A stretch of 62,033 bases of DNA from Chara braunii. Taxonomy: Eukaryota > Plantae > Charophyceae. Position numbers and translations under genes: made by a program. Below the pieces are notes generated by a model. That model ran no database searches, was not told the origin of the DNA, and worked only from the letters and a program-made list of their open reading frames with translations. Numbering within the stretch: the stretch's first letter is position 1; every line of letters starts with the position of its first letter. The DNA lies in the NCBI GenBank assembly GCA_003427395.1, contig BFEA01000029.1, positions 4,066,230 to 4,128,262 on the forward strand, given 5' to 3'. Below, piece by piece: positions 1 through 62,033 of this stretch.

Positions 1-372
1 GTCGTCCATAATGACTCTCCTGCCTCTCACCGTCCTGATGGCTGCTGCTGCTAGGTCATCACGTCGGCGTGCCTCGCGTGCCATAGGCAGACCGTCAGTC
101 CCTGAACTCTCCCCCTCCTGGCGTCGATCTAAGGGCACATGTCGGTTCTGCCTCAGTCGTGTAACAACATCAGGCTCCTCCAAAATAATCGACGCCTCTC
201 TCAAATCGTATGTCCGCGGCGGACCCACTGCGTTCGTCGTGGCACCACCTGCACCCTCATGTCTGTCGTCACCGTCACCACCACTGCCACCGCCGCCACC
301 CCCTCTACCGCCAAACCCTGCAGCTACAACATCTCGACGTCTCGCGCTCGTGGAAACCCCTATCAAACCTGG

Positions 373-3300
373 CTAACGACCGGCACTCGCCGTCGTCACC
401 CGTCTCGTCTCACTCCATGGTCGATCTGTGCGACCGAACAACATGGTGTCCAGCAACTCCTGCGCACGCTGGGTAGTGTCTCTCCGTCTACGGGCAACTG
501 ACCTCGGGGTGAGGCTGCCGCCCTCCCTCGGAGCTGCGCTCAAGGGTGACGAAGGGCCTGCGGCGCCTCCAGATGGCGCTGCGACCGAACCTCCAGAAGG
601 TAAGTCCCCTGCGACCCCGCCCGATGCCGCTGCAACGGAACCTCCAGAAGGTAAGCCCCCTGCAGCCCCGCCAGATGGCGCTGCGATGGAACACCCAGAA
701 GGTAAGCTGGGGCTGGCTGGCCCCCAAGATAAGTCCTGCATGTGAGGCAGCTTCCCCTCCCCTGGGACTGACCTCAAAACGCGCTGGTCGATCTCCGTCA
801 AATCCCTCCTGCCGTGGTCCTCCAACTCCTCAATGGTGATAAAACCAAAAGGGAGGCTGCCTCGAGGCGTAGCCACATGCCTAATCTCCGGCCTCGTCCG
901 TGACGGTGCAAAAGTAGGGACCGGAAGTATGCACGTGCCCCTGCCTACACGTCGCTCCTCGACCGGGCCACCGCCATGTGCAGGACGCCTAAAACCCTCC
1001 AAAAACGGTGCCTGATGTGGCACCACTGGCCCCACAGCATTGCGAACCACCAAAGTCTGTGGCATCTCCTGTCCGTCCGCGTCACGCCTGTCCACCTGTG
1101 CGGGGTCTCCCCCGCCAGACGTGGACATCGGATCGGCCGCGGACGGCACCCCCGACCCGCCAGCACCAACGGTCCCCGCTACGGCCCCGTCCCCCCCGGT
1201 GGTCGGCGCTATCCCGTCCGCCTATGCCGATGGGCGAATATCATCAATGCACACTGACTGCCCCGTCGGTATGTCCTCCAGACCCGGGGACATATGCACG
1301 GCATGCTCGACTGAACCCGCAGGCAGAGGCACGCCTGCGACCTCCTTCAATGTCTCCTCTGGCCTCCGCTCCACGGCAGGATGTTGCGCCGGCTCCGAAC
1401 GTGGCTCCTCTGTCGGTGCCAACCCGCTCTCGTGCGTCCCCTGCTGGACATCCACTCCCGTACTCGAAACCTCTGCCGAAGCTGCCTCCCGCTGCATCGT
1501 GTCGTGAACCTCTGCGGAGTATCAGTGTGGGCAGCTGGCCCCGCGTCAACAGATGCCGGCGTAAATGTCCCCAGCTGCCTCTGTCAATCCTCGGCCGCAA
1601 GACGGGCGAGCTCCTGCGTCCTGGGGTCCCTCTGTGCCATGAGGCACGCTCGACGACTATCAAGCCTTTCCAGCCTCTCTGCAGATGTCTCTCCAGGGGG
1701 TGTCCGGTCCTCATCCCCCTCTGCCCCCAACATCACCTCTGCGCGCATGGCAGGGGAGAAACTACTCGGGTCCGCAAAGATGATCTGTCCCAATAAGTCC
1801 TGCATACCCACACTGATTTCCCCATGGGACTCGCTCTCTCCTAGGGCCAGACCCACACTCTCTCCCAAGGGCATACCCATATCACCAAACTCACTGAAAC
1901 CGCCTCCGCCGCCCATCGGTATCCCCTCAACTGCCGCATCAGCCTCGGCACCGCCTCCACCTCCGGCCAGCGCACCACCATCTCCACCAACCAACCCCTG
2001 TCTGTCTCCGTCGTCACCGTGCACCGGCGCAGGACCGCCCTCCAATCTGTCCTCCAATCGCTGTCTCGGGCCCCTCACCAATCTCTGCAATCGATCTGCA
2101 ATGGGTGGCTGTCGATGAAGCTGCTCCGTCGAAGTGGGAAGAGCTGTGGATGATGTCGTGCCAGAGTGACCCAGAGGACGATGGCCAATCCCCAACTCTG
2201 TCCCCCTCGAAGGTGCAGACCCAAGATCTGTCTCCCGCTTAGCGGGAAGCGAAATGGTGGACGTAGGCCTCGGACGCCTTAAAGGGCTCCCATGACGACC
2301 CCCAGACTCCTCCAAATCAACCTGAATGAAAAGGTCATCTCCGCCACTTCATCTACGGACGTCCTCTCGGTCGCTCCACTCATCACGCTCATCCGCCGCA
2401 GGAGTGGTGCTAGCGGGGCCCGCCGGCTCGTCCTCGTCCTCGTGACCCTCGGAATCACTGTCGNNNNNNNNNNNNNNNNNNNNNNNNNNNNNNNNNNNNN
2501 NNNNNNNNNNNNNNNNNNNNNNNNNNNNNNNNNNNNNNNNNNNNNNNNNNNNNNNNNNNNNNNNNNNNNNNNNNNNNNNNNNNNNNNNNNNNNNNNNNNN
2601 NNNNNNNNNNNNNNNNNNNNNNNNNNNNNNNNNNNNNNNNNNNNNNNNNNNNNNNNNNNNNNNNNNNNNNNNNNNNNNNNNNNNNNNNNNNNNNNNNNNN
2701 NNNNNNNNGGCGAATCCCGATACCTCCCTCCACGTCTAACAACGACTCATCTAGAGTCCACGGCAGCGCGAACCCGCGACCTGCTCGCTGATGAGATAAA
2801 AGGAGGACGTTGGCTGAGATCTCAACCAACTTCGCGACCTTCTCGAACTCAAGCCGGTTACGCTTCTTTGTCTGTACACCCTCGTGGACGGCCCAATTCC
2901 TCTCCGCAGGAGAGGAGCACGTCCACATGTACATCACACGAAGAGCGATAACCTGCAACTGCGGGGCGCACTGCCCGTACCTGGACCACCAACACCCGGA
3001 CTCGTACGTCTCCGCATCGCCCCTTCACCTCTGTGCATCTCTGTCTCCGTCTCTCCCCCCCCAAGCAATCGTCCCCCTCAGTGTGTGGAAGTCGCGCAAC
3101 TGTGCACATGCAGTCCCGTAGTCGCGGCTCGCCACACTGAACCCTGTCTGCGACAAGATGTAAGTTTCCACCTCCCTCACCAAGCTCGCGTCGTAGTCGG
3201 TGACCACGCCCTCGAAGTACGACAAGTACTGCCGGTTGGGACAGAGGAGGTGAGCAGCGGCTTGTGCCGGCTCCAGCATGTGAGCGCATCGAGCCTACAC

Positions 3301-5004
3301 CCTCTGCACAATGTAGTGTGCAAGATTTGGCGGAAGTGCACAAACCTTCTCTGCCACCTGGCGGGCCAGATCCTGCGTCCACTCAACCACCCGCGACATG
3401 TGCAGCCCTCCGCGGTCCAACCTGCGCAGCAGGTCGTACACAGGCTCCATGATACGGAGCAAGATGCCCATGGAATCCCACCAACTGCCATGTCGCACCT
3501 GCCACCTGACCCACCTAGCCAAATGACGAACCGAATGGTCCCAAGGGACCATACCCCAACTATCCACCGTCCTCTCCAAAGCTGACCTCACTGCCAGCAA
3601 ACGCTCCACCATCGCAAACACGGATGCAAAACGTGTCTCGCAAGGATAGATGAGGCCCATCTGACTGCTCTCCCCCCGGAAGATATGGAGAGCGGCTCCG
3701 TGCTCCTTAATGAAGTGCACCACCGGTCTCCCCCTCACGATGATGTCCTTGGACCACGGGACCGAACAGCCAATGTCTGACAACATCTTGTTGCAGACAT
3801 GCACTGCGCATGGGAGCCACGTGATCCGTCGATGCTCCGGCCTCTGCTGGGGCCCCTGGAGCATGTTCGTCACGGCGACATACGCCGAGGCGGAGTCGGT
3901 GCAGATGGCATTCACCCACTTAGGGGGGAAGTCATCGAACACCTTGATCCACCGCGCCAACACATCAGGCGCCCGATCCCGCTCACCCTCCCTGTTCATC
4001 GTCCGGACGAGCATCACCCCACGCGACCCACCGGCAAGGAAGTTAACGATGGGTCTAGCATCGCGTGACTTCCTTCCGTCTGACATAATGGTGGCCCCTG
4101 TGACATAGAAAGGAGCCCTGACCTCCGCGAGATCAGCTCCCACATCGTCCGCCGTGTGGACAATGGTCTCTATGTCCGCGATCTCATTCTCTGAAGGCCA
4201 CAACACCTTCACTGGCCCCGGCAAGTCCCTGAAGTGTCGGACGACGTCCAACCATGGCTCGCTCCGGAAGACGTTGAACCGCAGGCGCTGACTGTACACA
4301 AACCGCAGCCACTTCTTTTTGAACTCCATCTGCCACTTTGAAGTGAACGACTCCGTGATCGTGTTTTGTCTCATCCTCTTCTGTGTTGCGGCTGCTGCCG
4401 TCGGTTTGTCCCCCTCCTCTCTCTCCTTCCTCTTCCCCGCAGACGCACTTGCCTCAGGCGTATCCGCACCTGCCCGTGCACGAACCGACACGTGCGCCGA
4501 CGCTAAGTACTGGCCCTGCTGCCCCCCCGGCTCGCTGACAACGCCCTTCCCTCACTCCCTCCTTGACGACCCCGCCCGTGCAACCTCCTCGTCGTCGTCG
4601 TCCACATTGATCTGCTCCCCCGCGTCCCTCATCTCTCCCTCCCCCCCCTCGTCCCGTTGCAGATCCACCGCAGGCGCCGCACCGTGAAGCTCCTCAAATC
4701 GTTGTATCCGCTCTAGGAACTTCTCGGACATCTTGTACTCACTGTTATAGTGGATGTCGACAAGTGCCTCGTCTGTCACTTCCGGACATCCCTTGCCCTG
4801 GCGGAAATGGCGCGCTGCCACAAACTGGTTGCCCTGGAACTCGTGGCCGCAAAAAACGCACTTCAACATGTGATTGCCGCGGAATCTCTCGCCGAGACTC
4901 TATCCCACGCGGATGTACTTGTACACGCAGCACTTCTTCTACACCTTCAGATTCTCTTCCTCCCCCCCATCCTCAAACACCCGAGATTGACTTCGCGGCA
5001 TCAT
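373..5004 (-). pseudogene. hAT transposase pseudogene (BED zinc finger, DUF659/RNase H-like DDE core, hATC dimerisation domain, long low-complexity C-terminus)
   Basis: BED-like LKCVFCGHEF..ARHF..KGC (4552-4869). Core GATIMSDG...AICTDSAS...WLPCAVH...YPCETRFAS (3295-4491). hATC-like CSSPAERNWAVHEGVQTKKRNRL (~2800-2958). In-frame stops separate the ORFs, and there is an N-gap at 2464-2708. Confidence 0.9.
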
Positions 5005-5239
5005 GCCCGCTTGCCGATGGGTTCACCGAAGCGGTCCGCCCCTAGCCTGTCCCACGAAGCCCCAACTCCCGACGGCGTCCCTCCCCGCCGCAGGCCTCGT
5101 CGGGCCCACCCCTAGCTGCCCCCCCCCGTGTCGCCCCCCCCCCCCAAACCACCCCCCCAACGGTCTCGAATCCCCGCCACGCGCGGGAAACGCGATGCGG
5201 AACGCGCAAAGGCCGCACCCTGCAGCATTCGTTCAAAGA

Positions 5240-5341
5240 TATTGAACGCGCGTCCAACTAATTGAACGCGCGTTCGATAAATTGAACGCGCGTTCGATAA
5301 ATTGAACGCGCATTCAACAAATTGAACACGCGTTCAATTTT
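5240..5341. repeat. ~5 x 20-bp subterminal tandem repeat (ATTGAACGCGCGTTCRAYAA) of the hAT element
   Basis: Directly visible; the core GAACGCGCGTTC is palindromic and recurs at 6430-6525. Confidence 0.85.
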
Positions 5342-5447
5342 TAGCAACGTTGCGCGCCGATGACGTCCTCGTCGCCCGCCGCCTCGTTGTGCCGTCGACG
5401 TCCCCGCGCGCCTCCACGTCGTCGTCGCTCTCCACGCGTTGCGCCGT

Positions 5448-5461
5448 GTCTCTCTCTCTTT

Positions 5462-5549
<88 letters not shown>

Positions 5550-6142
5550 CGTGCGCGCGCTNNNNNNNNNNNNNNNNNNNNNNNNNNNNNNNNNNNNNNN
5601 NNNNNNNNNNNNNNNNNNNNNNNNNNNNNNNNNNNNNNNNNNNNNNNNNNNNNNNNNNNNNNNNNNNNNNNNNNNNNNNNNNNNNNNNNNNNNNNNNNNN
5701 NNNNNNNNNNNNNNNNNNNNNNNNNNNNNNNNNNNNNNNNNNNNNNNNNNNNNNNNNNNNNNNNNNNNNNNNNNNNNNNNNNNNNNNNNNNNNNNNNNNN
5801 NNNNNNNNNNNNNNNNNNNNNNNNNNNNNNNNNNNNNNNNNNNNNNNNNNNNNNNNNNNNNNNNNNNNNNNNNNNNNNNNNNNNNNNNNNNNNNNNNNNN
5901 NNNNNNNNNNNNNNNNNNNNNNNNNNNNNNNNNNNNNNNNNNNNNNNNNNNNNNNNNNNNNNNNNNNNNNNNNNNNNNNNNNNNNNNNNNNNNNNNNNNN
6001 NNNNNNNNNNNNNNNNNNNNNNNNNNNNNNNNNNNNNNNNNNNNNNNNNNNNNNNNNNNNNNNNNNNNNNNNNNNNNNNNNNNNNNNNNNNNNNNNNNNN
6101 NNNNNNNNNNNNNNNNNNNNNNNNNNNNNNNNNNNNNNNNNN

Positions 6143-6226
<84 letters not shown>
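5448..6226. repeat. (CT)n/(TCTA)n microsatellites flanking an N-gap (5562-6142)
   Basis: Directly visible. Confidence 0.95.
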
Positions 6227-6230
<4 letters not shown>

Positions 6231-6554
6231 CGTGCGTTCACTCGTTCACATGAATGTTCGACGCGCAATGCACGACTGTGTCGCGTGCGAACGCTCCCCC
6301 CGCTATATATCGCCCCGCGACGAAACGCGGGCCTTTTTTTCGGGACCACAACCTCCCGGGAGGCTCCCCTGAACACCGCCGACACTCCAGCGCCCTCAGA
6401 GGCACCCCCCCAGCCCTGACATACCCCTGCGCAAACGCGTCAACTGCGTTCAGGGGCGTTCATTGAATGCGCGTTCACAGCGTTCAAAAACGGAACGCCA
6501 AACGTGCGTTCAATGAACGCGCGGTAACATAGAATATAATGAAGGGAATTCGGG

Positions 6555-7325
6555 CAGGCTGAGCATACCCTTAAGTTAGGGCGGTTCAGTCCTATGCTCG
6601 TGATGATGTAAAGGAGCAGAGAGTTGGTATAAATCTTCTTTTATGTTCCCTTTTAAACACAAGGTAGGATTGGATGTCTCCCTAAGTTGGATGGGTCTGA
6701 TAATCTGCCAAATAAGAGAGAAACCTATAAAGTTTGTGCAAGTGTATCAGTGGTTGTTCTCATATATTGTCGTTACGGAGGCTAGGCGTACCCTTAAGTT
6801 AGGGCGACTTAGTCATACGTCGTTTGTACTTTGTTCAAGCAGATCAGGTGTACCCGTAAGTTAGCGCGGCCTAGTCACAGTATCTTATGTACATAAACCT
6901 GTTCAAGCTAGCTAGGTGTACCCTTAAGTTAGGGCGACCTAGTGATATGCTCTTGTCGTTGATGTTATGTAGGTTGGACGTACCCTTAAGTTAAAGTGGT
7001 CTGACCATTCGTTGCTTGTACTTGTTTTAGGCAGGTTAGGCACACCTCTAAGTTGAGGCAGTCTAATCCTATGCCCTATGTAACCTTGTCTAGAGCTGAC
7101 TAGGCATACCCTTAAGTTAGGGCAGTCTAGTTTATGCTTTATGTCGTTAGTTAAGTAGAAGCCAGACATACCCTTAAGTTAGGGCGGTCTGGGCATATGT
7201 TTTATGACTAGAGTCGATGTGGTGTTGGGCATACCCTTAAGTTAGGGCAGTCTAGTTGTGTGTACCTTTATCTGTTTACTTAGGCAGGTTGGACATACCC
7301 TTAAGTTAGGGCCCTGTCTGATCGT
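6555..7325 (+). repeat. Array of 11 hairpins with invariant loop (RTA-CCCT-TAAGTT-AGGG-CR) and variable complementary outer stems, 62-68 nt period
   Basis: TAAGTT loops at 6572, 6683 (degenerate), 6795, 6857, 6925, 6987, 7049, 7113, 7175, 7238 and 7302. Confidence 0.9.
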
Positions 7326-7719
7326 ATGTCATAAGTGAGGGGGACGTAAGAAGGGAAAGAACGGAGTGATCTAACGAACTATTCGGCCTAAATCGATGTG
7401 GGACTGTGAGAGATGTATGTTTATTTATGTTTGTGGGCTCTCACTCTGGGGTGTCATTTCGATAGGTTAGCTGCTTAGATGCTCACCAAGTGTTGGAGCC
7501 ATAGGTAGATGAGATGGATGATGGGAGGGAGAGCTTGGGATAAAGATAGGACTGACCTTTCTTGAAGGTAAAATTGATGATAGCACACGATTCCATCTTT
7601 TGGAGGGGATCGTGTAAACTATCTTCAGTCCTAACTACAAAGCAAGTGTCAGAAGTTAGTCCCAAGTACAACTTTATTTTGTCTTTGTGTTTTCAGCTTT
7701 GTATAAATTTTGACAGCCT

Positions 7720-7930
7720 CCTGTTTCTACGGGAAGCGCGACTGAAATTTCTACATATCTGAGAGAGTTAGTTATTTTAGGACTTGTAGAAATTATGGAA
7801 AGGCATATTTCCTACGGGAAGCGCTGCCAAAATTTTGTAGAATTTGGAGAGTTAGATTATTTTTAACTAGGAGGAATCTGACAATCCATCCTGTTTAGGG
7901 GATATGCTGCCATAATTTCTTACATTTGTA
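7720..7930 (+). repeat. 3 copies of the (T)TTCTACGGGAAGCGCTGCCAAAATTT..GAGAGTTAG unit shared with element B
   Basis: Copies at ~7724, ~7808 and ~7893 (degenerate). Confidence 0.7.
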
Positions 7931-10041
7931 GATAAACATCAGAGGTTAGTTAGAAAGGTAGGATTATTTCTTGATCACTCAAACATGGCTTGGGTATTGG
8001 CCTGTGCTGCATTGCAGGTCACCTTTATTTAGATTGATTCAGGGCTTGACTATCTTCAAGCTGATCCTACAAGGATCACCCTCTGTTATCCTTAGATAAC
8101 AGGTCGGTTTCCGACTCAACTCTAATTCACTCTTGCCACTCAACCTAAAGGCTTTAGCCCTGTGGTTTGATTTGTTTTGTTGTGTTTTTGCCCAGACTTT
8201 AATTGGATGGCCATTTAATAAAGATGCTGAGTATTTTATTTTGAGACTCGCACAAAGAGTGAGGTTTGTATGGTTAAAGCGAGGGGTGCGAGCGCTGAGA
8301 ATGGTTGAAGTTGACCCCGTGTAGTGTGTGCTCTGTTGATGTGGATCTTTGATGTGATTGCAGGTATGTTTTGTGAGTTGAATCCAGACTCGATTTTGTC
8401 AATGATTATATATATACTTTTGAAAGAAGCCGCACTGTGATTGTGAGAGTGATCGTCTCCTATCTCATAACTTTTATATCATATTTTTTTGTGTCTGCAC
8501 GACCCATTGAGGTCGCACACAATGATTAAATAAGTTCTGCATCGAGAGAAAATAGAGAACCCTTCTTAGCTCTTGCTTTTTAGGATTAGCATGGTTGGAC
8601 GTTGTAGTCTGTGACAGCCGTCAAAGTCAAACCCCTTGATCTCTGGCCGCCACGACAGCTTGGAGTTGTCTACTCAACCCCTTTGCACAGAGTGCAGAAG
8701 AGGGTGTGGTCTTCAACCGCGCATGGCCGTTGTCCAGCGTCGAGAGATTAACCCTCAAGGCGCGTGTCAGCCGACACTTGAGTGTCGAACGAGACCCTCG
8801 AGATTAACGAGGATCGCTTGAGTATGGGTACTAGATAGTACGCCACCATTGCGACCGCTTGCGTATGCTTGCATTGCAAATCGATATGAGTTAGCCCTAC
8901 GTCCACACGGTTTTATACTAAGCCTCGCATGTAACGCTTATCCGATTTTTGCATCAGAAAGTTATGGGTTGGATGCTGAAGGGAATAAGAGTATTGTTGC
9001 GTTGTTGTGTTGTTGTGTTGTTGTATTGTTGTGGTGTAACGCGTCGATGCGTCCTAGTCGACCGGCGTTGAGTCGCGTTTGGGACCTCAGCCCCCTAGTG
9101 CGTCGATTCGCGTACGGGTTTGACCTTTGGGCGTTCGACCGCGCGTATCCCCTATGCTACAGCGAACGAGAAACGCCCTCGGCTGGGCCACCTCTGCAAT
9201 CGCATACGAAAAACTTTCACATGTGGTTCAGTAGCTCGGCAGGTATATGCTCACCTAAGGGATGGTGACAACTCCCACAGGTGGAGGTAAGCGGTGCCTT
9301 GCGTCACCTTGTCCTATCGTAGGGGCTCGCGAGAGGTACGGCTAGCGCACTCGGCCGGAGCGGCAAACGCTCTGCGTTACAAGTCCTGCCAAATCCTGCG
9401 TGATGCGGCGGAGAGGGTCCCCGTGCGGGACCGATGCGCTCGACATCAGATTCCGAGTTTTGCAAGGAGCGTTGTCAGTCCCTTGTTCGAAACCGAGATC
9501 CTACATGTGTTCCTCCTCCTTTTCCGCCAGGGAAAAAACGGTACGTCGATCCCGATGAAGTTCAAAGATACTTTTTGGATTAGATAGTTGTTGGGAAGGA
9601 ACCCTTTTATGTTTTTCCCGCTTTGTTCGTCACTCCATCTTTGGGACCATACATGAGATTTCACTTATGTTTGCGTCCCCACACTCAATTTTTCAAAAAT
9701 CCTTGACACACCCCATTTGACATTTTCCAAACCCGTTTCCACGCTTAGTCACTCCGATGGGAAAGATGTGTAGGGCGTGAGGTTTTAGCGTCACATGACA
9801 TCGATCTTTCTTGGCGATGAATCACTGATGCCAGGAGAACTTGGCCCTAAGGGGCAGACCTCGTTCGACACCAGATATAACATGTCGGACGACGGATGTT
9901 GAGACCTCAACATATACTTACATTAGTGAAGCTTGCCATTAAGGGTTAGGTCCCACGTTTGCTATATCTGGCTGAAAAAATGGTCAGGTTTCTATCGCGA
10001 TGGTCATGCTAGCTTAGCACGACCATAGCACCATTCAGGCC

Positions 10042-10400
10042 TGCAACATGCCTTTGGCTGCCCTGGCCTAGAGCCAAGGCTATTTGGCTATTTTGCCTAC
10101 TCTGCATGTGGAGTCAGGCCGTGGTTTGACCCCACATGCCATATGTTCATTCAGTCTAGTCATATCCTGCCCGTTACCACTATCGGTACCAGGCCATTTA
10201 TATCCAGTCCAATCCTTCTATTGGGGGTATCCCCCTGCTGCAGTTTGTTTTTCCTCATGTTTCATTTGCAAAGTTAAGAGTATGTGTGTGTTGAGTCTGC
10301 ATCGGAGTTGCATTATTCCCTCCAACTCCATCTCAATCTCCTCCTTCCTCACCTTTTCATCTTGATCCTAATGGACCGCCACCCCGGCGGATCCGTCACA
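10042..10400. repeat. Short LTR-like repeat (family C), ending CCGTCACA
   Basis: Clear similarity to 57695-58292 (GCTGCCCTGGCCTAGAGCC...CATTCAGTC...GGGGTAT...GTTGAGTCTGC...CCGTCACA). Confidence 0.7.
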
Positions 10401-11667
10401 CTGAAACAGAACGGGAACATGCCCCGCTCCCGGCCATCCTTCCCTATTTAACAACAAATCCCGATTGTTGGATTTTTCAGTTTTTTTGCGTCAGCGAACA
10501 AGAAAAAACAGGGGAAAAACCAGCTTAGCAGAAACAGTAGGGGAGAGCACCATGTGACAAAAAAGGAGAGTGATCACATTGTCAGGGGAAAAACCAACAT
10601 AGCAGCAGCAGTGGGGGAGAACACCACGTGGCAAACAAGGAGAGTGTGATCACAGCACATGCGCGCAAGCACCAAGACCAAGGCTGTCGCGCGGGTGTGC
10701 GCCCACGCCCCGCTGGCCCCACTGCCTCGTCCTGATGTCGACTCATCACATCCTGGAGCTGGAGAAAACGTAACCTTCTCTCCTCAATGAAAACTTGGAG
10801 GTAATAAACGAGTTCAAAACGATGAAGGCATAAATTACAAGGTTAAGTTAACGTCGTGGTAAGAACCTATTCTGAAGTCAAACGTGCTTACTTCTTTTAT
10901 ATCAATATTGAATTAAGTCGTTCGGCAGATATACTGAATACTCAATAAGTTATACACCACTTCAAATCTATCTTTTCGAGAAGGATAATCAAATCCACAA
11001 ATATCGATTAAAACTCGATATCTTGTGTTCGTATGATTTTTTTTTTTTTTAAGAATATTTGAAAAAAATTGTCTGGGTTGGTATATATACAAATTTTCGT
11101 TTTTGATATTTTATATTTGTTAATCCATTTTGGTAATGTAGCTATCAAAGATTTGAAAAACAATTGATTGTGCACAAACTACGCTCTCCTAGATAAATAT
11201 TATACAGATACGAGAAGTGCAACTATTAGGGTTTGAACTCCTATCTCCTCACTCCCACCTCAGGGCACCCTTTAGTTTGTTACTCCTCCCCCAGCTAGAG
11301 TACCCTCTCTGACTCCTCCACCTCCGACCCCGCACACCCCGCGAGTGGTTATCTTGCACATCACCGTGACGCAAATCCAGGCGGAGATACTTACCCTAAG
11401 ACAACCTCACCCTTTACAAACTGCCCACCCTTCTTCTTCTTTCACCCTCTCCTTTGCCGTCTTGCCTTACCACTCCATCACAGCAGCCCAAGGTCGTTGC
11501 CCAATTTACCCCCACCTCTACTGGTCTCCCCATCAGCGGCTACGCCCCGCAGTTCCCACACACTTGTACCCGTGCAAGGGCCCCGACTTTTATCGCCTCA
11601 GCCCTCTCCCCTCACCGTCATCACAGCGGACCACCCCTTGTGTACCTGTTGGATATACCCAACTACG

Positions 11668-14284
11668 ATGACACGTTTTGTATGTCACATTGGCAACAGA
11701 TTGTCATGCCCACACTGACGTCGACGGCCACAAGTCTGGAGTTGTGCTGCTCTATGCTTGCAACCAAATTGTGAGGCGACCCTTCTTCCACATGGGAGAG
11801 CTATAATGCCCATCCCCGCCGCTCAAGTGAGGTTTCCACTTTCACGGACTTCATAACCTTTTTTCAAGATCGCTTTGACGCTCAGTACTACACGACCGAC
11901 GCCTTAGATCGGGTCACCCATACCAGATGGTCCGGGTCCCCCGCAACGTCCGACTTGGAGTGTCTCATCGGGATGTTTCAGGACGCCCGTTGTAATTATG
12001 ATAAGAAAGTCTTGTCGGAGGTCACTCTGACCGACCGGTTTCTTGTCAGTCTTCCAATGGATTACCGCATATAGCTTTGGAGGTAGGCATTCTCATCCGC
12101 GAAGCAGGCATAGGAGGTCGCTCGTCAGTATCAGCGGATGCAGAGTTGTTTCTTTGCCGCCAGGTCCTCTTCGCAGCCCACCGTCACCACCGAGTCAAGC
12201 AGCGCCACTCGAGGTCCCGATGACCGACCGCTTGTGGATGGCCATGTCCACCATGGGCCGTGCTCACAGCAGGTCCGCACAACTAGATATCTGCGCGTTC
12301 ACTGTCCCATAAGTAAACCTCCTGTAGGGTTTTGTCCCTCCGTGTTAAATCTTATCCTCTGATGAGTGTACCGTCATCGAGGCTCCTCGTGGTTGCCTTC
12401 GTTGCCACCAAAATTGGCATACCTCCTCGCGGTGCCCATACGATGTCGCCCTCGATCCGTACTATGTTGACATTTCTCGTCAGCATCAATCCTAGTAACC
12501 TCCCGACGCCCCCCGGCCCGCACCAACCAGTTAGCCTTGGTGCACTCTACCGCTAAGGCCTCGTCTGTAGCCGGCCTCCCGACCACTGAGTCGCGGTTCG
12601 CCCGTTTGGCTACTGAATTAGAGGATCCTCAAGAAACGACAGATGCGGTTCGTTCTTCTTCGCGGTCAGTCAAGGTATTGTCTACCGCACAGCAGACCGC
12701 CACATCTAATCCTTCCACACCGAGACTTCCGACGAGTCGCGCTATTCGCACAACTCGTGACAGGGCTCAATTAGCGAGTCACAATAATGTTGTGTCATCT
12801 CTTATTTATTTGAGCATTCTTCAGGTTCATTAGGAAAGACGTATAAATGTCCTACGCCATCATCTCGCTCTACTCTTTGACCCTTATCGCACCCTCTCTA
12901 TCAGTCTCATTCGCCTTGGGACATCCATGAGGGTGTATCGCGCTTTATAAGGCTCCAACTCACAGGGAGATTTCGTTCACCCTCGTGTGATGAAGGAGAC
13001 TCATCTAGCTAACTTCAAGTCTCGCTTTCCTATCTCCATTACCCTTGGAGATAACAAGACGTAGCGCTTCTGCGGTCATGGGGTCTCTTACCTACACTTC
13101 TCCCTTACCCTCTAGTTGACGGATAGTACTCAGGCGTCTTGCCTCTACCATTCCTCCGCATACTTCGATGTGTTGGAGACTGACAGGGTACGACTTTATC
13201 CTTGGCACTCTCTGGTCTCGCAAGTTCCATGTAATAGAGGCTGAACGAGGAGCTAAGATACTCATTCTTAAAACGAAGTGTCCCTTTCATTGTCACCATG
13301 GGTGATACCCCTTCTGACACACCACCCAGGACCCTCGTCCTTGCGGGTCTCACCCAGACATTGCCTTCACTACCTCCCGACAGTTCACTTCCTTCCTGTG
13401 TCAGAATCATCCTCTACTAAGTGAACATCATGGATCTTCTTTGCTATGATCCCCTTTGTCCAAACGTTGAGCTCATCTCCTTGGAGCCTGATCCCCCTGA
13501 CCCTTCCTCCATCTTCGGGAGTCTCATCTCTACATCCACCTCTTAGTTTGCGAATACCCCTTCGATATTCCATGTTCCTCTGCCGTCTGTTAGCGAGTAC
13601 ACACACACGTCTGGTGTTGACACAGATGCTGGTGAACTCACGTGGTTCACAATCAACTTAGATTTCGTTGTTCGTGATCTGATTCAGGAGTTCGGCGGCA
13701 TTTTTCCCTCACATTTCTTATACAACGGGATCACCGCGATGCACTGTGTTGAGCACTTTATCCAGCTCATGCCTTATTATCGCGTCCTCCATCAAGCACC
13801 CTACCTACTCCTGATTCCGGAGGCGATAGAACTCAAGGGTCAGCCTGAGGAACTCCATCAACTAGGTTTCATTAAACCCAGTAACTGCCCCTGGGGTGCA
13901 CCCGTCCTCTTTGCTCGCAAAGCGGACGAAACTTTCCACCTCTGCATCGATTATTGCGGTCTTAAATGTTACACGGTTAAGAACAACTATTCCATGTCTA
14001 GCGCGGATGAGCCGTTTGACCATCTGACAGGCAACCGCTTCTTTATGAAGATTCATCTTCGTAGTGGTTACCACCAGATACGCGTTGCCGCAGAGAACCA
14101 GCCGAAGACCGCCTTTAGATTGCGCTTCGGCCACCACGAGTTCATGGTGATGCCATTTGGCCTAACCAACTCACCTGCCAACTTCCAGACGACGATGGAA
14201 AATATCTTCAGGGACAGCCTTAAGGAGTACGTTCTCGTGTACCTGAACGACATCTTGAGCTACAGTCGTACCTTAGAGCTCTAA
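11668..14284 (+). pseudogene. Degenerate, 3'-truncated Ty3/gypsy gag-pol remnant; only the RT is well supported
   Basis: ORF 13739-14284: GFIKPSNCPWGAPVLFARK..LCIDY..LRSGYHQIRV..KTAF..MPFGLTNSP..VYLNDIL (YLDD mutated), ending right after the catalytic motif. The upstream extent is approximate. Confidence 0.8.
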
Positions 14285-14700
14285 GCTTGATGACCCATCC
14301 CATCTTCGTGTGTGACTGCCCTTAGGAGTTTTTTTTCTTAGGCTGCATTCACCCCCCCGAAGACCATCCCATTCTTAGTGGTTCAGCGACACGACATCAT
14401 CTTGTGACATATTGCTATCTTTTCCTTTCAGCGTTGAGGCAATTGTCTCTAGGACTTTAAAGTTGTAACCTGCTACATTTCATTTCGTGTTGTTAGCTAG
14501 GATGTGTATATCAGACATGTGCTTCCGCTATGATATTATGTAGCTTAGGCTGCATCGCATGAACTCCGCATGGAGCTTGCTCTGCATCCTAGATCTCTCA
14601 ACTTTATTGTTTGCAGAGTTCCGCTGCTTTTGCCGCAGTGTGTTTATGGCTCTCGCGATCCACTACAGGTCTGAGGATCGTGCAATGTGCTGTGACGCCC

Positions 14701-17142
14701 AACCTCACACCCAACAGGACTTCCTGATCGGAGTAGGATGGGGGTCTGGAAGTGCAAAAAGGGGGTGTGCCAAGGATTTTATGAAAGTGGGGGTGGAGTC
14801 CCAGGTCGGAACTTAGATCTCCTGTGGCGGGTTTTAGGGACAATGGTGCAAAAAGGGGCGCACTAATCGTATCCGGCGTTTCGGCCTTCGGGGATTTGGC
14901 TATGGCCTCGGCCAGTTGCGTCGCCGTGGTCGGTCCCTTGTCTGGTGGATTGGTGGGACATCGTGGCTGTCGCGTTGCTATCAGTGCCGCTCGTAACAAG
15001 CTTCAGAGTCCGACGGGGCGGGTCGTAGGCGGAGGTTGTGCAATCGCTGCTCAGCTTCAGCTCGAGTTCGTCGGGTATATCCCGAGGCCCGGCGTGCTTG
15101 GTACTGCTGGCAGTCCTCGCACAGTGGGCTGAGCCAATAGCGAGCTATGGAATTCCACGATACCACTGTGAGCTGGTGATAGGGAAGGAGGAGATGGAAA
15201 GGTGGGAAGATGGTGGTAATAACGACGAAGCCTTGGCATATGTAGTATTGAGTACTATCCATATCTAGGCCCCTAGGGTGGTGGGTTATAGCCCAGTGGA
15301 AATCCCCTTCGCACAAACGGTCATTCTCTGTCAGACAATGGAATTTCGGGTTTCTCAAGTTTCCCCGCCGTCTAAGTTGTTCGCCTTCCCAGTACTCGCG
15401 ATACTTCGGATCCCTAAGGTTTCACAATCAGTAATCCAAAACGGACTGCCTTCGGTCGTATCTGGCTAATGAATGCAATTTCCCGCATCCTTACGATAAA
15501 TTCGAGGTCGGCTCATGCAGACGCACGTGTATGTTGTGACTCAGTTTCTTCGAGCTCACAGTTGTACGCGCGCGTGCGCATGTGTGAAAGCGGATCGATC
15601 CGGCATCCGTCCCGAATGCAACTATCCTACTCGTGCTATGTTGGGTGAAATACAGACTTCACATTCACATTCATGCCATTCATGCGATAACAGTAGGGAA
15701 GGGAAAGGACGATCAACACCTCACAACATTCCCGGCGATCTGACGACGATCAGAGATTAACAATTGAATCTAACATCCATATAGGGTGCTTTCCGTTAGA
15801 TATGAGAGTATTGTTCATACAGAGGGATAAGTAACAGGATTTGAATTAGACAGGCAAAACAAGATTGGAAATCTGAGAAGATCACTAGCGCAAAAAGAGT
15901 TCACATCCATTCATACATACATACAAGGCAGAGGCGACAAAGGAAACTCGAGACGATTTACAAGGAAAGATCCAAAATGGCCGCGATAAAAATCGATCAT
16001 AGCGGGAGGCAAAATTGTACACACAAGCAAAATAAAAAACTTCATCCCGCACCCACAACTGCCCCCTCTCTCTCTCTCTCCCTCTCTCTCTCTCTCCACT
16101 TTACACCCCCAATACCGGCAGTCCGTCGGCACGTATCAATACAGAGTTGTCACCCCACTTGGCTTGAGCATGCAAGTCAGGTTCACCCGTGAGTCACAGT
16201 CCGTCACGGCCCCACACGTTAACCCCGCAAACCCGACACCAGCTCGTCGGATCGCCCAACTCTCGCACTCACTTACCTTCCAAACTTGCTCGTTAGCCGA
16301 CCCTCACTGATCGCGCTAACCTCGAAATTCTTAGACAGCAAACTAATCGCGCTTGCGGAATTTATAGTGTGGACGCTTGTGCGAAGTCTACGGGATTATA
16401 CCCAAGTGGTGAGAGGAAGTGCCTACGTCTGCATGTCTGGGCCGCGGCGCGAGGGACAAAGTCACTCTCCGCGCATCGGTCCGGGCATGCAGGCATATGA
16501 ACTAATCAGGTAGGGGAAGAAGGTGTGCATGCACGGGCGAGCACAAGGCGAGAAGAGGGAAGAACATGAAGGACGTCAAGAATAAGAAGATTACAGTTGC
16601 AATCACACCCGCCAAAGCTTTTACAGTTACGTGCAAGATTAAGGCACAAAAAAAAGTCAGAACCCAGATCTTGTCGCGGCAAGGCGTGTGTAAGTAGGAA
16701 GCGCCTCGCAACAAAATTCAGAAGGTGCCTAAATTCCTAGCTTAAGTCCTAATTGCAAAGGAAAATTCCGAATAAAAAAACGATTCCGAGAGCCCGTGGG
16801 GCTCGACATCAGTTGAAATTTGAAAAGAAAACGACATTCCCGCGCGCTGATCGCGCCAAAATTCCGAGTGCTCCCAGACTCCCAGTATCACAAGAAAGAA
16901 GTTATGGTACAATCATTTCTTGCGCTCGCTAAGGCGCAGTTACCCATCCATTGGCATGGAATGTTCCCGACACCGATCCGACAACTTCCAGCGGGAAACA
17001 AAAAAGAAACAAGGGCATCCTTGCAATTTGCCCGACCAGCCCGTCTTCCCACAGCTCACCCCCTTCGACCCGTCGTTTTTCCCAAGCAGCTTCAAGTTCG
17101 CGTAGAAAGTCGCGCGATTATAAAAAATAGTTCGTCACATAT
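14701..17142 (-). repeat. 3' LTR of the large gypsy element
   Basis: Colinear, highly similar direct repeat of 55108-57689, from AACCTCAC.. to ..GTTCGTCACATAT. Confidence 0.93.
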
Positions 17143-17559
17143 ATGACGCCAGGGGGTTCCAATCTTGTGCAAGTTCCTGCTTGCACTCATATCTCTCCAA
17201 GGTGCACGTGTCATTAGCGTGGGATAAGAGTATGGAAGTCATCCTGCTGACACGTCCTGATCCTTGCACCCATCTTTAGTATCCCAAGGGAGGGGGGTAA
17301 GGGGGTCGGAATACGGAGGCGGGGGGTGGGGGATGCTCTCTTGGGAGCACGGGCAAGAAGCTCGTCATCCCCGCTACCATCCCGAGAAGTTCCAGGTACC
17401 TAACGGTGCGGTATACGTGCGGGAAACGACGACTGCCATAGGGAAGAGAAGCAAGGTAGTCGGGATAGAGAGTGGAAAAGGTGTGAAGTACAGCCGCGCG
17501 GAATTGCTTGTGATCTGTGCACACAGGAATAATTCATGTGATAGTGCAGTAGACTTCGA

Positions 17560-19247
17560 TCACATTGTGATCCCGCCACGCGGCACTGAAAAGAAGGATG
17601 TGAAGGCAAAAGGAGGGGAAGATGCACAAGTAGTGGGATGTGAGTACACTATGCAGGCGAGGCGGGTAGTGTAGAACTGGTAGAAGAGGAAAGAGGGGAA
17701 GGGATTTTGAGGAAATACGAGCGGGGTATCGATTTGCCAGAGTGTAAGGTAATCAAGGGACGACAGGATAATAACCGGGGACGTAGCCCGATGCCCCACA
17801 TCGGCACGTGCTCGAAATGAGGGACGGGGGGAAGGGGAGGGGGAACGGCTCCGTTGCGTCCGCGTCAGTGCGCTCGAAGTCTCTGCAGCGCCGCGCTCAT
17901 CTTCCTCTGTTGGCGGGTCCGGATCTCTGGTCGGATTGTCCGGGATTGGCAAGTCAGTCCCAGCCGATTGCTCTAGTGTCCGCTTTCCTTTCGCTATTTC
18001 TGCCCTGCGTCGCTCGGCTTCAGCAGGGTCCTCTCCCTGTGTCTCTGCCTGTTCCGCCTCTTCCTCCTCGCTTGCTTCCTCCTCCTCTTCCTCTTCGCTT
18101 ATCGCCCCCGACTCATGTTCACTATGCGCGCTGTGATACCCGTCCTCCTCGGAGGTATCTTCCGATTCGCCCCCCTCTTCCTCGTCTTGTTGTTCTTCTT
18201 CTTCTGATGTCGGCTCCCCTCGATCCAAGAAGAGAAGATCGATTATCTCTGCGGGGTTTAGGTAGTTACCGTGTGACGGGTAACTACGGTTGTCCCAATC
18301 GCCCTCCAAGCACGCCGACCACTGAAGATACGGCGTCAGGCTGCGCGAGAGAATATGCGGCACCGGGCTCTCGTCGCAGTGCGAGATGACATCTATTGGT
18401 AGATCGTCCAGCAGCTGCGTTAGGAGGATTAAGAGCTCCCCCACGACCGGCTGTTGATGTCTCGCTTGCACCGATCCGAAGACGAATTCCAACAAGTCTC
18501 CTTCCACCCCCATTCTCCAAGCCTGAATAATAAGTAACTCTACGTCTTCGTTCGCGATGGGGTGCTCGCTATCCCTGGTCCACTTCAGTCTGATCTCGAC
18601 TAAACACAGAGATAGAGTCACATAAGTTTGCCACCACCCTTGCCACTGTTCGGGCTTAATGAGAGGGACCGTCATCGGATGTACGCGGAAAGAGAGACGA
18701 GGATGGAGCGCCGACTGCCAGAAGTCAGGGAAGACAGAGGGGAGGCTGAAAGTGGAGAACATATGACGGTTCATTGAGGACGCGAGAAGGCGGTGAGTGC
18801 GGGGAGAGGTACCACGAGATTCTGCCGGAGAGCACAAATGTCGTCCAGGTCAATACTGTTAGTATTGACATCGTTATCCCCTCGCCGCGCAAGCAGCTGA
18901 CTCCAGGAACTCGCCAACTCTTCCCCCCAATCTCGCAACGAGACGAGGATGCTCGGATGCGCCCTCGGATCTACCGTAGTGATGTCTCCGCTGAAGGAGA
19001 CAATTGTCGAGACGTGGCTGGTCCCAGGCGCCGAGAGCCGCAGAAAGGTCGATGCTTCGGCCAACATTTGCGCCTTGTTGTTGGGTATTACAAATCGGAA
19101 CTCTGCTGCTGCATGCACGCTTGCCGTGCTGAAAAACTGAGCAAATCGGATGACGTCCGGGTTGATACGCGGATGATGAACCTGTGAGATGTCTCCGTGC
19201 GACGCTAACATCTGCTCATTGAGTACCTGTTCCGTGGAAAAACTCAT
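17560..19247 (-). pseudogene. Extra sense-strand ORF between integrase and 3' LTR (frameshifted; globular part plus acidic tail), unknown function
   Basis: Overlapping ORFs 18771-19310 (MSFSTEQVLNEQ..) and 17560-18837 (..QWQGWWQTYV..ELLIIQAWR..PYLQWSACLEG..E-rich) have protein-like composition. Confidence 0.65.
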
Positions 19248-22200
19248 GGCGAAGAGGGGGGAGAAGATAGATGGGGAGAAGAAGAAGAATGGGGACAGTC
19301 GCTTTCCCACTCGGACTCAAATTTTGAGGACGATCTGGTTGAAGAGGGAGGGGGGGAAGCCTCTAGATGGCGGATATAGGACATGTATCGGACTATGGGT
19401 CTAGTTGACCGACTGCCTATTACTTCGGGAGCGAGGAGCACGGTGTTCACTCTGTTAGGTCCGAGCTTGATCACTGGAAAGCACCCGAAGAATCGTGGCG
19501 CTAGCTTCCCTTGACGAGCACATTTCCTTACCTGCACCAAGTCCCCCAATTTATACTGGGGCCGGGGACTTGCATTCCCATTTCGAGCCTCGTAACTGCG
19601 GACCTGACGGTCGTGGGCCAATTCAGTCATTCTTTGCCTTTTTCGGGCCAATATGGGAAGAGCCCGCTCCATAAGCTCCAAATGGCGCTTCACCTTTTCC
19701 TTGGTCGTTGCTCTTGTGGAACGTCGGCCGAGTGTCGCTTCATAATTTAGGCTCGGTATCGAGACGCAAGCTAGGCTGTTGGTCCGTAATTGAAATGGCG
19801 AAAGCCGCGTAAACTCATGTGGGGTCCCTCGGTGTATAGCCAAGATATGATCCACAATATCAGGCCACAGTCGCGTGTCCCTAGCAGCGATATTTCGTCG
19901 GAGCGCCGTTTTGATGACCCAGTTGGCGTTTTCCACGAGACCGTTCGATTGAGATATATCTGGGGCTGTATTACGAATAGACACTCCATGTACGACTAAA
20001 TTCCTCATAACTTCCCCTCGGAACTCTGCTCCATTGTCCGTAAGTATTTCCTCGGTGTCATGATGCATCCCGAGGAAACGGTTGACATACCGCGCTATTT
20101 TCGCCGTTTGTCTAGTCTGACATAGGTAGGTTTCGATCCACTTTGAAAAGTGGTCAACGAACACCAAAAGAATTGAATGTTCACAGCTATTCGGCCCAGG
20201 GGGCACAACAATATCCGTTGTATCCATGCTAACCCTCTAAAACGGCCATTGGACTTCAGTGGGCACTATCGACCTAGGCGACTGAATCGGCGCCTTGTCA
20301 GCATCGTAGACCTGACAATTTCAGACGATGAATTTAACATCGTCGCGAATATTGGACCAATTTTATTCATTTGTGTCAATTGCCACCTCTATAATCCGTA
20401 CGGCAAAGTGAGTCGTTGTCTCCTCGTGTGCCGACTTAACTCACTCATACCTTACAAACGGATGGGGCACGATCATCCAGATCTCACTACCGTCGGTCTT
20501 TCGCTTTTCCAACTGTCCGCCATTCCATCGATAGTCTCGTGCCCTCTCATTAGCCCTTCTACAATCCTCTTTGGTGAAATCCCGGTGGGGGTTTCCGACC
20601 ACAGTGGCTATTAAGATGACATTTGTCCATACTTCGGCCCTTCTAAACCTACGGGTATTTTCTAAACCCTCCGACGTGGCTTCCAGGAAGCGGGCATCAA
20701 TAGGAATTTTGTCGGATCGACACAAGGGACACAACCAGACCTTGTCCGTGTTCCAATACTGAATGCAGGAACCATGGGCCCTGGAGACACAATGCCGACA
20801 ATCTACCTATCCGACGTACCCTTCCCCGCTAGGGCGCATAGGGACTAAGTAAACACGCGAGATTGCCTCGCAGAAGTAACAAAAATTATCAGGCAACGAG
20901 AGGAGAGACGAGGACGAAAGGGGAGAAAGGGGGCCTCAAGAATTACCTGCATCGCCCATTGTCACGTGTCACTTCTTGGCACGCGGAAGGATAGCCATTT
21001 GTCTGTACTGTGGCCCACTGATTGGTTTCGGCTCTCTCCACGGGACGATTTCTTCCCCCTTGGTGACCTTGGTTGGTCGGTGCAATCGTGTTAACCCGTC
21101 CACGTTCCAGTGCCTTTCCGTTTTTCGATGGACGATGTCGAAATCGTACTCCTACAGCCGCACTGCCCAACGTCCAATCATGCCCGAGTAATTAGTGAGT
21201 CTCTTGAGAACCAACAGAGGCTCGCGATCCGTGATGAGGAGGAATTTATGCCCGTACAGATACGAATGAAAGTGTTGAATCCCCCACACCACCTCGTAGC
21301 ATTCTCCTTGAGGTGTGGAATCATTTCTCCTTTCGTCTGGTACCGTCCTAGATGCGTACTCGATGACGTGCTCGCGGTCGTCTTTCCCTTTTTGCGCTAA
21401 AAGAGCGGAGATCGCCTCCGGTTGCCGGTCCGTGATGAGTAGAAATTGCTTCTCAAGGTCGGGCCGGATAAAATAGGGGTCGTGGCCAAGGCTTCCTTCA
21501 ATGTGGCAAAGGCCTGCTCGCACTCAGCGTCCCACCTCAATGGCTGGTCCTTTCACACGAGGTTCGTCAGGGGTTGTGCGATTGCTGCGAAACCCTTGAT
21601 AAATCGACGGTAGTACAAGGCAAGCCCCAAGAAAGTTCGAACTTGCGTCAACGACGTGGGTGTCGGAGCGTCTCGAACTGTCGCGACTTTTCTCGAATCC
21701 GGCAACAAGCCCCCTCGCGTCACCACGTACCCCAGGAATGAGATTTCTGATACATAAAACTCGCTCTTCTCCAAGGCAATCTTGAAGTCCGCATCTCGCA
21801 ACGCTCCAAGTGTCCATTCGATGTGTTGCGCATGTCCGTAAAACGATTCCGAATACACTAGGATGTCGTTCATGTACACGATAACACAAAAGTTCACCAT
21901 TCCCTGCGTTAGCCGAGTCTTGTTAACGAAATTCTGGAAGGTCATGTTCATCACCCTTTGAAACGTGGTCGGGGCGTTGCAAATGCCCATAGGGCATCAA
22001 ACCCATTGCCACATGCCTTCGAACAGTACGAACGTCATTTTCGAACGATCCTCTTCCTTCACCAATAAGTGGTGGAACCCATGGCGGATATCGAACTTAC
22101 TAAAGTAGTTAGCACACCCAATCGCATCCAACAAATCATCAATTCGTGGGAGGGGATATACATCTTTGATCGTGATATTTTTCAGTTTCCGATAATCGAT

Positions 22201-23661
22201 GCAAATGCAAATGGATCCGGTCTTTTTAGGGACTAAGACCACGGGGAAGGACCACAGTCCGGTAGCGAGCTTGATCCAACCATTGGCCTCCAATTCTCTG
22301 ATCCGTTCTAGGGCGGTTCGTCTTTCGACTAACGAGCACCGGTATGGCTTACAATGAATCGGCGGGTGGGTGCTAATCTGGATCTCATGATGTATGACCA
22401 GGGATAGTCTTATGTCTGTGTCCTTTGTACTAATCACCCTTTGATATTCGGTTAGAATAACTGCGATGAGTCTGTGTATCTCGTTCGGTACATAGTCCGG
22501 CACATGCAGTTCGTGGTGGCAGTGTCGTATCGCCACTGGTAGTTGTTTTGTCCTAGCCACGTGGGTCTTTTTCGTGGGTGGAGATGATATAAAAGAATGG
22601 TCGGAACGCCAGGAGAAGATCGTGGCAACCATTTGAGCTTCCTCTTCCCTGATTGCCGCATGTACCTCCGGGGTGATACCGTTTTCGATATCCCGGAGGT
22701 CCACGACCTTCTTCTCGATTTTTAGTCCAATATCGAACGGGGCAAGGTCGTACAACCTAGGGGGTTCCGAACTCCAATTTTCGGCGCCCCTCTGTAGCAA
22801 TCGGATTTCTTTTCCATTGGTGAGCAACAAACCGGGAGGGATTTTTGAGATATCGCAGAAGGACTGTTTATCCTAATATCAGGGCAATAATGGGGTGGTC
22901 GCCTCGTATATGGTTCGAGGGGGTTCCCAAGAATCCGTCAACCGGGATATTTGAATGAGCGGTTCTCCCATGATCAGTGCCCTGGTTCGCTGCGCGTCCC
23001 TTGTGAAAACGAAAGTTTATGCGGCTTTCTATCGACGTGGGTAGCAAATTCTTTGTCGTGTTAGCTCGAGAATTTAAGGATCTGCATCGTCCTCACTCTC
23101 GGAGGTGGACGACGGTAGTGTGGGTTCGACGTCAGATTCGTCTGTGGATTCTTCCCACCTTATCATTCGCAGGATTTCGCAGGGTCCTGGTGGTTGTCGC
23201 TCAGACGTCGAAGTTGTCCGGAGGGTGAGGCGCATTGGAACGATGTATGGCTTTCCTCCGGTGTTATTGAGGATGACTTCTTGCCGTTCGAAATTCATCG
23301 TGGCCCGTAAGGCTATCAGGGTTGGTAATCCGACGAGGACATCGTATGTGGTCACGTTTAGGACCACTACGTCGCCTAAGGCGTGGACTTTACCTATTCG
23401 GAAGGCGACGTTGGACATCCTTTCTACAACTCGGATCTTACCTTCGTCGGCAGAAACGAAGTGATCGCCCTCCGCGAGAGGAATCACGTCTTTCCGTCGG
23501 CCAGCCCGCTCGACCACCTGTAGTGAGATAGCCAGGACCGCGGCCCCGGAATCAAGGACCACACTGTAGGGGTTTCCCCAGACTTCCCCGTCGCACTCCG
23601 CAGATCTGCACGGCAGGGCTTTGATCCATAGGAAGTGATCGTCTTTCCGAATTAGGCCCAT
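19244..23661 (-). pseudogene. gypsy pol: aspartic protease, RT, RNase H, integrase (multiple stops and frameshifts)
   Basis: PR VVLDSGA (23074-23661). RT CIDYRKL..YPLPRIDDLLD..MGICNAPTTFQ..VYMNDIL (21553-22830). RH VIEYASR..FLLITDREPL (21152-21523). INT VFVDHFSKW..ILTDNGAEF..SNGLVEN..LAPRFFGCF (19244-20227). Confidence 0.93.
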
Positions 23662-23867
23662 CCAGACGGGTTATCCTCCGACTTCGAGTCTCTAGTGAGA
23701 GCCTTTCCTTTTGCGGTTGCCAATTTGGCGAGGGTAAATCGCTTCCGGTTCGCTTTGCATTGTTGTAGCATCCGGTCGCTAGCTTGTTCGGAGATGGTTA
23801 GCAGGTGTTCGATAAGCAAGGGGATGTGGTGATCCAAGGCACGAACTATATCTAACACATCGATCAG

Positions 23868-24258
23868 TCATGTAACGAACGAGGGTCCTCCGGATTCCAT
23901 TTCCCTCGGGGAGGGCCTCCATTCTAAAACTTCGTTGTCGTCAAGAACAAGTTGGATTACCCCTATCATGCCGAGGTCCGGGTATCCCAACGATACGTAT
24001 TGGTCGAGCGTGATAAGCTCCGCTGCTTCCTCCGTGACCCCCGACGGGCTTGCACCGTCGTCGGTTTCTTCTACCATTGAAGCCACCCGCCCAGGTCCGT
24101 TAGCAATGGGTGCTGCAGCTGCTGGCGCAGTTCTCGTTTGCGTGAGTCGGTGGGGACAGTCCCGGGCACATAGCTGATGACACGTGTAACAAACATTCAC
24201 GTTAGCTGCCACCCCGCCCACTGCTGGAGTGGGGGATGCTCCTTGCATCATTGGTGCG
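23868..24258 (-). pseudogene. gag C-terminal part with degenerate zinc knuckle
   Basis: CYTCHQL-CARDCP; lies directly upstream of the protease and in frame with the gag N-terminus across the insertion. Confidence 0.8.
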
Positions 24259-24629
24259 AACGGTGTTTTCGTTAAAAGTGAAATTGTTTTCATGTTCACT
24301 TTTTTTTTCAAGTGTGAAATGACACATATAAGAGAGGAGCAAATGAGAAAAATGGCTATGAAACAAGGCGAAATTGTGAAAACTTAGCATTGTAAATTTT
24401 GAGAAATTTGTCATTTGCACAATAACATTTGAAAATTGTGGAAAACAATACCAACTTTAGAAACTATTGTTAACCATCAACAAAGTTTTCAATGACACAT
24501 ACAAATTATTGAGACTATTCTTAACGATGAACAAAGTGTTGAATGACACATACCACTTGAAACTGTTATTAACCATCAACGAAAGTGTTGAAGTGTTGAA
24601 TGATTTCATACTCTGCGTATCAGGAATGT

Positions 24630-25404
24630 TCACTCATGTTGGACCATCAATAAAATGTCGAATGCAATTCTATGCCTCATATACGGGATGTTATCTCGCG
24701 AGAAATCGAATGGTGGAAAGTGACCTTTCGCTAGCAAAGATGCAAAACCTAACATAAGAACACCACAACTACAACCATCATGTTGGACGGGCACCCCATC
24801 AAGTGATGTCTCGAAAGATATCGTAAGATCGTCCACATGATATGTTTCATGAAGATTTAGACGTTTGAACTTCATTCTAAAAAACGCGGCTAATACTTCA
24901 AGCGGTGCGAGGCGGTTGCCGCGAGGAAGAGAGTCTACAAGCTGGAATCGACACTTGCAACCGTCTATTCTAACACATGCCAAAGCCCAATGGTTTCCAA
25001 AATTCAAAGAGATAAGTACGAAGTTAAAATCAAAAATATTTTTTTCCCTGACCCACTTCATTCCCTCACAGTAAGCAATTTCTCTGGACGTTGCGGATGT
25101 CAATCTGACATAGAAAAAAGAATCTAAAATATACACAGATGGAATGTCCTTCGAACACTCGTCTCTAATCTCCTCTAAACATCAAACGCTCTTTGGCATT
25201 ATCGTTGTCGATTTGGATGGCTAGCAGATACAAATTCACGGCTTCGTCGTTCAACCATCCTTCCGCTTCAATGATGACCATGATGTCTTTCTTTTCCACC
25301 TTCCAGTCACCCTTGTAAACAACAATGTCATATTCTTCATTATCTTCACTGGTGCTCACAACCCTTTTAACATACTGCATCTCGACCTCAGTGAGGCGTT
25401 GCAT
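24630..25404 (-). pseudogene. Ulp1/Peptidase C48 SUMO-protease-like domain (one in-frame stop at ~25165)
   Basis: GWLNDEAVNLYL, ILDSFFY, NHWAL, DSL and QHDGCSCGV, i.e. the H-D-Q-C catalytic residues; probably the last exon of the large minus-strand cargo gene. Confidence 0.9.
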
Positions 25405-26065
25405 TACTAGAGGAATCTTGAACGACTAGTCAGGCACTGCATAGAAACACATAGGTAAACAACAACGGTATGTCTAAGACTTTCATACAAGTGGTGCCTT
25501 TCCAAAAATAGATATAAGAAGCGAACATGAGTTCATTACGATGCTTGTTTGCGTACTTTGTTCTCGCTGCCGCTTTCCACAATAGACAAAGTGCAAACTT
25601 CACGGTGCAATTTCTTCCCTTGTTTCGTCCCTATCCCCACAGCTTTAAACATCCGTAGAGCAGCTGGCTTCACAAATGGGATCGTCACATGCTCGACTCG
25701 TCTTTTAACTGTTTTTGGCAACAACGGCAACATTGACAAGGCTTGCAAACCACGACGTATAATATTCTTGTCTTTGTTCCTTTGTGGGTGCATGCGAGGC
25801 GTTTTCCACAGTCTTTTACGCAGGCATGCACGTTCATCAATGTAGAGACCACAATCATGACTGATTGTAACAAGTAATATGAGTGACGTTAGTTATAACA
25901 TTATTAAAAATCCACCTAAACAACGGGAATGTGAATGAACATTAATAGTAGTAAAATATTAAGAGTCAATCTTGTACTTCATAATATGAGTGACGTTCGT
26001 CATAACATAATTAAAAATCCACCTAAACAACGTGAATGGGCACGCTACATATATGCAAATAAACA

Positions 26066-29000
26066 TCAAGTATTTCCAATTAAGTGCGGCAGAAAAAAAT
26101 AAAAAATCAACTCATGTTTTACACAAAATATTACACAAATTTTCCTTACGTGAGGTAAGTGCTCACCTCGACGACTAGCTGCAATTTTCCCTTCAATATT
26201 GTATTCTTTCGCACCTCCCAACTGCCTTTCTTTGATAGGGGATTCTTCGATGGTTATTACAGGAACAACTGGGTTCAACTGTTGGAGAGGAGTTTCAAGT
26301 TTGTTATCTTTTCCTTCCTTCACAGGTGTGTGTTGCTCTGGAGTAGTCAGTACAATATGGCCTTCATCCTCTTCGATGTCGGGTGCTTGGATTGCTGCTT
26401 TCCGCACGAGCCCCTGAAGAGTGTCGTTTCTTCGTGCAATGACACATACAACAGGCGAATCCTGAGACCCTCCTTGTGCCTTCGCTAAAGATATCGGACT
26501 TCGAAATTCGGTAGGAATGTCGAAGTCGCCGCCGAGGGTCTCTTCATGCAATAGACTGTTAGACTCGACTTCCGGTTCGAGCTCCCCCACAAACATGGTT
26601 TCCTCCATTGTTGTTGCCGTTCCGCATGCAATAGGCGCATCCTGAGACCCTTGTCGTGNNTTCTCCGTCAATATCGGACTTNGAAAATCNGTAGGAATNT
26701 CCAAGTCGCCTCTGAGTGTCTTTTCATCGAGCGGAGTGGTAGGCTCGACCTGCGGTTCNGTCACCCCCGCAAACATGGTTTCATCCATTGATGTCCTAAG
26801 TCGCCCTTGACTTTCCAATCCGCATGACATAATATCCATAGACTCCCACATATGGTCATGCGGGCTGCCAATATTTGCCTTCTCGCCAACAGGGAAGACA
26901 CTTGTGCCGCTGGCATCATACCATACAACATCTGTCATTGTGGTACTTGTGAGTGTGAGTGTCGTGGTGGCACTTAGTCCACCTTCACAATCATCAACTT
27001 GTCTTTCTGCAGTGGACACTTTGACTTGCTGCGAACCACCGACATCGATACGTCCTCCTACAGGACCGCCGCTTCCCACGTGCTCGCGATGTGGTTGACC
27101 TCTTGTAGCACCTCTTGACGGCTGATTGGACGCAGGCCCTTGTGATGTCCCTCCACCTTCACCACTCCCTTTCTTATCATTTCCTCCCTCACCACCACTT
27201 GGGTGTCCAACTCCCTCTCCACTCGCACCACCGCTAGAACCTTGTCCTTTTCCCCTTCGGTGTCGTCATCCTCCTCAATATGCTAGTTGTATCCATATGC
27301 CGGGCTTGTTACTCTATCATAAAATTTTTCCAAGTACTCAAATCTTCGTAATGCTTTGAGTTCCTGGAAAATCTGCTGCTTCCTTGTGTCCACTCTTGAT
27401 GGGGAAACATTAGGATTGAGTCGAGAAAGCCGCATCTTGATCTGATCCTCTGCATGTGTATAAAACTTCGATTGCGCTATACGTCTGTGAGAACAAAATT
27501 GCCACTGCCCGTCTTGTTTTATTGCCATCACCCATTGTCCTTTCCCCAATGCCGGTTGAAAATGTTGTGGATGCCACACGATGTCGTGACCCCACTTATC
27601 ATCATCCATCATTGTATGGTCATCTCGACAAACGATAGGCCCCATCAATAATGCGATGTCCGCGGGGATCTTATCCCCAATCTCATACTCATACTCCAGC
27701 ACCTCTGCAGGTTCAGGTTCTTGTTGTGCGGTATGAGAACGAAGGAAACGTTGCAACAAAGCAGGGCTTTGTGCAAATCCTGTGAAACTCGTTAATAACT
27801 CGGGGGAGGGCTCAACACCGAACAAAGCTCTAAAGGCCGCCGCTGGATCGGACATCAATCCTGCAGATGATGACACTGTCGTTGCTAAAGCGGTCGTGCT
27901 GTCAGGAGGTGTAGTCAGTGGAAGTGTCGTTGTGTCGGCAAGCACGACACCAGAAATTCCAATTGAAGGAGTTCCTGATGACGTCCCTGTTGTAGCCATC
28001 TTTTGAGAAGACGAGGTACTTGTCCTTTCCCTTTCGCATGCCAAGGCCGTTTGCAAAGTACCATCGACACTTTCCTCTTCCGAATCTTCAGCATCGAACT
28101 CTTCACCCTCCGGAATGCAAGTTGCGTAGGCAGAGACTGTGAAAGCACCGATTCGTTCACCAAAATACATGATTTCCAATCGGTCGAGGAATGAAATCTC
28201 TTTGTCTGAAGAAGCTTTATGATAACCTCGTAGAAGGGTCTCAACTTTTCGCCTGCGAGCAACATATGCACGGTCTCTCCTGTTTTCAGGCCGCATCTCG
28301 AAAAGGAACTGCCAGATGTTCAACATATTTTGACCCACTTTGTGCACAAAATCACGAGCTTCATCATGGCGGGGTGGTGGCTTGATGAATTTCGCATGAT
28401 AATCTCGAGTGTCGACCATCTTGTTTATGAATTGTACAAGGAAGTCGAACTTCATGTCCTCTCCTTCCAAAACTACGCAGTGGCAATTACTTCTTAATAG
28501 CTCCCACACCAAAGCTGCATGACCCTTTCCCAAAAACACAATAGCTTCATCCACTGGACATAAGTGTTCCAACGTCTTTACCATTGCATTTGGGTCCCTC
28601 TCCATTCCTTCATATACAACTTTTTCTTTCGGCTCCATACCCGCCATTTTCCACTTCGTTGGCAGAAAGTTCTTCTCCAATACATCCGTGAGCACCTTTG
28701 GCTTCCGCTCTCGCCGCGCAAGTGTGGAAATGTCAGTTGCTCGAGTACTGAAAGATGGTCCCGTTGGTTGGATATCTTCGAACAACGGTATTGTATTCCG
28801 GTGGTAGTCCCCATCATTGGAATACATAATAAGCACCATTCTGTCCGCATCTTCCAATGACAAATTTGCAATCTTATACGGATGGCGGACCTTCTGTTGT
28901 TGTTGGTGAGTCCACTTCGCGACTAACATGTGAATATCCCACTGGACCACCCGGCTGAAAAAGGTCAGCTCACAGGACCGCGGAATGAAGCATATCAGCG

Positions 29001-32000
29001 TCCAATACTCCCCTCCCACCATTTTCATGAATTGCCAGAGTCCATCAAAAACCGGCTCTGTCCACTTGGCCATTTGAGTAGGATGGCACAAATCAAGCAC
29101 CCCTGTGTGACATGTCAGATGTCGGATGACCCTGTAGACCTCTTTACAATCCATGACATCTGAGACATCGCTAGGATCCGATTGGAAAAGCACAAAAACA
29201 GACTTCATATCTTGTTTTAGAAAGTGTATATATTCCGCTTGCCCGGATAAGCGAATGCTCTTTGAACCTCGCATTGCTGACCTATGTAACAACTTCTCTA
29301 CAAAACGCTCGAACTCTTCAAGACATTTCTCAACGAGCTTTTTGGTTTTCTCAAAACCTTGAAACAGTTCCCCTTTCTCATCTTCGCCTCCCAGAGTTGA
29401 CAAGAATGACTTTATCCAAGGCAAATCTTTAAAATGTTGCCTCTGATCAACCCATCTCTCATATGTAAGGCCCTGATCGTGATAGCTGTCGAATAAATCA
29501 ACCAGGTCCATGAAAAAAGGGTCCTTCCAATCGGACGGCTTCTTCGCCGCGTCTGAAACAAAGACGAAGTAATGAAACATTCACAACATCGCTCTCTCCG
29601 TCTCCACGACTTCAACATATGTTTCCATTGAATGCAACCCGGCATCTTTCGCAACTTTGTTTTGCTTTGGAGCCAAGATCACAGCACCTCCTAAGACATC
29701 ATGCAAGATTTGCAGCCGCTCACGCCTGCCCAAAGTGGAAGTGATTTCCATGACCTGACATCCGGATCATGAACAGGAACAAGGAAACCCGTTCCTTTCG
29801 TGTTTGGTATCCAATGCACAGGAACTCTAGATCCACCCTTCACCTCAAAATCGGGACCCGACTTTTGTGTTTTTCCTGCTTCACCTTGTTTCGTGACAGG
29901 CTTCACCGCGTCTCTTCCTGTCAATTGTCCGCTTTCCCAAGCCGCATACACCTGCTCCACTTTTTCAAATACATCGTCAGATGCCCTGACTAGGATCATG
30001 TAAGGACCGAGGAAGTCCGACCATTCTGAACTCCACTGACCAAGTGGCATACTAATGTAATGTTATATACCAGTCACTCTAAGCGCCTCCCCTGCAAATT
30101 TCCTATATTCCGCATTTTTTATATCAGCTCCCTGACCACCTTTGGCATCAGGACAGTCGGACGCCTTCCATAACTTCCTGATATCTCGAACTACAATGCT
30201 CTAATGAGGCGGAGTGTTCCATTTGTCCTTTGCATTATGGAATGTGCTCAACGTTCCATAGTTATCCATGAACTGGTCCGGATAATAAACAGGCCTGGCT
30301 GTCCAATAATCGAGTCGCAACTCTTTTGACACAGCCGGATTTTAGCGAAAACATCTCCTTGCTGCCGCCACATTGTGTTGACCACTGAGAGGGTACCAAA
30401 AATACTTATCCAGCGGCTTTCTCTGGAAGTAGTAAGGAGTAACCCTTCTTGCTCGCACAACTTCACCCTTCGAGTTTGTATGAAGCTGGTCATGCACTGC
30501 CACTAACAACAATATAGGTTTCTCATACAACGGACTTGTGCTCAACCCTGTCCTGCTCGTTGTCCTTTCACGAATAGCCGCTTCAACTGATGTTACCATC
30601 GCTTCGTAGATCTCATCAACGTGATTTTGGCCGAGAAATCTCTTGTTATATCTAAACTCTTCATCTGGAATGTCCAAAATCTTTTGGAATTCGACGGTGA
30701 TAAATTGTGTCTCGCTCTTTTGGGTATCGTCTGGATTGAAGTCCAGAAAGAATCCCTTCCCGAGATGCAAAGTGGCTGGCTCACTTGGCGACAGTTGCAA
30801 TCTTGATGGCCGCGTGACAATTTTGCCTTTCCCCTCATCGCCAGACTGTGGTTGTTCAAAGGCGGGGAAAATTGCCGTCTTTTCCATCGTACCTCCCTTT
30901 GCTACTCTCTTTTTCCGCGTTGGCTTTTATTTTGCAGCAGCTTCTACATCGCGAGTACGTTGGACTGCTTCATCCATTGGCAGTGGCTGCACCTGTCTTT
31001 TTTGAGGTTGCTCCTTCCTGCTCTTTTTTTGGTCGATACTTTTTCTCCTCTTCTGCCTAGCTTTCCTTTTCTTATCCTCAACAGCCGTAGTCGGCGATGA
31101 TGTAGTTGTTCCTTCTTCGATACTTTTTCTCCTCTTCTGCATTCTCCTCTCTTGTTCAGATTTTACACCGGGTTTGTGTTGCAGCTCGTCCACATGCCAA
31201 CCCTCTTCTTGCTCCTGCACATCTTCGGAGTGCTCGTCATCGCTCTTCTCCTTCCTCTTAATGCACAGCCCAGCATTAACACTTGAGTGTCGTCCTCTCT
31301 CTAACTCCTCGGCTTGCATCCGTTTATGGCCTTCCCTCTCACAAAAAGTTTATTCACTATCCTTTTTTTCCTCTCCTTGGCTTCCACCACTTCTCTCCTG
31401 TGAACCTTCCTCTTCCTCTTCCCTCTTTGTTCCTTCTTCGCTGCTCCCTTCCCCGAATCTTCGAAATACAAAGGTTTCTCATGACGTTGCATAGCACCGT
31501 ACATGCTCGAGTGCTCCTCATGACCGTGCACAGCGGCACCATACATACTTTACGAACGCACAATGTCGTGCAGTACATCCAGTGGCTTTTTCGCTGCTAA
31601 ACCACAGATCTTCTTCGGCGCCGGCGGTGGAACCTGTGCCTGAGCGAGGCCCTTGGCAGCGATCTGACCCGCTTTCGGGACAATCGGCGTGGACGTTGAC
31701 AGCCGGAGCGATATGGCACCCACAGTTGGTCGCATTATTCCCGACGACTATCCGAGTGCAGCTGCTGACATAACACTTTTTGGTTCTGTCACGGCATCAT
31801 CCTTGTGAGCCACAGCCCCATGGCCTCGAATCACATTCGTGTCGAAGAACTCGAACACTTCAATTAGATCAGGCAATCTCAGTTGAAGACTCGGATTTGG
31901 ATTGAAGTTATCCAAATGTGATTTTTACCATATCCCTTATGGTTACTCCACCTGACAACAACATATTTCATATCCGGAACTCTCTGGCCTTTGTCGTTGA

Positions 32001-32601
32001 GGAGCATAGTCAATTCGAAAGTCGCAAACTGATTGTCCCTCTCCGCCCAAGATGCAATACCGCCTACCGGTCTGAGTTGCTCTCGCAAAACGACGAACAG
32101 AAGCAGACCACTTCCAGCCGATATCGCCTGCCCGGTCCAACATCCAGAATTTGTCTTTTTAGTCGACAATAGGCATGGTGTCCGACACCCCATGCACAGA
32201 CCTCTCAGCGGAGCCCGAATGCCGCGCTGTCTCTTCTGCGCATTGTCGACGACCACCACTAGATCCTTGACCACGAACACCACCAGACCCTTGACCACGA
32301 CCACCACCAGAACCTTGAGCACTCCCCACAATCCGGACATGGTGTTCTACCTCCCTGCCTTGATCATCCCCAATGGTGACTCCGCGCACCTGAAAGAGGT
32401 GTACCTGAAAGAGGCGTACGTTGCTGCACAGGCGTCTGCATTGCTGAGCTCGATGACCGGCGTTGTACTGTCGCCCTAAATCCTGGCGTCTCTTCTTTAT
32501 CCACCCCGGTGACTGGGTTCCCTTCAATTTTTTGGGCGAGTGCTCGACACTGGCAGAGCTCCTGGTTCTAAAGTGTTTCGCTTGTTGCTCTGTAGCATCC
32601 A
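26066..32601 (-). pseudogene. Large cargo gene remnant: K/E-rich region, ParB/Srx-like domain, degenerate N4/N6 DNA-methylase-like fold, low-complexity tail
   Basis: Chain of minus-strand ORFs (30927-31319, 30342-30887, 29691-30050, 27283-29580 [765 aa], 26066-27079). Motifs YEKPILLLV..YPLSGQHNVAAAR and ERDPNAMVKTLEHLCPVDEAIVFLGKGHAALVWELLRSNCHCVVLE. Domain names come from motif resemblance; the 5' boundary is uncertain. Confidence 0.6.
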
Positions 32602-34889
32602 TTCTGCAGAGTCGAGCGGAGTCTAGTAACAGCCGAGCTGTTATGCCAAAACAATCAACAACGCAAAGCAGTAAATGCGAAACTCCTTCAAGGCGGACAA
32701 ACATACATTTGCACCGCCCACTCTTAGAACACAACTTTTGAATGACATTTTAGAGGATGAGGTTATCGTTTTCGACACGACAACGCCGAGAGACGAGCAA
32801 TAGCCGAGACCTTGTAATTGTGGCCAACACGACAAGACTACTAATAGTCGAGACCACGTTATCATGTCCGACACGACAACCTGGACGGATATCAGTAATA
32901 ATTCAGCTGTCGTTCAGAAACACAGTCGACAGACAAATCCCCTTCGATCAACACTGCACTAGATAGCATTGTCGTGTCCGACGCGACAACCCGGCACAGC
33001 GACTGGTGGCAAAGACCCACCCCCTGCGATACGACCATGCCGAAGAGCGGGTTAATGAGTGGGCTATCGAGGTGTCGGGCGCAATCGGTCCGGCACCGCA
33101 CGGGGGCAGCGCGGGACCCTCCCGGCCGCGTCACGCAGGACCTGGTTTTTACAACCCTCCGTCGCAGATATACATGGAGCTTCCACAAGCCGCTCCGGCC
33201 GGGTGCGCCAGCCATACCTCTCGCGAGCCCCTACGACAGGATAGGGCCTACGCGAGGCACGACTTACCTACACCTTACGGGAGCTGTCACCTCCCTTCGG
33301 TGGACGTATCCCCGCCGAGCTACCAGTCCACAGTACGAAAGCTAATCAGCTGCAATCGCAGAGGTGGACCAGCCGAGGGCGTTTCTCGTTCGCTGTAGCA
33401 TAGGGGGTACGCGCGATAATACGCCTCTATCGGACCCGCACGCGAACCAACATCTTGGGGGGGCTGAGGTCCCAAGCGCGACTCATCGTCGGTCGACTAG
33501 GACGCTTCCCACACACCACGCGCACTCCTCGTTACGAACACAAAGACATAAAAACATGTACGCGCACACGTACGAAACGACACAACACAAACAACGCGAC
33601 AACGGTCCTAGCCCCTCGGTAGCCGTCCCATAACTTTCGAACGCAAAAATCGAATAGCCGTCGCGCGCGGGACTTAGGATAAAAACGCGCGGACGCAGGG
33701 CCTACTCATGTCGACTCGCAATGCAAACGTANGCAAGCAGTCGCAATGATGGCGTACTATGTAGTGCCCATAATCAAGCGGTCCCTCGTGGNTCCGAGTA
33801 CCGCTTATGACACTCAAGTGTCAGACTTGAAGTGTCGTGANGGCCTAACCCTTCACGACATTGCACGGCTGAAGNAAATAGTCGTGCAGCCGCCGCTACG
33901 CCTTAGGCTCTTGACCTGAGCGTCTCGGTAGGCAAATCAAATAGACTCTGNGCGAGGGAAAACCCCTCCCCAGCAGAGCCTAGGGCTTGGGATGTCCTGG
34001 ACAAGGACCTCGAATCCCAGCCCAGGACTAACGTCCGACTAAGAAAATCCTCAAAAGCAAGAATAAAAAATAGAAGTAGGGGCCTCCCATAAGTTCTTCA
34101 GTCCCAACTTCTGGATGGGGCTTTAATATGGGGATTCTTCAACCGATGCAAACACTTATCCCAAGCATGCCCATTTATACATATATAAGGATCAAATATG
34201 TGACGATCGCTCCTCATGGTTTCGCTGGGGTTTTCTCACAATAATACGCATATGTGTGATCGCAGGCAACCAAATCCAGAATCTGATTCACAGCACATAC
34301 CTGCCATCATATCAACAAAACAAATCAACAGCCCACACACTACACGAAGTCAACCCCAACCACCTTCGACGCTCATACCCCTTGCTTTAGCCATGCAAGC
34401 CCCAAACCTCCTGTCCAACCAACCTTAATTAAAATACTCAGTACCTTTGTTAAATGGTCATTCAATAAAAGTCTGGGTGAAACCTTAATAAAACAACGAA
34501 AATCACCTGGGCTAAAGCCTTTTAGGTTGAGTGTAGAGGGAGAGTTGAAATTGAGTCGTAAACCGACGGATCGGCAACCGACCTGTTATCAGTGATAACA
34601 GNTGATGATCCTCNAGGGATCAAGCTGGATCTAACCCTGAACTTNGATCAAATGATCNAAAAGACCTGTAACACATGGCAGGCCAATCCCCAAGCTAAGA
34701 TCATAAGTGTATGGAGAATACAGCTTCATAATACATCCTCAATTAAAATTTTCTTATAAACTTAGCCTCAGTCTCCTTTTTAAGTCGGTGCTTAAGTCAA
34801 AGGTANGCCAACTGCAGAACCCCCCCCCTATTCTGGGTGGNTNGCCTGAATTTTCACCTGTNAAAATATAACCTATCTCCTCTACACTA

Positions 34890-35590
34890 AGAAAAATTTC
34901 GGCAGCGCTTCCCGTAGGAAAAGTGCCTTTTCAGAATTTATATAAGCCCAGATATGAAAAATATAAATAATTTCTAACTCTGGAAAGCCAAAATTTGTCT
35001 AACTCCCTGAGTTAGTAGAAATTTGGGCAGCACTCCCTTTAGAAAAGGAGACTTTCCAGATTTATACTAAGCCAGATACAAAGCAGGAGATAATCTCTAA
35101 CTCCTGGAAAGTCAAATTATGTCTAACTCTCTGAATTAGTAGAAATTTTGGCAGCACTCCCTTTAGAAAAGGAGNGGCAGCACTCCCTTTAGAAAAGGAG
35201 ACTTTCCAGATTTATACTAAGTCAGATATGAACTCGAACAACAGCTCGGGCTCAACTTTTTAGGCTAAATTTTAACTAACTCCTTAATATTTTGCAGAAA
35301 TTTTCGGCAGCACTCCCTCTAGAAAAGTGCTATTCCAAAATTTGTACAAGGCTAAGTTCAGAATTTCGAGAATAACTTTGGTTTCTCAAAGTCCAATTTT
35401 GTCTAACCCCCTGAATTAGTAAAAATTTGGGCAGCACTCCCTCTAGAAAAGGAGATTTTCCAGATTTATACTAATCCATATATGGAAAAGACAAGCTGAA
35501 CTCTGACAAGTCAAAGTTGACTAACTTCTTGATTTGTAGAAATTTCGGCAGCGCTTCCCGTAGGAAAAGTAGCTTGCCAAGATTTATACA
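34890..35590 (-). repeat. 6-7 copies of a ~120-155 nt unit (AAATTTNGGCAGCRCTYCC..AGAAAA on +), shared with element A
   Basis: Copies at ~34895, 35020, 35143, 35176 (partial), 35299, 35423 and 35541. Confidence 0.8.
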
Positions 35591-35879
35591 AGGCCAAGAA
35601 TAAGNAACGATNTTCNGAAAATGCAAGAATTAACCTAAGTAAAAAAAGTTGTTGCAGAAAAATGCACGAATTGACACTAACTCCTATAGCTCTAGCACGT
35701 GGCGAGCAACTAAAGCAACTACNTATAGTAATGAACTTAAGCAAACTAGCCATCCCATCCAGTCACATGCAAACCAACCCACCAATGTAAGTACTCTCAC
35801 CACCCCAAATTCATTCCATATAAATAGTTCGTGAATCTTCAAGTTCTTGAATCCTTATACCCATCTTATATAAGACATA

Positions 35880-36580
35880 GAGATGGATCATTCACCATGG
35901 AAACAATGCCCAGCCTGTCTTTATGATATACACGAACAGGTTTCACAACTACTTCTCTCTTCCTTTGGGCAGATGACTAGGCCATTCGCCATGGAAACAA
36001 TGCCTAGTCGCCCTGAGCTGTTTAATATCCAAAAATTTAGTACTTCNCTGACTTTGTTTTCAAAAAAAAAAAAAAAAAGGAAAAGCACATACGGGCAGGG
36101 GACTGAACCATCCACAGTAGGAACAATGTTCAGCTTGCCCAACTATTTCCATTTATACTTTGTATTTTCCTTTTTCTCTTCTTAATGATATGGCTTAACG
36201 CTGGACCATTCACAGTAGAAACAATGTCCAGCTGCCAGTTCACATGCAAATATATATAAAATACTTTCCTTTATACTTAGCTTAAATTATGTGCGTGGTT
36301 TTTAGGCTAAACCATTCACCATGGAAACAATGCTTAGCCTTAGACCAAAAATCCTCCCTCGGAATAAACAAGAACTCAAACTCCTTCAATCAGGCAAACC
36401 CCCAGAGTTAACTAGAGCAACCAGGCCATTCACCATGGAAACAATGCCTGGTTCCCCANAAAACAACTAAATAAACACAGCAACCAGGCCATTCACCTTG
36501 GAAACAATGCCTGGTCCTTCAGAAAACAGTCCAAATAAACACAGTCCTAAGCCATTCACAGTAGAAACAATGCTCAGGCT
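35880..36580 (-). repeat. Array of 8 hairpins with conserved core CATTGTTTC(CATG/TACT)GTGAATGG and variable complementary outer stems
   Basis: + strand cores CATTCAC....GAAACAATG at 35889, 35983, 36109, 36207, 36313, 36427, 36490 and 36553. Confidence 0.88.
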
Positions 36581-39451
36581 TTTGGTTGACCCGGTCAAAC
36601 GCATGCAGTCTACCTTCCTCCCACCTTCCCCCATTTCATACCTTAGTCTGCTTTCAGTCACAAATAAACTGAAACTTATGCTTCACTCTCACACATTCTT
36701 TCCATTCAATCTGATTAAGTCCTGAAGAGAAACCAAAAACCATAGGGACAACACATGCATACCGCAATCATACTACAGGGAGATAGGCAAACATGGGTAG
36801 TGGTAGGTTTTATACAGATAAAGATGATTTACCTGAAGGTTCCCTGCCTCCAGAACTCCTCCTGAGTTTCGGCAGAGCTCCCGCAATCGGTGGGTGGACT
36901 CCCCACAGAGTCTTGATGCGGACCTACGGGTTGCAATCCCCGCCCGCCGCCTTCCTCTTGTAACCAGACCAGACTTAGAGGGAGAAGGGCAGATAGAGAC
37001 AGTTTTTAGACTCTCAGATCTAAGAAGGGTGCTCTCAGACTCGCAGGAGAGGGCCTTGTTGCCTCGATGCGCCTGAGGGCCCCACAATGGCGACCAATGT
37101 GACAGCTTGGTCAATCCANCAGTTAATCGTCAAAGTTCACTTTCTGCCGACCTCCATAATCACAACACTAACCTTCTTCGCCACTATCCCACTGAGCTGC
37201 AACAGCAGCCTCCTTTCCCCGAGTCCAATTNCTCCCNCCCNCCAAGTCTATCCGCTGTAGTACCGCAGGCTGCGACAGTCGGCCACAANCGCTGCGGTAT
37301 GCAATAGTGCGTAGCAATCAATCATCAGGTTNCAGCAGTAGGCGACTTCCAGCAGGTGGTGACAGCCTGTGAACTTTTGAGAGTCGCGGTTGTGCACAGT
37401 TGCCAGCAACAGTTCGCATGTAGTTCGTAGCACCATCAGACCGCAACAACAGTCNGGACACAATCCGCAATAACTTGTGATCTGTGCCTGGCCAAATAGT
37501 AACTGCAGTTGTGCACAGCGGTAGTTAACAATAGCAGCAGTCCCCAACAGCCTCGGCGGTTTGTACACAATACGTAGCAGCAGTCCGTGCACAGTCAACG
37601 GACGCACCCGCAGTCTGTACACAGTGCACAGCAATTAGAAGCAACCAACAACAGTCTACCACAGGATGCCAGTAGTATGTAGCAGTATAAGGCAGTGCGC
37701 AGCCGTAGGCAGCAGTTGCAATACCGCACCCGCAAACTTAGCTTGTCAATGAGCTCCTCCCTGTGCTGCAGTAAGGGTGCCTCGTCGGTAACTGCTTTGC
37801 CCCCCCCCCCTTTCCAAGTTGGCTTTCAGTGCACAGACTACTGCTACACCTGCGTATTGGCCAAGTATCCTGTTTGGCTCCCGTAGCAGCCACACGGAGC
37901 GCATGAAGATGCTGACTTAACAACCATTGTCAAGACCGGGTACGTGCACCCACTGCTTCAAGCTTCAAACAATGGGGCGGGCGGCCCACCTGCACACTGG
38001 CCAGCACCAGAGCGCAGACGATTCCCACACACGCCATCACCTACAGGCCACACAGACATCCCAATCGAAGTCACATTCAGCTCCCTGACCGGCAGCCTCT
38101 CCCTCATCCCAGTATACTCCTGTCCGTACCTGGGCCACTATTCCACAAGTAAGTGCTCGCCCCCTCCCCATCATATATGGCTGCAGAACGATCTTCCTGC
38201 CACAGTTCGCTGCCAATGCGAACATACCAAATTGGGGTGGGCCGCCCACTACACTGCGGGAGTATGCGTTGCCTCTTAAATAGGGGGGGAAAAAACGGTC
38301 TCCTACGATTATAAGATATGTAGAAACAAAAATAAAATATATAAAAAAAATAGAAAAAAAAGTAATAAGATTTTCGTTCGAACGTGGGAATATACACCGC
38401 TGCCCTTCAGGTACGTACTTCGTTCGTTCTTCTCTACCCTGGTTCGAACCCCCCCCTTTTCCTTTTTCGTTACCTCCTATCAACAAGATGAGCAAGATTG
38501 GGAATGAATCTTTCGCTAAAGCGTGGCCAGGTGCAGCCGCCCGCTGCCAACCCCGTCGCGTTCGCGCAACCTTTCTCCCTTCCAGCTCCTTACCTGCTAA
38601 CCTACCGCTAAAACCGATGCCAGATCCCGATTTGCCCGGGGGTAAAACCCCGGAATCAAATCTCTTCCTTCCCGTTTTCGTCAAGGAACGGGAAGGATCG
38701 ACATTTTCCCACTCCTTCTCATTTGCTTCTCCCCATAGCCACGGCGCACTGTTTTCCTTATCTACCTCCACCTCCACTAACTCTCCGTTAGATCTAACCT
38801 GGGATTCGGATTCGCCCCTCACAGAAAACCTTCACCTATTTACCTCCTCCCATCCGATTCCGCCGTCTTTCGGTTAGTTGTCTCGACTCTCCGCTTCTCT
38901 CTCACCTCTCTACTCCATAGCCACTGCGCAGGCTTTTCTCTACTAATCTCCCTCTACGCTAATCTAGCACTAAAACTAACCTCATTAACGTACTCGCCCT
39001 ATATAAGAACACCTATATAGGCTTTTTCCCCGCCCAAATCCGTGAAGTATCGCGTTCACCATCGTTTTCTTCTCTGCGCCCGAATTTCTCTTCCGCCATC
39101 CCATTTCCCGCATGCACCTGGCGCAAATACCCAGCAAAGTTCGTGTCATTATTTTCCCTTCCTCTGTTCCTTCTTTCTACACCTACTACCTCATCTCCCT
39201 GGCTCTCCGCTCAACCGTGCGCTACCTCAGGTCTCAGGAGCATTGTCTTCTTCCGACGGCCTTCTTTCCCGTAATCACCCTCACCGTCGAAAGTACCCGG
39301 CGCAATATCGCGCCCGGGTTCATTCAACTCCCTCTGCCTTGCTTTCGGCCGTCCCGTTCGCTGCGCTATCACTCCATCTCTCAGCCGGGTTGACGTCACC
39401 CCGGCGCTTTAAACGCGGTACGGTCCGACAGTCAGTCAAATGCCAAAGTGC

Positions 39452-39561
39452 AAAATGCGCCTGGCCGTCAGGCTTCCTCCGCTATATCCGTACCGTCCTT
39501 GCGCAGGGGCCATGCTAATCTTCTGTGCATCGCTCCAATTTTGACGGATGTCCCGTAGGAC
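39452..39561 (-). ncRNA. U6 snRNA-like variant, ~110 nt, ending in TTTT
   Basis: Minus strand reads GTCCTACGGGACATCCGTCAAAATTGGAGCGATGCACAGAAGATTAGCATGGCCCCTGCGCAAGGA.., compared with plant U6 recalled as GTCCCTTCGGGGACATCCGATAAAATTGGAACGATACAGAGAAGATTAGCATGGCCCCTGCGCAAGGA. The 3' third is diverged. Confidence 0.9.
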
Positions 39562-39682
39562 CCGACCGGAGTAGCGCTCCCACGGCAACCCCGTAGCCAC
39601 ATCCGCTGCGGTGCCACTTTAACAGATGCCCCCGGCCGCGGTAACNCCCCGCCGTAGAGCGTTGCCCGACCACGCCTACCGG

Positions 39683-39750
39683 CCTAAGGGAAACTTCGAA
39701 ATGAGCCAGTTACTAGACGGTTCAATTAGTCTTTCGCCCCTATACTTAAG
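39683..39750 (-). rRNA. Isolated ~68-nt diverged fragment of LSU (25S/28S) rRNA, LR5-primer region; not an rDNA gene
   Basis: Minus strand reads CTTAAGTATAGGGGCGAAAGACTAATTGAACCGTCTAGTAACTGGCTCATTTCGAAGTTTCCCTTAGG, compared with the consensus recalled as CTTGGGTATAGGGGCGAAAGACTAATCGAACCATCTAGTAGCTGGTTCCCTCCGAAGTTTCCCTCAGG; about 10 mismatches and no gaps. Confidence 0.88.
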
Positions 39751-39859
39751 CCCCTACGGGTGGACTGCATGGTAGTGCTACAGCCACCCCTGCCGTAAAT
39801 ACCCCAGGCTTACCGCGCACACTCGGGCCGCCGTGCCCATCGCGCCCGCGGCCAATTTT

Positions 39860-39930
39860 CCGATCATCCGGGTTTGAACTCGGGTCTGTATTTCAACAGT
39901 TCATGGGTGTACCCACTGAGCTAAAGACTC
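39860..39930 (-). promoter_or_regulatory. tRNA-derived head with Pol III A box and B box (not a functional cloverleaf)
   Basis: TAGCTCAGTGG (A box), then a CTGT-TGAAAT-ACAG hairpin, then GAGTTCAAACC (B box) at tRNA-like spacing. Acceptor and D stems do not close. Confidence 0.7.
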
Positions 39931-41929
39931 TTGGGTGCCTGCTATATCTACGGTACCACGCTTCGGGCCAAAACGGGACCGCGCATAACAATAAAGGAAA
40001 AACAAATAGATAAATAAATAAAAACCAAAAAAATAAAAAATAAATAAAGACATAGAATATCATAAATAAGGGCCCCTATGCACGGTACGGGGACTGCTAA
40101 AGCCCCGTCGGTCCCGTGGATCGGCCCCGCCGCTACGTCTGTCAACAAAAAACCAGAGGGTGATAGCCCGTCGACCCTCAACCCCCTCGGTTTTCGCCGC
40201 ACGCTCCGCTGCAGTTGTTGCGCCGACGCCTGCCGACTTCGACCCCAGAACCTTCGTATCAATAGTCCGATGCCGTAACCTATAGCACTAGGCCCAAANC
40301 TNGGTTTAGCTCTGGCGGACGTATAAATAGGCGGACCCTACGCGACGCGCTACGCTACCGAAACGCCTCCAGAAGTCACATCGCTGTCGACGTCGCCCTC
40401 CGCACGTACACATAGGTCACAGGCAGGCCCAACAATCAGCGAGACATAATCTTTTCAATCCCTATTTAATCAGAAGAAAAAAATTAAGGCCGGCGATCGA
40501 GCCGACCCTTCAATCATCAACAATTAAGCAGATCACGCGCGCCTCAAAAATCCGCGCGCCCACACACTCTCTATTCTAGTCCACCATCCGGTCAGCATAA
40601 ATCACNGACGCAGCCGCGCCTAGCGCGGTGTACCTAAATTTTAAATCAAACTATTTTCTGTCACTTGCAAAAACCAGGGCGGATACCCTTGTAAGGGTAT
40701 TCGCGCCGACAGCGGCGAGCAGGGAATGAGTCCTGTGAATTGAAGAAGCGGACGAGTACTTTTCTTCAGTGGCTGGCGGCATCGAGCCACAGAGTCTTCA
40801 ACACGCAGGACACATCCCCTGCCCGCCGCGACAACTTCGGGCAGTGGCGTCGAGGAACCCTCAGTGATTGTCGTGTCGAACACGAGAACGGGCACTCATT
40901 TCCGGAACGGTCGTGTGAACACGGCGATGATACTCTCGGTTTCGACGCGACAGTCCCTGAGTGCGGGTCGGTGCCTCCATTGGAGGTTGTCAATGACGAC
41001 TCGTGATGGAAGGGCGGGTATTTCTCTCTTTCAGAGAGTGCACATTTTTTTCACATAGAAAGAAGCTATTGTGCAAGATGGTCGTGTTGAACACGACGAT
41101 GTATGTGGAGGTTGTTGTCCTGTTCGACACGACCTATCCCGGCATAAGGAAAATCCCTCGACTTCACAGTGCAAGATGTAGAAGCATGCACCATGCATAA
41201 ACCCATCTGCGTCACAGTCCACAATAATAGAATGGGCGGAGATCAGAGAGCGAAACATTTAACATTTGCGCCTGTGTCAAAAATCCACAATATACTTTCG
41301 TCAATTTCAGGTCTGCAGCACAAAAGCGGAAGGAGCTGTTTATGATACCGAAAAGACACATAAGGCACCTGATAATGTTGTTGTTGTTGCGATACATTCA
41401 AGAAATGCTTCGAAGGCACGCATTACTGTAAACGTCCGACGCCAAAGACTGATAACGAAGCGGAAGAAATGCTTCGCATGTATCACTTTAAGAAATGCTT
41501 CGCATGTATTACTGTAAACGCAGGACAACGAAGCGAAAGAAACTCTTCGCATGTACGAGCACAAATACACAGGAAAGAAATGCTTTGAAGGCATGCATCA
41601 CTATAAATGTTCGACGACCAGGCAACCGATCGCTTGAAACGGCCTGTTGTTGTAGTTCAAGGTTACTAAAAGAAAGGGGAAAAGATTGTTTCCGATGCCA
41701 GAGACTGACAACGAAGCGGAAGAAAGTCAGAGGCAGGTCCAACAACGGAACTCGTAGAATGACCGAAAGGCGGGGTGCCATCTGTGATCCCAAAGAAGCG
41801 ACGCTCAACTTACAAACGCCCAACGTGCAGAACATCTACCGATGATGGCGAGCTGTTGCAATCATGCACTCATTAGCTGCTCGAATAGGACATCTGAACG
41901 TCAGACACAATGGTTCCTCGACAGAAGCA

Positions 41930-42754
41930 TCACCCGCAAACAATGAAATGTATTTCATTCTGCACGAAACCAGTCGTGTCGGCCAGAGACCTGCCTATGG
42001 CATCCCGTATAGACGACGCTTTTGTCTCAACTTCATGCTATGCGTCGACGTCGTCCACCTTACCCCCGATTGCCAAATCCCAGCTCCCAGCGATCTCTCG
42101 TGTAACTAAACCCACCCCGCGTTTTCCTATCTCCAACTCGTTCCTGGACACGTACACCACAACAACTGTGAAGTTCCTACTATTGTTGGAACACGCTATG
42201 CAAAGGATCCTACAAAAGAAGAACTCTCCCATGTGCAATCTAACGCAGCAGTACGACACGACTCGAGGCGATAGCGCAGCAGATCGTAAAGGATACTGAT
42301 CAAGAAACTGACAATGCCAGGCACATTCAAGCAGCTCCCGTTTCAGTGAACGACACCATGTGCGAGGCGAGACAGTAATGTATCTATAGTCCAGGACGTT
42401 GAAATAACGACTAGAATTGAGTTTTTTGCACAGGTGTCGCAGACGCACTGAACCTATGACTTCATGGGGCACTGAGATAAGACTTTCGAACTCGAGCATA
42501 TTAGCGAACTCATAGTCCTTCGCCCACAGACACTCCTTCAGCATCCTTTCCCACTGATGCTCTCCCCACGAGTCCAAGTGGTCATCCTTCCATAGGACAA
42601 CCGTCATCCTGGGATCAGACTCGAAGTCCTCCTGAGTCGCTCCGTAGATTTCAGTGGACTCTCGACACCCACGCAAGCCCAGCGCACACGGTGGAAAAGG
42701 GTAAGCCAAGTTCTCGTGCCGAACAGCAGGGGTGATCCAATCGAAGATGTCCAT
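41930..42754 (-). pseudogene. Orphan cargo ORF (~275 codons, one in-frame TAG at 42038), unknown function
   Basis: MDIFDWITPAVRHENLAYPF..; complex globular composition; the frame continues for 36 codons past the stop. Confidence 0.5.
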
Positions 42755-43609
42755 CGCGATATGCAAGCGCCCTGCACGCCACAATGAAGAAATCAGCAAA
42801 AGCCAGCAGGAAGAATCCCATTGCTCCAAGGAGTAGGGACAAGGCTAACGAACACAGACTCGGAACCGAACAACGCTGGAGACATGTTCTGCACTGGCAG
42901 TTGTAAACATGTTCTGCATGGCAGCTGCACGACCAATGCTCGATCTTCCTGCAGGGATGGGCGACACTCGAATTTCGCCAGGGTGCAGCTGCTATCGTGT
43001 CGAACTCGACAACCACCGACAACACTCAGGTGAGATGCCAGAGGCCCTCGGTCCTCGTCTTCAACATTTCGACCGCCCCTGGATCGCCAGCACAAAACGT
43101 CCATTCGGGCCAGCGACATCTCGAGCCTCACAACCGCATCTCGGTGGTTGTCGAGTTGAACACGAAGACCGCCCGGCAGCATGTCGTACCCCAGTTGCAC
43201 GACCAATGCATGACCTTATGTTGCGGGGATGGGCGTCACTTGAATTTAGCCAGGGTGCTGCCACCGTCGTGTCGAACTTGACAACCACCGCACAGCACTC
43301 AGGTGAGATGCCAGAGGCCCCCGGTCCGCATCCTGAACATTGCGACCGCCCCTGGATCGCCGACACAAAGCGCTCATTCGGGCCGGCGACATCTCGAGCC
43401 TCACAACCGCATCCAGGTGGTTGTCAAGTCGAACACGAAGACCGCCCGGCAACATCTCGTAACCCAGGACCTCGGGTCGGTGGTTGTAAGTGTGGTGTGG
43501 TTGTCCTGCATGGTTGTCGTATGGGGTTTGCTGGAATTTCGCCAGGGAGCTGCTATTTTCATGTCCAACCCAACAACCACCTCACAGTACTCACGGGTAG
43601 TGGTAGTCG

Positions 43610-44770
43610 TTTGTGAGTATCGAGTTCAACACGACGACCGGTGGTCGATGTACGCACACGGCGCGGACCGCACAACGAAAAGTTGCCGTCATGTTGAACA
43701 CGACAACTTACGAGATAGGTTGTCGCGTTGAACACGACGACTAACGACGCGCCGAAAATTGGTTGTCGTGTTGAACACGACGACTACGGAGAAACCACGG
43801 TGTCGTCGTCGTGTGGACGACGTGGAAGTGCCGTCGTCGTGTTCAACACAACAACTGACACGACAACTGACCAGACACCGGGCTTCGGTTGTCGTGTTGA
43901 ACACGAGGACTACCGGCGCGCCGGAAGCTGGTTGTCGTGTTGAACACGACGACTTCGGAGAAACAAAGGTGCGGTCGTCGTGTAGACGATGTTCGCCCCC
44001 GCACATACATCGTTGAAGAGCCGTCGTCGTGTTGAACACGACAACTGACGAGACACAAGGCTTCGATTGTTGCGTTGAACACGACGATTACCGACGGCTT
44101 TTCCACGGTGTATGGGCGGGGGGCGAACATCGTCCACACGACAACCGCACCCTTGTTTCTCCACAGTCATCGGGTTCAACACGACAACTAACAAGACACC
44201 GGCCTTCGGTTGTCGGGTTGAACACGACGACTACTGACGCACCGGAAGCCGGTCGTCGTGTTGGACACGACGACTGCGGAGAAACAAGGGTGCGGTCGGC
44301 ATGTGGCCGATGTTCGCCCCCGCGCATACACCGTGGAGGAGCCGTCGTCGTGTTCAACACGACAACCAATTTCTGGCGCGTCGGTAATCGTCGTGTTCAA
44401 CGCAACAACCGAAGCCTTGTGTCTCATCAGTTGTCGTGTTCAACACGACGACGGCTCTTCCACGGTGTATGCGCGGGGGAGCACATCGTCCACTCGACGA
44501 CCGCACCCTTGTTTCTCCGCAGTTGTCGCGTTGAAAACGACGACTACCGACGTGCCAGAAGTCGGTTGTCATGTTGAACACGACGACTACGGAGAAAGCA
44601 GGGTGCGGTCGGCGCGTGGACGATGTGCGCCCCCGCTCATACACCGTGGAAGAGCCGTCGTCGTGTTGAACACGACAACTGACGATATTCCAGGCTTCGG
44701 TTGTCGTGTTGAACACAACGGCTCTCAACACACTAGGGTGCGGTCGTCGTGTTGAACACAACAACCACAG
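43610..44770. repeat. Dense array of the 17-bp palindrome GTCGTGTT(G/C)AACACGAC inside higher-order direct and inverted blocks
   Basis: Dozens of copies visible. Degenerate copies also at 32760-32995, 40790-41135, 42990-43450, 44835-44920, 46070-46810, 47860-48150, 48855 and 49340. Confidence 0.9.
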
Positions 44771-45371
44771 CGCATCCCCCACGTATGCACCGGGGAGGAG
44801 TCATCCTCGGGCACCGCCCGTGACAATACTCTCGCTGGTCATCGTGTTCGACACGAAGACGGCGACATTATGCTTCCTTTGCAATGTCGTTCCTTGGGTG
44901 ATTGTCGTGTTCGATTCGATAATCGCAGAGTCTGAAGTGCCACGTGGCGCGTAGTGATTGGAAATCATAGGATCCGGACAAATCCTCACCGTCTGTTCGT
45001 TGTGCTCACCTCGCAGAAAGTTGCTCCGTGATCCGCACTCTAACTCGCGCTCCGGACGAGCCTCCTCCACGCCTTTGCTACAGCACGAGCCTCCTCTCGC
45101 CTTTGGGACAGCGCTTGCATCGCGGTCACTCACTCTCCAACATCCGACCCGACCCAAAAGTGGGTTTCCGATAGGTCTTTGCCGCCGGCCCCACTCGCTC
45201 TCTTCTTTCACGCCCTCCTCCTCTCTTGCGCTCCCGGACTCCCAACAGCGCTGTCGGCCCCAATCACTCTCTTCTCTCACATGAAACAAAGAATACCAAA
45301 TGGAGGAAGGCCCTATCCTGCTTATATAATGTACAGCATGTCCCTCACCACAGCGTGACGGCCGTCAGATC

Positions 45372-46109
45372 GTGTCGAACCGATGGTGGCGGTATCGACA
45401 CGCTGCAATCCAATTCCGACCTGCGCTGGAAATGGGAGAGGGGGCCCCCTCGTCTTTATATACTTTGGGGCCCCTCCCGCGTTCCATCGACCCGACGGTG
45501 CCTGGAGCCTTTCCCCTTTCGCGGACCTTCAGCCTTCCCGTCGTAGCGTACCTACGGTGCCAAACGGGGTGTCGATGGCCCAGTGCCACAAAGGGGGCAC
45601 AAACGGCTATTCTACTAGATGACTCGGCTGCTTGAAATACCCTACACTGGCGCAACCCTCTTTTCGTGAGCAGATGTGCTGCGACGAGCGTTTTTGCGTT
45701 CACGTTCCCATCATCAACGATCGGGTGCGCTGGGGCGAACATTCGTCCATCAGACAAACTGCCACTGGCGACGCCAAGCGGCTCCATCCGTCGGACAAAC
45801 TACTACTGCCAGCAGGGGAAACGTAAAGCGGCTGCTGTGCGAATTGGCGATTTGCTTCTCAAAAGATCGTGGTTCATTGCCCAGGTAACTTACCCACTAT
45901 CTGAAATGTCCATCATGAATATTACGGTGCTTGGGAAGGGTCCATGCCAGTTGTCGATCTCAACGATCAACGGTCACGATCTGTCCTTTCCTTTTGATGA
46001 CGTCAACAAAGACCCCGCATTGCAGCTCCTGTTGCTTGATGTGACCCCTCTAACATCAGTACACCACTGTGATCGTCGTGTCCGACCCGATAATGCCTGG
46101 ATTGTCTGA
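45372..46109 (+). pseudogene. Orphan cargo ORF split by one TGA (45633), unknown function
   Basis: ORFs 45372-45635 and 45666-46109 are in the same frame; ..RIGDLLLKRSWFIAQVTYPLSEMSIMNITVLGKGPC.. looks protein-like. Confidence 0.4.
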
Positions 46110-46889
46110 TGCTTGAGGTGGTCGTCGTGTCCAATCCGATAAGCATTTAGGGCTGCTACCACTCACATCATATGCATGTGGTTGTCGCTGGCTACTTCTC
46201 CTTGTGCATGACGAAGACATCGCGTCAAAGATATCTAAATGAAGAATTGCAATGTAGTCGGTCGTCGTCGTATCCAACACGATGACCGATTGTATGGTCG
46301 TCGTGTCCAACCCGATAATCGATGGTTCCAGGTGCCCGAAAAGTCCGTTGCATGTGGTGGTCGTCGTGTCTAACCCAGTGACCACTTAGATGGTCCTCGT
46401 GTTCAACCCGACAATCAGACGTTCGGGGTGCCCAGAAAGTTCAGTAATTACGTCCTCGTTGAGTCGAACTCGATGACCATCACGTCGAGCTGCCCGGTGA
46501 CTGTCCCATTACAACCTCTGCATGACGTTGTGGTCGTGCCCGATCTGAAACTCTTCAAGAAAGTCCAGTGACGACGTCCTCATCGAGTCGAACTCAATGA
46601 CCATCACGTCGAGCTGCCTGGTGAGCGTCCCCTTACAACCTTTGCATGACGTTGCGGTCGTGCTCAATCTAAAACTCTTCGGCCGCTCGACTTTCGTCGT
46701 CTCCAAAATACAACCTCCCAAGCAGTCATGTCACCGGACAATTGTCAGTCAACATATGACATCACTTCCACCTGTGCATGCCATGGTCATCGTGTCCAAC
46801 CCGATGACCGGGGGTGCAAGGTGCCCTCAAGGTGCCCAAACAAACACAGCGTGAGGTGGTTGTTACGTCTAGACACGTGATTGCAGGCC

Positions 46890-49365
46890 ATGCGAGTGAC
46901 TGTGCATCATGGTCAGTCCCAAAACTAAAGATTGACTCACCATATAAGGTGCCTGACCGAAGGTGGGGCAAATATTGGTCAAGCAATGACATTGCACATT
47001 CTATGTATCTGGAAACCACAACCTTCCATGTTCAAGGGACTTGTGGGCCTTCGAGGAGAACATGTGTCGGCAATCTTATATCTCTTTTATGTTGTCTTTT
47101 TATGGATAGCGGATCAACTGTATAGCATATGTACATCGGCATTCTTATGTCTCTTCTGTGCTGTCTTTTTATGGATAGCGGATCAACTGTATAGCATATG
47201 TGCATCGTGGTCAGTCCGAGGACTGAAGACTTCCTTACCCTATCAGGTGCCTAACCTGCCATTTGTGCATAATCGTCAATCCCGAAGACTACCTCAGCCT
47301 ATCAGGTGCCTAATCGTATGGCATAAGAATGCCGACTGCATCACCCTATCAAGTGCCTAAGTCTCGCGGGCTGCAGCCTATCAGGTGCCTGACCGAAGGA
47401 GCGGCAAATGTTGGACATACAGTCCCCTACTAGTGTAGTATCAAGTGTCAAACCTTCCATGTTCGAGGGAACGACAACCTTCGAGGATACTTTCTGTTTG
47501 TGAAAGTTGTCGTGTGTCTTCTACAATAGTGTTGTTGGTGGTCTAGACTTCGAACTACCGACTATTTGGCACATACAGAATGTTCTCAAAGCGAATTGTC
47601 GCGACAACGTGCCAATCAAGTGTCTGACCGAAGGAGCGGCAAATGTTGGACAAACAGTCCCCTACTAGTGTACTATCAGGTGCCTAACCTTCCATGTTCG
47701 AGGGAACGACGACTTTCGAGGATATTTTCTGTCTGTGGAAGTTGTCGCCTGTCCCCTACAATAGTGCGTTTTGTGGTACAGGCTTCTCAAAGCGAATTTT
47801 GGCAACAACGTGCCAGTGTTGTCGGTAGTCTCTAAAATTGGATGACGATGCGTTTAGAAGTCGTCGATGCTCGACAAGAGAAAGGTTGCGTTTGGAAATC
47901 GTCGTGTTCAACACGAGGATGGCCTTGGGGAGTTGTCGCGCGTCCCCTATACTAGTGCTTTTGGTGGTCCTGACTCCAAACTGCCGACTATTAGGCATAT
48001 ACGTAAGGTTCTCAACGCGACAGCATGCCGACACTGTCAGTGGTCTCAGGAATTGAATAACGAGGGTTTCAGACGTTGTTGTGTTCAACACGATTACGCT
48101 TATTCAAGTTGATGCCAGTTACGTGGGCGTCGTTGTCGTGTTCAACACGATTAGGGTTACTTATGCCAGTTACGTGGATGGCGTGGTGTTCGGGAAATGT
48201 ATGTCCATGATGTCTCTTTTGTGCTGCCTTTCGGGAAACGTATGTCCGTGATGTCTCTTCTGTGCGGTGCTTTTAGGGTTGGCGGATCAACTATATAGCA
48301 TATGTGCATCAGACACAGTCCGAAGACTGAAGACTTTCTTACCCTATGAGGTGCCTAACCTGCCATTTGTGCACTGTCGTCAGTCCCGAAGACTTAAGAC
48401 TACCTCACCCGATCAGGTGCCTATCCTGCCATTTGTGCACGCTCGTCAGTCCCAAGGACTGAAGACTGCATCGCATATGTGCATGATAGTTAGTCCTCAA
48501 AACTGGCGACTACATCACCCTATCAGGTGCCTAACGTGTCGTGTGTGCATGGTAGTCAGTCCCGAACTTGAAGACTGCAAACTGCTTCAGCCTATCAGGT
48601 GCCTAACCGAAGGAGCGGCAAATGCTGGACACGCGTCTACTGTAGTATCAGGTGCCTAGCCTTCCATGTTCGAGGGAACGACAACATTCGAGGATACTGT
48701 CTATCTGTGGAAGTTGTCACGTGTCCCCTACAATAGTGCTTTTGGTGGTCCGAACATGAAACTGCCGACTGTTTGGCACATACAGAAGGTTCTCAAAGCG
48801 AAGTGTGCCAACGACGTGCCAATGTTGTCGGTAATCTGCACAATGCGTTTAGAAGTCGTCGTATTCGACACGAGGGAGATACTGCATCACCCTATCAGGT
48901 GCCTAACATGCCGTGTGTGCATGGTAGTCAGTCCCGAAAACTGCAAACTGCCTCAGCCTATAAGGTGCCTAACTGAAGGAGCGGCAAATGCTGGACATGC
49001 GTCTACTGTAGAATCAGGTGCCTAGCCTTCCATGTTCGAAGGAACGACGACATTCGAGGATACTCTGTCTGTGGAAGTTGTCACGTGTCCCCTACAATAG
49101 TGCTTTTGGTGGTCCGAATATGGAACTGACGACTGTTTGGCACATACAGAAGGTTCTCAAAACGAAGTGTGGCAACAACGTGCCAATGTTGTCGGTAATC
49201 TGCGTGTCCCCTACAATAGTGTTTTTGGTGGTCTGAACATGGAACTGCCGATTGTTTGGCACATATAGAAGGTTCTCAAAGCGAAGTGTGACAACAACGT
49301 GCCAATGTTGTCGGTAATCTGCACAATGCGTTTAGAAGTCGTCGTGTTCGACACGAGGGAGATTG
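46890..49365. repeat. Complex tandem repeat region upstream of the transposase (CTATCAGGTGCCTAAC units nested in ~360-nt duplications)
   Basis: Recurrent CTATCAGGTGCCTA, CGAAGGAGCGGCAAATG, CTTCCATGTTCGAGGGAACGAC and CCCCTACAATAGTG blocks. Confidence 0.85.
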
Positions 49366-49729
49366 TGGAGTTACTGATGACTGCGGTTCCGATCTAAGTT
49401 TCTGAACGGATTATAATGATAAGGTTTTATAGTTATGCTTTTGGTAACGGTGGCGTCATGAATTTCTAAGATTGGTTGTTTGTTTCTTCACCAAAAGAAT
49501 TTAATTGCCCTATTCAGTATTGCGTAGTCGATATCCAACTCATGCGTTGGATAATTGATAACCGTTGACATTCGTCTACGAAAACACGGTGTTCCTACCT
49601 TCATAATATTAACCGACTTATTTGTCCTCACAGACACATTATGCCTTGGGGCACTTCGTATCGGAGAGTTGAATATCCAATGCCGACAAGTATGGACTGT
49701 GTGGCATCTAACATACTACTGATGCGGAT

Positions 49730-52568
49730 ATGCACGACCTCGCTGTGTGCTCTCCATATTCTGAAGATGTGATTCGTGACAATATCTTCAACTTCAACAC
49801 GCCTGCTCGTAAGAGAACGAGGGAGTTTGAATTCGATATTGCTACTTGCGAGAGCAGCTCCCCTGCCGTTCAACGACCACGACCGACACTATCACCCGAA
49901 TCCGATAATTTATCTTATAAAGCTGATGACTGCGACACTGACATTTCGATATCTGATGTAGACCGCGTCTTATGGGTGCCCAGGGATTCACTCCGGGATC
50001 CTGAACATGATTTTTTTCACCATTATGTCGACTTTCGACTTGCCAGAGAAAATTTGACCTCAATTGAGGAGACGGAAGAGGATGGGCGCTCGAGTGCTTC
50101 AATTCCTTCTAGTGTCGATAGTTCTCTTGATAAAAACAATCATCCATGCAATGATGATGTCAGCAACTTTGACAATTGTCAGCGAAATCATGACGACACT
50201 CATGATGTCGTTTCAGATCTTGATGACATGTTTCCACAAAGATTGTTATCAGAAAAGCGTCCTTATACTTATCGAAGGAGAATTTTGAGATCAAACAATG
50301 CTTTAGAGTCCATTCATCGGAAGTTGACCAGAAAAGCGTTGGCAAGCGTTCATGGGAAAGATTGTTGTAGACGGGAGTGTTGTGCATACATGACCTTAGA
50401 TGACATCAAAGTTGTCCGAAGTGCATATTACTCCAAGGACCACAAAAGCAGAGATGCGTGGTGGATTGAAACTCTGAAATGGTTTACATTTGTCAAATAC
50501 GGCAAGGAGATTGTGCAACCAATTGTGGGAAAAAGAAAGGTGTGCATTAGTGCATGGTGCTACACGTTAGGTGTATGTAGAAATACATTTATAAACAAAC
50601 GGATGACCTTGTCAAAAGGTCATGTCATGCCAGAGCATGGCAGCACTGGACTCAGACGCACATCTGCTATGTATGCAACAATGTATGGTAAACTTAAGTC
50701 ATTTATACGTGACAACGGAGATTCCATGCCCAACGAGTTGAAGACAAGAAATGAAAAATCGAGGGTAGTTTTGAGATTGCCCGCATGTTACAATAAGGTC
50801 GACGTTTACAAGTTGTTGAAGAAGCAATTTGACAACATGGAGGTTTCAACTGTTTCTCTCCAGGTGTTTTACAACATGTGGAGAAGACACTTTTGGCATG
50901 CAAAATTTCATGATATTGATCAAAATTTCGCGAAATGTGAGAAGTGCGTGGAATATAAAGAGTCCATCAATTCTGCTAAATACCCAGGAGTGCGTGACCA
51001 TTTCATTTCTTTGCGTGACAAGCATTTGGACCTTCAGCTCCAGCATCGGGCGACTTACGAGGGTGGAAGGATGAATCGAAAAGGCTGGCTTCAAACAGTT
51101 TGTGCATCATCATTGATGGCATGGACCAAAGTAAGACCAGTATTCCACATTTCGGTGGGGAAAACATGTCAAAAACATTTGCGAATGTCCCAATGTTGAA
51201 GACGAACTTGACGGCCATCATCACACACGGACGTTCACCGTCTGTCCATGTTCACACATGGTTTCCTTGTTACCCACATGACTCGAATGTTGTTGTTTCG
51301 TCCATCATGAAGGTTTTTCGCGATGTTCATGCGTCAAGCGGCTTGCCTCCAACCCTCAGGATACAAGTGGATAATTGTTGGAGAGAGAACAAGAATAGAT
51401 ATGTGTTAGCATTAGCCACAGCTTTGGTGAAATTCGGTTTCTTCAAAGAGGTTGAGTTTGGATTCATGCTAGTACGGCACACACACACAAATGTTGATGT
51501 CACTTTTAGTCACTTTTTCCACAAGTTGAAAATTCATGATGCATATACTATGGCTGATCTTTTTAACATCATTGTTCGCTCGCAAACTGATCGCTCGTCA
51601 TGCACATTCATGAACGAAATTGCGGATTGGAGAAGTGTTGTGAAACCATTTTTAGTGAAGAGGCTGACAGGTCGCACTCGACAACATGCGTTTAGATTTT
51701 TTATGGAAGGTGATAACCCTGTGTTCCAGTGGAAGGAGTATTGTACGAGTTCAGAGTGGTCTTCGCCAATTTACTCTTTTAAGAGAGACGCGGACAAGAG
51801 ATATGCAGGATCATAATGGCCAATTCTGCCAAAGTCTGTCACACCTGATCCAAATCATAGCGATTTTGTTTCAGGTGTGGAAGGAGTGAAGACATTTGTT
51901 GATTGGTTAGAGAACAAACAACACGAATGGGTCGGAATGAAGGATGAGATCAACTTTTCGAAGGAAAGTGCGTTGTCATACTGGAAAGGGTTTATAGAAA
52001 CAATTGAAGATCAATTTGGGTCTGAATCTCGAAGGTCGTCGCTCCAAGCTGGCTTCTGGCCGTCATTGGAAGGAATCGTGAAGAACGATTCACAAGATAT
52101 TGATATTGTTTTCCTCATGAAAAATGACGAGAACAAAGAGCCGCTTTCGTAGGACCCGGTAATGAGTGTTCCAAACCAGAGTTAAATCCGTTGACAGACA
52201 TCGAAAAGGGTCAATTTGTTCTCTTACATCCTTCACAAGATGATATTGACGAAGGTGTTCCTGTGTGGATGGGAAGAGTTATTTTCGATGTTGACACCAA
52301 CGTCAAATCACCGACTTTCAACCACGTCCTCATTGAATATTGGGTGCCACAACCAGTCGTGAAATCTACCACTGTGCAATATACTAATGCGTGGAAGAAG
52401 ACATGGAAGAAGGACAAAACGTCACTTGAGCAATGGCAGCATGCAGACTGTACTTTGTGGAGGTGGACTTCGAAAAATTCCCGTTTGGAGAACGGGCTGC
52501 ACATTCCTAAATTAGCCAGAGAAAAGGCTATGGTATGCCTTGCTCTTCCTGATGATGAAGAACCTTAG
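49730..52568 (+). pseudogene. Sola-like DDE transposase (frameshifted and with stops)
   Basis: CCRRECC..VCISAW..CEKC (49730-51199); IIIDGMDQSK..LRIQVDNCWRENKN..FMLVRHTHTNVDVTFS (51100-51816); further pieces at 51877-52152 and 52191-52568. The DNC..NKN / HT..D pattern and the 4-bp TSD fit the Sola group; the exact family is uncertain. Confidence 0.8.
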
Positions 52569-52642
52569 CGCTCTTGGTGTCGAAGAACTTTAGCCTAAAA
52601 TTTCTCTCATTCCGATATTGTTTGATTTTGCTGTTTTGCAGA

Positions 52643-53161
52643 ATGGTCCAACCATTTGTGACCACAGGATGGCCGCCCAATAACATCGTATGGGGAAGAA
52701 ACATGTGGTGTGAGATGGGGGCAATTTTTTTCACTTCCGAAATTGTTTTTCAGGATTCAATACTCAGTGTCCAAGGTGTGGACGTCGAGCCACATAATTG
52801 GGAACATTGTCCCCGACAGTCTCTCTACATTTGTGGTCGAAGGTGCTGCGGGTCGGGAATGTACCCACGAGAGGTGCTCGCGCCATTCTCACAGATGTAT
52901 TATTGTGCCGTGAAAGTCTACATCAATAATTCGAGCGTCATGACATTGTTTTCTGCGGCGGCATGCATCCAAGGACATTGCAAGGTGTCATTCCTTATTC
53001 ATAACGACTATTTTGCAAATGCAAGCACGTCCAATGCTGATGTGCGATGGCTAGCAGAATTTCGGAGGGCGATTAGAGAACAACCGATGTTGAAAATATT
53101 AGTAGACGACCTTGTTGACACGACAATCATGTATGTGCGATGCGGGAATATGAGACCATAG
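52643..53161 (+). CDS. Orphan ORF or exon downstream of the transposase, unknown function
   Basis: Open frame of ~170 codons, preceded by an acceptor-like TTTTGCAG. Confidence 0.35.
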   Translation: MVQPFVTTGWPPNNIVWGRNMWCEMGAIFFTSEIVFQDSILSVQGVDVEPHNWEHCPRQSLYICGRRCCGSGMYPREVLAPFSQMYYCAVKVYINNSSVMTLFSAAACIQGHCKVSFLIHNDYFANASTSNADVRWLAEFRRAIREQPMLKILVDDLVDTTIMYVRCGNMRP

Positions 53162-54033
53162 AAGCGCATGTAGAATACGGGGATCCCGCACATCATGGAC
53201 AAAATGATACCACTGTTTTAGAAAACTGGACAATTTACAATAGACGATAGTTAACTTATTGACAATACTGCAATCGGAGTTACTTAATATAGGTCCTGGA
53301 GTTCTATCAGTCCAGATACCAAACAAGAGTTGTTTTAAATTGAGCAGTCTGGTTGTTTTTTAAGATACGACGCTTTAAGATGTACGGGGGCCCTTTAGCA
53401 CATCATGGGCAAAATTTTATCACTATTTTGGAAGACTGGACAATTTACAATCATGACACTTGAAGTTAACTAAGTCGAAAGTCTGATCATCAGGGCAAAA
53501 GACTCGAATATTTTACAGCAAGTAGGGGTGCTGCCTGTCAGGGGGCCTCGCCCTGTTTTTTTGCTTAATATGCAATCTGGTTGTTTGATTTGCCCCGAAT
53601 CTTTTACAGCAAGTAGGGGTGTTGTCTGTCAGGGGGCCTCGCCAAGGTTTTTTGTTTAATATTCATTGAGTCTCTGCTTCTTTGAAATTCTTAAGTGGCA
53701 AACTTGGTGATGTAAGGGGCGGAGGCCCCTTTGCAAGGCATATGACGGTGACCCTTTGCCCATCAGATAATGATTCAGAACCTTTCAAACACAGATTTTG
53801 TTCAGTAAGAAGTTTTCTGTGTAGTAAGAAGTTTTCCTTTGTTAACATCATGGAGTGTTTGTTTTTTAAATGTTTTGAAGTTCGCTTTGGCGGTCGTTAT
53901 TATATTTTTTATATATCAAAATTCTTCTCGGACCCTCTCATAAATGTCATTGACGTCTGTTTTGTCCGGTGTCGGATTCATTTTGGTATGTTCACTTTTT
54001 GTAAAACATTTCATTTTTAACGAAAACATCGTT

Positions 54034-54951
54034 TGCGGCTCTGACGACAATGGGGCGCATCGATCTAATCAATGATTCGATCTTAGCATTGTGCTCGCGT
54101 TGTTCCTTCTTACTTTTTTGCATTAGGCTAACCAGTGTTCAAGTTAGTTCTAGTATCGCATTTGATTCGATGGGCCTTGCAGGGGCTTCTGGGGGAGGCG
54201 GAGGCAGGGCCATAACCGGTAATCCCGAGGTTCTCTCAGGTACCGATCTCATAGCGGCGACCTGTTCTAGGTAAGTGACTGGACCGGAGACGAAACCCAT
54301 ATTTTTAAATTCGTTCTGGAGTGCGGCCAGCTCAGCTTTCGCTCTGGCCAGTTCTGACGAGTCTCCATCTTTTGCGTAATCCTCGCTTTCTAGAAAACTA
54401 GCGGTGAATTTCCATTCCATTTCTTCCGCCCCATCCATAATTCGTTGCATCGTATGGTTGATGGGAGAAAATTGCTTCCATAACTTCACCCTCATCGCCC
54501 GACTACGAAGCCCATCGATGAATAAGTCCCTCCCAACCTTCTCGTCCCTCTCAGATTTGACAAACAGTCTATAGAACCTACTACGATATTCTGTGACATA
54601 TTCGAGAGGTTTCTGAACTCGGTGTTTGATCATAAAGAAAGCTTGTTCCGGGTGGATATCATCGAACCTGTTCAGGAAGTCTCATTAAAAGGTCGAAAGA
54701 TCTATCCAGGCGTAAGTGCTAAATCAGTGATGCTCATCCCCTCCCAGGTGGGCGGGTATGTTGATCTGAGCTTCGTCGTTATCATATTGTTGAGCGCGTA
54801 AGGTAGCTAACCAAGCTCCAACCAGATGGTGTGTCGGGTCGAAGAGATACAAATGAGGTGGAGCTGTGGGTGCGCGAGCTCGGATGGGTTGCGCGGAGAC
54901 AAGGGCCCCGTCTAACTATACATTGACGTTTTGTGCCTGATTGGCGTTCAT
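54034..54951 (-). pseudogene. gag N-terminal part (retrotransposon gag domain)
   Basis: YVTEYRSRFYRL..RDLFIDGLRS (54139-54633), just downstream of the PBS; contains stops. Confidence 0.85.
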
Positions 54952-55095
54952 GTTGGCGGCGGGTCGTCCGACCGATCGATTTCTAAATACTCTAGGATCA
55001 CATTCGGCGCGTTCCGCTGTCTAGTCCGCCCTCTGTTTGCCAGATCGCTCCGCGCGGATTACCCTTTTTGTTAATCCGGAAGTCTGCCACGTGTC

Positions 55096-55108
55096 GGCTC
55101 CGATACCA
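55096..55108 (-). promoter_or_regulatory. Primer-binding site complementary to tRNA-iMet
   Basis: TGGTATCGGAGCC on the minus strand (canonical TGGTATCAGAGCC), abutting or overlapping the LTR end by 1 nt. Confidence 0.9.
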
Positions 55109-57689
55109 ACCTCACGCCCAGCACGACTTCCTGATCGGAGTAGGATGGGGGTCTGGAAGTGCGAAAAGGGGGTGTGCCAAGGATCTTAGGAAAGTGGGGG
55201 TGGAGTCCCTGGTCGGAATTGAGATCTCCTGTGGCGGGTTTTAGGGACAATGGTGCAAAAAGGGGCGCACGGATCATATCCGGTGATTCGGTCTTTGGGG
55301 ATGGGGCTATGGCCTCGGCCAGTTGCGTCGCCGTGGTTGGTCCCTTGTTTGGTGGATTGGTGGGACACCGTGGCTGTCGCACTGCTGTCAGCGCCCCTCG
55401 TAACAAGCTTCGGAGTCCGACGGGGCGGTTCGTAGGCGGAGGTTGTGCAATCGCTGCTCAGCTTCGGTTCGAGTTCGTCGGGTATATCCCGAGGTCCAGC
55501 GTGCTTGGTATTGCTGGCAGTCCTCGCATGATGGGTTGGGCCAATAGCGAGCTATGAAATTCCACGGTACCACTGTGAGCTGGTGATAGGGAAGGAGGAG
55601 ATGGAAGGGTGGGAAGTTGGTGGTAATAACGACGAAACCTGGTGATATGTAGTATTGAGCATTATCCGTATCTGGGTAGTCTAGGCCCCTAGGGTCACGG
55701 GTTATAGCCCAGTGGAAATCCCCTGCGCACAAACGGTCGTTCTCTGTAAGGCTAATGAATGCGATTTCCCGCATCCTTACGATAAATTTCCCCGTCGTCT
55801 GAGTTGTTCGCCTTCCTGGTACTCGCGCTACTCCGAATCCTTCANNNNNNNNNNNNNNNNNNNNNNNNNNNNNNNNNNNNNNNNNNNNNNNNNNNNNNNN
55901 NNNNNNNNNNNNNNNNNNNNNNNNNNNNNNNNNNNNNNNAATCCTTCAAGTTTTCACAATCGGTGATCCAAAAGGGACTTCCTTCGGCCATATCTGGCTA
56001 ATGAATGCGATTTCCCGCATCCTTACGATAAATTCGAGGTCAGCTCATGCAGACTCGCGCGTATGCTGCGACTCAGTTTCCTCGAGCTCACGGTTGTACG
56101 CGCGCGTGCGCATGAGCGAAAGCGGATCGATCCGGCATCCGTCCCGAATGCAACTATCCTACTTGTGCTATGTTGGGTGAGATCCAGACTTCACATTCAC
56201 ATTCATGTCATTCATGCGATAAAAGCAGGGAAGGGAAAGGACGATCAACACCTCACAACATTCCTGGCGATCTGACGACGATCAGAGACTAACGATTGAA
56301 TCTAACATCCATATTGGGTCCTTTCCGTTAGATCTGAGAGAATTGTTCATATAGAGGGATAAGTAACGGGATTTGAATTAGACAAGTATTGCCAAAACAA
56401 GATTGGAAATCCGAGAAGATCACTAACGCAAAAAAAATTCACATCCATTCATATATGCATACAAGGCAGAGGCAACAAAGGAAACTCGAGACGATTTACA
56501 AGGAAATACCCAAAAAGGCTGCAACAAAAATCGACCACAGTGGGAGGCAAAATTGTACAGACAAGCAGAAGAAAGAACCTCATCCCGCACCCACAACTGC
56601 CCTCTCTCTCTCTCTCTCTCTCCCTTTCTCTCTCTCTCTCCCTTTCTCTCTCTCTGCTCTACACCCCCGATAACGGCAGTCCGTCGCCGCGTATCAACAC
56701 AGAGTTGTCACCCCGCTTGGCTCGAGCATGCAAGTCAGGTTCGCCCGTGCGCCATAATCTGTCGCGGCCCCGCATGTCAACCCCGCATACCCGACACCAG
56801 CTCGTCGTATCGCCCAACTCTCGCACGCACTTACCTTCCAAACTTGCTCGTCAGTCGACCCTCACTGATCGCGCTAACCTCGAAATCCTTAAAGAGCACA
56901 CTAATCGCGCTTGCGGATTAGTGTGCACGCTTGCGTGAAGAATACGGGATTAAACCCAAGTGGTGAGAGGAAGTGCCTACGTTTGCATGTCTGGGCCACG
57001 GCGCTGGGGACAGAGCCACTCTCCACGCATCGATTCGGGCATCCAGGCATAGGAACCAATCAGTTCGGGGAAGAAGGTGTGCATGTGCTGGCGAGCACAA
57101 GGTGGGAAGAGGGAAGAACACGAAGGACGTCAAGAACAAGAAGATTACAGTTGCAATCACACCCACCAAAGTTTTTACAGTTACGTGCAAGATTAAGGCG
57201 CAAAAAGAAGTCAGAACCCAGATCTTGTCGCGCCAAGGCGTGCGTAAGCAGGAAGCGCCACGCAGCAAAATTCAGAGGGTGCCAAAGTTCCTAGCTTAAG
57301 TCCTAGTTGCAAAGGAAAATTCCGAATAGAAAAACAATTCCGAGAGCCCGTGGGGGCTCGACATCAGTTGAAATTTGAAAAAAAAACGACATGCCCGCGC
57401 GCTGATCGCGCCAAAATTCCCAGTGCTCCCAGTATAACAAGAAAGAAGCTATGGTTCAGTTATTTCTTGCGCTCGCTAAGGCGCGGTTACCCATTCATTG
57501 GCACGGGATGTTCCCGACACCGGTCCGACAACTTCCAACAGGAAACAAAAAAGAAACGAGGGCATCCTTGCAATTTGCCTGACCAGCCCGTCTTCCCACA
57601 GCTCACCCCCTTCGACCCGTCGTTTTTCCCAAGCAGCTTCAAGTTCGTGTAGAAAGTCGCGCGATTACAGAAAATAGTTCGTCACATAT
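55108..57689 (-). repeat. 5' LTR of the large gypsy element (contains N-gap 55845-55939)
   Basis: Direct repeat of 14701-17142; followed by PBS and gag. Confidence 0.93.
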
Positions 57690-58292
57690 GCCTCTAGCTG
57701 CCCTGGCCTAGAGCCGGGGCTATGTGGCTATTTTGCCTGTTCGGCCTGTAGGACCAGGCCGTGGCCTGACCCCACAGGTCGTGTGCTCATTCAGTCCAGT
57801 CCAGTCCTGCCCGGTACCACTGTCGGTACTAGGCCAGTCCAGTTCAGTCCAGTCAGTCCGCTGGGGGTATACCCCGGCTGCAGTATGTTTCCAGCCTCAT
57901 TCTTCACTTGCACAGTTTGGAGCACGTGCGTGTTGAGTCTGCATTGGAGTTGTGCTGTCCCTTCCAGCTGCATCTCCATCTCCCCCATCCTCATCCCTTC
58001 ATCTTGATCTTGACGGTCTGCCATCCTGGCTGGTCCGTCACACACAGGCCATGTGTTCATTCAGTCCAGTCCAGTCCCGCCCGGTACCACTGTCGGTACC
58101 AGGCCAGGCCAGTCCTTCTCCTGGGGGTATACCCCAGCTGCAGTCTGTTTTTCCTCATTCTTCATTTTGGAGTACGCTCGTGTTGAGTCTGCGTCCGCGT
58201 TGCGCTGTCCCCTTCAGCTCCATCTCCATCTCCTCCTTCCTCACCTCTTCGTCTTACTCCTGACGGACCACCATCCCGACGGGTCCGTCACA
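57690..58292. repeat. Remainder of the family-C LTR-like repeat with an internal ~250-nt tandem duplication; its first 10 nt (TGTGACGCCC) lie at 14691-14700
   Basis: Matches 10042-10400; two units end in CCGTCACA at 58042 and 58292. Confidence 0.7.
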
Positions 58293-59437
58293 AGGCCTGA
58301 CCCTAAGTTTTGGATTCTTGTTCAGTCCTTGTCCACTGGTGTTTTGTGCAAGAGGTGAATAGCGGTGAATAATCCAAAAGAGATATCACTCAAGGGTACT
58401 TTCTGTAGGCTCTTAAGCATGGCTAATGCTGAGCCAACAAAGTGGTCAAAACAGAAAGATTATGTCCAAGTGAGGGACAACAGAGGAAGATGTGAAAACA
58501 AAGAGCTGGGCTCAATGCAAGGAGAGGGGAAAATTAAGACCTCTATATTCAATGAAACTGGTGACAATAATACATGTACAAGGAAAGATCAAAGGCTGAG
58601 CTGAGAGATGACGGCAAGGACTCGGATCAAGACACAGATCATATCGTGGCTCTCCACAAGCACACCTTCCCTAATCCCTTAGAGGAAGAATCAGATCTCT
58701 GCTAACAGTTGATGGTTTTGTGAAAGACCCAGTGATGTCAAGTGCTGAATGGTACCCACAAGAAGCTCTTCATAAACAGGTCATGAGTTCTAATCCTGAA
58801 CAATGAAAGAGGACTTGCCTCGATGATATCGACAGGATTTGAGTGGGAAGTGATCTTTGTTTTTTTTTTTTTACTTGCGTGATAAACAGCTCATCAGCTC
58901 AAATCCTGACTGGTGCAAGAGCCCCTCCCCACCTCTTTCTACCCCTCCAAGTTGTCCTATCTCTGTGCCATGAAGTAGTTGGGATGGGCCTCCGCTTGCA
59001 CCATGAGAAAAGAAAGAAAAGACAAGAAGGGGAAAGTACAGAAACAGCCAGCTCAGGTTTGCCAAATGCAAAACTAGCCTGTCAGAATGTACCTGGATGT
59101 GCAGATGCACAAATGCATCATCTGCACCTGTATGTGCAGAGCCCCACGTGCATTCTGAGTGTGCTATTTCTGTCCTTTCGAACATAAAGGATCTATTCCT
59201 GTCTTACATCTAAAACAGGAGTGGAGATCACGAACCCCTCCATATCTTCTGGGTTGCAGCCTAAAATAGCCAAATCAACAAATCCGAAGTTGCTGTACAG
59301 AAACAGCCCGCGCAGATCTGGAAATGCAGAACCTTTCCTGGCATAGTGCACTTGGATGTGAAGATGGCCACGTACCTGATCTGCACCCCGATGCGTAGAT
59401 CTGGAACTGCATTCTGACTAGGCTAGTACTGTCCTTC

Positions 59438-59439
59438 AC

Positions 59440-59533
<94 letters not shown>
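59438..59533. repeat. (CA)n microsatellite
   Basis: Directly visible. Confidence 0.97.
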
Positions 59534-59534
<1 letters not shown>

Positions 59535-61619
59535 TTTTGCTCTTTAACCCATCAAAACAAAACGGTTTGTGCTCCTCCGACCACATTCAATTTGGCATGT
59601 TATCACGTTAAACCTTTTTCTTTTCTTTCTTATCTTGTTCCAGGGAAAGCGAGTTGCCGGGGCCATGCCCTGTGTGTTTGCAGTTGGACAAAAGGTAGAG
59701 ACTTTTTGAGCTTCCAAGGTTTCCTTTCTTTTCCATTTTTTCAAAAATTTTAATATTTTATATTCATTTTTGCACAATTGGTATTCAAACGGGGACAGTG
59801 AAGAGACTTGTTATCTTGACCCTCAAATGCCGATAGTGCTAGTAAAGGGTGTTGTTGAGTCCCTGCCATCAGTACAAACTGTAAATAGTAATGGATAGTA
59901 GATGAAATGGGGTTCCGGAATGGCTACGCGATGCTCCAAGAGCCAGATTGACAGTTTTGCCCCACTGGCTCTGGCCACTTCGCATTTGTCTGTTCATTGG
60001 TTTTCAGCAGCAGAGACTGGGACATCTGGGGAGGAGAGGAGAGGAGGAGAGGAGGAGAGGAGGAGAGAAGGAGAGAAGGAGAGAAGGAGAAGGAGGGGAG
60101 GAGGGGAGGAGGGGAAGAAAGGAGGAGGAAAGAAGGAGGAACGGAGGAGGAAAGGACAGTGTGTGTGGGACCACAATTGGGACAGCCCACCTGAGGCATT
60201 TACAGACTGGCAGACTGGCAGTGCGCATGACTTGCTGTTGCCGGAAAGGTGGTCGCAAGCCAAACACATTGTGCAATGATGACAATGATGATGATTATCA
60301 TCATGAGGACGGGGAGGAGGAGGCGGTAATGCACAGCAGAATGTCTGAGGAGCAAGCAGATGAGAACAAAATTAGAATCCGGGGCCCTAAGGTTTATTTT
60401 TAGTGCACCTGGATAAGTTGGGGTCTGACAGAAAGAAAATAGAGGGTGAGGTTGACCAGCGGTCAGTGTCAGAGGCATTGCCATGTGTCGTTCCACTGAT
60501 CTAATAGTATGCCTTCCTTGTACTGCTTACACTGTCAGCACTGTTCAGCCCTGACAACCAAACTAGTCTGTCCTTCCTCCGCACCCCCCCTGCCCGCGCC
60601 CACCTAGCGGCTACTAACGCCGGATAGCCTGATAGGTACATGCAAATCAATTCACCATCCACACATTCAAACTGAACCCCCACCACAACAGCCCCCCTTC
60701 CTCACCCCTCTCCCAATTATGTCAGTGGGGATGGAATACTTGGTTTAAGAATTCGAGTGAATATTTCCTTCCAGTGCAGAGAGGAGAAGAACTGGAAGTG
60801 ACACTTCCCATGGCATGCACAGTTCATTCATCATCCGCCAGATCTGAGAATAAATGTATTCTCCAATTTTGTTCAATCTTTGTCCTGGCTGTCTGCCCCC
60901 CTGGCCCCCCGCCTCCCAGCCTGCACTGCCTGCCTGTGGTGCAGGCATCCGGTACAACAGATTGAGTGAGTTCTGGAAGTGGAAGGGTTTTGAGGTGGGG
61001 AGAAGCGATGGGTGTGTAGGGGATTGTAAGGTGAGGGGATAGGTAAGCAGAGAGGGAGGAGGGAGGAGGGAGGAGGGAGAGGGGAGGAGGGGGGAGGGAG
61101 GAGAGTTGTTTTTGGTACTTGTTTGGGCACAGATGCAATGCACCTAGTCTGAGAGGGAAACCCCAACTCTGAGGCTGGGACAGCCCCTTCCCCCAACAAG
61201 GAAACCCAGGTATGATGACTGTACCTGAGTAGAAAAGTAAGATTTTGCCTGACAAGAGATCCTGGACCTGACTGAAAACTGTTCTAGGTGTATTTATAGC
61301 GCGTATTAGCATGTGTCTTGTTTGAGAGAAGACCCGTGTAGGGACACACCAGGGGCTGTGTCAATTCTCAATCTCTCTGTCAGTGTGTGAGATAGGGTCA
61401 GGCCCCACTTGTGGAATTGTGTGCTAATCTAGCATGAACATGGCCCGAAAACAGACCAGGTACAGACAAGGTGCATGGAAAGTTACCACATTGCTTTATA
61501 AATAGACGACCATGATAAGCTCAGGTTCTCATGGGCTATTATGTACTTCTGATAGATAATGGAATTATAGGGAAATGAATAAATGGACAAACCGATGGAT
61601 AATACACATACATGCACAT

Positions 61620-61820
61620 ACAGATAGATAGAGAGATAATATATATATGTTTGTGACGATATATATATATATATATATCGTCATATATATATATATATCG
61701 TCAAATAGAACTGCCCGGTAAACCGTAGGTATATATATATATTTGACGATATTATCGATATATATATGAATATAAAAATATAATATAATATTATTCATAT
61801 ATATATAATAATACATATAT

Positions 61821-61907
<87 letters not shown>
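61620..61907. repeat. (AT)-rich tract plus (GA)n microsatellite
   Basis: Directly visible; other purine-rich tracts at 60028-60150 and 61050-61105. Confidence 0.95.
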
Positions 61908-61910
<3 letters not shown>

Positions 61911-62033
61911 AAGGGCACTTGGCGCACCTAGAGTTGGCTCAAAATACTTCTGGCATGGATGTAGTTTGCGATGGGGCCCAAGTTCACCTTACGTCTGGCT
62001 GAAAAACATTCTTCAATAAGTTAAATAAGCCAA

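What the first reader, a model, noticed from the sequence alone, without database searches (positions are those of the whole stretch)
6555..7325. Regular array of 11 hairpins with invariant loop and covarying stems
Seen: the unit is a 6-bp outer stem, an RTA/CR internal loop, a CCCT/AGGG inner stem and a TAAGTT loop. Nine consecutive units are spaced 62-68 nt apart with dissimilar linkers. Outer stems differ in sequence but keep pairing: CTAGGT/ACCTAG, CCAGAC/GTCTGG, TTAGGC/GTCTAA, CTGAGC/GTTCAG, TTGGAC/GTCTGA. One inner stem is compensated (CCTC/GAGG at 7049). Non-Watson-Crick pairs are mostly G-U on the + strand. Inference: selection acts on RNA structure rather than simple satellite expansion. 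It could be a multivalent protein-binding or packaging array, or a precursor processed into ~62-nt unit RNAs, superficially CRISPR-like.
Basis: partly seen in the sequence, partly recalled or inferred. Interest (0 to 1): 0.9.

Follow-up and report, generated by a model that had tools for sequence, protein, structure and literature searches.

The report
Covarying hairpin array in Chara transposon
A non-coding mobile-element module in the alga Chara braunii carries a row of 11 small hairpins that keep the same six-letter loop while their stems change in matching pairs; this points to an undescribed multi-site docking strip on the element's RNA, but its function is untested.

Summary
At 6556-7326 there are 10 clear hairpins and one decayed one, with nine consecutive units 62-68 nt apart. 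Each has a 7-8 bp variable lower stem, a small internal loop, a CCCU/AGGG upper stem and a UAAGUU loop that is invariant in all 11.

Pairing is kept in 90% of cells, and 8 of 12 pairs show compensatory changes. A tree-aware neutral simulation gives only 66-79% pairing against 92% observed in the lower stem. Variants seen in reads from sibling copies all keep or restore pairing.

The genome is Chara braunii. The array opens a 2.9-kb ORF-free module (A, about 6531-9447). A is homologous to a second module (B, minus strand) that carries a different covarying hairpin array in the same slot. A third type lies in another Chara locus.

There is no Rfam match, no published description was found, and no arrays turned up in metagenomes. 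The linkers are diverged repeat sequence, not unique spacers, so the array is not CRISPR-like. No phased ends were seen.

The G-U strand bias (23:6) loses significance once the G+T-rich composition is allowed for. RNA-seq reads exist, but the transcribed strand cannot be called.

This scan already reported the same kind of array, including UAAGUU-loop arrays, on other Chara DNA, there inside retrotransposon LTRs. LTR status could not be shown in this window.

The parts
6556..7326 (+). Array of 11 two-tier hairpins: 10 clear units and 1 decayed unit, repeating every 62-68 nt across the nine regular units.
6556..6594 (+). Hairpin 1 (CTGAGC/GTTCAG outer stem).
   Evidence: Scores 56.9 bits with model R1; folds at -17.1 kcal/mol.
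6667..6705 (+). Hairpin 2, decayed. The TAAGTT loop is kept but the inner stem is broken.
   Evidence: Scores 13.8 bits; alignment row u2.
6779..6817 (+). Hairpin 3.
   Evidence: Scores 55.4 bits. Sibling reads carry 6785 G>A (G.U to A-U) and 6807 A>G (C.A to C-G).
6841..6879 (+). Hairpin 4. The inner stem is damaged (CCCG/AGCG).
   Evidence: Scores 46 bits.
6909..6947 (+). Hairpin 5 (CTAGGT/ACCTAG).
   Evidence: Scores 54.7 bits. Sibling reads carry 6937 A>G (U-A to U.G).
6971..7009 (+). Hairpin 6. The inner stem is damaged (AAAG).
   Evidence: Scores 46.9 bits.
7033..7071 (+). Hairpin 7. Its inner stem is compensated to CCTC/GAGG at 7045-7058.
   Evidence: Scores 53.4 bits. Sibling reads carry 7047 T>C together with 7056 A>G, turning U-A into C-G.
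7097..7135 (+). Hairpin 8.
   Evidence: Scores 51.2 bits.
7159..7197 (+). Hairpin 9 (CCAGAC/GTCTGG).
   Evidence: Scores 54.7 bits. Sibling reads carry 7193 G>T (G.G to G.U).
7222..7260 (+). Hairpin 10.
   Evidence: Scores 50.7 bits.
7286..7326 (+). Hairpin 11. It has a 2-nt insertion in the 3' internal loop.
   Evidence: Scores 50.4 bits.
6531..9447 (+). Module A: an ORF-free mobile-element module whose 5' part is the array. The left edge is where similarity to sibling copies and the low-GC composition begin. The right edge is ...CGACA, where sibling contigs and module B all run on into different sequence.
   Evidence: (loose ends at 9443-9445).
6535..6540 (+). TATAAT, 22 nt upstream of hairpin 1. 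Candidate TATA box, untested.
   Evidence: Read directly from the sequence.
7696..9421 (+). The part of A that is homologous (70-92% identity, in blocks) to module B at 35594-33113 on the minus strand.
35880..36581 (-). Array of 8 hairpins in module B, in the same slot. It has the same 8-bp variable lower stem and a 19-nt apical part, but a different apex (AUUGUUUCCAUGGUGAAUG).
   Evidence: 94.3% of cells paired; 16 double-change cells, 0 of 500 shuffles. Model R1 hits these hairpins weakly over their full length.
33012..40766 (-). It lies inside the internal region of a 43-kb minus-strand Ty3/gypsy element, on that element's sense strand.

Best explanation
The array is an old, diverged tandem repeat inside the non-coding terminal module of a Chara braunii mobile element. 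Earlier scan notes place sibling arrays in retrotransposon LTRs.

Each ~63-nt unit folds into a ~35-nt two-tier hairpin. From base to tip this is an 8-bp lower stem, a small internal loop (probably a bulged purine, a U-R pair and an A.C mismatch), a 4-bp CCCU/AGGG stem and a UAAGUU hexaloop. Purifying selection keeps the loop letters and the pairing, while stem and linker sequence drift.

The most likely function is a multivalent docking platform on the element's sense-strand RNA. Ten or so copies of one loop would be presented for a loop-specific RNA-binding protein. Candidates are the element's own Gag/nucleocapsid (packaging) or a host export, stability or transcription factor. Different element families use different loops.

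The sequence divergence between units fits an element copied by reverse transcriptase, which readily deletes identical direct repeats.

Shown: the structure, the compensatory change, selection on pairing, and the family-specific apices.
Inferred: that the folded molecule is RNA, that it is the sense strand, and that the ligand is a protein.
For: 1. Pairing is kept with compensatory changes. 90.2% of cells are paired, 8 of 12 pairs have double changes and there are 14 double-change cells (0 of 500 shuffles); slid controls give 17-55%. The 10 clear units give the same picture, and RNAalifold predicts the structure independently.
2. Neutral evolution does not explain it. I simulated evolution on the units' own neighbour-joining tree to the same stem divergence. 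This gives 66-79% pairing for kappa 2-20, against 92% observed (P <= 0.005).
3. Conservation peaks at the loop: loop 100%, inner stem 77-86%, outer stem 58-60%, linkers 33-55%. That is the signature of loop-specific recognition on a stem scaffold.
4. Sibling copies sampled by reads differ from this copy at 7 stem positions, and all 7 give a standard pair. One is a coupled U-A to C-G change at 7047/7056. Two others repair mismatches present in this copy.
5. The same architecture recurs with other apices. Module B has 94.3% of cells paired and 16 double-change cells. Array type C in locus L035 has 13 hairpins, 90.1% paired and 20 double-change cells. Between B and C the small upper stem itself covaries, UU/AA against CC/GG.
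6. There are weak hints that the sense strand is the folded one. The + strand folds better in 9 of 10 A units, and the sense strand in 8 of 8 B units. G-U against A-C counts are 23:6, 6:2 and 10:5 in the three arrays. B's hairpin-sense strand is the coding strand of the retroelement around it.
7. Family members appear in an oligo-dT RNA-seq run at depth of about 8-19 over the array. The mate orientation is 64:36, which is unlike plain genomic DNA contamination.
Against: - No binding protein, no transcript ends and no strand were established.
- The G-U excess is not significant against the G+T-rich composition (p = 0.085-0.27).
- RNA-seq reads come almost entirely from one of three samples. They are mostly 90-95% alike, so they come from sibling copies. 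They lie in both orientations and the library protocol is unknown, so partial DNA carry-over or antisense transcription cannot be excluded.
- In this window neither A nor B can be shown to be an LTR. No second copy in direct orientation exists, there is no target-site duplication at the presumed ends, and no tRNA-type primer-binding site follows A.
- This copy is partly decayed (units 2, 4 and 6).
- The double-change counts alone are only marginal in the tree-aware simulation (P = 0.02-0.12).
Confidence: 0.5

Rival explanations
1. The feature acts at the DNA level. The hairpins would work as cruciforms or single-stranded DNA hairpins (for example in reverse-transcription intermediates or at replication), or the conserved 14-19 bp core would be a duplex binding site for a DNA-binding protein, as in enhancer-like repeats of a terminal repeat.
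For: The strand asymmetry that would favour RNA is not significant after correction for composition. The core contains TTAGGG / CCCTAA-like telomere or telobox-type motifs. Tandem enhancer repeats in LTR U3 regions are common (own knowledge). RNA evidence is ambiguous.
Against: A duplex-binding protein does not explain why the variable flanks stay complementary. The most conserved letters, TAAGTT, are the non-palindromic loop, which is the part least like an inverted-repeat half-site. G.T wobbles are frequent, at 23 of 132 cells, and are poorly tolerated in B-DNA cruciform arms. Families B and C have quite different cores but the same fold.
Confidence: 0.15
2. This is a neutral transposon-internal satellite. 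A palindromic ~63-nt unit was amplified in tandem, as happens in the non-coding regions of plant Ty3/gypsy elements. The pairing would then reflect shared ancestry, transition bias, G+T-rich composition, or template-switch repair of quasi-palindromes rather than function.
For: Hypervariable tandem repeats are a known feature of the 3' UTRs of Tat/Ogre retrotransposons (PMC7004042). Units are related by duplication (tree). Column-preserving shuffles already pair at 84%. This copy shows decay.
Against: The tree-aware neutral simulation falls short of the observed pairing even at kappa 20 (79% against 92%, P = 0.005). The loop is 100% conserved while linkers are at 33-55% identity. The same two-tier design persists across three array types whose apices have diverged. 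Templated quasi-palindrome correction would give perfect Watson-Crick arms, not 17% G.U.
Confidence: 0.13
3. The array is a precursor of small or unit-length RNAs: a polycistronic transcript diced or cut into miRNA/siRNA-like or ~62-nt products, or a decoy for the silencing machinery.
For: The hairpins are regularly spaced on one strand. Transposon-derived hairpin clusters do give rise to small RNAs in plants (own knowledge). Some units can extend their helix into the flanks.
Against: The stems are only 12 bp in two tiers, too short for Dicer-like processing. Conservation is highest in the loop and lowest in the arms, the opposite of miRNA genes. RNAalifold finds no conserved basal extension. 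No clustered read ends were seen, although poly(A) libraries would miss small RNAs. There is no Rfam match even at E <= 5.
Confidence: 0.07

Closest known systems
Hypervariable tandem repeats in non-coding regions of plant Ty3/gypsy (Tat/Ogre) retrotransposons
   Same: Short tandem-repeat arrays embedded in the untranslated part of a plant-lineage retroelement, with monomers that vary between families (PMC7004042). The array here is also a diverged tandem repeat in an ORF-free element module.
   Different: In that paper's main text, a term search found no mention of hairpins, palindromes or secondary structure for those repeats. Here pairing and one loop are under selection.
Xist A-repeat and similar repeat modules of long non-coding RNAs (own knowledge)
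   Same: About 8 copies of a short conserved, hairpin-forming core separated by U-rich variable linkers, acting as a multivalent protein-binding platform.
   Different: In Xist the core sequence itself is conserved. Here the stems differ from unit to unit and covary, the host is a mobile element in an alga, and no sequence similarity or partner is known.
MS2 / PP7 coat-protein operator hairpins and the engineered arrays built from them (own knowledge)
   Same: A small hairpin with a purine bulge on the 5' side, a 4-bp upper stem and a fixed loop read by a protein. Engineered arrays deliberately vary stems and linkers while keeping loops, to avoid recombination. That is the pattern seen here.
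   Different: This is an analogy only. There is no phage, no coat-protein gene and a different loop sequence, and the bulge geometry is inferred: the U-R pair occurs in 8 of 10 units.
Retroviral cis-acting hairpins: TAR, packaging (psi) stem-loops, constitutive transport element (own knowledge)
   Same: Bulged hairpins with specific loops on a retroelement RNA that recruit a viral or host protein. Multimerised transport elements act synergistically.
   Different: Those elements occur as 1-4 hairpins, not as a regular array of 8-17. The position of the array within the transcript (U3, R, U5 or leader) is unknown here.
CRISPR arrays
   Same: Superficially similar: regularly spaced palindromic repeats of about 35 nt with about 27-nt intervening sequence.
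   Different: The genome is eukaryotic. The repeat stems differ between units. The spacers are diverged copies of one another. No cas genes are present, and the loop rather than the whole repeat is conserved.

Membership tests
CRISPR array | Near-identical direct repeats separated by unique spacers of foreign origin. | tested here: not met
   Outer stems are only 58-60% identical between units. The linkers are related to one another (0.60 identity against 0.52 for shuffles) and match nothing else in the window.
CRISPR array | Prokaryotic or viral genome with associated cas genes. | tested here: not met
   A U6 snRNA is present. All best protein hits are Chara braunii. The neighbours are retrotransposon and hAT genes.
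miRNA / pre-miRNA cluster | Hairpin stem of about 21 bp or more, with the mature arm more conserved than the loop. | tested here: not met
   The stems have 12 bp in two tiers. The loop is 100% conserved while the arms are at 58-86%.
miRNA / pre-miRNA cluster | Discrete 20-24 nt reads from the arms. | not testable with these tools
   Only oligo-dT RNA-seq raw reads were on offer.
Any Rfam family (snoRNA, riboswitch, viral element and so on) | A covariance-model match. | tested here: not met
   There was no hit over 6400-9500 at E <= 5. The only gathering-level hit in the whole window is U6 at 39462-39561.
Transposon-internal tandem repeat (satellite-like) | Head-to-tail copies of one unit inside a mobile element's non-coding region. 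| tested here: met
   TRF finds a period of 68. Nine units lie at 62-68 nt spacing. Whole units are 67-69% identical. The module is ORF-free, and it is homologous to a second copy, B.
LTR of an LTR retrotransposon | Two direct copies flanking an internal region, with TG..CA ends, a target-site duplication and an adjacent primer-binding site. | tested here: inconclusive
   A starts near TGAAG and ends CGACA, as does B. Sibling copies run on into different sequence after 9443-9445, which fits an element terminus. Against this, there is no partner copy in the window, no target-site duplication and no tRNA-type primer-binding site. Earlier scan notes report LTR pairs for sibling arrays; that was not tested here.
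Structured RNA element under selection | Compensatory base changes beyond neutral expectation. | tested here: met
   plus sibling-copy variants from reads. R-scape was not available.
Structured RNA element under selection | Transcribed on the strand that folds. | tested here: inconclusive
   Reads from family members are present in one oligo-dT run, with orientation 64:36 and an unknown protocol. The G-U bias is not significant after correction for composition.
MS2/PP7-type operator (protein-binding hairpin) | Loop- and bulge-specific binding by a cognate protein. | not testable with these tools
   No candidate partner was identified. The architecture is similar only by inspection.

The most novel reading that the evidence does not exclude
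Chara mobile elements carry a previously undescribed class of cis-acting RNA device: natural MS2-like arrays of 8-17 hairpins. The family-specific loops (UAAGUU here; CCAUGGU and CCAUGCU in the other two arrays seen here) would act as address labels, each read by a co-evolving element-encoded or host RNA-binding protein. This would let each family package, export or protect only its own RNA. The stems would be kept different between units to survive reverse-transcriptase template switching.
Probability: 0.35. Interest if true: 0.85.

Novelty: new variant of a known kind. Interest (0 to 1): 0.62.

Why it matters
If the docking-array reading is right, this would be a natural counterpart of the engineered MS2/PP7 arrays, and a new way for retroelements to mark their own RNA. 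It would offer a set of orthogonal loop-protein pairs, which could be useful as RNA tags. It would also give a handle on how the giant, largely non-coding elements that fill the 1.8-Gb Chara genome are recognised, packaged or silenced. It further shows that some tandem repeats inside retrotransposons are structured, selected elements rather than neutral satellites. Even if the function proves different, the clean covariation makes this a well-defined structured nucleic-acid motif with no Rfam family.

Tried and rejected
**Searches that found nothing**
- Rfam gave no match at gathering level over the whole window, or at E <= 5 over 6400-9500. There are no tRNAs.
- A metagenome scan for ACCCTTAAGTTAGGGC gave 34 contigs with one hit each. 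This is the chance level, and none is an array.
- I used the protein database as a DNA index by searching the 76-aa ORF that runs through the array. It returned no candidates.
- I fetched three sibling loci of the neighbouring Ty3/gypsy RT to look for more A-type arrays. None was found. The RT element turned out to be an unrelated nested insertion (10042-58292, target-site duplication AGGCC), not A's coding part.
- Literature searches found no description of such arrays: Chara with retrotransposon or hairpin terms, stem-loop tandem repeats in LTR elements, and 'array of hairpins'.

**Structural ideas tested and dropped**
- A third, basal helix tier (GCAG... / ...YAUGC) suggested by single-sequence folds is not supported by the consensus fold.
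- A loop-complement partner inside the element: there is no + strand AACTTA anywhere in module A.
- The U6-like gene in B has GCACAGA in place of ACAGAGA, and I saw no complementarity to the loops by eye.
- The whole-array fold is only modestly better than shuffles: z = -2.1 on the + strand and -1.2 on the minus strand.

**Resemblances judged coincidental**
- C/D-box snoRNA: RUGAUGA occurs in one linker only, and Rfam finds nothing.
- Telobox or telomere repeat: TTAGGG lies in the core of type A only, not in types B or C.
- ParB parS: B's TGTTTC...GTGAA resembles parS, but it is not palindromic and the spacing differs.

**Inconclusive**
- Strand of transcription.

Full report
**1. What is in the sequence**

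The window is eukaryotic. It holds a U6 snRNA, assembly gaps and many microsatellites. The best 19 database hits of an integrase ORF, and the best 15 of a reverse-transcriptase ORF, are all Chara braunii proteins. Three sibling loci were fetched from assembly GCA_003427395.1.

Between 6556 and 7326 on the + strand there are ten clear copies and one decayed copy of a ~39-nt hairpin. The core CCCTTAAGTTAGGG occurs nine times within 3 mismatches in this stretch, and essentially nowhere else in 62 kb. The compensated unit, CCTC/GAGG at 7045-7058, adds a tenth. A unit at 6667-6705 keeps the loop but has lost the inner stem (13.8 bits). TAAGTT is present in all eleven. Nine consecutive units are spaced 62-68 nt apart.

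**2. Structure and covariation**

Each unit folds alone into a lower stem of 7-8 bp, an internal loop (RUA on the 5' side, CR on the 3' side), a 4-bp CCCU/AGGG stem and a UAAGUU hexaloop. RNAalifold predicts the same structure from the alignment.

- On 11 units, 90.2% of cells form a standard pair, against 17-55% when the partner columns are slid.
- 8 of 12 pairs have a change on both sides (3 of 500 shuffles reach this).
- 14 cells have a change on both sides (0 of 500 shuffles).
- The 10 clear units give the same picture.

A possible U-R pair inside the internal loop (8 of 10 units) would leave a bulged purine and an A.C mismatch. That geometry resembles the PP7/MS2 operators, but only one-sided variation supports it.

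Mean pairwise identity falls from 1.00 in the loop, through 0.77-0.86 in the inner stem and 0.58-0.60 in the outer stem, to 0.33-0.55 in the linkers.

The units are related by duplication, so I simulated neutral evolution on their own neighbour-joining tree, matched to the observed stem divergence. Neutral pairing is 66%, 74% and 79% for transition/transversion ratios (kappa) of 2, 6 and 20, against 92% observed (P <= 0.005). The counts of double changes alone are marginal (P = 0.02-0.12).

**3. Evidence from other copies**

No second A-type array could be fetched as DNA. Reads gave an indirect sample instead. In one oligo-dT RNA-seq run of the same species, 1422 reads lie on 6230-9600. Most are 90-95% alike, so they come from sibling copies.

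Of the variants reported inside the array, seven fall in stem columns, and all seven give a standard pair in the sibling version:
- 7047 T>C together with 7056 A>G (U-A to C-G)
- 6785 G>A (G.U to A-U)
- 6807 A>G (C.A to C-G)
- 6937 A>G (U-A to U.G)
- 7193 G>T (G.G to G.U)

The remaining variants fall in the linkers, the flank just upstream of the array, or the internal loop. Only the best-supported 40 of 311 variant rows were shown, so this is a sample and not a census.

**4. Context**

The array opens a 2.9-kb ORF-free, low-GC module, A (about 6531-9447). Its downstream two-thirds (7696-9421) is 70-92% identical, in blocks, to a second module, B, on the minus strand (35594-33113).

In the slot that matches the array, B carries eight hairpins. 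They have the same 8-bp variable lower stem and a 19-nt apical part of the same length, but a different sequence, AUUGUUUCCAUGGUGAAUG. These also covary: 94.3% of cells are paired and there are 16 double-change cells, 0 of 500 shuffles. The A-type model hits five of them weakly over their full length.

By chance, one of the three fetched Chara loci (L035, 4295-1913, minus strand) holds a third array of 13 hairpins with the apex AUGUCCUCCRUGYUAGGUG. It is 90.1% paired with 20 double-change cells. It shares with type A the flanking motifs (UAGGCAG before the hairpin, CAUAUG after). Between B and C the small upper stem itself covaries (UU/AA against CC/GG).

So this is a superfamily of arrays with family-specific apices.

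**5. Is A an LTR?**

This could not be shown here.

In favour of a true element terminus:
- A begins near TGAAG and ends CGACA, as does B.
- Sibling contigs run on into at least two other sequences after 9443-9445.

Against, or missing:
- There is no partner copy in the window.
- There is no target-site duplication.
- No tRNA-type primer-binding site follows A.

The nesting of the region was worked out as follows.
- A Ty3/gypsy element with ~360-bp LTRs occupies 10042-58292 and is flanked by the duplication AGGCC.
- Inside it sits a 43-kb minus-strand Ty3/gypsy element. Its LTRs are 14699-17142 and 55106-57689, 87-89% identical, with the primer-binding-like sequence TGGTATCGGAGCC beside the 5' LTR.
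- B lies in that giant element's internal region, upstream of its protease, RT and integrase, and on its sense strand.
- A is outside both elements. Its right flank (9448-10041) continues at 58298-62033 and has no recognisable protein domain.

Earlier notes of this scan report UAAGUU-loop and related arrays on other pieces of the same genome inside retrotransposon LTRs. I did not test that claim.

**6. Strand and expression**

The + strand folds better in 9 of 10 units, and G-U outnumbers A-C by 23 to 6 (p = 0.002 against 1:1). However, the + strand is G+T-rich, and against the expectation from composition the excess is not significant (p = 0.085 from array composition, 0.27 from linker composition). 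The same direction of bias is seen in B (6:2) and C (10:5).

For the RNA-seq reads:
- Depth over the array is about 8-19 in one sample and near zero in two others.
- The first mate lies on + in 64% of the depth. That is unlike plain genomic contamination, but far from the ratio expected of a one-strand transcript in a stranded library.
- The library protocol is unknown.
- There are no clustered ends.

Transcription of the family is therefore likely, but the strand is open.

**7. Interpretation**

A constant single-stranded loop held on stems whose sequence is free but whose pairing is kept is the usual signature of a protein-recognised RNA hairpin. Ten in a row suggests a multivalent platform. 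Family-specific apices suggest family-specific partners.

Divergence of stems and linkers is what one expects of a repeat that must survive reverse transcription, which deletes identical direct repeats (own knowledge).

I put about 0.5 on an RNA docking array. Within that, packaging by the element's Gag is the first guess, and export, stability or a TAR-like role are alternatives.

The rivals are:
- A DNA-level function (0.15).
- A neutral transposon-internal satellite, as known from Tat/Ogre 3' UTRs (PMC7004042), with pairing kept by non-selective causes (0.13).
- A small-RNA precursor (0.07).

The CRISPR resemblance is superficial.

**8. Novelty**

There is no Rfam family, no arrays in metagenomes, and no paper in the searchable library.

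Tandem repeats inside retrotransposons are known. A selected hairpin array with a fixed loop is, as far as these searches show, not described. This window adds three things:
- A partly decayed A-type copy.
- The A/B pair with different arrays in one slot.
- A tree-aware test of selection.

It also adds the caution that the G-U strand argument is weaker than it looks.

Noticed in passing
window 10042-58292: A Ty3/gypsy element on the + strand with short (~360 bp) LTRs at 10042-10401 and 57688-58043, the latter with a tandem duplicate reaching 58292. It is flanked by a perfect 5-bp target-site duplication, AGGCC. Compared with siblings L036 and L037 it lacks about 3.3 kb of pol between 14277 and 14284.
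   Followed up: yes
window 14699-57689: A 43-kb minus-strand Ty3/gypsy element nested at the start of the outer element's 3' LTR. Its LTRs, 14699-17142 and 55106-57689, are 87-89% identical. A tRNA-iMet-like primer-binding sequence, TGGTATCGGAGCC, lies beside the 5' LTR. Its flanks TGTGC / TATGC look like a decayed target-site duplication. It carries a Ulp1 (Peptidase_C48) ORF at 24630-25136 upstream of protease, RT and integrase.
   Followed up: partly
L035 1913-4295 (minus strand), assembly record BFEA01000432.1: A third type of covarying hairpin array: 13 units with the apex AUGUCCUCCRUGYUAGGUG, in two blocks separated by about 1.3 kb. It was found by chance in a locus fetched for another reason, which suggests such arrays are common in this genome.
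   Followed up: partly
window 5241-5337 and 6456-6520: A 20-bp tandem repeat containing the palindrome TTGAACGCGCGTTCAA (4.8 copies), and a 20-nt inverted repeat of the same motif just upstream of module A. Both lie in GC-rich sequence next to a hAT-type DUF659 ORF (3295-4491, minus strand). They may be transposase-binding subterminal repeats.
   Followed up: no
window 39462-39561 (minus strand): A U6 snRNA match (56.2 bits) inside module B, with GCACAGA where U6 has ACAGAGA.
   Followed up: partly
window 6230-9600, runs X1-X3: One of three oligo-dT RNA-seq samples of the species has about 30 times more reads on this element family than the other two (1422 against 31 and 45). This could be condition- or tissue-specific de-repression, or DNA carry-over. 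Depth is highest over the 3' domain, 8603-9393.
   Followed up: no
window 35880-36581 (minus strand): The loop of 4 of the 8 B-type hairpins contains the self-complementary CCAUGG, which could in principle form kissing dimers like a retroviral dimerisation site. The other hairpins carry CUACUG or CCAAGG.
   Followed up: no
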